Part shown: piece after piece, positions 1 to 64,000 of the stretch
Layout of the letters: every line of letters begins with the position of its first letter
Position numbering within the stretch: position 1 is the stretch's first letter
Assembly (NCBI GenBank): GCA_046563655.1
Contig: CM102285.1
Span: 7,440,001 to 7,504,000, forward strand
Length of the DNA stretch: 64,000 nucleotides
Reading direction: 5' to 3'
Origin: Yuukianura sp. NJ FZ-2021
Lineage: Eukaryota
Notes under the pieces: generated by a model
Database searches by the model: none
What the model saw: only the letters and a program-made list of their open reading frames with translations
Told to the model about the DNA's origin: nothing
Made by a program: the position numbers and the translations under genes

Positions 1-247
1 CATTACATGCATGTACTTGTGCATCAAGGACAAAGAGTTGAGCACAATAGCAGGTTGTGCCGCGGCTTCTGAAGCGTGGAAGAAATTAGCTACAATTCAT
101 CAAAACGTGAGTGGTGAATCAAAGGGACTCCTGTGGCAGAAATTCTACAATGTGAAAACAAGCCAAGACAAAAGTGCCCTTCAAGCTATGATCGAGATTC
201 AAAACATTGCCGTGCAGTTGAGGTCACTTGGCTCAACTGTGGACGAG
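1..247 (+). pseudogene. Ty1/Copia gag fragment (UBN2/Retrotran_gag_2-like), interrupted at ~248
   Basis: 'ASEAWKKLATIH...LWQKFYNVK...IQNIAVQLRSLGSTVDE' matches the Copia gag pattern; similarity stops where a TG-initiated LTR-like block begins. Confidence 0.7.
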
Positions 248-1084
248 TGTGAGCGGTTTAAGCGGATTAAACGACTCACACTCTAATGCGCAATAAGCCT
301 ATAAGTATTAGCTCATATTTGGGCCCAAGGCCACTTTATGGCGCAAGAGCCAATAAGCAGGAATCCCTCCAGGTTTACTAAGCCCGGAGGCTTTCCCATT
401 ACAACGAATGAGTCATATACCTATTTACCTTGAGAGTATCCTTTCATATGTAGGGAGTTGATGTCTGGACTCCGAGTGAGTCGGAGGGGATAGTGTGCTT
501 AGGCTCCGAGGGAGTCTGAGCCGGAGGAGCAAGAGTTAGGTCCTGACCGGCGTCGGATGTCCGACGGCCGAGGTCAAGAGGTCACGAGTCTATTAGCATA
601 TAGTCATCCTAACTTATAGACCTGTTAGTGGGTTAGTTGGCAGTTGCCATATAAGGAAGGTCAAGTTGCAGATGACCTCTGACCTTTGATACGTACGATG
701 AAGTCTTCATGGAGTAGGGAGTTTTCTAGATCTCAATAAACATAAGACGCTCAACAACCCTATTGTTCATCTGACGTTTATTATAGTTTCTGAGTTGGAG
801 TTTATCTCAAGATACGATAGTGTTGTATCCGAGGCATATTGCACCGCCGATTACAGTCCTTATTCACATTCCGAGAGCGGAGTTGTAGTTTCAGAGAGGC
901 CGATATCTGTTTGGCTTGCGGTCAGAGTTCGGCATCATTGGTCGTTTCGACGGCTGTTGGATTCTGACTACGGGGAAGCCAGAACCAGAGAGATCCCAGA
1001 AGCCCTTGCTGGTCAAGCCGACTTCCGGAAGTATGCCGCCTAAACGGGTGACATAAATTGTTCCTTCGAACCGCGGTTTCTTCA
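248..1084 (+). mobile_element. Probable LTR or LTR remnant
   Basis: Starts TGT exactly where gag similarity stops; higher GC; TATA-like ATATAA ~650 and AATAAA 735-740; possible CA end at 1053 or 1084. No TSD or PBS found. Confidence 0.35.
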
Positions 1085-1573
1085 ATAACTGACCACTGGC
1101 AAAACAGCAAACATCGGCAGAAAAAAGTGCAGCTCAGTAAAAAAAACGAAGTTGTTTGACGCAAATGAAGATGAGTTTCAACTCAGTCAGAAACTTACTT
1201 CAATCCAGTCACCGTCAATTCAAAACTGAGAATTTCAACGGAGAAATTATTACAACACTACAAAAGAAAAATAAATAAAATGAAGAAGACAACCAACAGG
1301 TAAGATTGACAAAGTTGTTTTATTATACACGAGAATCCATCACCATAAAATTCAAATTTTTATAAGAATTAAATATTATTCCCACCACCATCAAATTATT
1401 TAAAAACATAGCAAGTTAGCGGAAAAGTTAGAACTATTTAGGATTTGAGTTTAAAAACTTCGGTATTATTTTGTGTGTGTGAAAAGTCTGAAAATAGAAT
1501 TTAAATTTCACAACTGGACAAAGGATTTTTTTTGGGATTTTAACGAAAATTGAATTAAAAAGGAAAATTGTTC

Positions 1574-2223
1574 TTATGGGAGATAAAAAGTTCGTCGCAG
1601 ACAGCAGTTATTCACACCCAACTCAGATTCATGGGGGGTAGTACAGAAAGAACAAACGAAGCACTGTTCAAAGTGTTTTTCGCGCGATTCAATCTCCAAG
1701 TTGATCTGAGTGTGACACCGATAACATTCGGAACAATCGTTTTTCAAATGATGATAAAGTTTTTCTTGGGATTCAAAATGCTTTTCACATAAAGGATGGA
1801 AATGACAACCGATAAATTTGTGTTGGAAGGAGGCGTACACAAGCAGTGCGCCTGACGCAATGCGAAAGTTGAATTTTGAAAGCCGCAAGGACAAGCCGCA
1901 AGGCAAATTAAGCGATGTTTTTCATCATAAGCAATACCACAAGGACGCCCACATGAGCACGCGAGAACTACGCGATCCATTCCCACGTGAATACTATGAA
2001 TATGAGAAGTCCAAGCTTCCTCAGTAGAAAAACTGAGTGGTAAAGCTGGAGATGACTTGTCGCTTACACCAAGCAAAGCTTTACCATGAAATTCAGACTC
2101 ACAAAAGCCACAATACCATTTAGAATTGTCATGAATTCTAGAGCATTTGAGATAACCAGGCAAATCAATATCAAGAAATTTTGGAATAGCCAAAACCTCA
2201 AGCTCCAAAAAGTGTTTTGCCAA
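1574..2223 (-). pseudogene. Cys/His-rich zinc-binding protein, unknown family C copy 1 (frameshifted)
   Basis: Overlapping ORFs 1744-2223 and 1574-1906 with many CxxC/HxxxH motifs; collinear similarity to 8511-9153. Confidence 0.55.
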
Positions 2224-3537
2224 AAAATCTGAACGGTAATAAACTAAATTGTCATCGCTATCAGAAGCATGAACTTCAGCGAGAGTCGTATGACTTTGAA
2301 ATTGGGTAGAATCGACATCCCAGAACCTTTTTTCAAATTGACAACAAAACGAGAATTAGAAAGTCTTTTTTACAACAGTATGATAATTCTATGTTCAAAC
2401 TGGAGAAATTGAAGTAACCTTACATTAGAGAAAAGTTCTTGTGCAAATCTTGCGTTTTCCGATAAATGGACACCAAAGGAATGATGTGAAAAATGTCTTA
2501 AGAGCACTGAAAAATAATCGAGCGAATTTAAATACAACAAAATCAAATCATATTATGATATTTCCCAAAACTTTAACAAACATTGAAATTTACATTCGGA
2601 ATGACGCTAGGATCCAACAATCGTTCGCGAATTAAAGCAGCAATTCGACGAAGAAAAATACTAGCGGAAGTGAATTGAGCAGGCGAGAGATGGAGGGGTT
2701 GTGATGAAATAGGGAAATCAGCAGCCAATTTTTCAAAAATTTTACTGTCCACTTCCTATAATTCAGAAAAAGCAGGGAAAAGTCAATATCAGTTAAGCAA
2801 TTGAATTGGAAATAACGATCAGAGTAAAAATGATAATATTTACGTATTTTGATGATAGACGACGAATTAAGCTTTCGCAAGGACGAAAAAGGTCATAATA
2901 ATTAAAGAGAGGAGGAGTCCAAGTTGATCCCCCAAAAATGATGTTGCAGCTGGATTTTAGATCGTTCTGAATTCGTAGAAAATCGTATTCAGTTAGAATG
3001 GAAGTCGATACGACGGGATAATGTTTCGCTATGGCTCGATGGCGGGCATGATGTTTGGGAGGAGTTATGAGCCACTACGAATAAGAAAATGGAAGAGGTT
3101 AACAGAAAATTCAGAGTAATAGATTGAATCTTTTTTGGGTTGTTGAAAAAATTACGGTTGTCAAAACCAGAAGAAAATCGGAAGAAACGAGTGGGTTTGT
3201 AGTGATTTGATCGAAAATCCAATTAAAAAATACAACCCCGAAAAACAATTTTTCACGATCCTTCTCACAGCATTGTAGCAAACAGCCACGCAATCGCTTT
3301 AGCTAGAAAACGAATTAGAAGTAAAAATCCTAGAAAGTTATGTAGTTAACATTAAATTAAAAGTCTTTTAAAAATAAGATAAAATCAACAGACCAAATGA
3401 CGTAAGGACATAAGTTCGACCATGAAATAAGGCACAAGAAGAGGCCAAATAAGCTGTATAATTTCAATTCCGTAACCGTCAATCCGCAATTGGGTAATTA
3501 GGTCGAAATCCCAAGAGATTTTATGCTCGCCGGTTTT

Positions 3538-4638
3538 TCATGGACTGGGCGGAGTTCGAAGCAAGGATTTCACATGAGCTGAGACTCGGTTTTGAGTTTG
3601 AAGGTCAATTGAACGAACCGATAATGGACGGCCGTGAGTGGATGGAGAGGCGGTAGGTCCTAAAACGGTAAAGGTAGTTTTTAAGGAAAGTGGTTTTGGA
3701 AGAGAAGCGGAAGTAGAAGGTCCAGAGACCGGAGAATCAAACTCAAAAGAGCTGGTAGGTCGAGCGATGAAGCTGTCTTGAGAGTTATCATCTTCACGAA
3801 GCAAAGCTTCAGGAAAGAAATCACGGTTAAAATCCTCCAAACCGTCAATCTCGGAACTAAAAAAAAATTCGGAATCAACAATAATTAGATTTTCTCATCA
3901 AAAACGGAAAGACGGTATTATGAGACTCACAAGGGCGATATGGGGGTTAGGTATCCGTTATTAGAAGCCAAGGTCGAATCAATCGGACCGCGGGGCGTCG
4001 AGAGATTTGAAGAACGTGTAATTGCAGGAGAGGACGGAGTAGAAGAGGCACGAAGAAACGATTCTCCCCAACGGCGTTCCGGACTTTGGAAAAGAGGGCT
4101 GGAAAATCCAGTATGGAAAAATTCACCGGTTGAAGACGAAACGGGGTTAGGGGTAACGAAAGTCGTTTTCAAAGATTTAGCGGCGAGTCGAGAACGCTCG
4201 GGAATTCTCGGTTCCGGAGTACAAATCGGAGTACATACTAAAGTACAGGAAGTTTCTTTCAGATTCGACTTCCTAATCTTGGGGGCGATACAAGCAATTT
4301 TTTTCGGCAAAGAACGACTCGAGTGTTTCGAAACAACGACAGTCGTCACAATTTTCGGAGACCGAGGACGACTCGAATTTTTTGAAATTTCGACATCCCC
4401 AACGATCTTCTTCGGTCGTGGACGATTCCAATTTCTTGAAACCTCGAACAACTTTTTTCGGTTCGGGACGACTCGAACTATTTGAAGGTTCGACAACACG
4501 AACAATCTTCTTCGGTCGCAGACAGCTCAATTTATTTGAAACTTTGGCAACCCGAATTGGCTTTTTCGACGGCAGACGACTCGATTCTTTGGAAGTTTTA
4601 ACCATCCTAATAAAAGAAAGTTGACATACAATATTCAA
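3538..4638 (-). pseudogene. Ser/Pro/Arg/Lys-rich protein with 18-aa tandem repeats (frameshifted)
   Basis: About 6 copies of an SSRPRPKKIVxxVxVSxx-like unit (54-bp period) across ORFs 4273-4638 and 3927-4505, then low-complexity S/P sequence. Confidence 0.5.
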
Positions 4639-4771
4639 TCAACGAAATAAAGATTTCGCACAGAGATAACAGAATTCGAAACAATTTAATAATAAATTCT
4701 AAAACACTTGAGATTAAATTAAAGTTACAGAGGGCCAGATAGACAGTGTTTCCATAGGCATTAAGTAGATT

Positions 4772-5651
4772 TTAAATTCGAAAAATCTCGTCCAAATCGG
4801 CCTCAACGTAAGGCATCTCTAGCATAATGTAAATTCGTCGACGAATCTCCCTTAATCTGTGTTGTTCAGCAGCAACAGCAAGTTGATCCTGGAGCTCAAG
4901 TTCGGCTAAATCTATACAAGTCCGAGATTCAAAGGACTCGGAGATTTGGATACCGGAATTACCCTCTGACTTGTTTCTAGAAATCAGATCGGCAACAGAC
5001 CGGAAATTGCAAAGCTCTAAGTGATTACGAGTGAAGAAAGGGGTTGCATGTAATAGATGCCCATTATAACCATAACTACGATGCACACGCCGAGTCGAAA
5101 GTAATTTTCGAAAATCAGCATAAGGCTGATTTTTCATTGATTTTTCGATGAAGTCTAGGCTTATCATTGGATTCGCAACAAATTCAAGAAAATCTAATAT
5201 GGGAAAATGTTTTAAAGATACCAGGTTAAGAATACTTAAAATAGAAGCGGAGCTGAATTCTCCATAAACACTAGCTCCGATTCCAGTCGAAAATAAGGTA
5301 GCCTGATCGCTACTATCTACTATTTTGTAAAGTGCGACGATTGTACTTCTCAAAAATCGGGAAATGAAACTAGAGATTTTTAAGATCATTAGAACAAAGA
5401 TACGAACTAATGAGTCGGACGGCAGCATAAGGCATTGTGGACAGAGGATGATTCTCAACCAGGACGGAGGTGTCAGTAGTGTTAAGTTTTGGCAATTGGC
5501 CTAAGAGAAACAAATTTTCCTCTTCATCAACAGTGATTGAAAACGGCAGACATTTTAAAATTAATTTGTTCACGTAACCATGAATAAGGTCAGCTTAAAA
5601 AGAAGACGTAGCTGCAGAACGCTTTAGAGGATGGGAATCAGACTCAGACAT
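4772..5651 (-). pseudogene. Unknown family A copy 1
   Basis: ATG 5651, one stop and one frameshift; collinear with 41084-41968 (LPFxxxxDExENLxLL; YGY; RLREIRR...ADLD). Confidence 0.6.
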
Positions 5652-7331
5652 GTCTCTGAAAAATAATTTTAATACTATGTAGTTACTAGTATATAATTAG
5701 GGACAAAAATAGAAAATTCAACTTACGTGATTTTCCTCCTTGAGAGAACGTGGAAAGAGCAGAACGACTGAGAAAAGGTGAAGTGAACGAAATCCGTAGA
5801 TTTGAGTGTCCTAACTTGAACTTTTCAGAAAAGATTTAACAGAATTTTCAGCAATTAAATTACAAATTAATTGAAAAATTAGCAGGTGCGTTAGAAATGC
5901 GTGTTAGAAACAAAATATGTAACTGAATCTATTTTCAAATCCCTATTTTTGTCGGCAGTTTATGTAGTAGAAAGTGAAACTGTAATTAAGAAGAAAAACC
6001 ACTTAGCCCGATTACAAATTTTAGATAATCAATATCATTTAAGTTTATTCAAGGCGTTTGAGATTTAAAGAAAAAATGGTGAATCAGTACTTTGCAAAAT
6101 GTAGTGAACCGACGGCAGTACAAGGGGAAGAAGGAAGTAGCGTCCGGAGTTGACCTGGGAATGAAAACAAAAAGAGTTAAAAACCTAGAAGTTCAATTCG
6201 GAGCAGGTTCGTATTTTATGATTAATTTTAATCCTTGTGGGGAAAAGAATTCTCTAGTTCCACAAAATATAAACTAAAAAATGTACAAATGAGAATATTT
6301 GGAAAAGAAAGTTCTAAAAAGTTTGGAAATAGACTCACCTGGGAAGTTGAAAGTTCTGAAACAAAGTGAAAGTCTGACGTGGAGACGGATGCAGCGAAAA
6401 GGAGTGTATAGAGCGTCCAGTCTGATCTTCTGGGAATTAAAATACGTAACAGTACGAAGCAATTTAACATATAAGACAAGGCTTAAATACAAAAAAAAAA
6501 CAAATTGCAAACAAAATATCCCCTTGTAGAATATTGTTTTTACGGAAAATTTAGCTTCTACATAAAAAGAAATCGCAAAATTGTTACCTAGATCAGTAAA
6601 GTTGGCGGTCAGGGGGACAGGAAAATAGAGGTGAATAATCCTCCCAAAAATCAAGATTCAAATGAACAAGGGATAGGCAGAACTGGTCGGCCTTGGATAC
6701 ATAAAAAAGTTTAGTCCTTTTGAATGCTTCTGACGCTCGATTAAGCAACCGAAGGGATTTTGGATTGAAAGCTATTTTGGAAAATTAAAAGTTTCGTAAC
6801 ATTTTATTTGAAAGATGATGGAGTATCTTAAAAATTTTGAAGCTAACTAAAAACAATATTTCAATCCTGGAATTGAATTTAAAGTTGGACGAAGAAGAAT
6901 TTTATCAGTATATAATCAATTTTACAAAGAAAAGAAAGAATTGTTTTTTTTTTGGAAAAAAAATAATAAAAGGGAATGGTACACTATTTTGAATGGTATT
7001 TTTTGTGATGACGGTCATAAGACGACGGAGAATTAAATTGAACGTCGCAAATTCGGCAACATTTCAGTTGTCGTCGATGATCGTTGACAATATGCCTATG
7101 AAAAGATTGATGATGTAAGTAAACTTTGGAGCGGAAGGATTTTTTTAGGCATTCTCGAAAAGAATCTAACTACGAAGAATCCATTAATTTTTTTGCTTCT
7201 TCGTCGTCTTCCTCTGAATAGGCAAAGCAGTTTTTATTTTATGGAGAAAGGCAGGGAACATAAAAAGAAAAATTCAGAAAAATTAAATATTTTTATTTAA
7301 CATATTCGAAAATCAAATCACGGACGGACAT

Positions 7332-8096
7332 CTATTTTGAGTGATGCTTACTTTTATGACGAAAATAGGTAGTACGAGAATTGAATTCACAGTTACAAAC
7401 CTCACAACGCTTAAATTTTCCTTGGTGGTAACCGACATCATGATTGTATAGAGATTGACGGTCAAAAAATAATTTATTACAATTGGGACAAGGATAGGTT
7501 TTCTTGGCAGAGCGGCGAGCAAGATTCGCCGACCCTGAAGTGCACGGCGAATCAGAAGACTCTAAAAATATACAACATAGGTTTAATAACATAAGACAAG
7601 AGGCAAACGGGAAAAATGGGTTTTTCTTTTCCCCACTTAAAATAGGAGTGAGTAGTAAATTACCGGAATTTATGAGAACTGTGTAACAGTAGATATTTGG
7701 GGAACATCTTCCAAAGAAAGAAGTCCTGAAGGAGTGAAAGGCGGGACTGATAAGTAAAATCAAGAAAAATTTTAGTGTAAAAATGTGAGGAAAAAATCAA
7801 TTAACTGGCGAAAAACGGTAGGAGATTAACATACCCACAATTGGCGGAGAGGCCATTTCCAAACGGACAAGTTCCTCGTAACTATAAACACATCCGTCAA
7901 CTGTACCGAAGAAAGGTTCTTTAGGACTCCCGGGAGGTTTAGCACAAAGCATAGAGCGGTAGGTGTGAGGTCTCTTTCCGGGGTAAGTGACCTCACTCGG
8001 GGATGCAGCTCTATAGGCTGTAGGCGCTAAGGAGAGGAGCGACTCAGCAAGAGGCAGTACTTGAGTAGAGGTCCTCTGGAGAGGATCTCTACCCAA
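7332..8096 (-). CDS. C2H2 zinc-finger protein, last exons
   Basis: Two C2H2 fingers (CPNCNKLFFDRQSLYNHDVGYH; CEVCNCEFNSRTTYFRHKSKHH) after an AG acceptor near 7561; upstream candidate exon ends at a GTATGT donor near 7834. Confidence 0.55.
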
Positions 8097-8510
8097 GGAA
8101 GTATTACGGTTTGAGTCCAGTGAGAGGGAGCACTTCGGTTATAGGGGGATTGTGAAGAAAGACATACCTGAGACCCATTTGGAAGGAGAGTTCGGATTTT
8201 GTTGTTAGCAGAGTCTTGGTATTTGTGCTTATTGGTAGAGTTGGGAACAGCTTGGATCCAGTTCCTCCGAGATGCAGCATGACGATGTTTCTTCCTGGCC
8301 TTCTGTCGACGTGGGAGTGACACATCGGCAGGAGGTCCTCTCATATTGGTCCTATTCGAACCGGATCCATACGGAATCAAATAAACATGGTAATAACGAA
8401 AAAAAAAATTTTTTTTCCCCTGCGAGCAAAGGTAAGGCAACACAAGTAATATAAATGAAGGTTGATTTTAATACGCATAATTATGGGCAATTACTTCACA
8501 AAGCAGACAC

Positions 8511-9153
8511 TTAATTCTCAAAGCGGGGCAAATAAACATTTCTTTTTAAACAATATGTGCGACAAGCTGGGCATTCCAGAGGGTCGGTATAAATAACACC
8601 GCAAAAACAACGATTACAGGATCTAATGTGCTCTTCCCGCGACATATCTAATTCCGAATACAGCTTCCAACAATTGCGGCAATATACACAATCCTTTACC
8701 TTATGAAGCTCCAAAGCCTCAATATTTTTCATGTTTTGATTACATAGATTGCAAAAATTGCAACCACGGTACTTTTGGTTACGTTCTTTGTCTTCAAAGA
8801 GATGCTTACGTTTTTCTTCAACCTGACAAGAATACAGGACGTAGAATTAAATATTTAACAAAGGACATACTTCAATAGGTGTTTTGTCTTACTGTAAAGT
8901 CGTGTTGGAAACACACACAGGAAGAGCAGCGGAGGGCATGCGCATCTCGATTTGATACCCAGAGAGTTTGGTAGCATCCACAACGCTGATCGACTCGGTA
9001 GAGCGGGTCGTGTTCCAGTACGTGTCCCGCAAATTCCGTAGCTGTAAATTTTACGGGGTCGGGGCCATTCATTTGGGTTGAGTTAGACTCTTCAGCATGA
9101 GCATAACACAGTCCACAATAGAATACGCCCCCTTCGATGGGCGAAGAGGTCAA
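8511..9153 (-). pseudogene. Cys/His-rich zinc-binding protein, unknown family C copy 2
   Basis: FYCGLC, RCGC, SREEHIRSC and CLKRNVYLP parallel WYCGFC, ACSC, SREKHFEQC and CLRRTFYLP in copy 1. Confidence 0.55.
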
Positions 9154-11129
9154 CAGGTCTTGAGGAAAGTAAACTAGGGATAAGGAAATTCAAATCAGAA
9201 TGACATTACCAATCCCAGGTTAACGAAAGGTACCAGCTTGGGGTGTGGGGATCCTTAAGGTGTCATGATTTCCAGCAGCGTCAGTCCAACGACTTTTTAC
9301 GAAACTCTCACCATGTTTTGATAATTTTTTTTCATATTTCTCGATTGCTTCGGGAAAATCCATTTGGTTGCTATCGAGAATCCAAGAACTACCAACAAGA
9401 GATAACAACTATTATGCCGGCTAAGGGTTTCGTAAATAGGAAATATAATAGTTGTAACTACCTGGATACCATGTAGCGGGGACCCGTATGGGAAACATCT
9501 AAGACTTGACCGTCAACGTCATAAGCACACCGTCCACTCAGCAACTAGGTTAAACATAGTAAAATTAAATTTCAAGGCATACACGGACAGTATTACAATC
9601 TATCTTCCTTAGGAATCTTGTTGCAATCACCATTTGTTTGAACCGAGGATCTTCTAAGTATTGAATTAGGTTTTTTGTGGCACGCGACATAGGCCCGGCG
9701 TTCACGGGAGCGGCTTGTTTACACGCAGCGATCTGTTGTGTCACATGTTTGCTGATGGGATCCTCTATGTTCTAAAAACAGACATTGTAAGAAGAATAAT
9801 TTATATGGAGATTATTAGTACGTCTTCTATTAGTGTAGAAAGGTATACCGCAGTTTCCAACAGTCGCGTTAACATGGGATAAATTGGACTTAATACTTTA
9901 ATGTATTTAACATCATCATCAAGAATTCATCATGGTACGGGTTTCGAACACGGAGTTTCGGATCAGCCCAAATGGCGTTTACACACCAGGACGCCAAGGT
10001 GGCTCTTGATATTATTTCATTATCCAGTAACCACTAGTAGATTGGTAAGAAAATTAACAGAAATACCAACAAAACAAAATAAGCGCATCTATTGTACGCA
10101 GACTTACATTGAAACAATAAGTAATATCGTGGTTTTCGCGTTTGTGAACGCAGTCGGTGAAACGCTCCGTGATCCAATGGCATAAGAGGTTTAGAAAAAA
10201 GTTAATTTCATCCATAGACTGAGTAACAGCCTTTAAAAAGCCAACTACGCATTTGTCACTCAGCTGTATTACAAAGAATATTGTAAAATATTGATCAAAT
10301 TAGGCATGCTTGCATATCATTTCACTTACTTGTTTGGTCCAAGTTTTTGGTCGAAGGGTTAGCTTCAGAGCATCAAAAAAAACACCCGCAGAGATCAGTT
10401 GTTAACTTACGGGCAAGGCAGTAGGCAACAACGGGCTCATACGGCCAACGCGTTCGGCTACACTTTTTAGTTTTGAGTTCACGCTTCCACTTCAGGAACA
10501 CTGCAGCCACAGTTTTCCGTGTGTAGGTTAAAGATTCACTATGAGTGTCATCTTCAGTGTCGATATCGTTCAAATCAAACGGCGGTTCGATACTAGGGTC
10601 TACCCTTTGACGGTTTGATTTTCCACGTTTAGGAGCACGAGAGCTATGCGCTACAGGAGACCTCCCACGCTCTGTATAGACGATTTTACGTCGAGGACGT
10701 AGTTCGTGGGGCGTCGATGGTTTAGGCGGAGGATTCTTTTCGGGTATCAGAGGTTTGAGGGATTTCATCTTCCGAATCAGAAACGATACGGTTTTTTCGT
10801 GGGTTGTAAGGCTTTTTTTTCGAAGGGGGACATTTTTTGGACTTTAAACTCCCAACGGTAAGTTTGGAGATCGACAGAGGCGGAGCAGATGTAGGGGTCA
10901 TGGGACGGAGTCCTTGCGTGCAGTCATCTAGGGGCACAGAACAAGGGAGACACGAGTTCTGAAACATGAGTTCATCGACACCAAATGGAATGGGAGGAAT
11001 GTGGTTCCGCACAATGAGGGGATTTTGTTCTGCATTCAAGCCAAGGCCAATTGTAGATACAGGACAGGATACTGGCATCGTAGATACTTCTTTGTCTAGG
11101 GTGTCTAACAACCAAGCCATAACCGGTTG

Positions 11130-12420
11130 AACCTCCTCGTTTTTCTGTTGAATGAAAAAACTCTATTGGCCATTCTAAAATACGCTCGGTTTGCGGTAGT
11201 AGCATGTAATCAGTAATAACGTCACATTTGTAAATTTCTACTAGATCGCCAGTATTTATAGCTCTGTATCCCGGACTACGCATGAGTGTCCTAACAAGTA
11301 AACTAGGTTGTCCACTTGCTGCAAGCATTCTCAAAAGTTGTAAATGAGATTTGTGTGATTGGCATACTTCTCTGTTTATAGATTGAATTGCAAAATCGTG
11401 TCTTTTGGATATTACTTCGTATAAATAGGTCAATTTTGCATTCACAAGTCCAGCGGTCCTCATCGTCTGAGGAATATTTGTGGTGTCTGTTGTTGTAGGT
11501 ATAATACCAGGAATAGTAATGAATGAATGAAGGTCAGTTCCGTTATCTACGGATCTTCTAGATCTCAAGTGCTCAGTAACCTTGAGTCGAGTTGCATTGG
11601 TGAAGGAAATTATTTTGTGGAATGTTCTATTAAATTGCATAAAGAAAAGTCCGTGCTCACTTCTGCCAAATTGAAGATCGCATCTAGTTGAAATACTAAG
11701 TTTGGTAATTGCAATTTCTTTGTCAGGACATGAAATTCGTCCATCAGTCAGTAAACAAGTGGTCGAGTCGCCTTCTTTCAACCGACAAATTCGCACTGAA
11801 TTTGGTAACCAGCAAACAACGCCGAATTTAGTTGGACAGGATCCGGTTCTGAAATTACACAGTTCAACAGTTTTTGCGTTGGTGATAATAGAATCATCAG
11901 CGTCATTTACCGTTATAGTCAAAGGGACAAGAAAGTAGTTAGTTATGGTATTAGTGTAAGTAGTAAGCCACCAATATTCAATTGTCAGTTGCAATTTTGT
12001 GCCAAATAATCCGTCGAGTAATTTTTCCAAGTGAAAGGTTTGAGGTTGTGGACTGCGGTGAGATCTTACCATATCTCTGCATTCTTTCTCAGTAACTGCC
12101 TCTTTGGATTTTAAAAAATTTTTCTGATTTGGATCCAAAAAAAGTCATGTATGTCTTAACTTCCTCACGGATTCGAAAGCATTCATAACCTTGGAAAGTG
12201 TTATGCGTAATATCGGGATGCCAAAATGTTAAGTCTATTAAAGTAGAAGGTTTAGTAGTATCAACCAAAGGACAAGAAATATCTTCTGGTAGCTTCCAAG
12301 GAATACCGGTAGTCCATCCGCGACAATAAAAAAGTTGAGAGGTTTTTGTGTCATGAGTAAGTGTGTCATCAAGTAAATAAATCTTTGATAGTCGCATTTT
12401 CTTGATTTTCTGCTTTACAG
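11130..12420 (-). pseudogene. Class III viral fusion glycoprotein relic G1 (chuvirus/gB-like, or env of an LTR element)
   Basis: ORFs 12089-12487 and 10972-12138 joined by a frameshift ~12120: GYEC...TFFG...VTEKECRDMV, CNFRTGSC...GVVCW, furin site RSRR, helix NAKLTYLYE...CQ, PSLLVRTL...GDLVEIYKC. Truncated before any TM anchor. Confidence 0.7.
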
Positions 12421-12912
12421 AGGAATAGGCACACCGTCCAAAGAATGTAGAGAAAGAGCATCTTGAGAGTTTTGAAAACCCATGCATCGGGCACCAATAT
12501 TACAAGACTCGCGTCTTGAAACAATAATAAAATCAAATGAAAATATTTTGAGACTGTCTTTTTTCACTTTATTCAATGAACCAAATGAAATGTGCTTTAC
12601 AACACTAGCTTGACCTGGTAGGGTCACTGCTGAGTGAGCTGGGACTTGGAAGAGTTTCTGCTGGACCAACGACTGGTACAGTTCCAGGTGTGGCAAGTCC
12701 TTAAATAGCTAATTACATAACCTATGTTACTACAGGGTTAGGGATGGTCAGGGTGCATTCCTGTCCTATCCACTTTACTTACTCTTAACAATTATCTAAA
12801 AAGTTTCAAAAAGCCTAAAGTGCACTTGGTACTAAAAAGTATCTTTAACATGGTCAGTACTTACAAATGGAATGCAAGTGAAAGTGAACTTAGCAATAAA
12901 TCTATTTTAGAA

Positions 12913-13960
12913 TTATTGATGTGTAACAGCAGTATCAATACTATGTTCCTGCGCTGGTTCTGTATTGTCATTAAATGTTTCAGCAATGAATTTGTTGAAT
13001 TCTGCGTCATCATCATCTCTAGAGTTAACCCACTCTTCTCTCTCCCCATCAACTCTGGTCCTTGGAGCCCTAGATGGGAGAAAGTAAAGTTTTTGTGGCC
13101 GAGATCCAATTTTGTGTTCCGGTGTACTAACTGATGGCGTCTGTGAAAAATCACAGGATCCAATATGCAACAACCTTGAGGTAGGAAGGTTGTCCGATTC
13201 TGATTGTTTCATAAAGATTGGAAAAGCGAGATTCTATTTTGAATTGTGTTGTCATATCCATAGTTACGGTCTGTTCTAATTGGTCTGTAGGTTCCACTAT
13301 CCATCTCGTAATTCCAATTCTGGCTCCACAGTGTTCCCTGGATTTGTCATAATAGTCTGTAATGCTTAAGGCCAAATCTTTGCAGATAATATGATTCGGG
13401 TTGACGAAACAATTAGAGCCGTGCGCTTCGTTAAGGAGCAATTATGGCGATGAGTCGGCCAGATGAGTATGTGCCAAACCACAACCCCTGCCGGCATTCA
13501 TCGCCAGCAAAGTCGCAATTTTCTTGCATCTGCGGAACTTCGGGTGATCTAACGTAGCCTGTATATGGATCATACTTGACGCTCACTGTTGTTAAGTAGT
13601 TGTTGATGACGTAGACCGCCCACAAGGATTTAGCTCTAATGGACGTGTCATTAATCACCAAGTGATTCCGTGTCCCCCATGTAGTGTGATTTAGCTCATA
13701 CGTGGTGTATCCGTCCGGATCCATGTGTTCTGTGTACATGGGTAGACAACTGGTAGCATTGATCGGGTTAGCAAAAGTGTTTTTAGCCTTACCGGTTTGT
13801 ATGGATTGTCGGGTTGGTTATAGGCGAACGTAATCACTTTGACACAATGATATCCCGTTATCGACTCTGAAGGAGAAATTCCGCTCCATAGGGTTAGAGA
13901 AATCATGATGGAATCTTTGATACCGTATGGGGTCTTGTCTTCAGTAATCCCATGGTCCAA
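12913..13960 (-). pseudogene. Class III fusion glycoprotein relic G2, multiply frameshifted
   Basis: GYHCVKV, TTWGTRNHL, NNYLTTVSV...CDFAGDEC and NCFVNPNHIICKDLALSIT...HCG align in order with G1 motifs. Confidence 0.6.
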
Positions 13961-14366
13961 ATCCGAGTGTAATTAGTATGAATCAGATCCGCATCTTCTT
14001 CCTCGATTAAATTGGTCAACTTCTTCTGGTGGTGGCTGAGTTTCATAGTTTTTGTGTCTCCATACAGAATTACAAATGGTGCAACGTGAGAAGTCATCTG
14101 AAGGAAAGAAAATAGTTGTCATTTAAACGCCCAACTGTCCCACTGAAAGTGTGTGTTCTTTGGTTAAGTTAAAAACGGAAATTAAATGAGAAAACTGACT
14201 GCCGAGGAGAAAGTTGCGTGAATTAGGTCTACGGGCTGGCCATGACATATGGCCATGTCTCTTAACTGGTCAGAAATTACAACTCATTTGTAATTTCTCA
14301 TCATCTATCGGTATCATCTGAATTTTAGTATTTCTCCAGTCAATGATATGTCTTTGAAAATCAATC

Positions 14367-14426
14367 ATTTTTTTTTTTTTTTATTTGTATGTAGCCGCTC
14401 CCTACGGGCCCGAAGCCCATGGAGCC
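14367..14426 (-). mobile_element. Short poly(A)-tailed retroposon 3' end
   Basis: ~16-nt T run followed by ~45 bp of GC-richer sequence; AATAAA next to the tail on the minus strand; AATCATTT on both sides may be a TSD. Confidence 0.35.
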
Positions 14427-14746
14427 AAAAAATCATTTGCCTCTAAACGGGTCACAGGGAGTTCGAATTACAGGATCATGCATTAATCGTCTTGATGGAA
14501 AGCTGAAGTTGAGAAATTGCTCAATAAGGCTAAATCAGGGTCACATTTCTTTGTGTTGATGAGCTGCTGAGTTAGGAATGTGCTAACTGTTACAATGTTA
14601 CAATGATCAGCTTCTAACTTTAACTCGTTTAGGAAAAAGTTCAAAGTACAGTTCAACTTAGATCATGACTAAACTAGGCATTAAAATGATTTTAGGTGGG
14701 GTCGATGAAAAGAAAAATTACAACACAAAATTTCGGCGTTAAAAAT

Positions 14747-15547
14747 TTAGGCTGGAAGGACGGCTCCTTCTGAGTCAACTGTAAATGTTTTGACTGAGTT
14801 CCCATTTACCATGGTCATCTTGCCTTGTCGAATCTGAAACCTGGCTCCAGGATGGTCGTCTCGTAGTTGTTTCCTGGCAGCTCTCAAAATTCCTTCTTTT
14901 TGGCGATCCATTTTCGTTCTTTCCGGATTGATGAAAATTGTCTTTAGGAACGGATCGTTGCGATGTTGAGACTTCCGCTCTAAAATGGTGAATTTATCTC
15001 GTTCTCGTAGTAGCTGCACTTGGACAAGCCTGGGTCTGTTGGTCTTCCGTCCTAATCTTCGGCATTGGCTGAAGTCAAGCGATGCAAGGCTCAGTTTTTG
15101 AAAAACGTTACGAACCGTTCCGTATAGGGTCTCAAATGATTCATCATTCGTCTCGTCAAGACCGGCGATGATGATGTTTGTGGCAATAAGCTTCTTGTTG
15201 ACACGGTTCAGTTCTTCGTCAATGGCTGTAAATCGTTCACTTACTGCAATTGGGTCAACTGTGTCGATCCCTTTTAGTTTTTCCCACATCGGTTGCCATT
15301 CTAGAAATTGTCGTACTAAGAAACGCATTTGTTCTTCTAAAGTGCCTGACAGAGGGTCAGTGGGTGGAGCTGAATCCTTGTTTTTTTTGTCGTCATTGGT
15401 CAGCGGTGAAGAAGCTGGTCGTTTTAAGGCGGAGGGCTGCAGTAGATCCGAATTAGATGCAGTAAGAGTTGACCTTGAGGTCCTTGGGGTGTTGTACGGG
15501 TTGAGTGTCGGGGAGCGGAGCAACTTTGACATTTCCACTATTGTCAC
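14747..15547 (-). CDS. Non-LTR retrotransposon ORF1 (CR1/L2/L1-type coiled coil + RRM)
   Basis: Coiled coil followed by NIIIAGLDE...RRLGRKTNRPRLVQV...IFINPERT, the usual ORF1p RRM/CTD signature; no ORF2 follows. Confidence 0.75.
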   Translation of the reverse strand: MTIVEMSKLLRSPTLNPYNTPRTSRSTLTASNSDLLQPSALKRPASSPLTNDDKKNKDSAPPTDPLSGTLEEQMRFLVRQFLEWQPMWEKLKGIDTVDPIAVSERFTAIDEELNRVNKKLIATNIIIAGLDETNDESFETLYGTVRNVFQKLSLASLDFSQCRRLGRKTNRPRLVQVQLLRERDKFTILERKSQHRNDPFLKTIFINPERTKMDRQKEGILRAARKQLRDDHPGARFQIRQGKMTMVNGNSVKTFTVDSEGAVLPA

Positions 15548-15582
15548 AATCCCAACTTAGCAAATTAGAATACAATCTATGA

Positions 15583-16822
15583 TTAGAGAGAGCAGCAATA
15601 AGATGCGACCGTCTCCGTCAGGATCTCAAATCGAACTCTCCTTGAAAAATCAATCACCACACCTTGATTATGCAAAAAATCATTTCCTAATAATACTTGT
15701 AAAGAAAAATTCGCCACCACCACCATTTTATGAATAATACGTTGATTGGCGATTTGAATATGGACCATGGACACTCCTAAGGACGGTGTCGCCGTATTCC
15801 CAATGCCTTTAAGTGTAATTTGCCTGTCAGGTTGTAAAATATTGTTTGGTTTTACAAACTTGTCATGAATAACTGATGTTTCTGCACCCGTATCTAATAG
15901 AAAATCTGTTTTATGTTGATTTACATAACCACTAACTTTTAAAAGTCCATTCATCCCAATATTACAACTAATGAAATCCTCCTGAGTTGTATCGATGTTG
16001 AAAGAATTGATTAAGGTATGTAGATGTGGAGTCGTATTGTGACTTATAATGCAAATGCAGGATTCAGAGAGTTGACCAATGGATTGACATGGGTCGCTTG
16101 TGTGGTAGGCCTCCCAACTGTCTGCGGAAGCTGAGGATTGGTCATGCCCCCCTTCCGCTGGCCGTTTTTTTTGTTGCAATCTACATGTACTATCGCTGTG
16201 ACCGGTAGATCGGTGGAGTGAACACCACTCGTTACTTTGGCAGACAGACGGAGATGGTTGTTGGGGTTTTTGGCAAAAACATGTCGCCTCCGAATGCGTA
16301 TTGGTATTATGGAATGAGCAAAACTGTTGTCGTGATTGATTTGGGGTGACGCTGGGACAGTTTGCTGCGAAATGTGAATCTGAGTTACATCGAAAACAGC
16401 GGCGACCATTCGGACAAGTAGCAGCAATATGTTGGTCTGAGTTACAGATAAAGCAGTTACCATTATTCCGCTGGGATCTGGGTGACCCAGAAAATCCACC
16501 TCGCTGCCCTCCCCTTGCGCGCACTGGTTTACTATATTCGCCAACTCGTGTGTTCACCCCACAATGTTCAGCGGTTGTATAGTCGGGTAAAATGTGTGGT
16601 TGTTTAGGTACAAATTCGGTAGTTTGTTGGGTAAGATACGTTTGCATTTGTTCAAATGACCTTATTACAACGTTCCATATTTTCTGCCTGATCGGCCAAG
16701 ATGGAAGTGGCTTGTGTCATTAGGTTTACCTCTTTCTGATGCAAAAGCATCTCGTTAGTTTCTTCAATGGAACGAACTGCTTTAAGAAAATCAGCGATCG
16801 TTTCAGGTTTTTGAACTTCGAG
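15583..16822 (-). pseudogene. Ty3/Gypsy gag-protease, 3' part (split by the Polinton)
   Basis: Two CCHC knuckles (CFICNSDQHIAATC, CFRCNSDSHFAANC), CxxH-H-C motifs, aspartic protease FLLDTGAETSVI...LLGNDFL; truncated before RT. Confidence 0.85.
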
Positions 16823-16913
16823 AGTAGAGAGTAAGTGAGGACTTCAGCACCCTCCTATTTTTAGAACAGCCACGGGGGTTAGTCGGCCGCAATATTGGGG
16901 AGGGAAAAACTCA
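16823..16913 (+). repeat. Left terminal inverted repeat (~91 bp)
   Basis: Identical to the reverse complement of the right end for 87 bp, then a 1-nt indel in an A run and CTCA. Confidence 0.97.
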
Positions 16914-17052
16914 AAAGTCCTTGTTTGAACTTGACAATTCCTAGAATTTTCCAACACCCGAGGCCTAACAAATTCCAAAACCTTTTAAACGAAAGTTCTT
17001 GTTTGAACTTGTCAATTCCTTGAACTCTCCAACGCCCAAAGCAAAAACAAAT
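16914..17052 (+). repeat. Left subterminal imperfect direct repeat (2 x ~60 bp)
   Basis: 'aaagt(c/t)cttgtttgaacttg(a/t)caattcct(a/t)gaa...ccaac' at ~16914 and ~16992. Confidence 0.75.
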
Positions 17053-17168
17053 ACTTTTGTGTATTACAAAGTTAAAAAGTTGTTCATTTTCAGCTTCTCT
17101 CTTGCCGCGTCAACAACTGAAAAAACTTTTTAAAACAGTAATTGCAAAGTAAATTTGTTATTGTCGAA

Positions 17169-17942
17169 ATGGCATATCAATTCGATTTCGATCGACTCCC
17201 ATACCTGTGCCAATTAGAAATATTTTCAAATTTGGACAGGTCTAGCGCTTTGCAGCTGGTTAAAGTATTTCCAGACTCCTTAGACATTCTCAAGCCAATA
17301 CTTGACAAGATGGGCGCCAAAGTTGCAGAGTACACCCCATTTATGATAAGTGTTGGTGAGACGCACATCGTTCATCTTGATTTCAATAAGAAACAAATGT
17401 TTAGAGTTGTGCTGGCAGGTCTAAAAAGTTTTCCGATTGGACGCGTCCTTACGGCGAAAAACTTTGTAACTGCGATTGCACCACACAGGACGACAGTCGA
17501 AATCTCGCTATTCAAAAATTGTTCCATCGAAGACCTCTTACCCCTCACCGAAAAATTTGACTTTGAGCGCGGGATTTTTCGGGATGACACTGTAATCAAC
17601 ATCACACCTCATCGCTACAGCTGCAGATACGAAACGTACGGCTGCAGATACGAAACGTATCAAGCCCTTGGAAGTATTGAAGACGCACGACATCGCGGGG
17701 AGAGAAATCAGGAACTCCGGCGGCTACTTCTGGAGTCATCCATTGAATTTGACAAAGAGTTGGAAGAATCTCATCGAAAATACCAATTAAAAATGCGAGA
17801 AGAAAAATTGCAACGTTTGCGCGAAGAAAAATTCCAACGATGGATTCGTCGTCGGAAGGAATTGAAACAATCTGCTGCTTTTTTTAAGCTAAACATATAT
17901 CGTCGTCGCTTGGCTCTTCAGCGTTTGAGCAAACGTAACTAA
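17169..17942 (+). CDS. Polinton-borne F-box-like protein with basic coiled C-terminus (257 aa)
   Basis: N-terminal FDRLPYLCQLEIFSNLDRSSALQLVKV fits the F-box pattern; E/K/R-rich C-terminus; AATAAA immediately after the stop. Confidence 0.7.
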   Translation: MAYQFDFDRLPYLCQLEIFSNLDRSSALQLVKVFPDSLDILKPILDKMGAKVAEYTPFMISVGETHIVHLDFNKKQMFRVVLAGLKSFPIGRVLTAKNFVTAIAPHRTTVEISLFKNCSIEDLLPLTEKFDFERGIFRDDTVINITPHRYSCRYETYGCRYETYQALGSIEDARHRGERNQELRRLLLESSIEFDKELEESHRKYQLKMREEKLQRLREEKFQRWIRRRKELKQSAAFFKLNIYRRRLALQRLSKRN

Positions 17943-18147
17943 ATAAAACGACAATAAATTTTTGAAATAATTAAATTATTTATAATGTTGTAATAAATGT
18001 TAAAAGTAAAAAATTTAAAAATTTTAAATATAAAGTAAATTGTATTCTTTATAATAAATTAAGAAGTTATAAAGTTAAAAAAAGTTGAATAAAAAAATCA
18101 AATCAAACAAAACAATTTTAAGACTGTTTAACGTTTTTCTTGACGGT

Positions 18148-19674
18148 TTACGGGTCACCCTTACAAATGCGGGCCTTCCTAGCATACTTGATAATAAGGT
18201 TGTATGTCTTCCGCACTCCAGCAAGGTCGATGTGGTTGTGGACATCAGCATTTCCATGTTCAGCGACCATTCGCGCAGCGTGACAAGCAATTCTTCCACA
18301 GTTGTTGGCCGGTCCCAATGATGAGTATAAGATGTTGCGATTAAAGTTGGCGTAGTCCCATCGAATGGAATAATTCATTTTGAATTTGTGGCGGAGAACT
18401 CTGTCCAGTTGAATTCTCACATTGAAGAGCCTTGCTGGTGCAAATGTGTCATAGAAGTATCCGCACCTAAAATTAAAAAACAGTATAATTAAGCAAATGC
18501 TAGCCCACAATGAAGTAAAATAATAAATGAAAACTTACCAATTTTTGATGTCAACAGCTACTAGTAGGATATGGCCTGGAATTTTCACGCTAACCAGCAC
18601 GATCTCAGTGTCCGATGGCATGGCCAAAAACGGTACATCAATAATGCCCAACACGTCCATTGTCGGGCTCATAAACGATGTCGCTCTTAGGTCGTAGTAA
18701 GGACAACCCAAAGCCGGCTGGATATCTTCCGACACGTTCCACTTCACACAACGCCATGCCTGCTCCGTCGGGATGTAGTGAATTTTTTTCCCTGAAGCTC
18801 TGACATCTTCCATCAGTTTCTACACAAAAACAGAACAAATTTATGATTAGTATTTAAAATTTAAAAAATATAAAAAAGTATAATTGTAAAATAAAACTCA
18901 ACTTACCGTCATGAATGCGATAAAAACAGTAGGAAAGGTTCCACTAGTCGGATTTTTCCGAAGCTCATCCACGTGAGATTTCGCCACCTTAACGACGCCG
19001 TGATCGTAGTACTTCTCTTTGCACTTGAGTGGGAATTCCCTTGCCCAGTACAAATCTGCAGCGGGGATTTCCGTTTTAATTTGTGCAGTGTCCGGAAGTG
19101 GTGTGTAGTTGACTGAATCCGTCCAGTCTGCGCGATGTTCCGGAAGGATATTCTTGAGCATGAAGTACGAATGTACTTCCTGGAGTCCGCGCTGTGTACG
19201 AACAATTCCGTTGACCATATTGATGAGCTCGTTGCGATCAGTGGTTGGGTTTCTGAAGTTTTGAAATAAAGTTAACAAATTGTCGTGTTTAAACTGTTTT
19301 TAAAATTGAAATTAACTGTTTTTAAAATTTAAATTAACTGTTTTTAATTTGTGTAATAAAGTTTTTAATGAAAAGCAAACTTACCTGATTGCTCTAAATC
19401 TATCGACGACTGCCGAGTAATCGACGCGAATCTCCCGAGGAACTCCGAGAGGTTTACCTCTCATGTCGAGGAGCAACACTTCCAAGATTTCTTCCCAGTG
19501 GTCGTAAAAGTACTGTGGAAGAGGCTGTTCCGCAGCAATAGCGTCGACATACTTTTGATTTTCACTGGCTTTGCGCATGAGTTCTTGAAGGGGCTGATTC
19601 TGCACTGGCACAGATGCTGGATTCAGCCGAATAAGCGGCGCTGGCGGTGGAACTAACGATGATGAAGATGACAT
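18148..19674 (-). CDS. 4-exon Ulp1/SENP-like clan CE cysteine protease (411 aa)
   Basis: Exons 19674-19385, 19252-18907, 18819-18539 and 18466-18148, all GT-AG and phase-compatible (1236 nt). Spliced product has GHILLVAVDIKNWCGYFYDTF (His, Asp) and NNCGRIAC (Cys). Confidence 0.75.
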
Positions 19675-20338
19675 TGTTTTGAACTTTAACGTTAAACGTT
19701 AATTTAAAAGTTTTTAAAGTTTTAAGCAAACTTTGCTTTACTTGAAAAAGTTTTAGTTGTTGTGTAGCTTTTGGCTGTGAACTGAATGTGAATGTGAACA
19801 TGCAGAACAAGCCACCCCCTCCACTTTGCTATTTCGAGATTGGAATTTTGAAAATTTAAAAAAAAAAAAAAAATTTCAGTTTTTTTACATTTTGTCACTA
19901 ATCAGTGCTTAAAGTACTGATTTCAACACACATTTGCCTGGCGAATCCGCTGGTGCAATTTGTTTTCACATAAACTTAATGCATTAAAAGTTACAGCCAC
20001 TTAAAGTCGCGCTTATTTTTAACACTAATTCGAACGTTTTTTCCATGTGGCTTATGCTTTTCAAAATTTAAAGACTCATAAAGGTTACTCCCCAACACAG
20101 AATTTGATGGGGAATCGAGCGCTGGTTTTAGTTTTCATTTAACGCTTCTCTGAAAAAAGTTACAACAGAAAAACCGATTTTTCAGTGACTTTTCAAAATG
20201 GATGTTGGAAACATAAATAAATTATAAGAACAACTGTCCTATAAAACGGCTTCTTAACATTTCATTGACACTTTTTTAACTATTATTAACAATGATATCA
20301 TTTTTTAGTGATTCTTCAGTGATTTTTCAGTGCTTTTT

Positions 20339-20521
20339 CAGAGGAAATTTTTAATAAAATTCGATTTCACATTTTGGAGCTTGTTTATTCTGATTATTTG
20401 ATTATTTATTAACTGACATTAACTATGATCCCATTTTTTAGTGATTTTTCAGTGATTTCTCAGAGGAAATTTTTAATAAAATTCGATTTCACATTTTGGA
20501 GCTTGTTTATTCTGATTATTT
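20339..20521 (+). repeat. 61-bp perfect direct repeat upstream of PolB
   Basis: 'cagaggaaatttttaataaaattcgatttcacattttggagcttgtttattctgattattt' at 20339-20399 and 20461-20521. Confidence 0.85.
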
Positions 20522-20598
20522 AATTATTTATAGCTAAATAACAACATTATTTTGGAAATTCACAAATGTATTTTACATAAATTCACAGCTTTGAAAAC

Positions 20599-23500
20599 AT
20601 GGCGAAAAGATCTGCATCTCCCGCTCCGGGTCCATCATCTAAGCGCGGATGTCACACATGTGAAATCTGCAACGAAAAGTTCCCATGCGCAAATCAGCTG
20701 CTCATCCACATTCACATTCAGCATGAAGAAGAGGACGAGACTGTCACCGAAGGAACAAAACAACTTCCACAGATGCCCACAGATGGCCCAGGCGTTCTTT
20801 CCATGTACCGTGAAATGAAATGTCCACCATGCAATCTGACATTTCCGTGTCGCGATGAAATGCAAAAACATTTTTACGAAGTTCATCCAGATTTTTTCTC
20901 TGATCTGACGCAAGACGGAGGTCAACTTCAAACAAATTTGGAGCCAATAACTGTAGAACCACTTTTCACATCGCTAAACACAGTGACACAATACCGTGCG
21001 ATATTTCAAGACTTCAAATGTGAAAATGGCGTAGATGAACGTGATTTTCTAAAGTGTGTCTACGATTCATCAGCAACATGTATCAAAAAAGACAGAAAGA
21101 AATGGAAAAACGTCAAAGTTTTCTTCTCTATGGTATGTAATTTTACAAAGTCTTATATCAACGGTACAGTCGAGACAAACCGCGGCTGTTTCACATCATT
21201 TCGCCATCTTGTTTACACTGATGAAAGTATTCCAAAGGTGTGGAATATTATGGGTCATCAGATGTCAAACCAAATTGAAAACTTTACGAATGAGGGAAGT
21301 GGGTGGGACTTGGCCTATATTTCCGAGTTTAAATTCGTCACCGCCAAATACCAATTTACCAAAATTGGAACTTTTATTGAAACGCCATTCCCTCTTTCCG
21401 AACACAACAAAACATTGTTAAACATTGACAATAGTGAAGTGACACCGTCAAACTCTCACAATCAGTGCTTCCTTTGGGCTGTTCTCGCTCATGATAAAAT
21501 AGTTGGAGCGACTCTTGGAAGAAATCGTTACAAAGTGGACAAGAAGGTCAAAACTTACGCCCCCCACGCATCAAAGGTAAACACTCAAGGTTTACACTGG
21601 CCAATGACACTACAGCAGCTCCCACGTTTTGAGCAACTCAATCCCGACATCTCAATAACAGTTCTCGGCTATGACATGGATGCTCCAAGTCCTCCACCGC
21701 GAAAAAACGATGCTACTCGTCAAAGGTCAAAGGCAGCGCAAAAGGAAGACCTCGACTTGTTCAAATGTATGCAGGAGAATATTTCAATCCTCTACAACTC
21801 GAAAGAATCCAAACAGATTCACGTGGACTTGATGTGTCTGATGCATGGCAACAACGCTCACTTTCTTCTAATCCGAAATCTTGAAGCACTAATGAAGCCT
21901 CCGAATTGTCACCGTACGTTGCACATTTGTCGCAATTGTCTTTCAAACTTTACACTTGAAAAAACGCTGAAAGAACATATTCCCTACTGTGCTGCGCTGG
22001 GCCTCCAAAAAGTTAAATACCCAGAGGGGGATAAGTGCAAGCTGAAATTTGACAAATGGGCACGTACTCAGCCAATTCCATTCCGCTTCTACGCAGATTT
22101 TGAAGCATTCCTCAACAAGTTTGACTCTACATGTGAACACGAAGTCTGTCGCCAACGGCATAAGGCGAAAATGACTGGATCAAAAGAAAAAGAAGTCAAG
22201 GAAAACACCGGTCGTGTTAATATACACAAACCATGTGGATATGCATGGGTTTGCGTTGACTTTAACGGTAACCGTCGCTATGGAGAGTGCTATCACATGA
22301 CAGACGATGACGAAGACGTGGCTGCACACTTTGTTGCGAGCATTCTCAGATACTCCAAGACTCTTCAGAAGGAAGTTGACGAATATGAGAGGATTGCTCC
22401 AAGAATGTTGGATCAAAACATGACCCGAGAACAGTGTGAAGCTTCAGAACGTGAAACAAAATGCTGTTTTTGTGAAAAAGCATTTTGTTTTGGTGAAACA
22501 AGAGTTCGTCACCACACACATCTACCACCTTTCAATTACATTGGAATGGCACATCAGTTCTGCAACATCGAGGCACAAATTAAAAAGGAATTTCCAGTAT
22601 TCCTTCACAACTTTTCTTCCTACGACGTCCACTTCCTCATCCAATCAATGGGGAAGCTGACAGAAGACAAAATCATCAAAAGCGTTGATGTCATACCGAA
22701 GAGTAGCGAAAAGTACTTGTGCGTGACCATCACTCCAGAGTATTCAGGAGAAGCAGAGGAAGAAGAAGACGAGGACGACTTGGTTGGGAACGCTAGAAGA
22801 AGACAAAAGTACAAACTACGATTCACAGACAGTCTCGGCTTCACTCTCAAATCCTTGGATAGTTTAGTGAAGGTAATGCGTCAGGACCCGAATGCCAAAT
22901 TCGGAATTACAAGACAGAAATTTCAGCAGGAAGTTAATAACGGTGGCAACATTGACCTCCTTTTTAAAAAAGGTGCATACCCCTATTCACTGATGAAATC
23001 GTGCGAGGATTTTGAGATGACTAGTCTACCGCCAAAGGAAGCATTTTTCAACGATTTAACCGAATCACCGATTCAAGATGAAGTCTACGAACATGCTGAG
23101 AATGTCTGGCGAAGCTTTAATATACAGAACATGGGTGAGTGGCATGACCTTTACGTTAGGCTTGACGTCTCACTGCTTGCTGATGTCATGGAGGGACTTC
23201 GAAAGCTGATGATGGACAGCTACGGTCTGGAACTGGGTCATTATTATTCACTTCCTATGATGGCAATCGATTGCGCTCTAAAAAAGTCTGGGGTTGAACT
23301 GGAACTAATCACAGATCCTACCATGCATTGCTGGTTTGAACGTGCAATAAGAGGTAAGTTTTTATTAAATTTTTACACTTTTATAAGTTGAACCTAACTA
23401 ACCTAACCTAAAAACTTTTCTTCTCAATTAGGTGGCTATGTCAGTGTGGGGTCACAACGTTCTGCAGTTGCAAACAATCCCTTTATGGCTGAGGAGTTTA

Positions 23501-24988
23501 ACCCAGAGAAACCGACGAGTTACATAACTTACATTGACGCAAATAATTTATATGGAAAATCAATGTGTCAGAAGCTTCCGGTTGCATCTTTTCGATGGCT
23601 GACAACCTCACAAATGGAACAAATTTTAGGGAACATTAACAGCTTTATGCTGGAAACGGACAGATGCGTGGATACCGGCTATTGGTTGGAGGTTGACCTC
23701 GAAATTGATCCCAAACTCCATGCGCAGTTAAATGACTATCCGCCAGCTCCCATCACGCGAACTGTTACGATGGATGAACTCTCAGAACATCAGCATAACC
23801 AAATTGAAGACCTCAACTCTGGGCCTGGATTGTTCAAAGTTAAAAAACTTGTTGCAGATTTGAACAACAAAGAGAGCTACATCCTTCATTATGAAATTCT
23901 CAAACAATATCTGGCGATGGGTGTCAAGGTTACCAAAATTCACAGAGGCGTTTCTTTTACTCAGAGTGATTGGATGAAGAACTTTATAGATTTTAACACG
24001 GAAATGAGGAAGAAGGCGACCAGCGATTTTGCTAAGGACTTTTGGAAGTTGCTCAATAACTCTGCATTTGGCAAGACTATTGAACAAGTTCGAAATCGGC
24101 AGAATGTTCGAATTGTAACAACCGTTGAGAAGGCTTTATACTACAACAAAAAGCCGACAGTTCAGAACGTAATTCCAATCAACGAAACAACATGTATTTT
24201 CGTGATGAAGAAGCTCCAAGTGACACTCAACAAACCAATTTTCACTGGAGTCACAGTCCTTGACCTTGCCAAGAGTATCATGTATCGACATCACAGAGAG
24301 GGAATGCAAGCTCGATATGGAGACAAGTGTCGTCTTATTTACACTGACACAGGTAAGTTCTATAAAATTAAATTCTTAATAACTGCAATAAGTTTACAAT
24401 TAATAGTTAAAAAACTCCAAGAAGGATTACAATTTTCTCTTTCTTGTTACAGATTCCTTCATTTATCACATTGAAACCAAAGATCTCTACCAGGACATGC
24501 TTGAAAACAGAGAGCTTTACGACATGAGCGAGTATCCAGCCGATCACCCACAATTTGGAAAGTTTCACGATCCGGCAAACAAGAAAGTCCTTGGAAAATT
24601 CAAAGATGAAGCTGCTGGCGCTGTCATTACACACGTCTACTGTCCAAGGCCAAAGATGTACACTATCCGATCCCTAAAGGTGGCACAAATCGACGGGGAG
24701 TACCAGAAGAAGCCGGATGGCGGTTGGCTCATGAAGGATGACTATACCAAGAAGGCAAAAGGAATAACCAAGACGGCAGTGAACGGACAAGTCAAGTTTG
24801 AAGACTATGAAAAAGTTTTGCAGGAAAACGTTCAAACGATGGTTACAATGAGGGGTTTTCGAAGTGTAGAACATCGAATTTTCACAGAGGTAACCATGAA
24901 GAGGGCTCTCAACGGATTGGACACCAAGAGATATGCTGTAGATAGTGTTAATACTTTAGCTTTTGGTCATAAAGATATTCCAAAATAA
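20599..24988 (+). CDS. polB: Protein-primed family B DNA polymerase, 3 exons, 1403 aa
   Basis: Exons 20599-23353, 23432-24352, 24453-24988. Exo motifs YADFE, HNFSSYD, LYVRLDV; Pol motifs IRGG, YIDANNLYG, KLLNNSAFGK, YTDTDS (restored by splicing). N-terminal C2H2 fingers, vOTU-like CFLWAV/HF, Endo VII-like CCFC...HHTH...AHQFCN. Confidence 0.95.
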
Positions 24989-25108
24989 TACTTTTAATTA
25001 AATCTTTACACTATTATATTTTTATATTTTGTGTTATATGATTTTTAATTGTATATTAAACCAGTAAATTTCTGAAATTGAGTTTAGTCGTCATTTGTTC
25101 TTTGAACC

Positions 25109-25984
25109 ATGCGTGTCTACTCTGCCTGTGGTAAATTATTTTCGCGTTCTGACGTTGCAAAGCGTCACGAGAAGACATGTTTTAACTGTTTCTCTAGATC
25201 TCCCACCACCGCCGCCGCCACATCCTGGGTGGTTCCAGCCATCGGTGGGGCAGGCCCCACCGTTGGAGGGAGTTCCACAGCCGCCACCCCCGCCGCCGCC
25301 CTTGCCACCGCCGCCACTCTACTTCAGCATCCACGGTCGGGAGACGATATTGACTTGCAACTTGTGGCACCGTTTACAATGTGTGTGAGCGGAATGACAA
25401 ACACAGGCAAAAGCACGCTTGTCAAGGAAATTTTGATTCGAAGAAACGAAGTTGTAAAAACTTCAAATGGAATTGCAAATGTAACTTATTGTTACACAGA
25501 GTGGCAGTCTGGCCTATTTGGAGAACTAAAAACAAAAATCCCTGGAATTCAGTTTGTTCACGGATTGCCCGAGAAATGGCATGATGGTACTGACAGACCG
25601 TCAATTATGGTTCTGGATGATTTAATGCATGAAGCAGGGAAGAAGGGAGAGGTTGGAGCAGCCTTCACGAGAACTTCTCATCACAGAAATGTGTCTCTGA
25701 TTATCTTGGTTCAAAATTTTTTTCATAAGAATTTGAGAGAAATTACACTCAACTGTCAGTATTTGGTTCTCATGAAGAATCCTCGAGACTCTGCGTTTGT
25801 TTCATGCCTTGGACGACAAATGAATGGAGGAAAAAAGAACGCTACAATGGACTTGGCATACAAGGAGAGCATGGCAAAGCCCTACGGCTATCTTTTAATT
25901 GATCTGACTCAATCACAAAAGGACGACTATCGAATTAGAAGTAGCATTTTTCCCGAAAATTGTTATGTTTATGTCAATGAATAA
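25109..25984 (+). CDS. A32/FtsK-like genome packaging ATPase
   Basis: Walker A GMTNTGKS, Walker B IMVLDD, SHHRNVSLIILVQN. Confidence 0.93.
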   Translation: MRVYSACGKLFSRSDVAKRHEKTCFNCFSRSPTTAAATSWVVPAIGGAGPTVGGSSTAATPAAALATAATLLQHPRSGDDIDLQLVAPFTMCVSGMTNTGKSTLVKEILIRRNEVVKTSNGIANVTYCYTEWQSGLFGELKTKIPGIQFVHGLPEKWHDGTDRPSIMVLDDLMHEAGKKGEVGAAFTRTSHHRNVSLIILVQNFFHKNLREITLNCQYLVLMKNPRDSAFVSCLGRQMNGGKKNATMDLAYKESMAKPYGYLLIDLTQSQKDDYRIRSSIFPENCYVYVNE

Positions 25985-26063
25985 ATAAAATTCAAAACAA
26001 AATGTTGTGTATTTCGAGTTGATTTATTCAAAAAAAATTTTTTTTTTAAAAATAAAGTGTATT

Positions 26064-26240
26064 TTACAATTCAGTAACTAAAATAGTTTTAGTATGTTGT
26101 TTCTTGGTTGATCCTCGTCTTGCAGTGGTTGAACAGCACATGCAGCTGATCTTGTTTTCGTCACAGACGGAGATGGTGGGGTCTTCTTTGCTTGCAAACA
26201 TCTTGGCCAAAAAGTATTCACAAACTTTAAAAAAGCACAT
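26064..26240 (-). CDS. Small Cys-containing ORF (58 aa) downstream of the integrase
   Basis: MCFFKVCEYFLAKMFASKEDPTISVCDENKISCMCCSTTARRGSTKKQHTKTILVTEL*; ATG 24 nt after the integrase stop; minus-strand AATAAA at ~26023-26028. Confidence 0.4.
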   Translation of the reverse strand: MCFFKVCEYFLAKMFASKEDPTISVCDENKISCMCCSTTARRGSTKKQHTKTILVTEL

Positions 26241-26264
26241 GTTTACTTGTCTCTCTCTGAATCG

Positions 26265-27266
26265 CTACTGATCCAATTTCAACAGCTGCTTGTCGTAAAA
26301 ACTACCCAAAATAGGGGTACCCTCAAGGTCTTCTAGCTTGTAAACGTATGGATTAGTTGCTATAACTCTCACAATTCGATAAACTTCGTCAATATAGTTT
26401 GTCGAGTAGCCCTTTTCAAACGTTTTTTTAATTCTGGCGACAAGGACGAGGTCGTTTACGTTGAGTTTAGGCTTTTTATAGTCCACTGCAACTTCCGGGT
26501 ACAAGTTGCGCCGTACTTCATCCTCATTCCTTTCAGTAACTTTGCACGGCGCCATTTTAATACTTCGATGATATGCATGATTGTACAGATTTTCAAAATC
26601 TGGCAATTTATCAACAAACTTTTTGGTTCTGTTATGTGTCAAGTAGCGCTGAATTTTCATGAATAGTGTGCGGATGAAACGTTCCACAATCACACATTTT
26701 AATGGAGAATGTGTCCAGAATAGTTTGATGTCTTCATGCTTCAGATACGTCTTCATGTGTTGATTAAGAAATTCAGAACCTTTGTCAACTTGTACTCTCT
26801 TTGGCTTTCCACCACTGCGCTCTAAAATTTTTTTAAATGCTGAAAGAACTACTGGTCCTGTCTTGTTTGGAGTTGCCTCGATCCAGCCTTGTTTTGAAAA
26901 AGCGTCAATAACCACCAGCAAATACCTAGAAAACAAATTCGAGTTTTTAAAAACCCTAACCTAACCTAACCCAACGTAACCTAGCCCAACCTAACCTAAC
27001 CTTTTTTTATTATTGGCTCCCGACATGTTTTGAATGTCCTTCAAGTCTGCACAATACTGTTCGTGCATGCCTCCAACATAAACTCTCCGACGTGGAAACC
27101 GATATCGAACTGGACGATGGAGTTGATAACTTGGAATTTGCTTCAAAATTTTCTTGACGCGGTGTGGAGACGCCTTAGTGTTTGAATCTTTTTGAAACCC
27201 AAATGCTCCAGAAAAACTTCCAGGTAGTAAAGTGTTTAACCATCGTTGTTTCAGATCGGTGTCCAT
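26265..27266 (-). CDS. int: Retroviral-like (rve) DDE integrase, 2 exons, 308 aa
   Basis: Exons 27266-27001 and 26925-26265 (75-bp GT-AG intron); CADLKD...YLLVVIDAFSK...QVDKGSEF...IVERFIRTL. No C-terminal chromodomain seen. Confidence 0.93.
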
Positions 27267-27331
27267 GGTGGAAATGAAATAAAAGGACGCTGCACAGTTC
27301 AATTTGTATCATTCAGTCTCTAGCAATCAAA

Positions 27332-27667
27332 ATGGCTGGAAGCAAAATCAACAAGCATCTTAATTTTCTCAAAAACTTGAATTCTCGCTCTGAAAAGAAA
27401 CGATCTTTGCATTTAAATAGTGCGAGTCCAGAACAAATTCGAGCTATTTGCGAATGTGCACACAACGTGTACAATGGACGTTTAGTGATTCCACCAAAAG
27501 CTATAAAACGACTCATTCCTCACAAAGATCACATCAGACGTCTGATAGCACGCAGAGGAAAAGCAGATCATAAGCGCCGTCTTCTTGTCCAACAGGGTGG
27601 ATTTCTACCATTGCTACTTGGTGCAGCAATTCCAGTATTAGGAGAACTTTTAGGCAAACTTTTATAA
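27332..27667 (+). CDS. Small basic core protein with GG|F cleavage site and amphipathic tail (adenovirus pX-like)
   Basis: Basic 111 aa ending QQGG-FLPLLLGAAIPVLGELLGKLL, resembling the adenoviral pX GGFLP motif; TATA-like element and TCAGT initiator upstream. Confidence 0.75.
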   Translation: MAGSKINKHLNFLKNLNSRSEKKRSLHLNSASPEQIRAICECAHNVYNGRLVIPPKAIKRLIPHKDHIRRLIARRGKADHKRRLLVQQGGFLPLLLGAAIPVLGELLGKLL

Positions 27668-27669
27668 AC

Positions 27670-28326
27670 ATGCCCACGAAATACAAAGTCATTAGTGATG
27701 AAGACTTTGAGCGCCTAATGACTCAAACTTCTAAACCAACTGAAATCGGCAGACTCGAGAGTGAAAAAAATCAGTTGCTCAATATTAAAGATTCGGAAGA
27801 AATTCAAAACAAGTTACTTCAAGACGTTTTACGACGATTGGCAGACAAGAAGAAACGTGAAAAAACAGAAAGTATTGTTAAATCCGTGCCTGAGCCGTCC
27901 GTGTCATCAGTGGACATCCCGCCCAGTCCATCGCCAGTTGAGAAATTTGACTTTGGTGGTCGTACAAGACTTGGAGTTCATCTTTTGCAGTTTTTTATTG
28001 ACAATGGAACCACACTAGCCTCAGGAATTGTAAACTTTGACGGTGGATCACTACCAATTTCTACATTTGATTCAATACTTAAAAAACTGTCAAATGGAAG
28101 ATGCAAAATTTCAAAGGATGAACTCGAACCAATAAAAAACTTTTTAACCTCAAAAAGATTTCCATTGTCTATCCTACCCAAAGCACACCTCCATCTCTTT
28201 ACGGGAGAAGACTCTGACGTGGCTACTCCTGGAAAAAATCGAAAAAGCATGCACAAATCTCGGAAACGACCTCGAGTGGATGACAGCTTTCTGGACGAAT
28301 GGAAGACCCCACCGAATTGGAAATAA
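27670..28326 (+). CDS. Polinton hypothetical protein (218 aa)
   Basis: Intact ORF starting 3 nt after the previous stop; coiled N-terminus, basic C-terminus. Confidence 0.7.
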   Translation: MPTKYKVISDEDFERLMTQTSKPTEIGRLESEKNQLLNIKDSEEIQNKLLQDVLRRLADKKKREKTESIVKSVPEPSVSSVDIPPSPSPVEKFDFGGRTRLGVHLLQFFIDNGTTLASGIVNFDGGSLPISTFDSILKKLSNGRCKISKDELEPIKNFLTSKRFPLSILPKAHLHLFTGEDSDVATPGKNRKSMHKSRKRPRVDDSFLDEWKTPPNWK

Positions 28327-28348
28327 ATTTAAATACAACAACAAAAAT

Positions 28349-28873
28349 TTACAATTTTATACAACATTGATTTATTATTTTGTGTTTAAATTTACAATTT
28401 GAATTCAATAAAGGATTTTTTAATATTACAAATTTGCGTACTTTTTTATCATTTAATTGTTTATTGGGAGAAAAGTGACAGTAAGTAGATAGAATACAAC
28501 AGCCATGCATCATTTTATACAAAAAGTAGATTGCATATTGCCCACAAACATTAGAGTCAAGAGCTTGCAATGGTCTAGTATTTTCCAAAATTTTACAAGA
28601 AAACTTATTTACAAAATTTCTAAAGTCAATAGGGTAAAAATCCAGTCCAAGTCCATAAGAGCAAAAGAAGATGATTGGTCCAGTTCTGCCTCCAATGTAG
28701 ATTGCCACCCAATGTTCTCCAGGATGATCAGAAGGCTTGTTATTTACAACCAAGTAGGCTGGAAAGTGAGCAATTGTTAGCTTTCCAAGTAGGTCACATG
28801 GTATTACATTGAAATATGCTCTTGTTCCGCGAGTCATATTTGACAAAAACTTGTAAATTTGAGTGGTGTCCAT
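28349..28873 (-). CDS. Adenain-like (C5) maturation protease
   Basis: GEHWVAI, FFCSYG, LQALDSNVCGQYAIYFL. Confidence 0.92.
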   Translation of the reverse strand: MDTTQIYKFLSNMTRGTRAYFNVIPCDLLGKLTIAHFPAYLVVNNKPSDHPGEHWVAIYIGGRTGPIIFFCSYGLGLDFYPIDFRNFVNKFSCKILENTRPLQALDSNVCGQYAIYFLYKMMHGCCILSTYCHFSPNKQLNDKKVRKFVILKNPLLNSNCKFKHKIINQCCIKL

Positions 28874-30174
28874 TAGTGTGAATAGTCTTTGAAAAACACG
28901 TTCTTTCCTTCGTCAATATACAGAGTAGATTGAAAGTCAGCGTGACAGACAACGTTCCAAGCCTCAGTGGTAGGTTTTGCAAACTGAACGACGATTTTTA
29001 TACTTCCGTGTCTTGGGGGACAGTAGCCTTGATTCATGTTTCTGAGGTTAAAAATGAAAAACGCCTTTCCATTTGTAAACTCGGAAAGGCTAATAGCAGG
29101 TCCTTCATTGCTAGCACACAGTCCAAGACCGCTAAACATTCCATAGTATGCTTCAGAAACTCGAACATCACCATCACTGTTGTACTGGTAAACCTGATGA
29201 TAAAGTTGTTCTCCGTTTGCTGTGACGGAAATTTGTCTCAATTCTGGAGGTTTAAAGTCAAATGGATTTGTAGTCAGAGTTCCGTTCATTTTTTCACTTT
29301 GAACTAGGCAAAGTATAATTCTGTCCGGAAGTAGTCCATTAATCAAGTTTTCATTCACATTCGACACAGTGCCAAGGGGCAAGCTGTATGTTTTCATCTC
29401 AATCCGTCGCATTGGGTAGCATGCCGGTTGTCCATTAGCCCACATTTTCAAATGACAATTCAAAATATTCGGTAACAGAGTATGTTTTTTAACTAAAAGT
29501 CGTGCTTCAGTAATGTTGATTTTGTAGCGATTTGTATTGTCTGCCTGAGAGTGGAGTGCAAATTCTTCGGTGGAGCGGTTGAAAGTAACTCTAATATCGA
29601 TTCCAGGAAGCAAGTAGCGAGTTTGTGCAAAGATGTCAGCAAACGGTCGCCCAATCATGTCCAAGCCCTTGGCTGCTAATTCTTGTCTCTTTTTGTGGGA
29701 AGTGTCAGTGTCACTCAAATTCTCTTCCTCTCTCAAGTAAAGAGCAGTAACTGCTTGTGTATCCTTGTAGTCTCCTCCATATGCAAGCACAGTCTCAATA
29801 TAGGCCCGATACGGGTAGAGTGACATGGTTGGAGTAATTTGTGTTTCATTTAGAAACACAGAGCACTGCTGAAACAAGGAATGTAAAAAGTTGTTGACTG
29901 GAGCGATTCGCATGATGGCTCTCTCGTCCATTTTATCACTATTTGCTTTTGAAATCTTGCAGCCAACATATAACAAAGTTTCACTTAAATCAACATAGTG
30001 AACGTCATTTCCTTTGATTTGAAAAGAAATTGGACCTCCATTTTCATTTAATGCTGACAATGGATGGTACTCAAACATTCCACTACTTTGTAGACTAACA
30101 TCCATTTCTGGTTCACTAAATATGTCGGTTTCACTTCTAACTACTTCTGGGTGAGGGGCGTGTTTGGAACTCAT
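28873..30174 (-). CDS. Double jelly-roll major capsid protein (433 aa)
   Basis: GPISFQI...YVDLSETLLYV, PVNNFLHSLF...LNE, YPYRAYIET, LPDRIIL, NPFDF, typical of Polinton MCP; size and gene position fit. Confidence 0.9.
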   Translation of the reverse strand: MSSKHAPHPEVVRSETDIFSEPEMDVSLQSSGMFEYHPLSALNENGGPISFQIKGNDVHYVDLSETLLYVGCKISKANSDKMDERAIMRIAPVNNFLHSLFQQCSVFLNETQITPTMSLYPYRAYIETVLAYGGDYKDTQAVTALYLREEENLSDTDTSHKKRQELAAKGLDMIGRPFADIFAQTRYLLPGIDIRVTFNRSTEEFALHSQADNTNRYKINITEARLLVKKHTLLPNILNCHLKMWANGQPACYPMRRIEMKTYSLPLGTVSNVNENLINGLLPDRIILCLVQSEKMNGTLTTNPFDFKPPELRQISVTANGEQLYHQVYQYNSDGDVRVSEAYYGMFSGLGLCASNEGPAISLSEFTNGKAFFIFNLRNMNQGYCPPRHGSIKIVVQFAKPTTEAWNVVCHADFQSTLYIDEGKNVFFKDYSH

Positions 30175-30599
30175 TGTTCTTCAAATATATTTCTTGGCCT
30201 CTTTTTCTTAAGAGTGTTTTTTGGTTTTCGTTTTTGCTTCCTCTTCCTTGAACGTCCAGATCCTGACTGAGTAGAAAGAATACCATCTGCGACGCCTTTA
30301 AGTACTCCCTTCCAAGCGGTCGAACCGTGTTCAGAAATAGCTTCCTTGACGGATTTTTTTCCACCAATCACGTCAGAAGCTATACCAGCGACAGCAGTTT
30401 TAGCATGAGGCATTAAATATTTGGTCACATATGGCAAAACTTTTCGAAAAATTGAGCCAAAAATTCCACCAATTCCGTGACCACGCTGACGAAATTGATT
30501 GGCTTTGAAGAATACAGCTCCGTCTGATCCAACAGCTCCTCCACGCTGGGGATTATAAATTCTAAAGAAATCGTCCTCGCTCAAGTTGCATTTGTACAT
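30171..30599 (-). CDS. Small core/membrane-active protein with protease sites and basic tail
   Basis: QRGG and QRGHGIGGIFGSIFRKVLP followed by amphipathic segments; K/R-rich C-terminus; located just upstream of MCP. Confidence 0.75.
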   Translation of the reverse strand: MYKCNLSEDDFFRIYNPQRGGAVGSDGAVFFKANQFRQRGHGIGGIFGSIFRKVLPYVTKYLMPHAKTAVAGIASDVIGGKKSVKEAISEHGSTAWKGVLKGVADGILSTQSGSGRSRKRKQKRKPKNTLKKKRPRNIFEEQ

Positions 30600-30664
30600 G
30601 TTGACAGTTTGACGTTTGAAAAGTTAATGATTGATAATTTTTGAGAGCGCTGTTTTTATACTCC

Positions 30665-31369
30665 TCAGTATCGCTTCCGTCGAAAGTGTAGAGTAGCAGA
30701 AAAGGTTCCAACTGTAAATGCTGGTGGATCGCCAGATTCAGTCATGATGTACATCCATATGTGGTCAATGTCGTCAAATACAACGTCTACGTATTGCAGA
30801 TGCTGAAACGAACGAGTCACAACCTTCTTATGGTCACCCGTATTTGAAATTTTTCTCAGCAGTGGCGCAAGGTCACCTCCCACGCGCTGGTTTTCAATTA
30901 TACTGCAGTAAATGAAAAGTTGTGTATGTCCACTCGGTTCAAAAACTTCATACTCAAAACTCTGTTTTCCTTCATCGTATCCAAGAATTTTAGTAGCCTC
31001 CTCGTTAAACCTTACAAAGGATTTGGTAGGTTTCTTGACAAATATGGCTCTCGAGTTTTTAATTTCAATTTGTACAAAATTATCCGATACACGTTTTGCA
31101 AGATCGTCTGCTGTTCGAATCAATGCAGCGTCTTCCGAGGAAATGCTGAGCAAATCAAAGAATGACCCGTTACCAACTTGTCGAAGCCATCCTTCCTTGT
31201 GAAGCATATACTCGTGATGAACATATGTACACTCTACTAACGCCACCTCGTATTTTACACCGTCTAAGCGAATTGATTCTGCAAAATGATTTCTAAAATT
31301 TGTAATTGTGTTCTCTGGATAGTGATTTGAAGAAGAATCACTCTGAAGAGTCACGTAAAAGTCTCCCAT
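30665..31369 (-). CDS. Minor capsid protein (penton, single jelly roll)
   Basis: FYVTLQSDSS..YPENTITNF...YEVALVE and LFIYCSIIENQRVG...PLLR, ending LHFRR. Confidence 0.88.
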   Translation of the reverse strand: MGDFYVTLQSDSSSNHYPENTITNFRNHFAESIRLDGVKYEVALVECTYVHHEYMLHKEGWLRQVGNGSFFDLLSISSEDAALIRTADDLAKRVSDNFVQIEIKNSRAIFVKKPTKSFVRFNEEATKILGYDEGKQSFEYEVFEPSGHTQLFIYCSIIENQRVGGDLAPLLRKISNTGDHKKVVTRSFQHLQYVDVVFDDIDHIWMYIMTESGDPPAFTVGTFSATLHFRRKRY

Positions 31370-31502
31370 GACTGCTAGTTTTAGACTAAAGATTTAAAAT
31401 GAAGAACGAGCGTTTAAATACCTTTTTGGTACAAGTCAAAAATTTATTTTTAGAATTCTTAAGACTAACAATTTTTTACAAAACAGAAATATTTCAAATT
31501 GC

Positions 31503-31919
31503 TTAAAATTTAGTGTCTTCGGCGATCCAGTATTTTCCCTCGACTTCGTCAGAGTCTTCTTCAGGAATTGTGTTCAAGCGGGACTTGAGAGATTTGCGGT
31601 TCCAAACAGCTTTGCTCATCGCTTCAGCCACAATGTCCATTTTCGGTTTCTTTGCTTGTTGACCCTTATCAGCGTAGCGCTCCTTACATTCCAACAGCAA
31701 TAGTTCAAAGTTAGGTAGCTCGCTTATTGGATTTCCCGTCGAAAGAAAGAAGAGAATCAGCTTTGAAACCAGAAATGGAATTTCCTTCATTTCGATTGTA
31801 GTGTAGTAGCGATCCTTCTTGATAAAGACTTTGTATTCTCCATCTTCCACCTTCCACCAGCATTTGACACGATCTTCAAGGGTCTTGCTCACGAATCCTG
31901 CAGCGTACGCTTCAACCAT
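31503..31919 (-). CDS. Polinton accessory protein, repeat-domain paralog 1 (138 aa)
   Basis: Intact ORF with TATA-like element and TCAGT upstream; shares a motif with 32312-33163. Confidence 0.6.
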   Translation of the reverse strand: MVEAYAAGFVSKTLEDRVKCWWKVEDGEYKVFIKKDRYYTTIEMKEIPFLVSKLILFFLSTGNPISELPNFELLLLECKERYADKGQQAKKPKMDIVAEAMSKAVWNRKSLKSRLNTIPEEDSDEVEGKYWIAEDTKF

Positions 31920-32311
31920 TGTAGTACTTGAGTAGTTTTTGAGGAGAAGTTTCAACTGAAGCTGAAATGAGACTGATGGTTTGTTGAGCAGTCGAGCAGC
32001 CTTTTTATCCCAAATTTTCAGGTAGAAGTTTGACCCTTTTTTCTATTTTTAGCAATTCCAACAACTTAGATTTCTTGGAAAAAGGATTAAACGAACAACT
32101 CGAAACGTTTTTCAACGGAAACGAGCCTTTTCCTAATTCTAGGAAAAATAAACGTTTTTTCGACTTTGTCTAAAAATAGAAAGGACTAAAAGTTCAACGA
32201 CTCTAAAACGACATTCTCAAAATAAAATAACCCAAACAACAAAAAATTCGAAAATGTACAAGTTTGAATTTATTCAAATACAAAAACTGCTACTAAAGTA
32301 GATTATACAAT

Positions 32312-33163
32312 TTAACAAAAAATGTCAAAAGCTGAAATTTGCTTAACACCATAAAAAATAATGTTGAGAACTGTATCATCAGAGTATGACGATTGACGAT
32401 ACATGTTAAGATGGACCAGTCTAAAGTGCTCGTTAAAGTCATGGTTTGGAGTACGTCTTTGGTTGTTAATTTGAATTTGTTGATGTTTGGTAACGTCCAG
32501 AACATGCTTCGAGTAGGCTGGATTTAAAATGAAAGACTCTGGCGATAAATAGCAGGCAAATCGGTGAAACACGTTTGGTTTTTTGTATGGATGAACTTTC
32601 TTGTTCGTCTTTAAACCGGCAGCCTTGCCAATTGTTTCTTTAATTCTGTTGGTACGAGTGTTGAGAATTTTATCGCGTAGCTTTCTCATGTATTCACGTT
32701 TTGACTCATGAATGAGCTCATCCAGATACTTTTCTGTATATGAGGTCGGAAAGCAGCCACACTTTAGAAGTGATTCCACCAGAAGAGGAATGTCCATGAT
32801 TTCGATGGGAAGTGGACGGCCGCTACGTATGAGAAACACCCGATTCGCATTGCCTGTGATGCAGTGGATAGGAAGAAGCGGTCGCTCCAGCTTTTCTTTG
32901 AGTGTTTGAAACTCTGCGGGTGACTGCTGACGAAATAACTTTAGGAATCCATTCTTGCGGTTAGTTGCCATGATTGTTTCAAAGTGTGGTAAATCCTTCA
33001 TCATTTCCCCTGCGGCTATGTATGCTTTTACTAGCTTTTCCACCACGGTTGGCAGTTCCTCTGCTGTCAGAAGAATCGAATGTCCAGAAATCTTGACTGC
33101 GATGACATCTTCCATGTCAATAAACGGTTCCGAAACCTCCATGTATGACCTGAATCCCCGCAT
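32312..33163 (-). CDS. Polinton accessory protein, repeat-domain paralog 2 (283 aa)
   Basis: Intact ORF carrying two copies of the motif found once in 31503-31919. Confidence 0.6.
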   Translation of the reverse strand: MRGFRSYMEVSEPFIDMEDVIAVKISGHSILLTAEELPTVVEKLVKAYIAAGEMMKDLPHFETIMATNRKNGFLKLFRQQSPAEFQTLKEKLERPLLPIHCITGNANRVFLIRSGRPLPIEIMDIPLLVESLLKCGCFPTSYTEKYLDELIHESKREYMRKLRDKILNTRTNRIKETIGKAAGLKTNKKVHPYKKPNVFHRFACYLSPESFILNPAYSKHVLDVTKHQQIQINNQRRTPNHDFNEHFRLVHLNMYRQSSYSDDTVLNIIFYGVKQISAFDIFC

Positions 33164-33375
33164 GCTTATAGTTTGAGACTGGTTTTCGAACTGATGATTG
33201 CTAGTCTCAAAACTCACTGTTTAAGTACTGCTTGGACAACGTTTGAAATGCTATTTTGAAATTTTTTCAAAAACGTTTTTCTAAAGAAATGTTATTTTGA
33301 GAACTTTTCAAGAAAAAACGTTTTTCTTGAGAAAAGATATTTTTCCAAGAACTCAATCCTTAACTAAAAATAAAT

Positions 33376-33516
33376 AAAAAATAATAACATTGACCCCAGT
33401 CTTGTATCTAAGTACTTGTAACTTCTTAACCACAAGCGTTGACCCGTGTGGGATTCGAACCAGCGGCCGTAGAGAAGTAGTTACAAGCACTTAGACACTA
33501 GGCTAGAGTCAATGTT
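33376..33516 (-). ncRNA. Putative Pol III-transcribed VA-like hairpin RNA (~130-140 nt)
   Basis: A-box-like TAGCCTAGTGT (33505-33495), perfect B box GGTTCGAATCC (33461-33451), T6 (33381-33376); the ends form a 38-bp stem with 4 G-U pairs and 2 mismatches. Confidence 0.7.
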
Positions 33517-33548
33517 CGAATTTTCTATACAAAAATTTCACTACTTGT

Positions 33549-33665
33549 TTTTTGTTGTCGACTTTTTTGTTATCGACATTTTTTGTCGACATTTTTTTTT
33601 GTTTTCGATCTTTTCTTTGTCGTCATTTTTGTTGTCGACTTTTTTGTTGACGACATTTTTTGTCA
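33549..33665 (+). repeat. Right subterminal degenerate tandem array (T-run + GTCGAC-like unit, ~13-15 bp)
   Basis: About 8 units such as tttgttgtcgac, tttgttatcgac, ttttgtcgac directly inside the right TIR. Confidence 0.75.
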
Positions 33666-33668
33666 TTG

Positions 33669-33760
33669 TGAGTTTTTTCCCTCCCCAATATTGCGGCCGA
33701 CTAACCCCCGTGGCTGTTCTAAAAATAGGAGGGTGCTGAAGTCCTCACTTACTCTCTACT
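33669..33760 (-). repeat. Right terminal inverted repeat (~92 bp)
   Basis: Reverse complement of 16823-16913. Confidence 0.97.
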
Positions 33761-34571
33761 TCGAGCGCTGTTAAATTAGAGGGACGCAAATTACGTATCA
33801 ACCAACGGACCTGTTTACTCTCACTCATCCCTGGTTCCATCAATCGTAACAAATTAGTCAGTTCATACGTATATTGTGTTGCCGATTCGTTAAGCAACTG
33901 CTTGCTATTGATAACCTTTTGTTCCGCAGTAATAGTATTCGTTTCGCCAAAGGCTTTGATTAATTCTGCTTTTAAGCGATCATATTGAACCAAAAAGGGT
34001 TCCTCTGCCGGTAAAAGTTCTTTCATGGAATCCAAACAAGAAAGAAGCCAAGCTTCAGCAGTGTCTGTTAAATTATTACTCAAAATAACTGCATAACTTT
34101 GTTCGCTAATGCCATTACCTGCTGCTGCCATTTCAAATTTCGTCAAAAATCTTTCCACATCCTCCGATTTTTTTTCCAGCAAAAGTTGGGATTTTAACTT
34201 TATAATGATTCTTTCCTACTGGTGTACTTTGGAGTGGGATAAATCCAGTATTGAGGGTTTAAGTACTCTTATTTAATTGCGTATTCGCCGTAGGATAAGA
34301 AGGAGAGTACATTATGCCTTCCTCGTCCGAATCTGGTGTTCTCACCGGAAGCTGAGTTGCGCTTGGTGGTAACAGTCCGGAGGCTCCTGGAGTAGCCTTC
34401 GGATTCGCGTATGGTGGTGGGATATATCATTTAGGAGGTCTCAGCGGATAGTAAGGCATTGGCGTAGGTAGGCGAGTGTTGGGTAGGGGTGGGGCTGGAG
34501 AAGTAGTGGGTTCCGATAAGGGGGGTTTATCTAACAACTTATCTTGCTGGCTTGTCTTGGATTTGTCCATG
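33761..34571 (-). pseudogene. Ty3/Gypsy gag, 5' part
   Basis: Pro-rich start (ATG ~34571, with stops), then EDVERFLTKFE...AEAWL...KQLLNESATQY...WLIRNLRPS; continues in frame into 16817 after removing the Polinton. Confidence 0.85.
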
Positions 34572-35577
34572 TTAAAACCAAAATGTGCGGGAATTGAACA
34601 TAAAAATTAAAAGTGTATTACCAATTCCAAAATAATAGTGAGAGACGTTCTAGTTCTACTAGAAGGAAGACGTGTTTGTCGGTACGAAACGTTATTGGTG
34701 ATGGTGGAGAGTTACAAACCACTAGCACTGTTACTGTTTAATGATGCACAAAAAGCCTGTGAACAAAATACTCCGGAACGAAAAACAATCAAGACCAACT
34801 ACACTTAGACTGTGCTAATGTTTTCAAAAGGTAAGAGGTAGAAGAAGTGATGAAGGCTGGTGAGAAGTCAAAATATGACTGAGGAGGTTGAGAGCGAAAG
34901 CGAGGCTAGTCGTTCTAATTCCTCACATTAAGTTGAACCTTGAGTTTGACTTCCGCCTTGCCTGGCTGTAATAAATCATAGCAACCAGAAAATGACCTTG
35001 AACGCATGAACTGATATTCTCAAGTTACAAAGTAAGTCCCCCAACTGTTTATTAATGAAGAATGACTACTAAATTTCTTTCAAAATAAAGGTGCAAATTG
35101 TATATACTGAATTATACTATATGAAGAAACCCTGTATTTAGAATTGATAGGGTTACTATAGTAGATCGATATGACTACTTAAAATTTTCTATTACATATC
35201 TCGTGACTAATTATGATTAGTTGTATAAAGTATTTAATAAGTAAATGGACTATATGCGAACAAAAAAATGTATGGACAGAAATTTAGCGACTAAGGAGTG
35301 AAAACCATAAGTATTACTGTAAGATTGTCGTCAGGGTGTCTGTCGGTCTGTCCCTGTCAGAATATGTTACCCCTTTAGAATACTTCAAATTTGATCTGAA
35401 CAAGAAGTAAGGTAAGTAACAAACATAAGTAACGGTAAGAAACATTTAGACGAATGTCTTTAAAAAAAATTCTCTGATAACTTTGAACTCTTGTCTCAAA
35501 AACCAAGGGACAAGTTTGTGTCTATTTGATGCCTTGAGCTGTTATCAAACCAAAAACGGAAAGTTATGATTTTAACT

Positions 35578-36945
35578 TCATAACTTGTATGTTACAAATT
35601 TTCGAGGTAGAATACCAAGGAATCTGTTTTTGACGGTAAGATTTGGTTGATTAGAGGAATCCGTGCTACTGATATGCTCTACTCCCCCAATGTAAATGGA
35701 TTCAGTAATTTGGTTTAAATTTTGCCGCGGTCTGCTGGACCGTTGCTGATTGTATGAGTGGTAACCGTGTGACTGAAGAAAAGAGAAGTCAGATAACCTA
35801 CCATGAGCCTCCGAGTAGTTGATGGCTGATCGAACTTGGTCAGGATTAATAGCAATGGCGGATATACTATTTGACCATATCCCTCCTTTTACTGAAATAC
35901 CCGTCTGGTGAGTGTTGTGGATTTGATCATGTGCGTGAGAACGCAAAGCGTTTCCATCTTCGATAAATTTACCAAGAGTAGTCGTAGTACAAATGATGTT
36001 ACAGGCGTACGTTAAATCAGCAGTTTTGAATTCCGGATTGCAAATGATCGGAAACGCATAAGAATGGTCACCGGAATGTGATTTTAAAGCTGTGCACCAT
36101 CCCGTTTCATCTTGCAAAGAGTAGCCTAACTGTCGCCCATCCATGTATTCCTTCACCATTGGAAAATATGCAATCAATTTGTGCCAGTCTTCTAATTGAC
36201 GTAAGGGGAGTCGGAAAGCAATATGTTTCTCTAATTCGAGTTCCGAGAAGTATTCCTTAATACGATCAAACTGTATTCTGTAGAAAGCTTTAAACGCCAA
36301 CGACGTAGTTTTAACTGTCCCCATGTACGTCTGTGTCCAACCTGAATGAGTATTGAAATACATGCAATCTACAAATGGGTTGTACCAAAATGTATCGCAG
36401 TCCAACGAGATAAAAAAGGAAAGGCCACTATTACTGCGGAGGTCAAGCCAAACTTGGCTAACATGATCTAATTGCTCGGTATCTATCATAGCTGTAAAAG
36501 CGATACGGTTGAGTGCGATAAAGATGGCGACAACTACATCTTCCCGGTACTGCATGCCGATATAAGTGATACTTTGGTCTGTCAGAGTATTAAGCTGTTC
36601 TCGGAGAATGGACGACAACGGAACTATGCAGTTTGTTTGAAACGTTGAGTCCGCTTCTGACATATAAAAATGATTCCTTAATTGTAGAGAAGCTAACACT
36701 TCTGGCAGAAAAATATATTTCGGATATTGAAAAAACCAATTATAAAATTCCTGTTCCTTGAACTGTTGGAATTTCAATGTTGTGTTAACTTTGAACTGTT
36801 GCGGAATTCGTTTGTCATAGATGCCGGCTGAAGGGAGGACTGGTGGAAATTTGACCGCGGATTCTCGTATTCTCTTTGTTCCTTCCTTCCAAAGAGGGCT
36901 CCCCCATCCGTCGGATATCTCCACTAGTCCAACTGCTTCTGCCAT
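35578..36945 (-). CDS. Unknown family B copy 1 (455 aa, intact)
   Basis: Long intronless ORF from ATG 36945; strong collinear similarity to 37694-39022. Confidence 0.7.
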   Translation of the reverse strand: MAEAVGLVEISDGWGSPLWKEGTKRIRESAVKFPPVLPSAGIYDKRIPQQFKVNTTLKFQQFKEQEFYNWFFQYPKYIFLPEVLASLQLRNHFYMSEADSTFQTNCIVPLSSILREQLNTLTDQSITYIGMQYREDVVVAIFIALNRIAFTAMIDTEQLDHVSQVWLDLRSNSGLSFFISLDCDTFWYNPFVDCMYFNTHSGWTQTYMGTVKTTSLAFKAFYRIQFDRIKEYFSELELEKHIAFRLPLRQLEDWHKLIAYFPMVKEYMDGRQLGYSLQDETGWCTALKSHSGDHSYAFPIICNPEFKTADLTYACNIICTTTTLGKFIEDGNALRSHAHDQIHNTHQTGISVKGGIWSNSISAIAINPDQVRSAINYSEAHGRLSDFSFLQSHGYHSYNQQRSSRPRQNLNQITESIYIGGVEHISSTDSSNQPNLTVKNRFLGILPRKFVTYKL

Positions 36946-37693
36946 TCTGTAGGAAGCAAAAACAGTCAATATTCGAAAATCGACAATTCCGTGGAAAAAA
37001 TATGTTGGATTAATGATGGATAAGATGAATGGCATCAAGAAGGAACAGAAGGATGTAAGGAGGAACGGAAGTACTCATATGCCTGGTGCTAATGCTAACC
37101 AGCTTTGCTGTTTTTGTGTTTGAATTTTTGTCCTACTATTTGTGGAATTATAAACCGAAGTGTGTATGGATACTACTAGTGGCATGTCAGGAATTGCTAA
37201 ACGAAATATTTAAAATCCCCGCGGTATATGGTGATTTCTACTTTGTGAGAAAAAGAAAATAATGATAAGAGGAAGAGCTGCCATCCATGATAAAAAAAAA
37301 CCACATCAATCAAAAATCGAAAAACTGGTTAAATCGGAGGTGAAATCAAAAAAGTGGCTCGACATTCCTTTAATGGAAAACCTATGGTAGTCTGTACCCA
37401 GTATGCCTAACGGTGTAAGTAAATTAAAGTGCATAAATTTTGTCAAAAGGTTAACCTAGTTATCAGAAATATGATAGCAATTTTAAAACGAATTTACTCA
37501 AAATGTGGCGTGATAAGTCATAACAGCTAACTTAAACGATAAAGAAACAATTACATGAAAAACGAAAGTTCCAAAAATTACATTCACTATCCTATGATCG
37601 GAGCCACAATTTGTCTGGTTAAAGTTTTGGGTATAAAGATATAGAGAATGATATACAAAATTGAAAAATAACGTGCATCTATCGTCTGAAACG

Positions 37694-39022
37694 TCACTTA
37701 AAGGAATATCTACGTTTAAGTATAGATTTAGTATCTCCGCGCCTGTCGGTGAGGAGATTATGACTGGATCCTTCGAAATACATTGTTTCAATACGCTCGT
37801 GTAAACGATGTCTAGGTCGTTTAAATAACGGTTGAATAGGAAGTTCCCAGCCGTCATTAGCTAATTTAGACATTTCCATCACCCCACAAGTGTAGTCGGA
37901 CAAAGATTGAAGAGCCTGAAGTTGTTCATAATTAATGCGTAGCTGACATATTCGATTGAGTGCACGATTGGGTGTAAAAATCCCAATGTGATCTAAATTG
38001 TGTACAACACCATGAGCTTGCGAGCACCCTGCCCCGTGTTCTTCAATATATTTTCCAAACCGTGTTGTAGTACAGATCGGATGACAAGTATAGAAGCGAT
38101 CAGCTGTGGCAAACATAGGATTTGTTGGAACAGGAAACGCGTAGGTGTGATCCCCTACATGTCCTTGAAGTGGTGTACACCAACCCGTATAATCATCGAA
38201 TGCTGTAGGTTTGTGTTTGAGTCTCCTATACTCGCGAATAAGGGGATGATAGGCTATAATTTCATGGCAAAACCTCAATTTTTGAACAGGTAAGAGGAAT
38301 GCAAACTGTTTGGTATGTTCAAGGAGATAGAAATATTCATAAATGTCTTTAAATTGTTGGCTGTAAAACGCTTTAAATGCTCAGCTGTCCGACCTTACAT
38401 TTCGCATATTGTGTTGTAGAGGCCCTCCCTCGTGTTGGGCATACATGGTATCCGTAAATGGGTTATACCAGAAAGAACGAGTAGGGAGTGAAAGAAAGGA
38501 GCATCCAACCTGCGCTTTCAGATCTATCCAAACCTGGTTAACCCGTTCGGGTAGTGCGATATGTGAGCAGCTAACTCTACCCAACTGATTGTGCGTAATT
38601 ACAAGGGCTGATTGGTAGCCAGCAAATTTCTTAAAGCCAATGTATAACAAATCTGGATTGTCTATTAGTGGTTGGAGTTGGGAGAGTAGAGTAGGTGGAA
38701 TGGGAATTAGTCTCCCGAATTTAAATGTAGGTGGTCCGAGTTCTTCCATAAAGTGATTACGAAGTTGAAGAATCGCCAAAACTTCTTCAAGAACTAGTAT
38801 GGTCGAATGATGGAGAAACCATGTGAAAAATTCCATAAGTTTGAGTGTCTGCAGAGTGATCGTAGAGTTCAACTGGACCGTTGTTGGGCATCGTTGGTCA
38901 ATATGGCGATATCCTACCCGTCCAGCTCCTAGGGCTTCTAAGACATCTGTCACATTCCTTGATCGATCCCATTGGTTATGAGGAATATCGGACGTCCAGA
39001 GTACGGGAAACTGTGCTGCCAT
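37694..39022 (-). pseudogene. Unknown family B copy 2 (single in-frame TGA at 38381-38383)
   Basis: ORFs 38381-39022 and 37694-38278 share a frame; reading through gives DS*AFKAFY versus TSLAFKAFY in copy 1. Confidence 0.7.
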
Positions 39023-41083
39023 TCCTTAATAAAATTACGAGTGGCTTTAATTAAACTCGAAGTGTGGATAACCCAATGTTGCAAGGAAAGTATGAGGGTA
39101 GGTTTCCGCAAACCAACAGGTGTAAATTGGGTTGGACGCGGAGTTAAAGTCGGAATAGGAGGAGTGGATGAATGGATAAATTAAACGGTTAAGCGCTGGC
39201 ACAGACCTTTCATTGTGACCAAAATCTAACAAAGGGAAAGAAGTTGTCCTACTTGAATGGAAACAACATGCTGACCCGAATAGGAGTGAATCAAAAGATA
39301 GGTTAAGTAATCGTTTGGTCAATTATGTGCAATGTGAGAGACACGGCGTGCACCATGACCAAATACTCCATTGAATGCCTTTTAAGCCTGTTTCACACGA
39401 GATTGAGAAGCCGGAATTTGACATGTTCATTTGTGGTCATGAGAATGACGCAAAGGCTTGATATGAGAGTGGTTAGTTTCTGCTCTAATCCACTCGAGAA
39501 CTTCTCCTACTACCCAAAAAAAATCCAAACAAAAACTGACCAAAGTCCATTCGAGGTGAAATGAGAAACAGAAGAAAAAACAATTTGTGGTATCTGCAAC
39601 CGCATGGAGTAAACTGGGGAGCGGCAAGAAGCTGCAGAGTGATCCACTGAATATTAAACTACTTGCGTTGTTAAATAGAAAATAAATTGAGACTTGCGTG
39701 TCCCTGCACGTAATTGGGAGAAACGAAAACCTGAACCATTATAGTATCGCAAAAAAATGCGCCTGAAGCGGAGAAGAGAACAAGTTTCTGGTGCTTTCCA
39801 CCTTAACCCTGTAACTGTTATGCCTCCATAATTGTGTATTTTTCAACAATTAATGAGGCTTCCCCGAATCGTTTTTCCTGGTTCGTATGAATCGACCCCA
39901 CTGTGTGTATAAGTGGAATGAATTGACTGTTGTGAGTTGTCTGTCATCGTTTATGGTAAAAAGAAGAATTAATTTACTAATTATTCGAAATGTATTCCTG
40001 AATGGTGAAATGTATGAAATAGAACATTATGTTTTCATACTGGAAGTAAAAACGTGGTTTGTTATACATAATTAGTGAATCCCAAAAAAAAATCGGTTTA
40101 AAAGGGCCTATTTAGAACAACGTGATAAATTGGGAAATGAAAGTGACGTTATGTCGCAGTTTTGTTCTAATGACCTCGATCGTTGCAGATTAGCAACTAA
40201 ACTTTCGCCTTGGGATTGTAGGATATGAGAAACTGGTTATTCTAGGAAGAGGTGCATGAGAAGGATTGTGCAAAAAAAAAACGAAAGTGCAAAGTGCGAG
40301 AAGAGGTTAGGCTTAGGTATGCCCCAGGCTACTATTTGTAAAGCGTCAAATTCATGTAAAGCGTCATATTTAACGGAAATTTGTTATCGATTATTAATTT
40401 AAAATAGGGCATGCCCACAAAAAAAACAAAAACAGGAAAGAAAAAGTTTAAGTCTAATTTCATGTGAATTACATCTCAGGGTGTTGTCTGAGAATTGCTT
40501 GGCTGCGTTGCTGTGGTGCGTTATTGTGACTGGGGAATTCGTGTTGTTACAATTGAAATTCCGCCATAATTAACAAGGTAATTGGAATTTGGATATAAAA
40601 AATAATTAAGATTAGTTAGTGACAATAAAAAAATAATAATTTCATGCGAATGAACCATATAGTCCGTTAGGAGTGTTGACTTGAAGTTAAAGTAATTGCA
40701 TCTGTTAATTGTTCTGGTGGTTTGAAATTTGGAAGTTGGAATAATCATTGTGACGCTAATTCATACATCTAAAGTCATCATTGCCCATTTTGTGGAATTC
40801 TGTATAGGGTGGCAAACTAAAAACTTAAGTGGGAAATCTAAATATTTCGTGTTCATAGTCTAGTTGTAAATAGGGGTTGGTTGTGTTTAGTATAGCAGAT
40901 AAGCAGATAAGCAGCTATAAGCAGAGGTGGAATTAAAAGTTGTAATAACGTTGAATTACGAAATTCCCATTTGATAAGTTTAAGATTTATATATGTTGAA
41001 TCGAGTTGAAAAATCATCGAGCTTATCATATCTCTAAAGCGATTATATAGTGATGTATTAATAACGTGTAACTTTTTTAGGAA

Positions 41084-41968
41084 ATGGTGGAGGGAAAATT
41101 TGAACCATACAATAAAATGTCCAAAGAAGCTGCTGAGGCCTACATGAAAAAATTGTTGTTGGACGTCTTGCCATTTAACCGGAGATTAGACGAGGCGGAA
41201 AATTTGAGGTTACTAAAGGAGTTGCCTTTTTTCCCTGCGGAACTGGAGACCATACCAGCTGTGGGACACTATTTGTTTAATATGCCTGAATTAGTAGCAC
41301 AATGTTTAGGTTCGTATTTAAGTCATATTGAAATTGGCTATATGTCCAGATGGTTTTCTGTGATATCCCGCGCTAATAGTAAGAAAATAGGAATGCTGGA
41401 TAGCCAGGTAGAGTTTTTCGCTTCTGAAATCCGATACCAAGGACATAAATTCGATGGAAACATTAGATTAACACTTTCCCTCACACCTCTAAACCGCTTC
41501 CCTCTTTCAGCACTGGATTTTCTCTTAATGATGCCTTTTGGGTATGTGAGTTTAAAGTTTTTAGATCGATATTTGACTTGAAAACAATTTGAGACGCTTC
41601 TGACAATGTGTGAAGCGCATCTTGGCTATGGATACCACCGTAACTTGTTACGTATCTCCCGGGTGACGTCAAAACAGAGCCGTGGACTCGCCTTTTCTCG
41701 AAATATCGAGCCCTCAACGGTGTTTACGATTTTTAATGACTTTAAATGTGTGCAACGATTTATTGAAGCTACCCTAGATGACTCAATGTATAGCGTGAGT
41801 AACAGATTGAAGTATTACATAGATGATAGAGTAGAATTTTACGATCGTGCAGTTCAAATTGAATATGAACTCCAAAGTGAACGATTAAGAGAAATAAGGC
41901 GCACGGTTTTAACTTTTTTGCGGTGGAATTTTGTAGCAGCAGATCTGGATCGTGTCGTTCGCCTCTAA
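41084..41968 (+). pseudogene. Unknown family A copy 2 (frameshift ~41580)
   Basis: Collinear with 4772-5651. Confidence 0.6.
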
Positions 41969-43792
41969 ATTATAGAATTTAAATTCAGCCCCTTTTCGTT
42001 TTGTAGTGTTGATTATAGGAGTATAATCTGAACGGATCTTCTAGGCTCATTTAAAACTAATTAGTGTTTACTGTTGTCACTTTTGAAACGGGGTGAATTC
42101 TTAGCGCTCAATAAAGTCTCTACTTTACCATTTCTGCTCAATCGTTCTCTGAAAACAACTGGGCCACGCTGATGCTCCTAGCTTCTGTGGGTCTAACATC
42201 CGCCACCCCTCTCGCGACCTAACCCTTTGACCCTTCCGGGCCCTTAAGACATCCCCTAACTCATGACCTACATTGGGTGGCGCTGGTCCCACCAACCCAC
42301 ATCATCTAGTGTATGAATCTACAAGTGCTTCTACTGTTTTTCTAAACCTTGGATAAAAAAGGAAGATTCCCTTACCTCGGCTGCAGTTGATCTTGTGAAA
42401 GTACAAGCGGCAGAATACGTGAGAGTTGTAGAAGTGAGGCGGTCGAACGGTGTAAAAGGTTCCCAGGAAGAGTACTTTATTGTTCAGAAGACTCAGTGCC
42501 CTTAACCGTTTAAACTTAAAGCTTACTAGGGAGAGAGAAAGAGCTTAGCCAAAAGCTAATCTAGAAATGACTTAACGCTAAGCTGTTACTTATATTTATA
42601 ACCTTACTCTTGACCCAGCTTGTCCTTCAACCGAGGGACGCTTAGCGACCTGAGTTCAAAGTTGGACGTTAATCTATGATAAAACAGGATCTATGATCCT
42701 GTTCTGTCATTAAAGTCCAAGATTGAGCTAAGTTGTGGGACTATGCAAGTTGATTATCTGGGCACTTTGTATGAATATCAACTTTTGATGAGTTGACATT
42801 CACATGTCCAACAAGTGTGAAACTTGTTAAACAAGCAACTTTGTTGCTTGCCCTCCCACTGGTCCGTCATGTCAAAGACCAATTGTCGTAAATCTTTGAC
42901 ATTTGATCTTCTTGAGAAAGACGCAAAGAAGCTGAGTCTTTGCTTTCCTACTTGTTCTATTAAAACTTATGTTCATTTTACAATCGTCCGGTTTCGGCCC
43001 ACCGGGAGATTTTGAAATCTCCGGGTGGCTCGAAATCCGGCGTTACATTATCCCCAACTTGACCTAAATCTACGTCCTCGTAGATTTTAACTGGCTTATT
43101 TGAACAACAAAATTGTACAACCCCAACATAAACATTGATTGTGGATCTAAACTAGTCTAAAACTTTGATGACATGAACTTGAAGCCTGAACTGATAAAAA
43201 GAAATCAAGATATTACCCTATCCAAGTATTTAAGTAATCCATTAAGTAAAGTGTAACTCTTGTAGTGCACAAATTGAAAATCCTAAAAGAAGTTAAAAAT
43301 TTCGTCGGGGTATGCCCTGTTCGGTTGACCATGGGAGTTTGTGTTGTTGGTGGCTGGCCAGCGTGGTTGTTTGTCTGAGAGTCGTTGGACTGTTTCCTGG
43401 AGACCTTTGACCTGGGTTTGAAGTGTTTGGACCTGATGTTAAAGTGCAGAGATGCGAGCTCGGGAGTCATCCTGGATCCTTTGATAAGGGGTGACGTGGT
43501 TCCGATTTCTTTCTCGGTATTGAGAATGTCCTGGCCAGCGAAGTCCCTGGTGGTGACTGGGCTTTGTCGACATCAGTTCATTGTGTTCTGATTTTGCTTC
43601 CTTGCTGAGTTCATCTAATGATGTCCATGTAATGACCGATTGGGCAGACAGAGTGGCGTAACTGGGTTCACCTGGTCGGCGTGACATGTTATCCAACATG
43701 CGGGTTACTTTTTCCATTATTTTTGTTTTGTCGAATTTGGCTCCTGGCGGTATTACAAGTTCGTCTACTTTCCACTGGAACTGTTGACGTAA

Positions 43793-44703
43793 TTAGTCAT
43801 TGTTCTCGAGGCCACAATTTTCGTAAAATTTCTCAAAGTATCGCAACGAGAGGTCGAACTGTTGTGCTAGGAAGCTGATGACTTCATAGAGCAATTCTTC
43901 GTGATTGGAACGGATGGTGATGTGTTGCCGGAATTTTGGAATTGGAATTGGCAGTACCAACGTTTCTTTAGCGTCCTGAAACAACTCCCGCAAAATCACT
44001 ATGCGAGTAGCCTGGTAGTTTGCTCGGATCTCGGTGGCAACTCCGCCCCATAACTGCATGATGGCAACAACGTGGTCCTGGAGATTTTTGACATGAGCAT
44101 GTTCGGTGGGATGATAGCATGCAGAGTTCGGCAATTCGTAGTTGAATGTTTTTCGCAATCTTGTGGCGATGAATTTTTGGCATAGTCCCGGGAAGGAATC
44201 CTCAGTCGTGACGCCTGTACGAAAGAGTTTTGCTAAATCCAGAAAGGCAACGGGAAAAATATTCAAGTCTCTTCTCAGCATGATGGATTGGGATGCGCAG
44301 TCGTAGACCACCTTTGGAATGGTTGGGCTCTCGAGCAATGTTCGAAGCACGAGAATGGATTTGTCAGATAGTTGTCGCATGTTGAGAACAAAGCCGGTGA
44401 TGCATGTCAGAATGAGTATGGTCGCGGTTTCTCCCAAATACGTGTTCGGATTTTCGCGGCAGCTCACAAAAACGAGGTCCTGGGACATGGCTTGAGGAAT
44501 CAACCAGGTGGCTGCTCCATCGTCACGGTGATGTGTCTCCAGCCAGATTCTTTTTCGGGAGCTCGGAACTGAAGTAGTCTCTGCGTCAGCTTTCCCTCAT
44601 TTACTGCAGCAAGGCGTTCTGCATGGTCGCTCTTTTCGGGAAAATTTTCAGTGGCATTCAAGGCTTGTCGTTTTTCGTAATAGATACTGCTGGATGCCGC
44701 CAT
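43793..44703 (-). pseudogene. EXD1/Egalitarian-like DEDDy 3'-5' exonuclease-fold protein, degenerate and frameshifted
   Basis: LRTLLESPTIPKVVYDCASQSIMLRRDLNIFPVAFLDLAKLF matches the EXD-family LLE..I.KV.HDC..D...L pattern, with the Exo II Asp lost. Confidence 0.6.
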
Positions 44704-47080
44704 TTTTCTTATGGTGAAAATAGATAAGTCAATCAAAAATTAAACATTAATAGTTTTCATCTTAACCCCATTCTAAAATTACTGATTACCTATGAATCTA
44801 TAATTAGCCCTTTCTATGATATACATTATAGTTTTTCTGAGGAGAGAAAAGAAAATTATTAATAATCTACCCATCCTTCTCGGTCCTCAGGAGCCGAATC
44901 CGCCAGTTTAATAACCCCTTTTATAAGTTCCTTGGGAACTTTTTCTTTAGGAATTCTGCTCAACTGTCCTAATAGAAAGGCGAAGCCTTTTCGCGGAAAG
45001 AACCCATTTAAATCCACGCAAATATTTCCAGGGTACATGCCGCTCTATACATCCTTACAACCGCGCACAAACAGCTCGCTAATTTATAACATAGCTTTCG
45101 CTTTGGCATTAACTTCAGAGAAGCCTTTTGATTAACATGACGGATACAATGAGGGCTAAAGTAGCGTCACGCAACCCTAGCAGCCGGACTGACCACCATC
45201 ATTGTCTTGATTGGCTGCTTACAAGGCTGGTTAGCAGTTACACCATATTTTTGTAATCTGTTTTGGAATTGGTGAATTCACTAACACCTCTGTATCCTTT
45301 TCGATCAGCAAATAATCTATTCCTCGCACATATACCTACTAGTTACTTAACCGTTTTCATATTTCACGCTTAACTACAGCACTCCGTGGCGTTTTGAAAT
45401 AAATTATGAAAATCTGGCGTTTTGCAATAAATTATGAAAATCGCACCGATGCAACAGTGGACGTGTTTTTGATTCACTCTAGCCATTTCCTGCCAAGTTC
45501 ATCCTTACACACGAGTTGACCTTTGCTTTCCCCTCTTGTATCGTATCAGAACACATTGGGCTACCTAACCCAACCAATTCGCTCGCTTTCGCCACGTACA
45601 ACTTGTGTTTCCTATTTCCAAAAACTGTGCAATACGTTGAAACCAACATGACATTTCTACAAGGTCAAGACAATTGCACTCAGCAGCTTTTCTAACGGCT
45701 TAGTAAATGCTTTTTATTTTTATTTACACACAAACAAAAACACAACACAAAATTTAGCCCAAGTACGGTTGTACGGTTTTCAAGCAAACTGTTAATTGAA
45801 ATTCAGCGTCACAGTTGATTCTTTCCTTTCCAGTGGAAAATACATCCCAACAAAACGATACTTGCAAAATACATCAAACCGCAAAATTTAAGGTTTAATT
45901 TCTTTTGATATGGTTGAGAGCACCCATAACAGATGGTTTCTCCAGTTTCGTTCAATTTCCTTTTGTTTTCTTGCCCGTTATTTGTTTCGATTTTTTAGTT
46001 TGTGACATTCTTGTTTTTCAATCTTTCTCTCCGTTGCATACAAGCAGAATAGTTTCCTCCTGGCATTTTCAGAGTCCTTATGGGAATCTGTGTAATTGCG
46101 ATACAACCCATCCATTCCACCCTAAACAAATCAGTGGTTTCGCTTGTTGTTCCTAGCCTATTGGGATACAGATGAATTTACAATTCCAAGTACTGCGCCC
46201 TTTCTCTGCGCGCAGGCGTAAAATCCAGTCTACTTTACCATTGGACATTACTCCTGTCTCCATGTTCTTCACCCTCATCATCAGACATGGAAAATGTGTT
46301 TAGTAAAAACTGGCGAAATAGTTAAATATTAAATATTTATACCAAAAACTCCAAAATATTTACTTTTAACTTTGAGGGCATGGAAAATTAAGTAAATCTT
46401 TAGTATCAAGAAAGCCCAAATTATTTAAAGTGTTTACATTACAGGCATGGGGACTAAATATTTTTCTCTTGTCTGCTCATCGTGGAAGTACCGTAAAATA
46501 GGGATATGGAGCGAAGCTGAAAATTGGTTTTGCGGCTTTATTCTGTACTTCAAATTTCATTTTCCCCCCTCTCTATTTCGATTGTATTATTTCTTACCTC
46601 GTGTTGTTTCGTTGGTTGACGATGACGCAGTGTGTGAAACCTCTCCCAGTTCTCTATCTCCACAGGATCTATCTATCTTCAGCATGCCCCTCCAATATCG
46701 ACGAAAGACAACCTCAATTATAATAAATAAAATCAATCAATCTAATAAAACTAAATGAATCAACACCAGATGTGTGATCTCAATGACCTCAAGAGGATTA
46801 GCATGCTATTCCCTAGATCCTACTAGTCTAGCACTAGTGCCTGGGTTTCCTTAAGTTCTTTGGATTTGTTGGTGAAAGTCACTTTGAATTGAAATGCTCT
46901 TCAATCATTTGTGGGCCGAGCCCAGCAGGAGGACCTGAGTACTTACTAATAGTAATTTGTATACAAACGTACCTGGAGGTAGTGCCTTTCCTTGACGCTT
47001 CCCCCTAAATTGAACCCGAATACAAGGTTCTTCCAATCGTTATACGCATTTGGGGCTCCTGGTTTCCTAACCAGCGCACA

Positions 47081-47680
47081 TTGAATATCCGGTTTTTGAC
47101 CAACAAGGCCTTCAGAGCAGTGATTACGTCCCTTCCTAATCTAACCACGCTGATACCCAATGATGCCCTTTATGATGATGAAGCTATAACCGGAACCAAC
47201 CAGAAGCTCATGCAGACCGCCCTGGAACTGATGACAGACGGTCAAATTTACTCATTAGACCGACATAAATACAACCCTCGACTCTCCCAGCTCTTGCAAC
47301 TGAAGGAACTGTATTTGAGCTGCAAGTTTCTGACTAGTTGTGCCATTTACTTTGGACTTTTAGATTGTCCACAGCTATGTCATTTGACTTTAAAAGGTTA
47401 TGGATTCTCTTCTTTAAGCCTTGTTACCCTCGCGACTCGACTTAACGTTTCTTACTTCGAAACCATTTTCTGTGCTCAACTAACTGTTAAAGGCGCGCAA
47501 ATGATCAAACGCAGCATGCCACACGCAGTCGTTAAATTGAACCATCTGCAACCTCCGCTTTCCCAGGCGGACAGACACCGCCTCGAGAGGTACCAGGTAG
47601 CAACCGCATCGAGGCCGGTATTAAAACGGGTAATCGAGGGCCAAATTTGTGACCGGATGATCCAATGCCGCAGAATTTAA
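47081..47680 (+). pseudogene. Leucine-rich repeat (F-box/LRR-type) fragment
   Basis: LPNLTTL, LLQLKELYLSC and CPQLCHLTLKG repeats. Confidence 0.5.
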
Positions 47681-49029
47681 TGTGACCTACCCTTTCCTAT
47701 CCCAGTCGTCCTTACAGTCTTCACTAACTAGTTTTCGTGCACCATGCCCTGAATACCTACGAGTAGTTATAAATATGTTAATTTTAGTCCTTCCAGTATT
47801 GATTTACGCTTCTTCCCATAAGTAGAATAAAATCCATTACGGTATGCCCACATATCAGTTCCGACTGCCACGAACATTGTTTCCTTTCGCTCTCGATTTC
47901 CACTGGGGCTACAATATCACAGGAAGAGTAAAACCATCCAACCCACTTGGCTTGATTTCCGCTTAAATGAGTGTCTCTTCAACATGAAACTTACCCTGGG
48001 TCATCCTGTTGCTAACGACAGATTCTTCTGCACAACCACAATCTTATATCGTCCACTGTGTGACTGAGGGGTCATGGTTTCATGATAACGACAGTACATC
48101 TTTTGACCTGCATTTAAATTACTACCCCTTGCTTTTCTGGATGCAGCTGTCTTCACTATTCCTCTGATTTACATTACACTCCTCGTTGCATGTAAATACC
48201 ATGTGGGGTGCCTACTCGCAAACGACAAAACACGGCACACTCACGTCCGACGCATCACGTTTTCTTGTTAATCTTAACCTTGTCTTACTTTACCAACTGG
48301 CTTCCTTAATTAAGGACTTGTTGCAGCAGACTATGGATGTAACTTTGCACTCAAATCATTCACTCCACAACGTAGTAGGGGACGGCGGCTTAGCGGTACA
48401 GACTTCTCATTCCATCGCATAGTTCAACATTATACTCAACATATTTTTTAGAAACAACACAGTTGTCTCGAGGTCCTCATCTTCTGATAGCCATTGTAAC
48501 TCTGGTCTTCAACTCCCCCTGTTTTGAGGGTGTTTATTCTGACTTAAATCCTCCTTAGATTTGCATGTATAAGCCCAGCTTGGTGAGGTGCATATTTGCT
48601 CTGTTAACACCTTTTGTTGTGTATAAGCGGTCTTAGTGCCTATCGCTTATGCACTTCTCCCTTATGCGCCAAAGTTGATGCCGGAGACATGATATTTAAC
48701 CCCTCCACCTCACTGTTCAATTTTGTGCCCCCTTATTGGTGGATGCACATGGCCCCTAACCTTATTTTGACGCGGGGTACAACCCATGCACCAGGGTTCT
48801 ACTTCAACTTTCCATCTTCTCCTTCGCTTTCTCCGAAACCTGAAATACAACAATTAATTAATTTAAAAACCTCAGCCTCATGAGCATAATAGTCCAGACC
48901 CATTAAACATAAAACCGCTATACACAGCACTCGCAACACTGTTTACGACTTATACCACACGCTCCTGTGTGCGTGTTTCTTTTATTTATTTTCATTACTT
49001 ACTATCCCGTGCTTTTTATTGATGATTAG

Positions 49030-49809
49030 ATCCATATTACGGACTCCCACTATGTTCCTCCTACACAGCCGATACAACTTCCCGAAATCCTGGAATTGGT
49101 GATGACATGCGTCTCGCTCGCTGACTTGAAGCTGTGCCGATTTGTTTCAAAATCTTGGAGCCACGAATCGTCCCGCGTCATTTCGTCAAGGAGTTATCCA
49201 ATGACCATCACGGATGACGACCAAGGGCAAAGGCTGATACGGGCATGTCCACGCCCACCTCGCAATATTCGATTCACTTTTGGCTTACGCTTCGAACTCG
49301 ATATTGTCAAACAGATAGTGGCCTCTCTTACTACACTGGAGTCAGTGCAACCCAATTGGTTGATTGCCATCCGAGTAATAGGACCCACATATATGCCAAA
49401 TTTAAGAAGGTTGAGTTTCAGACTGCTTCCATTTCATGAAACCACCACATTGCTGCAACGTCTGCCTACGGACAAGAGTATTATTTTACATCACTTAGAA
49501 AGTATACATATTCTTATCGATTTTGATTCTCAGTTGACGGCACAGCAAAAACTACAACAAACAAATTTTCTGTATTTCCTTTTTGCCCTTACCCCGAATT
49601 TACGCTTCCTCTCTACTAACGCTTATCCTCAACGGGCAGCTGACATTTGTGCTCATGAAGTTCGTGCTCCTCCACGAGGGTCAACTAACATCCTGCCGCT
49701 TCTGAATGTTATTTTGGACATGGACGGCCCACCCCTTCCCACACTAAGCCGCTTTGAAGTTCCGTTTCATCCTTGGAAAATTCCTGAAAATTTACAAAAC
49801 AGAGCCTAA
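49030..49809 (+). CDS. F-box/LRR-like protein exon
   Basis: The frame extends upstream of 49096 to give QLPEILELVMTCVSLADLKLCRFVSKSW (F-box); later MPNLRRLSF and TPNLRFLS are LRR-like. Confidence 0.7.
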   Translation: MHITDSHYVPPTQPIQLPEILELVMTCVSLADLKLCRFVSKSWSHESSRVISSRSYPMTITDDDQGQRLIRACPRPPRNIRFTFGLRFELDIVKQIVASLTTLESVQPNWLIAIRVIGPTYMPNLRRLSFRLLPFHETTTLLQRLPTDKSIILHHLESIHILIDFDSQLTAQQKLQQTNFLYFLFALTPNLRFLSTNAYPQRAADICAHEVRAPPRGSTNILPLLNVILDMDGPPLPTLSRFEVPFHPWKIPENLQNRA

Positions 49810-50457
49810 CCATTAACTAAGTTACACTGAGTTATTACACAAAATCAATCGGCTCGTTCCGTGCACAGAATGAAAACACAATGTAAATTAGTGTGTGTAA
49901 GTTAGAAGTTTAGAAGGGAAGAAACGAGTGTTTCTACTGCCTGTAACTTTAAGTAAAAATAACCTAATACCGTATTCTAAGAAAAAAGTGGAAAATGTAT
50001 GTAAAAAGTAAAGTAAAATTAGCCTAAGTCATGAACCGTCGGTTTACCCGCCAACATGACGCCACCGCTGACACGATCGTGTCGGGAAAATACGTTATAC
50101 ATTAGTAAGGACTACTAAGTCTTCGGCCAAAATCACTCTTACTGTAGGTCGGATGGGTCATTTGGGCAGTGCGAAACGTCACCCTCGTCCTCCGTCAAAA
50201 CTAAAAGGAGACCCAATTTGCGTGACCTCCTACAGCTCAAGCACCTCTAACCAAAAAGACCCGGCAAATCGCTTACAAATGTGTGGGAAACTTTGTGACA
50301 TGCTGGTTGATAAATCGATCCGTTAAACCTAAAATTACAAATTAAATGTTGTCAAAAAACCTCAAAAGTTAAGATCTTAACTAGAATGAAAGATGACTTA
50401 ACCTAACTTAGCCTTAAATTAAGATAAATTAAAATTAAAACGAAGTAAAATACAAAA

Positions 50458-51294
50458 TTAAGTTGTAGATAACTCGTCGTTGGTTAAAAGTGGAACCACT
50501 TTGGCAATTGGGCGTTGGAGTTCTCCGAGGGCCGTACGAAGGGTGACGATTCTGACTAGTCCGTCTGGACCAGGATGAACGTTGATGACGCGAGCCAGTT
50601 TCCACTTTAGAGGGGGTAAATTATCATCTTTGATGGCCACAAGGTCTCCGATTGTCAAGTTGTTGTTTTTCTTGGTCCACTTGACCCGTTGTTGGAGTGA
50701 TGTTAAGTATTCGAGTGACCAGACCTTCCAGAACGTTTGGAATAGCTTCTCCTGCAACTGCCAACGTGAGAGGCGATTGACCTTGACATCAGCATGATCT
50801 GGTTGAGGAGCGGCGAGGAAAGGTCTGCCGACGAGGAAGTGGCCAGGTGTGATCACACCTAAATCGGATGTGTCACTGGACATCGGTAGAAGAGGTCGGG
50901 AGTTCAGCGCTGCTTCCGCTTGGCAAAGAATTGTTGCAAATTCCTCAAGCGTTAAAGTGGTGGTCCCAATTATCCTCTTCAAATGAAATTTCACAGAACG
51001 TACTGCTGCCTCCCAAATTCCACCATGATGAGGAGCAGACGGAGGATTAAAATGCCAGTGGGTTTGTGACTCTGCAAAGTAAAAGAAACTTCCGAGTTGA
51101 ACTGGTGAGAGTTCACCAAATCCATCAACTCGTTGTTAGCACCCACAAAATTGGTACCACAATCAGAATATAAGTGCAGTGGGTTACCACGACGTGATAC
51201 AAACCGTTTGAAAGTCCCGAGGAAGGATTCGGTTGACAGTTCGGTTCCGAACTCCACGTGAACGGCTTTTGTGGAGAGACAGATGAAGATGCAG
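50458..51294 (-). pseudogene. BEL/Pao retrotransposon integrase 3' fragment
   Basis: CIFICLSTKAVHVE...SDCGTNFVGA...EAALNSRPL...TPGHFLVG...FWKVWSLEYL...HPGPDGLVR; frameshift ~51060; possible 3' LTR start (TGTT) at 50056. Confidence 0.9.
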
Positions 51295-51565
51295 AAATCT
51301 CAGACTCTGATGACTCTGAAGAATCTGAACGGATTACCGCCGAGTGTGCCGAGTTTATGCTGTGCTTGAGCCGTGAGCGCAGCAGGCAGTTGGAGAGGGA
51401 GGCTGAACGGCGTGAAGAAGAGCTTCGAAAAAGATTTAAAAGCTTTTAAATTTTAAAATGCGCAAATTGAGTATTATTTATTCAAATAAAACCCAAACTT
51501 GAATGGATGCTTAGAGCATGCTGTCGTCGATGGCGCCGTCGAGGTTGATTGGTTGTAGTTCCAAA

Positions 51566-52414
51566 TCATTTTCTGCACCGCGCAGGCGTCGTCGAACTGC
51601 TCGAACTGCTGGGTGCGACGAATTGGTGGACAATGTGCCAATTTGACGTCGGCTTCTGCATTACTTTCCAAAAAAAAAACAGCGCCGCAAGGAAAATGGC
51701 GACTGAAATAAAAAGTAAACATTGGTACATAAACAAATGCAGTGTATTAGTCCCTCGAGCTATGCATGTTTGCAAAAGAATGTGGAGAAATTTTGGTTTA
51801 GTAGATTTGAAAATTTCGAAAAAAAAAAAAAATTAGTACATTGACTAACAAAAAGAAATGAACGGAAATTAAAAGTCGATTTTAAGGAACCAAACCTAAA
51901 CTGATCACTGAATACATTATTTTTGTTGACTTCTTTAAAACAAACATCATTCAGAATCCCGTTCATTAGTTAAATGAGAAACTGGTTCTCGTCCGATTCA
52001 TTTTTCTTTCAAATTTTGAAAAAAAAGGTTCCTGTGAACAGTATTTTGTTTCTTTTCTTGTTACCAGGCTTAAACATTTTCAAAATTTACAAAAATTCCA
52101 CAATGAATGTAGTTGACTTACATCCAAGTATTCCTGTCGTAGTCGCCAATGCGGTCACTTTCACTTCTTCTCCAGCCGGGGTGTCAATGAGGGGACAATC
52201 CCCTGAATCCCCCTCGGGCACTAGGAATTCGATGTTGGGAATGCGGTCGATGTTGGAAGTACAGCCCTGTTGACCTCCGACATTTACCCACCAAGAACAG
52301 GCCGTCTTGACACAGTCGATGCAGTTTTGAACTTTTTGACATTCTAAATTATCAATTTTTAACTCTATAGGTTGTAAAAATCGAGAAAATTGGATGAATT
52401 TTAAACTTACCCAT
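51566..52414 (-). CDS. Small 3-exon PSI-like Cys domain + transmembrane protein
   Basis: Exons 52414-52411, 52343-52122 and 51702-51566 are phase-compatible: MECQKVQNCIDCVKTACSWWV...TTGILGFAIFLAALFFFWK. Confidence 0.45.
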
Positions 52415-54596
52415 TGTTAGACTGATTTGAAAGAACTGTCCGACACACTCAAAAGCTATTTTGAAAATGGACTGAAATTTAAGCAAGGCTCCTAGTTGAC
52501 TATCTTTAAAATAATGAAAATGGCCATAAAATACTGGCCTTTTGAAATTGCTTCCTTCTCACATTCCTTTTCGCAAAAATGATTTTGTTTTTCAAACGTC
52601 AGCAGTTTTGCTGTACAAATGTGTGTATTTATTCAATGAAATCTAATACTAAAGATACAAGGGGAAAAGGAAAATTGACTTGTTATGACTAGCAAGTGAC
52701 GAAAAATGACTTTAAAACTTTTCAAACTTTAACATTTTAAAATGAATGAAAATCAGATTTAAAACTAACCTCTTCACTAATTTAGTTAAATGGCACAAAA
52801 CTTAAAAGCTACTGTAAAAACTATTGTGAGTCTTGTCAACGTAGCCGTGTCCCATGAACGATCCTAAATACATTTCTGGGTATTCAGGACAATACATTTC
52901 ACCCGAATAGCATGGGGGTAGTGGGATAATGGAGATGTTGTTGAGGGATTTTAGCGGACTTGAAACTGGGGTCACTTCCGGACTTCCGCACGACGATATT
53001 GGGCTGTATTGGGGAAAGTTCAAGTTGGCTCGTGCTTGCTCAATGTCATTCTCCTTATTTTCACTTTCTGGCTCACTGTCGGTTTCCGAATCAGAAGAAA
53101 GGTTAGGTTCCGCCGGCCGATTTGACAAAGCTTGGAAATTTTTTCTGTATCGCGGTACTGGTGTCGCTACAGAATAAAGTAAAATGAGTTCAAGTATAAT
53201 GGGTAGTTTAATTTGTTTTAGGCTGCTGCTGAATGGAATGATGGTCCTAGTAAATTCACTCGTTCAAAAGTAGCCAAACAGGTAAAAGATCCGCAAGAAT
53301 TTTCAAAAAGTATTAAAAACGCAAAACTCAATTAATAGAGTGAAGAAGACTGGGACGCTCGAGTAGAGAATGATGAAGTAGGCGCCCTACCACTTCCGGT
53401 TCCGAAAACTATCTTAAACGAAATAAATGTAATCTTACCAAAATGCGCCACTTCTATTGCGTATATACCGCCCGGGTTAATCAAAATCCCAAAGGAAAAG
53501 TACAAAGTTTTTCGAAATCGACACTGTTGCGCAAGTCGAAACACTTAATTACTTAAATTATTACCAAAGTTGTAAAAATTGAATTTTTTAGCCCGAATCC
53601 GATTTATGGGGAAAAACTACGGAAGATCTTATCCAGTATGATGTTCCACAGTTCAAGTGGAAAAATAGGTTATGTACAGTTTTAGCAATTAGCGAGTCTG
53701 AACTTTTAGATCGTATTAAAGACGAAATTTTGACCAAAAGGATCAGTTTAAAAAATTTGCGTTGCCAAGTAGAGTTGACTAATATTAATGTTTGGTTTCA
53801 AGAATTTGATACTTATGACAAAGTTTTAGTTAGTCGGGGTTATTACGAGGGGGATAGTGTTAAGTTATTCGTAAATTCTGATTCTGGAGCGTTTTTGCCC
53901 TATCATTTAGAATCTACAAAAATATTTTGTAATGGAAATAGTGTAGAGTATTGTAGCGTAGCGTATTATGATAACAATAGTTTTAAATGGAAATAAATTA
54001 CCTTTAATTCGCTTGCCGAGAAGCCGAGTCCACACTTGGTTTTTCCAAATCGAATTTCTTGCCTCTTTCAGTATGCATCCAAATTGATATCGGTTCAGAT
54101 TTGGGTCAACGCAGGCGCTCGGGGTCGCCATCAAAATTCGCAAAAGTTGAAGCTTCTTTTTTTTTCAAATTTGACTAATCTATGAATAATAATAATAATA
54201 ATAATATAATCTAATCCGAAAATGGACTTTGTTTGTGCGTCAATACACAAAATAACTTTGGCTCCTAGAATTTGATTTTCCAATCCCTTTTGTCCATTTT
54301 CTTCAAGAAGTTTTAGAAAGCAGTCCGATATGGAATGGGCTTCGGTGTGTTCTTCATGTTTTGTGGTTATCCTGGCTCTCTTCTCCACCATACTAGCCGC
54401 CATGATTTCTTTAATATGGGCGCTCTCAAAATCTTCTTTTACTTTGCACAAAATGACCTCCATTGCAAATATTGACTTGGTTGGTGTTTAAAGTTGACCT
54501 TTGCCTGGACTTGACTAGAATGCAAATGAGACCTTGGCGTCAGTCTCGGTTGGTTTTGTTAATTCCATGAATCCTCCAGGTGTCCTGGAGTTTCTG

Positions 54597-55997
54597 TTAA
54601 TTGGGGTGTGCATTGTTCTTGATTTGTCGAAAATGTCCAAAAGCATAGGATTCTCGATTACAAACAAAGAACCTCTTCAAGTCCCATGCTCCGATGGATT
54701 TTCGATTAATTTTTATATTGTTAATTGTCTCTCCGGTGAACCGTAGGCTTTCGACAGAAACAATGTCTTGCTCCAACTCCTCCCTCTCCACATGATCCCT
54801 GAATTGTTGGTGCCTTAGGTTAGTAGCTGCAAATTGTCGTTCCAACCCACCTACTTTGAGCTTTTCAGTCCAATTAAATCCATCTCTTTCCGGAAAAAGT
54901 TGAAGGCTGTATTGTGTTGGAGAAATGAAATACGCCTCTTGAACGTTCAAGTTGCATATTTTGAAAACACCGGGCCTTCCTTTATTCCTGTCGTCAAAAA
55001 GTTCCCCTTCTTGGTCCGAAAAGTCAAAAATTGGCGCCAAGGATTTCAACTTTTTCAAAAATGTGCCATCGTCATCTTGATATTCGCCAAAAAATGAATG
55101 CGTATTGCACATTATCATTTCCATTTTGTAGTTGAACGCTGGGTAAATGTGATCGTAAACATAAGAATACAACACTGCCTTGGAAATGTTGTAGATGCAT
55201 AATCCAATTAGTTTAAAATTTTTCCCCTTGACAGCCTTTTTTTTCAATTGAAATAGCGTGACATCTTGGTTTATAATTTCAAAATTTTCAAAAACGTCAG
55301 ATGCCAACAGCCTTTTGGCGCCACTTGCAGTTTTACAGAGTTGTGTTCTGCTGTATGCTCCAGTGTCACTAAGAAATTTGCCACTTAGAGATACGTTCGC
55401 TAGTTTTGCAAGTTCCTTTTCAGTTTTTGTCTTGGCTTCTAGTCGTTTTTGCAAGTTGTGTCTCACGTATCCAGCGTAAACTGGCGCTTGAGCAAAACTG
55501 TACCCTCTATGAACTTTCTTGAGAACCGCTCCCAGACGTAATGACATTGCCAAAAGTTGGTGGTGCAAAACTATACCGTTCTTGTCCCATAGGGTTAGTA
55601 ACAAGTATTCTGGTGACAAGTTTTTGTTTGTGGATTTGACAAATTCTTGCTGGAGCGGAGAGAGCGTTTCTAAATCTATCCGCCGCTTCTCTGGCGGACA
55701 TACAAATGGAGAAAGTCTATCGTGGACATCATTTGGGTAGTGGAGGTCACAGACAAAAACATAACCCCTGGACTCGTTCCAAGGAGGGTTCACAAAGTCA
55801 AAAGCATCTATTTCTTCTTGTGACATGCGTCTATAATCTCCAATCGGAAGCGGTCCGAGACATACGGAAGGATAGCTGCCAGTGACGTCACAGCTTAGGC
55901 ATTCAATCCTTGGCTTGGTTGGGTCAAAGTACTCTGGCCCAAAACGATCCGTGTTACAAATCACCTTGCGCTTGTTGACAACTTGAATTCCAGCCAA
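54597..55997 (-). pseudogene. Second, divergent pPolB polymerase-domain ORF with inactivated catalytic motif
   Basis: CDVTGSYP (motif A), KLANVSLSGK (motif B), MCNTHSF replacing YxDTDS, GVFK, DLKRF...SYAFGH; 5' end truncated. Confidence 0.8.
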
Positions 55998-56333
55998 GTG
56001 CAGTGGCTAACGCTACTGACTACGACAGACCTTACCTTTGCATTCTCACACCACACCTTTCTCACGCCTTTGAGTTGGTTAGTGAACCCAAAAACAAATA
56101 TTTTTCGCTTGAAACTTTGTATTTGATTTTTGAATGCACTTATAATTAAGCTCTGTGCTGTAACATACAGCTCTAACTAAATAAAACTACCGCCACGACC
56201 CTAGGGAGCTTTCCCGACTATATCGGAAGAAAAGTTAACGTGTTAATTTTATTCCTTCGTTTTGTTGCAACGACCCAGTTGGATGCCTAATAGAGATACC
56301 TGGTCTTCCATCGTTCACGTTAGCAGAATCTCG

Positions 56334-57182
56334 TCAAATTCGTCTGTCAACGGAATAAAATCCGTTGTCCGTATCAGTGAAGTAGCCCATAGGTCCGTTG
56401 TCCATACCATCCGAAGATAGTGTAAGCGCCTGCCACACGTGGGTTCCATAAACATGGTACTGATGACCAGCTTGATAGATGGACTTCGAGGAAGCTTTCC
56501 CGCCTAACAGACAAGCTTTCTCGCCTAACATCAACATATACTGTGTGAACAAAAAGTTGTGCTCTCCGAATAATGCGATATTTTTTCCCCAAAACCAGTG
56601 TAGATTGTATCATATCACGACAAGTTTCCGACGTGACATCGCTGGGCATTAGTGATACCAGTCGGCTCTACTTCAATAACCCGAAGCTCATTTGTGCGGA
56701 ACGGCCGAATGGATAGATAGTAGTTTGTAACTTGGCTGGTGATCGTTGTTGGCCACTTATACCATGTAGAAAGACGGTGTTGTGTTCCATAAGTTGAATC
56801 ATCTTGGCGAAGCAAAGGAGTGTCGTAAGGAGCCCGATATGAAAGGGCTAGCATGCGATATTCAAGGGCGGTCATTCTCTTCCATCGTTACTCGGAGTAT
56901 GGATAGTAAATTCCGAAGAAATATAAAGTTTTGGGTTCAAATAATACTTTTCGGCGGCACTCCAGCGCAAGTTCCTGCGATTCTGGATGCTCCGACGTGT
57001 GGATATGCATTGTTACCATGGCTTCCGGGAGATGCGATGGCGCAAAACAAGATTGTGTTTGCCCTTGAAGAATGTACATTATGTGCTTTTTGCTTCGGCG
57101 CTTGGATTGGGTACTTCTCACGAGACAGCCGTTCCATTTGACTACCCGTTGCTTGAGCGAGAGTCACGTTATTGTGATTCAT
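56334..57182 (-). pseudogene. Class III fusion glycoprotein relic G3
   Basis: KTLYFFG, MTALEYRMLALSYRAP and STYGTQHRLSTWYKWPTTITSQVTNYYL match G1 TYMTFFG, VTEKECRDMVRSHRSP and GLFGTKLQLTIEYWWLTTYTNTITNYFL. Confidence 0.65.
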
Positions 57183-60100
57183 GACCGACCTTATTTGGAA
57201 TAGTGTGTTATCTGTCGATTAACGAATGGTCACTGTAACTCCCCCCACCAGCATGAAGAAAATTAGCCTGTTAAACATGATCTGTTTATGACACCAAGCA
57301 CCAAAAGAATTAAAGGGATAGAAACAGTCACTTGGCCGAATGTTACCTAATATTAATAAGAATCCCCACCCCAAACTAAAGTTATTTCTTAATTATCAAA
57401 CCCCGGTCCAGTCTGGAGGTATCCACATCAAACGTTTCTACATCTTGAACATCCTCCCATTCCATAGGGGGTTTGTGAGTATTTGGAAGTGGTAGTGTTC
57501 CTTCATCTACTTGAAAAGGTTGCAAGTTCTGAAGATCCAGAAAAATCTGAGGTCCTGCTGTTGTTAGTTCCTGAGCCTGATAAGTCTGATCTGAATTCCC
57601 TGGCGTGCATGAACCAACGCGGAGGACCATTAAGAAGCTTGGTTGTCCCCACTTAATGCTGTGATACAAATGATTAATGTTCATTTCAATATGGAACGTC
57701 TGTGTGGTGTCAATAGTATTAGTTTCTTGAAACGGTGAAACCTCCTTCGTCTCCAAGATACTACGAGAAACTCCTAACGGCGTACGGCAATCATCCGTAA
57801 TAGAATTGTAATAATCAGAAATACTAATGAGTAAGTCCAGGCACACGAGTTGTACAGCATTCAAATAAAAGTTAGAAGCCCTTTGATACCCAACAGATAC
57901 CCTTTGTGGTATCGTTGGAGGCGGTGGTAGGCCCAGTCTGTCTGTTGTTGCAGGTGTAATGGCCTTTGTGGTGGATGCGGCTGGGATTTAATTTGGTAAA
58001 AGTGGAGGATTACGAGTACTCGTCGTTATTGATGTTAGAGAATGAACATGAATCGCACAGTATAAGAATCTGTCAAGCTTATGTTGATTGGTTATAGGCA
58101 AAAAAAAAATAAAAAACAATCTGTTGCTTAAAAGTAATAAAATGTTGAATTTGGAATAGAGTATATTTTAGGAAGCACATTGAAAGAAGAAATGGAAGTA
58201 TATAGCTCACCCTGAAAGATCTACTCTAAACTTGAACCGGTTATTGTTTCTCAAAATCGTCCCACTGTTGTCATCAAGAAGTTGGTACTATTGATGTTGC
58301 AAAAAATGACGCCAACAGTGCAACAATGCAATTCGAGCAAGAGACAATGGTTAATAATACAGACGAAGTTCTGCTCAGCTAGAATGCTTCTAGCGTACTC
58401 TCTTCCTCAGTTCTGGGGAGTAGTTTTTTTGTAGCTATTTTCAATGCCATTCGAAGCAAGTTCCGCGCTCTTTCCCCCAGATTCGTGGAGCTGTAATGTG
58501 TTCAGGTCATTACCCTTACACGTGTCGACTTCGAGTCCCTAAGGTTATCCCACTCTGGTTGTTATCAGAAGGAATTTTAGACCAACGGTAGCATTACAAA
58601 CGTGGCGTGTCCACCATTTTACAGTGAGAAGTCATTGCCCTATAGTGACTCTCCTACCTACACCCTTATTTCAAGGAAGAAAAAAATGCCACCTCGAACT
58701 CTCCTTCTACACCTCTACTGTTGCTTCCCTCTTAGGTCTTGCCTCTGCTCCAATGTGTTTCAAATTAGTCCATTCTCCGCGCGAGGAAAGGAGCTAGTCC
58801 TATGTTGCATTATGCACAATCTCAAAGTCCACTTCTCCATTCGCACAATGCGTAGCGTATGCTCGCCTTAACCTAAGTTTAAGACAAAACTTTCACATAT
58901 TACCACTACTACTAAATCCAAACTAGGAGTGTGAAATTTAAACTGTGTGTCCTATACCCAAAGTATAAGGTGGTGAAGTGACTTTACATGCCCCACTTTA
59001 CATGAGACTAAGATTAAAAATTTAAAAGTGAAAGTGACGTCTCCCCTTTTGAATTAATAACTGTACCATATTACTGCCAGGACTTGTAGGAAAATTAATG
59101 AGAAACTAAACGTTTGTATTTTAAAAAAAAATGTTTAGACTTTCCTTTACGTTAAATCCGGTTCGAATAGGACCAATATGACAGGATCTCCTGCGGATGT
59201 ATCTCTCCCACCTTAATGTAAGCACCTGCGAGACATCGTCCTGTTGCATACCTAACGTCCTGGATCCAAAACTCCATCAAACTCCAATAACAATAAACGC
59301 AGAATCCACAATCCAACTAGGCATTGAGGTTTGTCGTTATTCACACTTTCCCAATAATCGCCGTACTCTCCTCTACTGGACTTGTACCGCTATTGCCTTC
59401 GCTGAGTAGAGATCCTCTCAGGAGGACCTTTGCCCAAGTTCTGACTCGGTAGTACTTGGTTGAGCCCCTCCTTCACCTTGCTTCCACCTCATATAACAGT
59501 ATATTCCGCAGTGTGGTCTCTGACCCTCGAAAAAGCCTCACACTAACCTAACCTACCCTTTTAGTTAGTAGGATGTATAACCATTGTGCTAGTAATAGTT
59601 ACTACAAAAAGCAAGTCAAAGAATATTAATAAAAGAAGAAGTATTAACACCGACCTTGACTTACGATGTTTTCAAAACTATCGAACTTCGTTTAGCTTCT
59701 AAATACCTCACTAGCTGCATGGCATATTATGGGATCTTGTACTGCCCCCAGCTCCGCCGTTTCACTGTTATGGGTTGAAATGAATGAGGGGCAGGTTCAC
59801 GATTGGATCCGAAGTTGATTTAGGTTTTACTGGTTTATTTTCCTAATTAATCGAATTACAGTTATACTTGAGTGGAAAAGAAAATCTGCTCTTAAGATTA
59901 TGGTCTTAAACCAAACAGTGCAAAAGACGACTTGTGAATGAATGAATGATACCAAAAGACAAAAAGTACACACAACCTGTTTTCCAATAAGAACTAATGT
60001 AAAAGTGTATTGTTGTGGTTCGGGCGTGAGTCGGAAGCCAGTTCGGAAGCATTTGATTATACTATTTTAAAACTGAAGGAAAACCGCTTCCTCGCTGGCA

Positions 60101-62091
60101 TCGGTCTCAACCCGGTTACCAGAATGAAACCATCATTTCACCCAAACATGGGTTATCGATTCTCCCACTGCAGCTGTTGCTAAGGAACTCAACATCAGTT
60201 ACTTTGGATCGATTTACTGTGGCAAGTTGACTTTGGAAGGCAAAGCCTCTATTCATAGAGACATGCCCTACGCAATCACCAAATTAAACGTTACAGCCTC
60301 CCAATTCCAAGTTTGCCAATAGGTGTCACAGACTTTCACAACAGGTCTCGATTAACAAACCGGTACGTACCCGTCACATCAACAATAGAATTATCAAATG
60401 TGCGAAACCATAATCCTGTCCATCCCTTTATCCTCTTTTCACTACCTTTCCCTTCCTTATATGATGGGTGTAAAGATTAATTAATCAACGTTAGTAATTG
60501 AAACAAGGTGAAATAATTTCAACGTTGCGCAAACATAATCTAAATTCCTTCCCTTGGTTGCTCTTTGAAAACAACCAATCGCAACTTCATTCAAGACCTA
60601 TGTTTGGCGAGTCTAACACCCGTTCACCCTTTTTGACCTGAAACTTGACCCTTGTGGGTCCCTTGACTCCGTGGAAACTGAGTCACATACATACTCTTTA
60701 GAACTACGGACGAGAAGGGAAGATTCCTTTACCTTAATCAGCTACATTTGACCCAGTAGAATCAACCAATGAAAGTGATGGTGGCAGAGGCGAAAGTGTC
60801 CAAGACGTTTCAAGAGGTTTCTTGCTCATTAAGCAATTTTCAGAATCCCTCTAGAATTTAATTTGTTAATAGTTGATTTGTGATTTGAAATTATCCAATT
60901 TTGGGATTAACTTCATTTAAAAACATTAATTTTCAACCACAATCCAAGTTTTTTCCTTTTAGGATGTTTGTCAATTGATTTGAAAATTATTTAAAGTGTT
61001 AACGAGATTGAATTAAAAATCTTTACAAATGTTCAAAAGTTCGTTCAAAGTTATTCATTAACAATTGGCCCCTCTAGGACTGAGTTTTTGTAATTTACAA
61101 TTGATATTTTTTTTAATTTGAAACAAAACACTGAAATTTGGCGCGAAAGTTTGAAACTGGAAGTGGTTCTGTTGAACAGCTGAGTTTTGTTTTTGTTTTG
61201 AATTGAAATGTCAGTTTTGAGCAAAATTTGAATTTGTTTTTGTCAATTAGCTGGCTTTTATTGATGTTTACATTTCAAATCGCAATGCTTTGTTTTGTAG
61301 TATTCTCCAATTTCGCCAATTAGCATTTGCACAGTTTTGCAATTTTTGCATTTGTCAATCGTAGTGTTTTGCAGTTTCGCCACTATCAATGGCAATTGAG
61401 TCTGATTGGTTGTCTGTTTGTCTGTTGTCGTTTGGGAGCGTATACTCCACCCTTTCTTCTTCCACTTGTGTGTCGTCCTTGTTTTTTTTTTCAAAATGTG
61501 TTATGCGTCATCCCTACAACCTGTTGAATAAACGAGCCAATTTCAACTTAGGCACTGATCAACTACCCGTTGATCTGTGGCTATCTAATTCCGAACACTC
61601 TAACCTTTGACAAGTGAAAACTGAAAAGTCTGCCTGATCTTTGATTTGTTTATGTTTATTTTACTTTTAAATCAATGCCAAATTAATCAAATTGAGAATC
61701 TAATTAGAGCCAAATTCCTTACTGCTTATCGGATCTCTTCCAAGTACTTACTACTAAAATTCCCTCTTTTTTCCACTAGCAGTCGAAAAGGAAACGACGC
61801 TATCCCTTTTCAAATAATTTTAGCGCCGCCTTTCTCAAATTTCCAAAATAGTCAAAATAAAAAATAGCCATATTTCTAACATTATTCCCACTTTTCCTTT
61901 CGACCGCTAGTAGAAAGGAAACTCCGTTAAATCTATGAAATCAAGAGTGAAACAAGAAATCTTAAAATTAAAATTAACCTAAGTCCAAATTAAAACTGAA
62001 AAAACCTTAATTCTAAACTTTAAACCAGAAAACCTTAAATCTAGAGTAAATCTAATCCAATTAAATCAGAAAAAGCTCACATCTAAAATTT

Positions 62092-62170
62092 AAATCAGAA
62101 AATCTTAAACCTAGAATTAAATCGGAAAATCTTAAAACTAGAAATTAAATCGGGAAATCTTACAACTAGA
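62092..62170 (+). repeat. Short tandem repeat (3 x ~27 bp) downstream of the BEL pol
   Basis: taaatc(a/g)g(a/g)aaatctta(a/c)a(c/a)ctagaa repeated three times. Confidence 0.6.
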
Positions 62171-62199
62171 ACTTATCCGAATCCAGTTCCGATGTCTTC

Positions 62200-64000
62200 T
62201 CAATTTCCAAAACGTTCCGGTTTCTTCACAGTACGTCCAGATTTAGTCACAACCGGTACTTCAGCTTGAATGTCGCCTGCTTCCTCTTCATCGTAGTCAA
62301 TGGTCGTCTCATGCTTGCGTTTCTGCTTTCCAGTCGGCTTACGAGCATCTCCGACTGTCTTCTTGTCCCCAATCGGCTCACGAACATCTCCGACTTTCTC
62401 CGGATCAGCTTCTTCAGCTGGTAGCTCGTCCCTCCTCACTTCCAAAGGCACTAAACGTTGAATTGGACGAGTCAGGATTCCAGTTTTCGTCCGAACTTTT
62501 GCGACACGAATTTCCCCGTCATTGCCAGGAATCAGCTCAACGATCTTCGCCATTGGCCACAGAATCTTTTTCACTTTGTCCAATCCCACAATGACGATCT
62601 CCCCAACTTCAAATTGTCGAATCGTCTTTTCGTTGCCCCGCTGAACAAGTTGGCCCAAATAATCACTTCTAAATGCCTCCTTCAGTTCAGCCAGTAGTTT
62701 GCCCAGTTGTCGTTTCTTGTCGTGTAGAGATGGTACTTTCACTGTAGATGCTTCTGGAACTTCACTTTCTGGTAAGTCGTGAAGGAACATTGCTGGAGTG
62801 ATTGACACAAAGTCATCCTGATCCTCCGTGACGTATGTTAGTGGACGGTGATTCACAGCTGATTCCACTTCACACAAAGCAGTCTCTAACTGTACATACG
62901 TCAATTTGGCGAATCCCAGCATCCTTCTTAGCAGATCCTTCACGCTACTAACCAGTCGTTCCCACCATCCTCCCCACCATGGTGCAGATGGAGGGTTAAA
63001 CACCCACTTCACACGATGAACTTGAGTTTTCTTTTCCACTGAGTCCCAGTTGATACTTTTGAACAAGTTCACGGCTCCGACGAAGTTGGTGCCGTTGTCT
63101 GTGTAAACGATGGTTGGTCTCTGTCTTCACTTGCTGAATCTAATAAACGACAAAATAAAATCTTCAGTTGACAGAGATTCAACCAACTCCAAATGAATGG
63201 CACGGTACACAGCACAAGTAAAAAGCACAATATAAACTTTGTCTTTGTTCTTAAGTGTCAATGGGCCTGCCAGGTCAATTCCAGTGACCTCAAATGCTCT
63301 TGCGTCTCTGACTCTTGGTTCCGGTAGTGGACAGATTCTGCTTTCCCCTTTCTTCCCATCAAATCTGGTGCATCTGACGCACTTCCGGATGACTTTCTTG
63401 ATGGCTCTGCGACTTTGAACTATCCAAAACTTCTCTCTGAGTTTAGCCATCATCAGCTGAGTCCCACCGTGAGAATTAAGTTCATGGGTCTCCTTAATAA
63501 TCAGAGTCACGAATGGATGAAAGTTTGGTAGTAAGATAGGACGACGGAACAAATCACTGTCTTGACGATTGGTGATCTTCGTTCTCACTCTAATGATTTC
63601 GTCAGTGTCCTTCTCCACTCTGAGTCCCTCAATGACACTTTTCTGAGTAGAAAACGATTCCAACTGCACAATTTTGATGAATCGACGTTCCACACAGTCT
63701 AATTCTTCTGCCGTTGGTCGTATGCTGTTCTCTCGTTGTCCAATCTTCCGTGTGTTGTTCAGGAACCGGAAAACAAATGCCAAAACACGCAGATTAGAAC
63801 TGTAATTGTTTTTCACAACATACCAAGGCCTAAAATCAGCAGTAACATTGAGAGTCGAGATTCCCCTTTTCCTCTCCTGGTCGACTGCTTCTTCGTCTGT
63901 CGGTTCTTCTGCCAGTGGCCACAATTCCTTTTGCAGTCGTAACCAACCGGGTCCTTCCCACCATCTCGACTCGACAAATTTGGTGGGGGTGATACCCCTG
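62200..64000 (-). mobile_element. BEL/Pao retrotransposon pol (RNase H end + integrase), frameshift ~63127; continues beyond the window
   Basis: WWEGPGWL, HHCC zinc domain (HELNSHGG...CVRC), GIDLAGP, TDNGTNFVG, PWWGGWWERLV, PGNDGEIR. Confidence 0.92.

Follow-up and report, generated by a model that had tools for sequence, protein, structure and literature searches.

A spliced accessory gene in the cargo slot of an animal Polinton/Maverick element: a candidate divergent clan CE cysteine protease

Polintons are widespread virus-like elements, and to our knowledge their accessory genes remain almost unexplored outside nematodes. Tools directed against the ubiquitin/SUMO machinery of the host are carried by many bacterial pathogens, and by many DNA viruses of large size. 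The stretch of 64,000 nucleotides analysed here (hereafter the window, in which all positions are counted) raises a question in two parts: do four short open reading frames at 18148-19674 make up a single spliced gene of a Polinton, and does the product belong to the Ulp1-like cysteine proteases of clan CE? A first-pass annotation had answered both in the affirmative, proposing a Ulp1/SENP-like protease encoded alongside a separate adenain. The gene, its Polinton setting and the adenain stood up to the present analysis, while a clan CE fold is about as likely as not: the order of the triad fits, and the profile scores are not significant.

The element and the genes that frame the candidate are as follows.

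16823-33760, Polinton/Maverick element, 16,938 bp, with inverted ends at 16823-16909 and 33674-33760
17169-17942, plus strand, F-box-like open reading frame, 257 amino acids, in the end-proximal slot and convergent with the candidate gene
18148-19674, minus strand, candidate gene
20581-24988, plus strand, protein-primed DNA polymerase B gene (pPolB), in several open reading frame pieces, oriented divergently from the candidate gene
28352-28873, minus strand, adenain-type maturation protease, 174 amino acids, with His54, Cys71 at the acid position, Gln103 and Cys110

The inverted ends are 87 nucleotides long and 100% complementary, which points to a recent insertion. They are flanked by a target duplication, TCGAG, at 16818-16822 and 33761-33765, and deletion of the element in silico rejoins the gag frame that it interrupts. 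Besides inverted repeats and target duplication, the element carries an rve integrase (E 3.6e-10), the polymerase (PF03175 over 22000-23388, E 1e-5, its 25.1 bits falling slightly short of the 25.8 cut-off), an adenain-type protease and a weakly supported packaging ATPase (Pox_A32, E 0.0046, under its cut-off), the combination by which Polintons are recognized and which bears out the setting first assigned to the gene. The candidate lies between the left end (16823) and pPolB (20581) and contains three introns; it is an accessory gene with introns, situated in the "cargo" slot near one end of a Polinton/Maverick that inserted recently. Its neighbor in that slot resembles an F-box protein at a level below the Pfam cut-off (E 0.017, 15.5 bits against 20.5), and a PDB search returned no relative of it.

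The separate adenain is secure. A PDB profile matches it to adenain (E 5.2e-5), 10 of the 17 members of its family match Peptidase_C5, and its AlphaFold2 model (pLDDT 88.2) finds an adenovirus protease, 4piq, as the top Foldseek match (E 4.2e-7, TM 0.70).

Joining of open reading frames within the window yields four exons on the minus strand and three introns, combined into one frame of 411 amino acids.

19674-19385, minus strand, exon 1, residues 1-96 plus 2 nt, with the ATG at 19674-19672
19253-19384, minus strand, intron 1, 132 nt, GTAAGT..CAG, GC 0.19, phase 2
19252-18907, minus strand, exon 2, residues 97-212
18820-18906, minus strand, intron 2, 87 nt, GTAAGT..TAG, GC 0.16, phase 0
18819-18539, minus strand, exon 3, residues 213-305 plus 2 nt, with the His295 codon at 18573-18571 in IPGHILLVAVD
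18467-18538, minus strand, intron 3, 72 nt, GTAAGT..TAG, GC 0.24, phase 2
18466-18148, minus strand, exon 4, residues 306-411 and the stop TAA at 18150-18148, with the Asp312 codon at 18450-18448 in YFYDTF and the Cys362 codon at 18300-18298 in NNCGRIAC

The ATG at 19674 is the first in its open frame, and the spliced length of 1236 nt equals 411 codons and the stop. Each intron opens with a GTAAGT donor and closes with an AG acceptor behind a T-rich tract, and the exons (GC 0.50, 0.48, 0.48 and 0.46, in order) differ sharply from the introns in base composition. The four open frames run for 94-133 codons in DNA of 40% GC. Recomputed from the sequence, every exon and junction coordinate of the first-pass annotation proved correct, and its joining of four frames through three canonical, phase-matched introns is further upheld by a relative that shares the donor positions and phases.

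This relative, the metagenome contig L001 (1420 bp), is about 30% identical and is the sole one detectable: a search among 1.84 billion representatives gave 1 match, an unnamed fragment. The similarity covers the equivalents of all four exons, with 1, 0, 0 and 21 of 1000 shuffles reaching the respective Smith-Waterman scores; exon 1 matches L001 124-336 and exon 2 matches 490-855, while the exon 3 comparison (P0002/L001) gives 32-34% identity with PGH kept. All three donors fall at the same positions and phases as in the candidate, namely GTGAGT for intron 1, GTAATT (paired with a CAG acceptor) for intron 2 and GTAAGT for intron 3, where the expected acceptor lacks an AG. Of the putative triad, the contig retains the His (within PGHVF) and, where the Asp is expected, reads YDS (IYDS); it stops short of the Cys. 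No further homologues emerged from a search of longer proteins with exon 4 (42 candidates, 0 at E<=0.001), from viral contigs searched with exons 4 and 3 (9 and 7 pattern matches, none a relative), from 71 viral loci totaling 0.93 Mb, where tblastn with the spliced protein as query reached E 1.7 at best, or, as to paralogues, from tblastn against the window. Judged from the sequence, the spliced four-exon gene is real, above chance.

The proteolytic reading begins with the third intron, which separates the His strand from the Asp strand. The junction of exons 3 and 4 yields GHILLVAVDIKNWCGYFYDTF, with NNCGRIAC further downstream, so the splice-created His/Asp strand pair described at first pass, followed by a candidate catalytic Cys, is present as His295, Asp312 and Cys362. 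The spacing, His295-17-Asp312-50-Cys362 with a Gly after the Cys, has the order and distances of clan CE, in which the His, the Asp (or Glu or Asn) and the Cys follow one another, the first two on adjacent strands and the Cys some 45-70 residues further on. The products of exons 3 and 4 were also submitted separately, as non-overlapping queries, to a language-model look-up (Atlas). For exon 4 the first-ranked cluster contains Peptidase_C48 in 18% of its members (0.91), ElaD-SseL-like_C ranks third (0.90), and the best ten family-bearing matches all fall within one clan; for exon 3 the only named families among 30 matches are Peptidase_C48 (0.88) and ElaD/SseL (0.86). Recognition values of 1885 and 1894 (below 2300) and at most 158 shared features (below 170) place these matches in the tool's "chance or distant relative" range, and they are read as leads.

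In greedy hhalign alignments all three candidate residues (His295, Asp312, Cys362) line up with the catalytic columns of two profiles, that of the Polinton protease family and a bacterial C48 one. Such registration arises by chance on single profiles in 3/160 and 7/350 shuffles and in 5/296 natural decoys; on both profiles together it occurred in none of the 350 shuffles and none of the 296 decoys. The third clan CE profile, built from 33 viral proteases, left the triad out of register, for a tally of two out of three. The helix at the Cys resembles ElaD-type proteins at a level that is not significant (E 0.31 among 136 sequences).

Conventional profile searches give a different picture. Single exons and the exon 3-4 read-through match no clan CE family, PF02902 included, in Pfam at E<=10; NCBIfam and PHROGs returned no match, and no chain of clan CE came up in sequence searches of the PDB. 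Two PDB sequence matches were discounted as due to a hydrophobic, intron-coded insert of the read-through. Scored with our own models, the spliced protein obtains 0.2 bits from the bacterial C48 HMM (equaled or exceeded by 79 of 2000 shuffles and 20 of 431 natural decoys), -2.2 bits from the Polinton-protease HMM (249 of 431 decoys as high) and -1.9 bits from the viral-protease HMM (173 of 431), while the same C48 HMM, as a positive control, ranks 12/17 Polinton proteases and 29/32 viral proteases above every decoy. Block HMMs for the His-Asp and Gln-Cys segments gave no signal in the candidate. The hhalign scores are likewise those of shuffles and decoys (50/160, 292/350 and 45/296 as high), a two-organism query alignment reached probabilities of 0.2 and 0.1 against the protease profiles, and the read-through alignment was matched to the protease family over its intron-coded stretch only. 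An AlphaFold2 model of the exon 3-4 read-through, as distinct from the spliced protein, was unusable (3 alignment rows, pLDDT 37.5); a two-chain model, with the domain split into its exon 3 and exon 4 portions, scored 0.08, which counts neither way.

The active-site neighborhood is also atypical. The oxyanion Gln, described at first pass as not evident, is indeed lacking, with 0 Gln within the 8 residues before Cys362 (SSLGPANNCG), and the Trp after the His is absent as well. The Gln is invariant in three reference sets (Q137; Q103; 33/33 rows of the viral-protease set).

Two other cysteine protease folds were considered and set aside. The PPPDE/DeSI-type (C97) fold also has its His before its Cys; it produced no Pfam match of any kind and was not named by Atlas. 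For a clan CD (caspase-like) His-Cys dyad, the Gly after the His and the hydrophobic block before the Cys are absent, as judged by eye.

Taken at face value, profile tests that are non-significant throughout while their positive controls work are what would be expected of a lineage-specific cargo protein whose fold has no relation to clan CE, whose His/Asp/Cys motif is coincidental and whose function is unreadable from its sequence. The alignment left out of register, the loss of both Gln and Trp, the low Atlas recognition in the lead range and the orphan status of a protein with 1 match in 1.84 billion representatives all lean the same way. We regard this explanation as possible, if somewhat doubtful, since it must also treat as accidents that two non-overlapping pieces both had clan CE as their sole named neighbors, that the triad aligns with the catalytic columns of two independent profiles of clan CE as no shuffle or natural decoy did, and that a relative of about 30% identity retains both the His and an Asp of YDS type. 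On this evidence a clan CE (Ulp1-like) fold is neither proven nor refuted, and we put it at an even chance.

A clan CE-type fold might also serve an unconventional purpose, as a modifier-binding pseudoenzyme or decoy or as a YopJ-type acetyltransferase. YopJ-type members of clan CE are acetyltransferases. In the available text of one study, some clan CE virulence factors are described as having acetyltransferase activity as well (PMC13125535). The missing Gln before Cys362 would suit such a protein, which we nevertheless consider distinctly unlikely: none of His, Asp and Cys is missing, Asn360 or Asn361 beside the Cys could form the oxyanion hole, and nothing points to the binding of acetyl-CoA or inositol phosphate. 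That the locus is non-functional, either a decaying captured fragment or frames that merely appear spliced, is highly improbable. L001 has no AG where the intron 3 acceptor is expected, and that copy may be decaying. Against this reading stand the four open frames, whose introns are canonical, match in phase and contrast strongly with the exons in GC; the relative, in which every exon and each of the three intron positions is conserved at an identity of about 30%; and the perfectly identical ends of the element, a sign of recent insertion.

Our preferred proposal is that residues from about 213 to 411 constitute a very divergent cysteine isopeptidase of clan CE, of Ulp1/ElaD-like type. His295 would open one strand, Asp312 would close the next and Cys362 would lie at the start of a helix, with Asn360 or Asn361 perhaps filling the oxyanion role of the missing Gln, or else with an altered catalysis. 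Such an enzyme would free proteins of the host or of the element from conjugated ubiquitin or from a modifier of the same kind (SUMO, NEDD8), for instance to weaken silencing or restriction that depends on such modifiers, with capsid maturation left to the adenain. As a whole, a cargo gene encoding a divergent clan CE isopeptidase could equally well prove right or wrong. A bolder version, which we hold to be unlikely, would pair the gene with the F-box-like frame at 17169-17942 as a two-gene slot cassette aimed at host ubiquitin/SUMO, an adaptor next to the founder of a Gln-less family of clan CE isopeptidases, by which the element evades modifier-dependent silencing or restriction. One 17-kb element would then hold three ubiquitin-type proteases, the other two being the adenain and the OTU-like portion of the polymerase.

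Should a second isopeptidase of the Ulp1 class be correct, Polintons would hold dedicated tools against the host ubiquitin/SUMO machinery, and a clan CE family would have been missed by current profile libraries. The accessible portions of the literature yielded no report of a separate Ulp1-like Polinton gene besides the maturation protease. Were the fold assignment to fail, the cargo slot of an animal Polinton would still be marked by a spliced orphan gene that is conserved and that gene finders blind to introns would miss.

How, then, does the candidate relate to known systems? With Ulp1/SENP/NEDP1 (MEROPS C48, PF02902) and ElaD/SseL it shares the order His-Asp-Cys and the spacings of 17 and 50, which we take to match those of yeast Ulp1 (His514, Asp531, Cys580) and human SENP8. 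A Cys-Gly pair where a predicted helix begins, the identity of the only named language-model neighbors of both halves and the registration of the triad on the bacterial C48 profile add to this likeness. Unlike C48 proteins, it lacks a PF02902 match, the Gln before the Cys and the Trp after the His, has DT in place of DS, carries about 210 N-terminal residues without a recognizable domain, and scores 0.2 bits on our C48 HMM, where adenain-like proteins reach up to 26.5 bits.

The adenain-type proteases ("vUlp1", Peptidase_C5) of Polintons, adintoviruses and adenoviruses would belong to the same clan if our assignment is right, and both have PG(E)H before the His strand as well as a triad in register in the greedy family-profile alignment. 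The candidate nonetheless differs from the 174-residue adenain in its length of 411 residues, its introns, its place at the opposite end of the element and its -2.2 bits on the family HMM, and is thus not a recent duplicate of it.

Ulp1-type domains have traveled with mobile elements before. According to the available text of one survey, Ginger1 transposases and Mutator-like elements recurrently carry Ulp1 (pfam02902) domains, for which a function in transposition or the ubiquitin/SUMO pathway is suggested (PMC2836005). These cases, as described there, resemble ours in that a mobile element bears a Ulp1-type protease unneeded for capsid maturation; they differ in that their domain is part of a transposase fusion recognizable by pfam02902, whereas the candidate is a separate Polinton gene that the model does not recognize. 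Polinton-like viruses, moreover, repeatedly encode cysteine proteases of the ubiquitin system besides the maturation protease, as seen in the excerpts at hand for a vOTU deubiquitinase-like domain in the Polinton pPolB (PMC11161782) and for UCH-like accessory genes in related viruses (PMC8502044), although these have OTU and UCH folds and are proposed to act otherwise, for instance in freeing the terminal protein.

The closest parallel in genomic organization is found in nematode Mavericks, where the available preprint text describes a 2-5-kb end-proximal region with intron-bearing cargo genes, among them WASP serine proteases and KRMA kinases, both typically with an N-terminal ubiquitin-like domain (Widen et al., bioRxiv 10.1101/2022.07.12.499685). 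The protein family is a different one, and core genes that are intron-poor in the nematode elements, as there described, also have introns here, being split into open reading frame pieces. Yet the candidate, like cargo in that description, bears introns and has an inverted end on one side and the core genes on the other, and the likeness is that of an intron-bearing, enzyme-coding, fast-evolving gene beside one inverted end, the coding of an enzyme being in our case the proposed part.

The four open reading frames and three introns that the first-pass annotation had joined into a 411-aa protein assemble as proposed, with coordinates and frame right in every detail. The joined coding sequence comprises 1236 nt, or 411 codons plus TAA, and opens with the earliest ATG within its frame.

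Exons and introns of the candidate gene
19674-19385, minus strand, exon 1, open frame, ATG at 19674
19253-19384, minus strand, intron 1, 132 nt
19252-18907, minus strand, exon 2, open frame
18820-18906, minus strand, intron 2, 87 nt
18819-18539, minus strand, exon 3, open frame, carries His295
18467-18538, minus strand, intron 3, 72 nt
18466-18148, minus strand, exon 4, open frame, carries Asp312, Cys362 and the TAA stop

Each intron begins with GTAAGT and ends with a T-rich run followed by AG; GC content is 0.16-0.24 in the introns, 0.46-0.50 in the exons and 0.40 in the window. The intron lengths are all divisible by 3, so that the whole gene lies in a single frame interrupted solely by in-frame intron stops, intron 3 containing one (TAA). 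Joining exon 3 to exon 4 yields the very peptide quoted in the first-pass annotation, followed by NNCG with the candidate cysteine. The residues of interest are His295 (codon 18573-18571), Asp312 (18450-18448), 17 residues further on, and Cys362 (18300-18298).

Relatives were sought by exhaustive phmmer among 1.84 billion representatives, using as query the unspliced exon 3-4 read-through with its in-frame TAA as X. The sole match was P0002, a lone unnamed protein of 104 aa (34% identity, E 3.4e-4) from a metagenome, encoded on a 1420-bp contig, L001. Sequence similar to all four exons occurs in L001 in the same order, its Smith-Waterman score being reached by 1/1000 shuffles for exon 1, 0/1000 for exons 2 and 3 each, and 21/1000 for exon 4. 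The L001 splice donors (GTGAGT, GTAATT and GTAAGT) occupy three positions and phases identical to those of the candidate gene. The His is kept (PGHVF), and IYDS stands at the Asp position where the window gene has FYDT; the contig stops about 45 residues short of the Cys position. The intron-3 donor position is conserved (L001 1217-1300), and no acceptor AG is found at the expected place; splicing to the next AG in frame would leave out the YDS strand. Because of this missing AG, the intactness of the L001 copy is in doubt: it may be in decay or rely on an unusual acceptor. The 64-kb window holds no paralogue. Taken together, these comparisons make it almost certain that the candidate is a real, conserved gene with predicted splicing.

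The gene resides in a 16,938-bp Polinton (16823-33760), between its left end and the polymerase gene. The inverted ends (16823-16909 and 33674-33760, 87 nt each) are 100% complementary, a perfection that points to a recent insertion, and TCGAG is duplicated at the two flanks (16818-16822 and 33761-33765). Excising the 16,938 bp in silico rejoins a gag frame (NLTALE to VQKPETIADF) that belongs to a minus-strand LTR retroelement with gag and protease matches. An env-like ORF of the same retroelement (10972-12144, minus strand) matches the viral fusion glycoprotein family Monjiviricetes_fusion (PF24664, E 1.2e-7, above cut-off).

Interrupted host frame and maturation protease
15583-16843 and 33745-34215, minus strand, gag ORF of the LTR retroelement carrying the Polinton, interrupted frame
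28352-28873, minus strand, adenain-type maturation protease, 174-aa ORF

The element encodes a protein-primed PolB (PF03175, E 1e-5, 25.1 bits, slightly below cut-off) and an integrase (rve, E 3.6e-10); a possible A32-like ATPase matches weakly (E 0.0046, below cut-off). Its polymerase gene is fragmented (23407-24474 and 24407-24988, plus strand), and by eye a short intron seems to divide the YTDTDS-type motif between the two ORFs. The separate adenain that had been ascribed to the element is borne out: the family profile of the 28352-28873 protease, which has 16 relatives, matches adenain in the PDB (4piq, E 5.2e-5; 1avp, 2.1e-4), then ASFV S273R (1.5e-3) and ChlaDub2 (0.012); 10 of 17 family members match Peptidase_C5; and the AlphaFold2 model (pLDDT 88.2) finds adenovirus protease as its best Foldseek match (E 4.2e-7, TM 0.70). 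Inverted ends, PolB, integrase and this protease together identify a Polinton with its own maturation protease. Residue 71 of that protease is Cys (FFCSYG) where adenain has its acidic triad residue, as in 13 of the 16 relatives (Asp only in P0005, P0006 and P0018); Asp occupies the position in 32/32 more distant viral relatives. This suggests a His-Cys-Cys arrangement in the lineage.

Several features of the candidate protein argue for a clan CE fold, the broad protease class that includes Ulp1/SENP and adenain. His, Asp and Cys follow in clan order at spacings of 17 and 50, which we take to fit Ulp1 and SENP8, with Gly directly after Cys362 and 49 residues C-terminal of it. In language-model look-ups, exon 4 alone returned first a cluster in which 18% of members carry Peptidase_C48 (0.91) and third an ElaD-SseL-like_C cluster (0.90), its ten best family-bearing matches all falling in one clan. 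For exon 3 alone, 24 of 30 matches were unnamed, and the only named families among the 30 were Peptidase_C48 (rank 17, 0.88) and ElaD/SseL (rank 24, 0.86). Recognition for the two exons was 1885 and 1894, below the 2300 mark, shared features numbered at most 158, below the mark of 170, and ten coherent matches were also obtained for one third of shuffled proteins. Since both read the same short features, motif and language-model evidence are partly dependent. Greedy hhalign placed the triad on catalytic columns H54, C71 and C110 of the Polinton protease family and on H88, D108 and C143 of an independent bacterial C48 profile; such register arose by chance in 7/350 and 3/160 shuffles and 5/296 natural decoys, and on both profiles in 0/350 and 0/296. 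The post-Cys helix could be aligned to its counterpart in ElaD-type proteins, though not significantly (E 0.31 in a set of 136 sequences).

Profile methods were silent. Pfam gave no clan CE family at E<=10 for exons or read-through, NCBIfam and PHROGs gave no match, and PDB sequence searches returned no clan CE chain. Our own C48 profile, seeded with Pfam-verified domains (first ElaD, then 8/401 bacterial genomes with a PF02902 match) and enlarged with the best 120 of 199 database relatives, scored the spliced protein at 0.2 bits, equalled by 79/2000 shuffles and 20/431 natural decoys. Polinton- and viral-protease HMMs gave -2.2 and -1.9 bits (249/431 and 173/431 decoys as high), block HMMs for the His-Asp hairpin and Gln-Cys helix found no signal, and hhalign scores were matched or exceeded by 50/160 and 292/350 shuffles and 45/296 decoys. 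A third profile, built from 33 viral proteases (33/33 rows with H, Q and C, 32/33 with D), put the triad out of register, the catalytic Cys column landing on Cys251. AlphaFold2 on the read-through, with an alignment of three rows, reached pLDDT 37.5, too low for comparing folds. The protein lacks both the invariant Gln and a Trp following the His; the Gln previously described as not evident is absent from the eight residues preceding Cys362. As neither model match nor Gln was found, the protein is not classed as Peptidase_C48.

The Ulp1-like reading stands on residue order, spacing and language-model matches, and falls short in significant profile similarity and in the Gln. A clan CE-type isopeptidase is our prediction, evenly poised between acceptance and doubt. 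An unrelated fold is a lesser though substantial possibility: the profiles are silent although the positive controls work, the C48 HMM scoring 12/17 Polinton and 29/32 viral proteases higher than any decoy, the viral-protease HMM likewise 83/104 C48 domains, and profile-profile comparison linking clan CE families at 74-92% probability. Against it, two separate halves converge on a family named beforehand, which is unlikely by chance. If the protein does belong to clan CE, silence beside working controls would make it a far more distant relative of C48 than adenain. A clan CE fold serving some other activity is improbable, and a non-functional gene, set beside four open exons and splice positions kept in L001, more so.

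As a predicted isopeptidase, the 411-aa protein would be made from a spliced mRNA of its own, transcribed divergently from the polymerase gene, and would strip host or element proteins of ubiquitin or a ubiquitin-like modifier; capsid proteins would be processed by the adenain. The gene shares the end-proximal slot with an F-box-like ORF (17169-17942, plus strand, 257 aa; Pfam F-box E 0.017 at the N-terminus, below cut-off) that faces it tail to tail and has a basic, coiled C-terminus and no PDB relative; the pair would fit a ubiquitin-system cassette, the F-box match being below threshold. The paper listings and passages covered yielded no separate Ulp1-like Polinton gene besides the maturation protease; supplements could list one. 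In its placement the gene resembles the cargo genes with introns that are described from a 2-5-kb region beside one end of nematode Mavericks (Widen et al., bioRxiv 10.1101/2022.07.12.499685). Parallels to the proposed function are found in Ginger1 and Mutator-like transposons, which carry Ulp1 domains (PMC2836005), in Polinton polymerases with their OTU-like domain (PMC11161782) and in related viruses with UCH-like genes (PMC8502044).

Follow-up and report, generated by a model that had tools for sequence, protein, structure and literature searches.

Polintons reside in animal genomes and are related to adenoviruses. In tRNA-miRNA-encoded RNAs (TMERs), hairpin RNAs expressed from a tRNA-like viral Pol III unit enter the small-RNA pathway; endogenous short-hairpin RNAs from tRNA-type genes also exist, and the RUF6 RNAs of Plasmodium are of Pol III origin. 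As described in the accessible part of one source, the terminal stem of adenovirus VA RNA contains box A, the apical part contains box B, and an oligo-T run marks the end (PMC7589676). The same part describes a conserved GGGU/ACCC stem, three domains, a pseudoknotted central domain and a U-run, and reports that VA genes are thought to derive from tRNA genes (PMC7589676). The accessible parts of two further sources assign TMERs to murine gammaherpesvirus 68 (PMC4337559, PMC4045068). For Polinton-like viruses and virophages, 558 tRNA hits and 10 miRNA-family hits are given for one collection in the accessible part of another report (PMC12220804). The titles and abstract openings in our literature search hold no Pol III hairpin or VA-like RNA for Polintons, Mavericks or adintoviruses, and the search returned no paper on adintovirus together with VA RNA. 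Here, we describe a structure that is real and unusual, namely a fold-back around a tRNA-type promoter near one end of a multi-copy Polinton.

The DNA analyzed is a stretch of 64 kb, referred to as the window, and the hairpin lies within a 16.9-kb Polinton, approximately 160 nt inside the right inverted repeat. The first-pass annotation had already placed the hairpin in such an element, and the features of the window confirm this assignment. The left terminal inverted repeat (16823–16909) and the right one (33674–33760) are each 87 nt long and 100% complementary to each other, and the 6-bp target duplication TTCGAG flanks the element as a direct repeat (16817–16822 and 33760–33765). On the minus strand, the Polinton encodes an rve integrase core (26265–26960, E 3.6e-10) and a capsid protein of the F54H12.2 type (28873–30174). 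The capsid has 318 relatives at E ≤ 0.001, few of them named, and the names are F54H12.2-like or major capsid protein. The polymerase, which in Polintons is protein-primed, is split into three ORFs (20599–24988) and was recognized by eye from motifs in the translation, and these ORFs had no match in the Pfam, PHROGs or PDB sequence searches. Additionally, 25109–25984 has a weak Pfam match, below the cut-off, to an A32-type ATPase. Searches of the polymerase, protease and neighboring ORFs against Pfam, PHROGs, PDB sequences and the Atlas returned nothing beyond rve and this weak A32-like ATPase.

Proceeding inward from the right end, the inverted repeat is followed by a 15-nt T-rich/TCGAC tandem array of 7.5 copies (33548–33663), the hairpin, a 45-nt repeat of 2.3 copies (33245–33343) and an ORF running from 33163 to 32312. 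The latter is the first ORF downstream of the hairpin, lies on the same (minus) strand and encodes 283 aa; searches of Pfam, PHROGs and the Atlas assigned it to no family. At the 15-nt array, 117 nt are skipped in some sister contigs. This array, which resembles adenovirus packaging repeats, could serve in packaging or protein binding at one end only. The 45-nt repeat contains inner palindromes, shows insertions and deletions in sister copies, and may be a promoter region.

Several further features of the surroundings were recorded. A CCTAA array of 9.6 copies (26952–27002; TTAGG on the other strand, telomere-like) separates the integrase-frame fragments 26265–26960 and 26991–27308. The first ORF inside the left end (17169–17942) has an N-terminus that appears F-box-like by eye and has no Pfam match. 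The whole Polinton is nested in an LTR retroelement (10972–16647 and 33766–34400) that encodes a gag aspartyl protease; the retroelement also has an envelope-like ORF, which matches the Monjiviricetes fusion glycoprotein family (E 1.1e-7). Outside the Polinton, the ORFs 35578–37035 and 38381–39022 appear to be paralogues by eye and belong to no Pfam family. A sigma-70/terminator scan was set aside as irrelevant to a eukaryote.

The hairpin proper, 131 nt long, is an imperfect palindrome that runs from 33516 to 33386 on the minus strand. It comprises a 38-nt 5′ arm (33479–33516), which contains an acceptor-like start and the A box, a 55-nt core (33424–33478) and a 38-nt 3′ arm (33386–33423), which is an inverted copy of the 5′ arm with six differences. 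The annotated range extends to 33376 because a T6 run follows the stem after a 4-nt spacer. On the minus strand, the 38 pairs between the arms consist of 32 Watson-Crick pairs, 4 G-U pairs and 2 mismatches (C-A and A-A), so the 38-bp stem proposed at first pass stands with six non-Watson-Crick positions included. On the plus strand, the corresponding numbers are 32 Watson-Crick pairs, 1 G-U pair and 5 mismatches.

Folding, which the first-pass annotation had suggested as a check, was performed on 161 nt. The minus strand reached −69.5 kcal/mol, compared with −32.4 ± 3.6 kcal/mol for shuffled sequences (z −10.3; none of 200 shuffles as good), and the plus strand reached −49.2 kcal/mol (z −6.3; again none of 200). 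For the 131-nt hairpin alone, the values are −65.1 and −48.1 kcal/mol, respectively, and the minus-strand fold is thus better by 17–20 kcal/mol. The minimum free energy fold of the hairpin is a single long stem with a small apical hairpin. Furthermore, this is the strongest local hairpin of the window. An inverted-repeat search of the whole 64 kb found 14 local inverted repeats, among which the hairpin is the longest, with 54-nt arms at 80%; the next is 28 nt, and no further copy of the hairpin was found in the window. The strand preference of the G-U pairs had been taken as a sign of selection on an RNA of minus-strand polarity. Four of the six imperfect pairs are indeed G-U on this strand, but the argument for selection is not supported, since a split of 4 versus 1 between the strands is not significant (p ~0.19, one-sided).

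The promoter-like elements also lie on the minus strand. The A-box-like TAGCCTAGTGT (33495–33505) begins at nucleotide 12 of the stem, with 11 nt of stem before it, and fits the consensus TRGCNNAGTGG except for the last base. The B box GGTTCGAATCC (33451–33461) lies 33 nt beyond the A box, with its tenth base at 33452, and the T6 run, a candidate Pol III terminator, occupies 33376–33381, 4 nt beyond the stem. The window copy therefore carries an intragenic box A, a box B and an oligo-T run, the combination typical of VA genes, at the positions and spacing given by the first-pass annotation. In the window, TRGCNNAGTG occurs twice and GGTTCGANNCC once when both strands are counted. An A box with a B box 25–70 nt behind it was found once on the two strands together, namely in the hairpin, and this combination has an estimated chance of ~7e-4 per window. 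Taken by itself, the B box is not rare if one mismatch is allowed (1 match versus 0.94 expected, with at least one in 58 of 100 shuffles). Similarly, the T run alone is weak evidence because the minus strand of the window has 82 runs of at least six T.

The stem begins 11 nt ahead of box A and ends 4 nt short of the T run, borders that fit where a type 2 Pol III gene would start and stop, and no run of four T occurs inside the 131-nt hairpin. In sister contigs, the T run is kept and is longer by 1–2 T (an extra A behind 33375 in runs X1 and X3). Moreover, the 11-nt A box contains four of the six positions at which the arms differ, and there the 5′ arm has the consensus base at all four positions and the 3′ arm at none. 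The chance that all four would go one way is 1 in 16; this asymmetry is suggestive rather than proof, and it is more telling than the G-U polarity.

We then considered the kinship of the unit with known RNA families. With default settings, ARAGORN found no tRNA genes in the 64-kb window. A tRNA-like core of 74 nt (33438–33511, minus strand) was called only at the 80% threshold; this call is at noise level because the same threshold gives 34 calls in the window, and relaxed ARAGORN thresholds were for this reason rejected as evidence. The derivation from tRNA(Leu) put forward at first pass thus finds no support. The Rfam models gave nothing at their gathering scores, and the tRNA and VA models had no match at E ≤ 10 in either 1001 nt or 181 nt around the hairpin. 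The best Rfam matches, all far below threshold, were long-hairpin plant miRNA precursors of the MITE type (MIR821, 36.6 bits versus a gathering score of 249; MIR2630, 36.7 versus 144) and Plasmodium RUF6-5, which matched over the whole model with 34.5 bits versus a gathering score of 70. Since the tRNA models give no match, the case for a tRNA-gene origin draws on the T run, the acceptor-like complementarity and the two boxes with their spacing. A 23-nt pattern from the hairpin core is identical in 20 metagenome loci (L001–L020), with no Polintons and no hairpin arms among them. Four of these 20 loci were scanned, and in each the pattern falls at the 3′ end of tRNA-Glu(UUC) within arrays of 3–21 tRNA genes. 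The 23-nt core appears to resemble a T arm with acceptor strand, and its identity with tRNA-Glu(UUC) is likely coincidental.

Based on these features, we tentatively prefer a reading that we hold to be slightly less likely than not, namely a Pol III cassette derived from a tRNA gene and remodeled as a natural short hairpin, with activity in at most a few copies. A type 2 Pol III gene, with boxes A and B in the right order and spacing on the minus strand, would have been reshaped into a fold-back. Pol III would start approximately 11 nt before box A, which is the start of the stem, and would stop at the T6–T8 run, 4 nt past the stem. The predicted transcript would be ~135–140 nt long, and its two ends would pair over 38 bp, leaving the 5′ end base-paired and a short overhang at the 3′ end. 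Such a short-hairpin RNA could then enter the double-stranded-RNA routes of the host (export, Dicer and ADAR). What we infer from this arrangement is transcription by Pol III, the two termini of the RNA and any benefit to the element.

To place the hairpin in its family, contigs of the public DNA runs X1, X3 and X4 and the RNA run X6 were mapped onto 32000–34400. The inner border of the hairpin is bridged by three contigs, namely X1 record 5 (33238–33436), X1 record 4 (33198–33337 and 33355–33480) and X4 record 21 (33239–33427). The outer border is bridged by X3 record 10 (33382–33583) and by the RNA contig X6 record 24 (33412–33672). Because these bridging contigs differ by ~9–17% from the window, the hairpin and the same neighbors were already present in the ancestor of the diverged copies. 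Absence from sister Polintons, which the first-pass annotation had named as a reason to give up its proposal, is therefore not what the diverged contigs reveal. Collectively, the right subterminal block of this Polinton family includes the hairpin as a fixed component.

These data also bear on the alternative that the hairpin is a passive relic, a possible but somewhat unlikely account. According to this alternative, a tRNA-derived fold-back, either SINE/MITE-like or an inverted duplication born of replication, arose in the family ancestor and has since been merely carried, with no promoter activity of its own; double-stranded RNA would form only via read-through transcripts, which the host would then edit or dice. 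A private SINE or MITE insertion, which the first-pass annotation had sought to exclude, is argued against by the palindrome's lack of a target duplication and by the same Polinton flanks in the diverged sister contigs listed; an old insertion in the family ancestor may fit. Even so, the window copy shows no target-site duplication around the palindrome, and the window holds no second copy. Among the contig rows listed, none leads from the hairpin into unrelated DNA and none has loose ends at its borders. In addition, the match of the stem borders to a Pol III start and stop would have to be a coincidence. The resemblance to MITE-type plant miRNA precursors in Rfam, far below threshold as it is, speaks for a relic, as does the number of imperfect stem pairs, which would be compatible with neutral decay.

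More distant relatives were sought by sequence pattern and by capsid. DNA patterns of the core and the arms had no matches in viral contigs or in genome contigs, and a search of viral contigs with the single capsid protein returned no relatives. With an alignment of 30 capsid sequences, we retrieved a 12.3-kb element (L021) with 33% identity from the viral contigs and two relatives from the genome contigs (L022, 31%; L023, 41%). None of these three Polinton-like relatives contains tRNA genes, and no comparable local hairpin was found in L021, which is complete, or in L022, which is partial.

A further point for a passive relic comes from the B box, which is damaged in the bulk of the copies. 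Its tenth base, 33452, corresponds to tRNA position 61 in the usual numbering. This position is among the invariant bases of the B box, and changes in it weaken TFIIIC binding. On the minus strand, the window has C at 33452, versus A in nearly all sister contigs. The A allele accounts for a depth of 11723.6 of 11786.6 in DNA run X1 (19 contigs), 10138.7 of 10259.6 in DNA run X3 (7 contigs), 179.6 of 179.6 in DNA run X4 (8 contigs) and 3.13 of 3.13 in RNA run X6 (1 contig). Because nearly all of the sister depth reads A, the perfect B box is not family-wide, and the most prolific lineage has spread without it. The first-pass annotation had noted the box as perfect, and these alleles give no support to selection for a perfect box. 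The residual depth is informative as well: the 63 non-A units in X1 equal the depth of the diverged record 4, and the 120.9 in X3 equal that of the diverged record 10. Since C at 33452 is, by this depth arithmetic, carried by two diverged contigs, it is common to two diverged lineages and hence probably the older state. Returning to the remodeled cassette, we expect activity in no more than a minority of copies, and an optional rather than essential role, because most sisters read A instead of C at this base. The family thereby offers natural C and A alleles of one B box for comparison.

Evidence from RNA is limited to one contig. RNA run X6, a metatranscriptome, covers 4 of the 30 bins, and the sole RNA contig found over the hairpin, X6 record 24, spans 33412–33672 with 260 nt and a depth of 3.1. 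It is plus-sense, opposite in strand to the proposed gene, longer than the unit, and extends 156 nt past the proposed start. The contig has the variants of the bulk DNA (33452, 33623 and a 4-nt gap at 33592). Beyond these shared variants, it shows 13 A>G and 1 C>T changes in plus-strand letters, within a stretch that contains 55 A and 112 T. Under symmetric change, 13 A>G with no T>C has a probability of ~5e-7, and the DNA runs lack this skew (16 A>G versus 17 T>C in X1). The pattern resembles the outcome of ADAR hyper-editing on a double-stranded, plus-sense RNA that spans the hairpin and the repeat array, a lead that comes from a single contig of low depth. By the same lead, the hairpin region may be transcribed and paired in vivo. 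An overlong, plus-sense RNA with an ADAR-like A>G skew is also what read-through of a passive relic would be expected to leave.

Several lines of evidence suggest the remodeled tRNA-type cassette: the single pair of A and B boxes in the window, stem borders that coincide with the expected start and stop, the lack of an internal T4 and the retained T run. The base asymmetry of the A box, the better fold of the minus strand, the diverged contigs with the hairpin and the probably older C allele point the same way, as do the ADAR-like RNA contig and the tRNA genes known in Polinton-like viruses from the accessible part of PMC12220804. Against the cassette stand the B-box hit in nearly all of the sister depth, the lack of a match to tRNA or VA models and the noise-level ARAGORN call. 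The same side includes the non-significant G-U polarity, the plus sense and excess length of the sole RNA, and the two relatives without the hairpin (L021 and L022). Furthermore, six imperfect pairs in 38 are roughly what neutral decay would produce at the divergence seen among the copies.

A second alternative is that the palindrome and the 15-nt array act in cis at the DNA level, as an end element of the Polinton. Possible roles are a packaging or replication signal, a protein-bound cruciform, a TFIIIC boundary or a part of the promoter of ORF 32312–33163. We consider this doubtful, more so than passive carriage, even though the position of the hairpin at only one end of the Polinton, adjoining a tandem array of a short motif, agrees with it. 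The depth profile agrees as well, in that the hairpin belongs to a terminal block of ~385 nt (33377–33781) with the highest summed depth of the mapped stretch. In X1, the two hairpin bins have summed contig depths of 9791 and 10436 and the three bins beyond range over 6173–15544; the five terminal bins thus lie at 6173–15544, versus 230–2363 in the ORF body (32324–33052) and 44–425 outside the Polinton, and there is no peak restricted to the hairpin. However, summed contig depth is not copy number. Additionally, an element acting as DNA has no need of A and B boxes or of G-U pairs, and the hairpin is missing from the two distant relatives examined (L021 and L022). As a separate observation, the summed depth of the body of ORF 32312–33163 (32324–33052) is far below that of both non-coding flanks in all three DNA runs, and this ORF may be a variable cargo gene or a fast-diverging gene.

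To our knowledge, VA RNA is not universal in adenoviruses, which we count against inheritance of the hairpin from a shared VA gene. A true VA RNA homologue from a common ancestor of Polintons and adenoviruses is hardly credible, since the general layout (PMC7589676, accessible part) and the kinship of the two virus groups speak for it and nothing else does, while no Rfam VA model matches at E ≤ 10, the GGGU/ACCC pair and the three-domain fold are absent, and the hairpin is absent from the other Polinton-like relatives examined (L021 and L022). Other or unknown readings of the hairpin take up what likelihood is left.

The remodeled tRNA-type cassette could also be read more ambitiously. A Polinton-encoded Pol III hairpin RNA, VA- or shRNA-like and independently derived from a tRNA gene, that is exported, diced or edited and blunts or steers the RNA defense of the host is unlikely. 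If true, the Polinton group of virus-transposons would have its first described non-coding RNA weapon in such a hairpin. A self-promoted hairpin RNA would tie Polintons to the small-RNA tactics of adenoviruses and herpesviruses. On a modest reading, edited double-stranded RNA from a tRNA-derived fold-back would explain how the element becomes visible to ADAR and RNAi.

Finally, we compared the hairpin with the known systems. Like Plasmodium RUF6, it has a terminal stem, a B-box-like center and an oligo-U tail; in contrast, the match is below the family threshold and the host is unrelated, and the likeness is an analogy only. With endogenous shRNAs from tRNA-type genes and MITE-derived precursors, it shares a long near-perfect hairpin that could be diced, whereas, unlike MITE-derived hairpin precursors, it has no target duplication and no free-standing copies among the contigs listed. 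The tRNA genes of Polinton-like viruses and virophages, as far as the accessible part of the source describes them, are similar in being tRNA-type genes inside a Polinton-like element; those genes pass the ARAGORN or Rfam thresholds, whereas the hairpin stays below them and is a fold-back (PMC12220804). In TMERs, the hairpins follow the tRNA-like part, whereas in the Polinton the tRNA-like part is predicted from sequence to be half of the hairpin.

The closest resemblance is to adenovirus VA RNA I and II, as the first-pass annotation proposed: an internal box A in the terminal stem, a box B further in, a U run, 5′ and 3′ ends that pair with each other, and a comparable size. The general layout therefore matches, but homology is not borne out, given the lack of an Rfam VA match at E ≤ 10 and of the GGGU/ACCC pair. 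GGGU is present in the hairpin, and the 131 nt contain no ACCC. The Polinton hairpin forms one long near-perfect stem, whereas VA RNA is built from an apical stem, a pseudoknotted center and a terminal stem. Moreover, the hairpin is subterminal in its element, and its box B is damaged in most copies. Collectively, the hairpin resembles VA RNA in plan and is not a member of the VA family.
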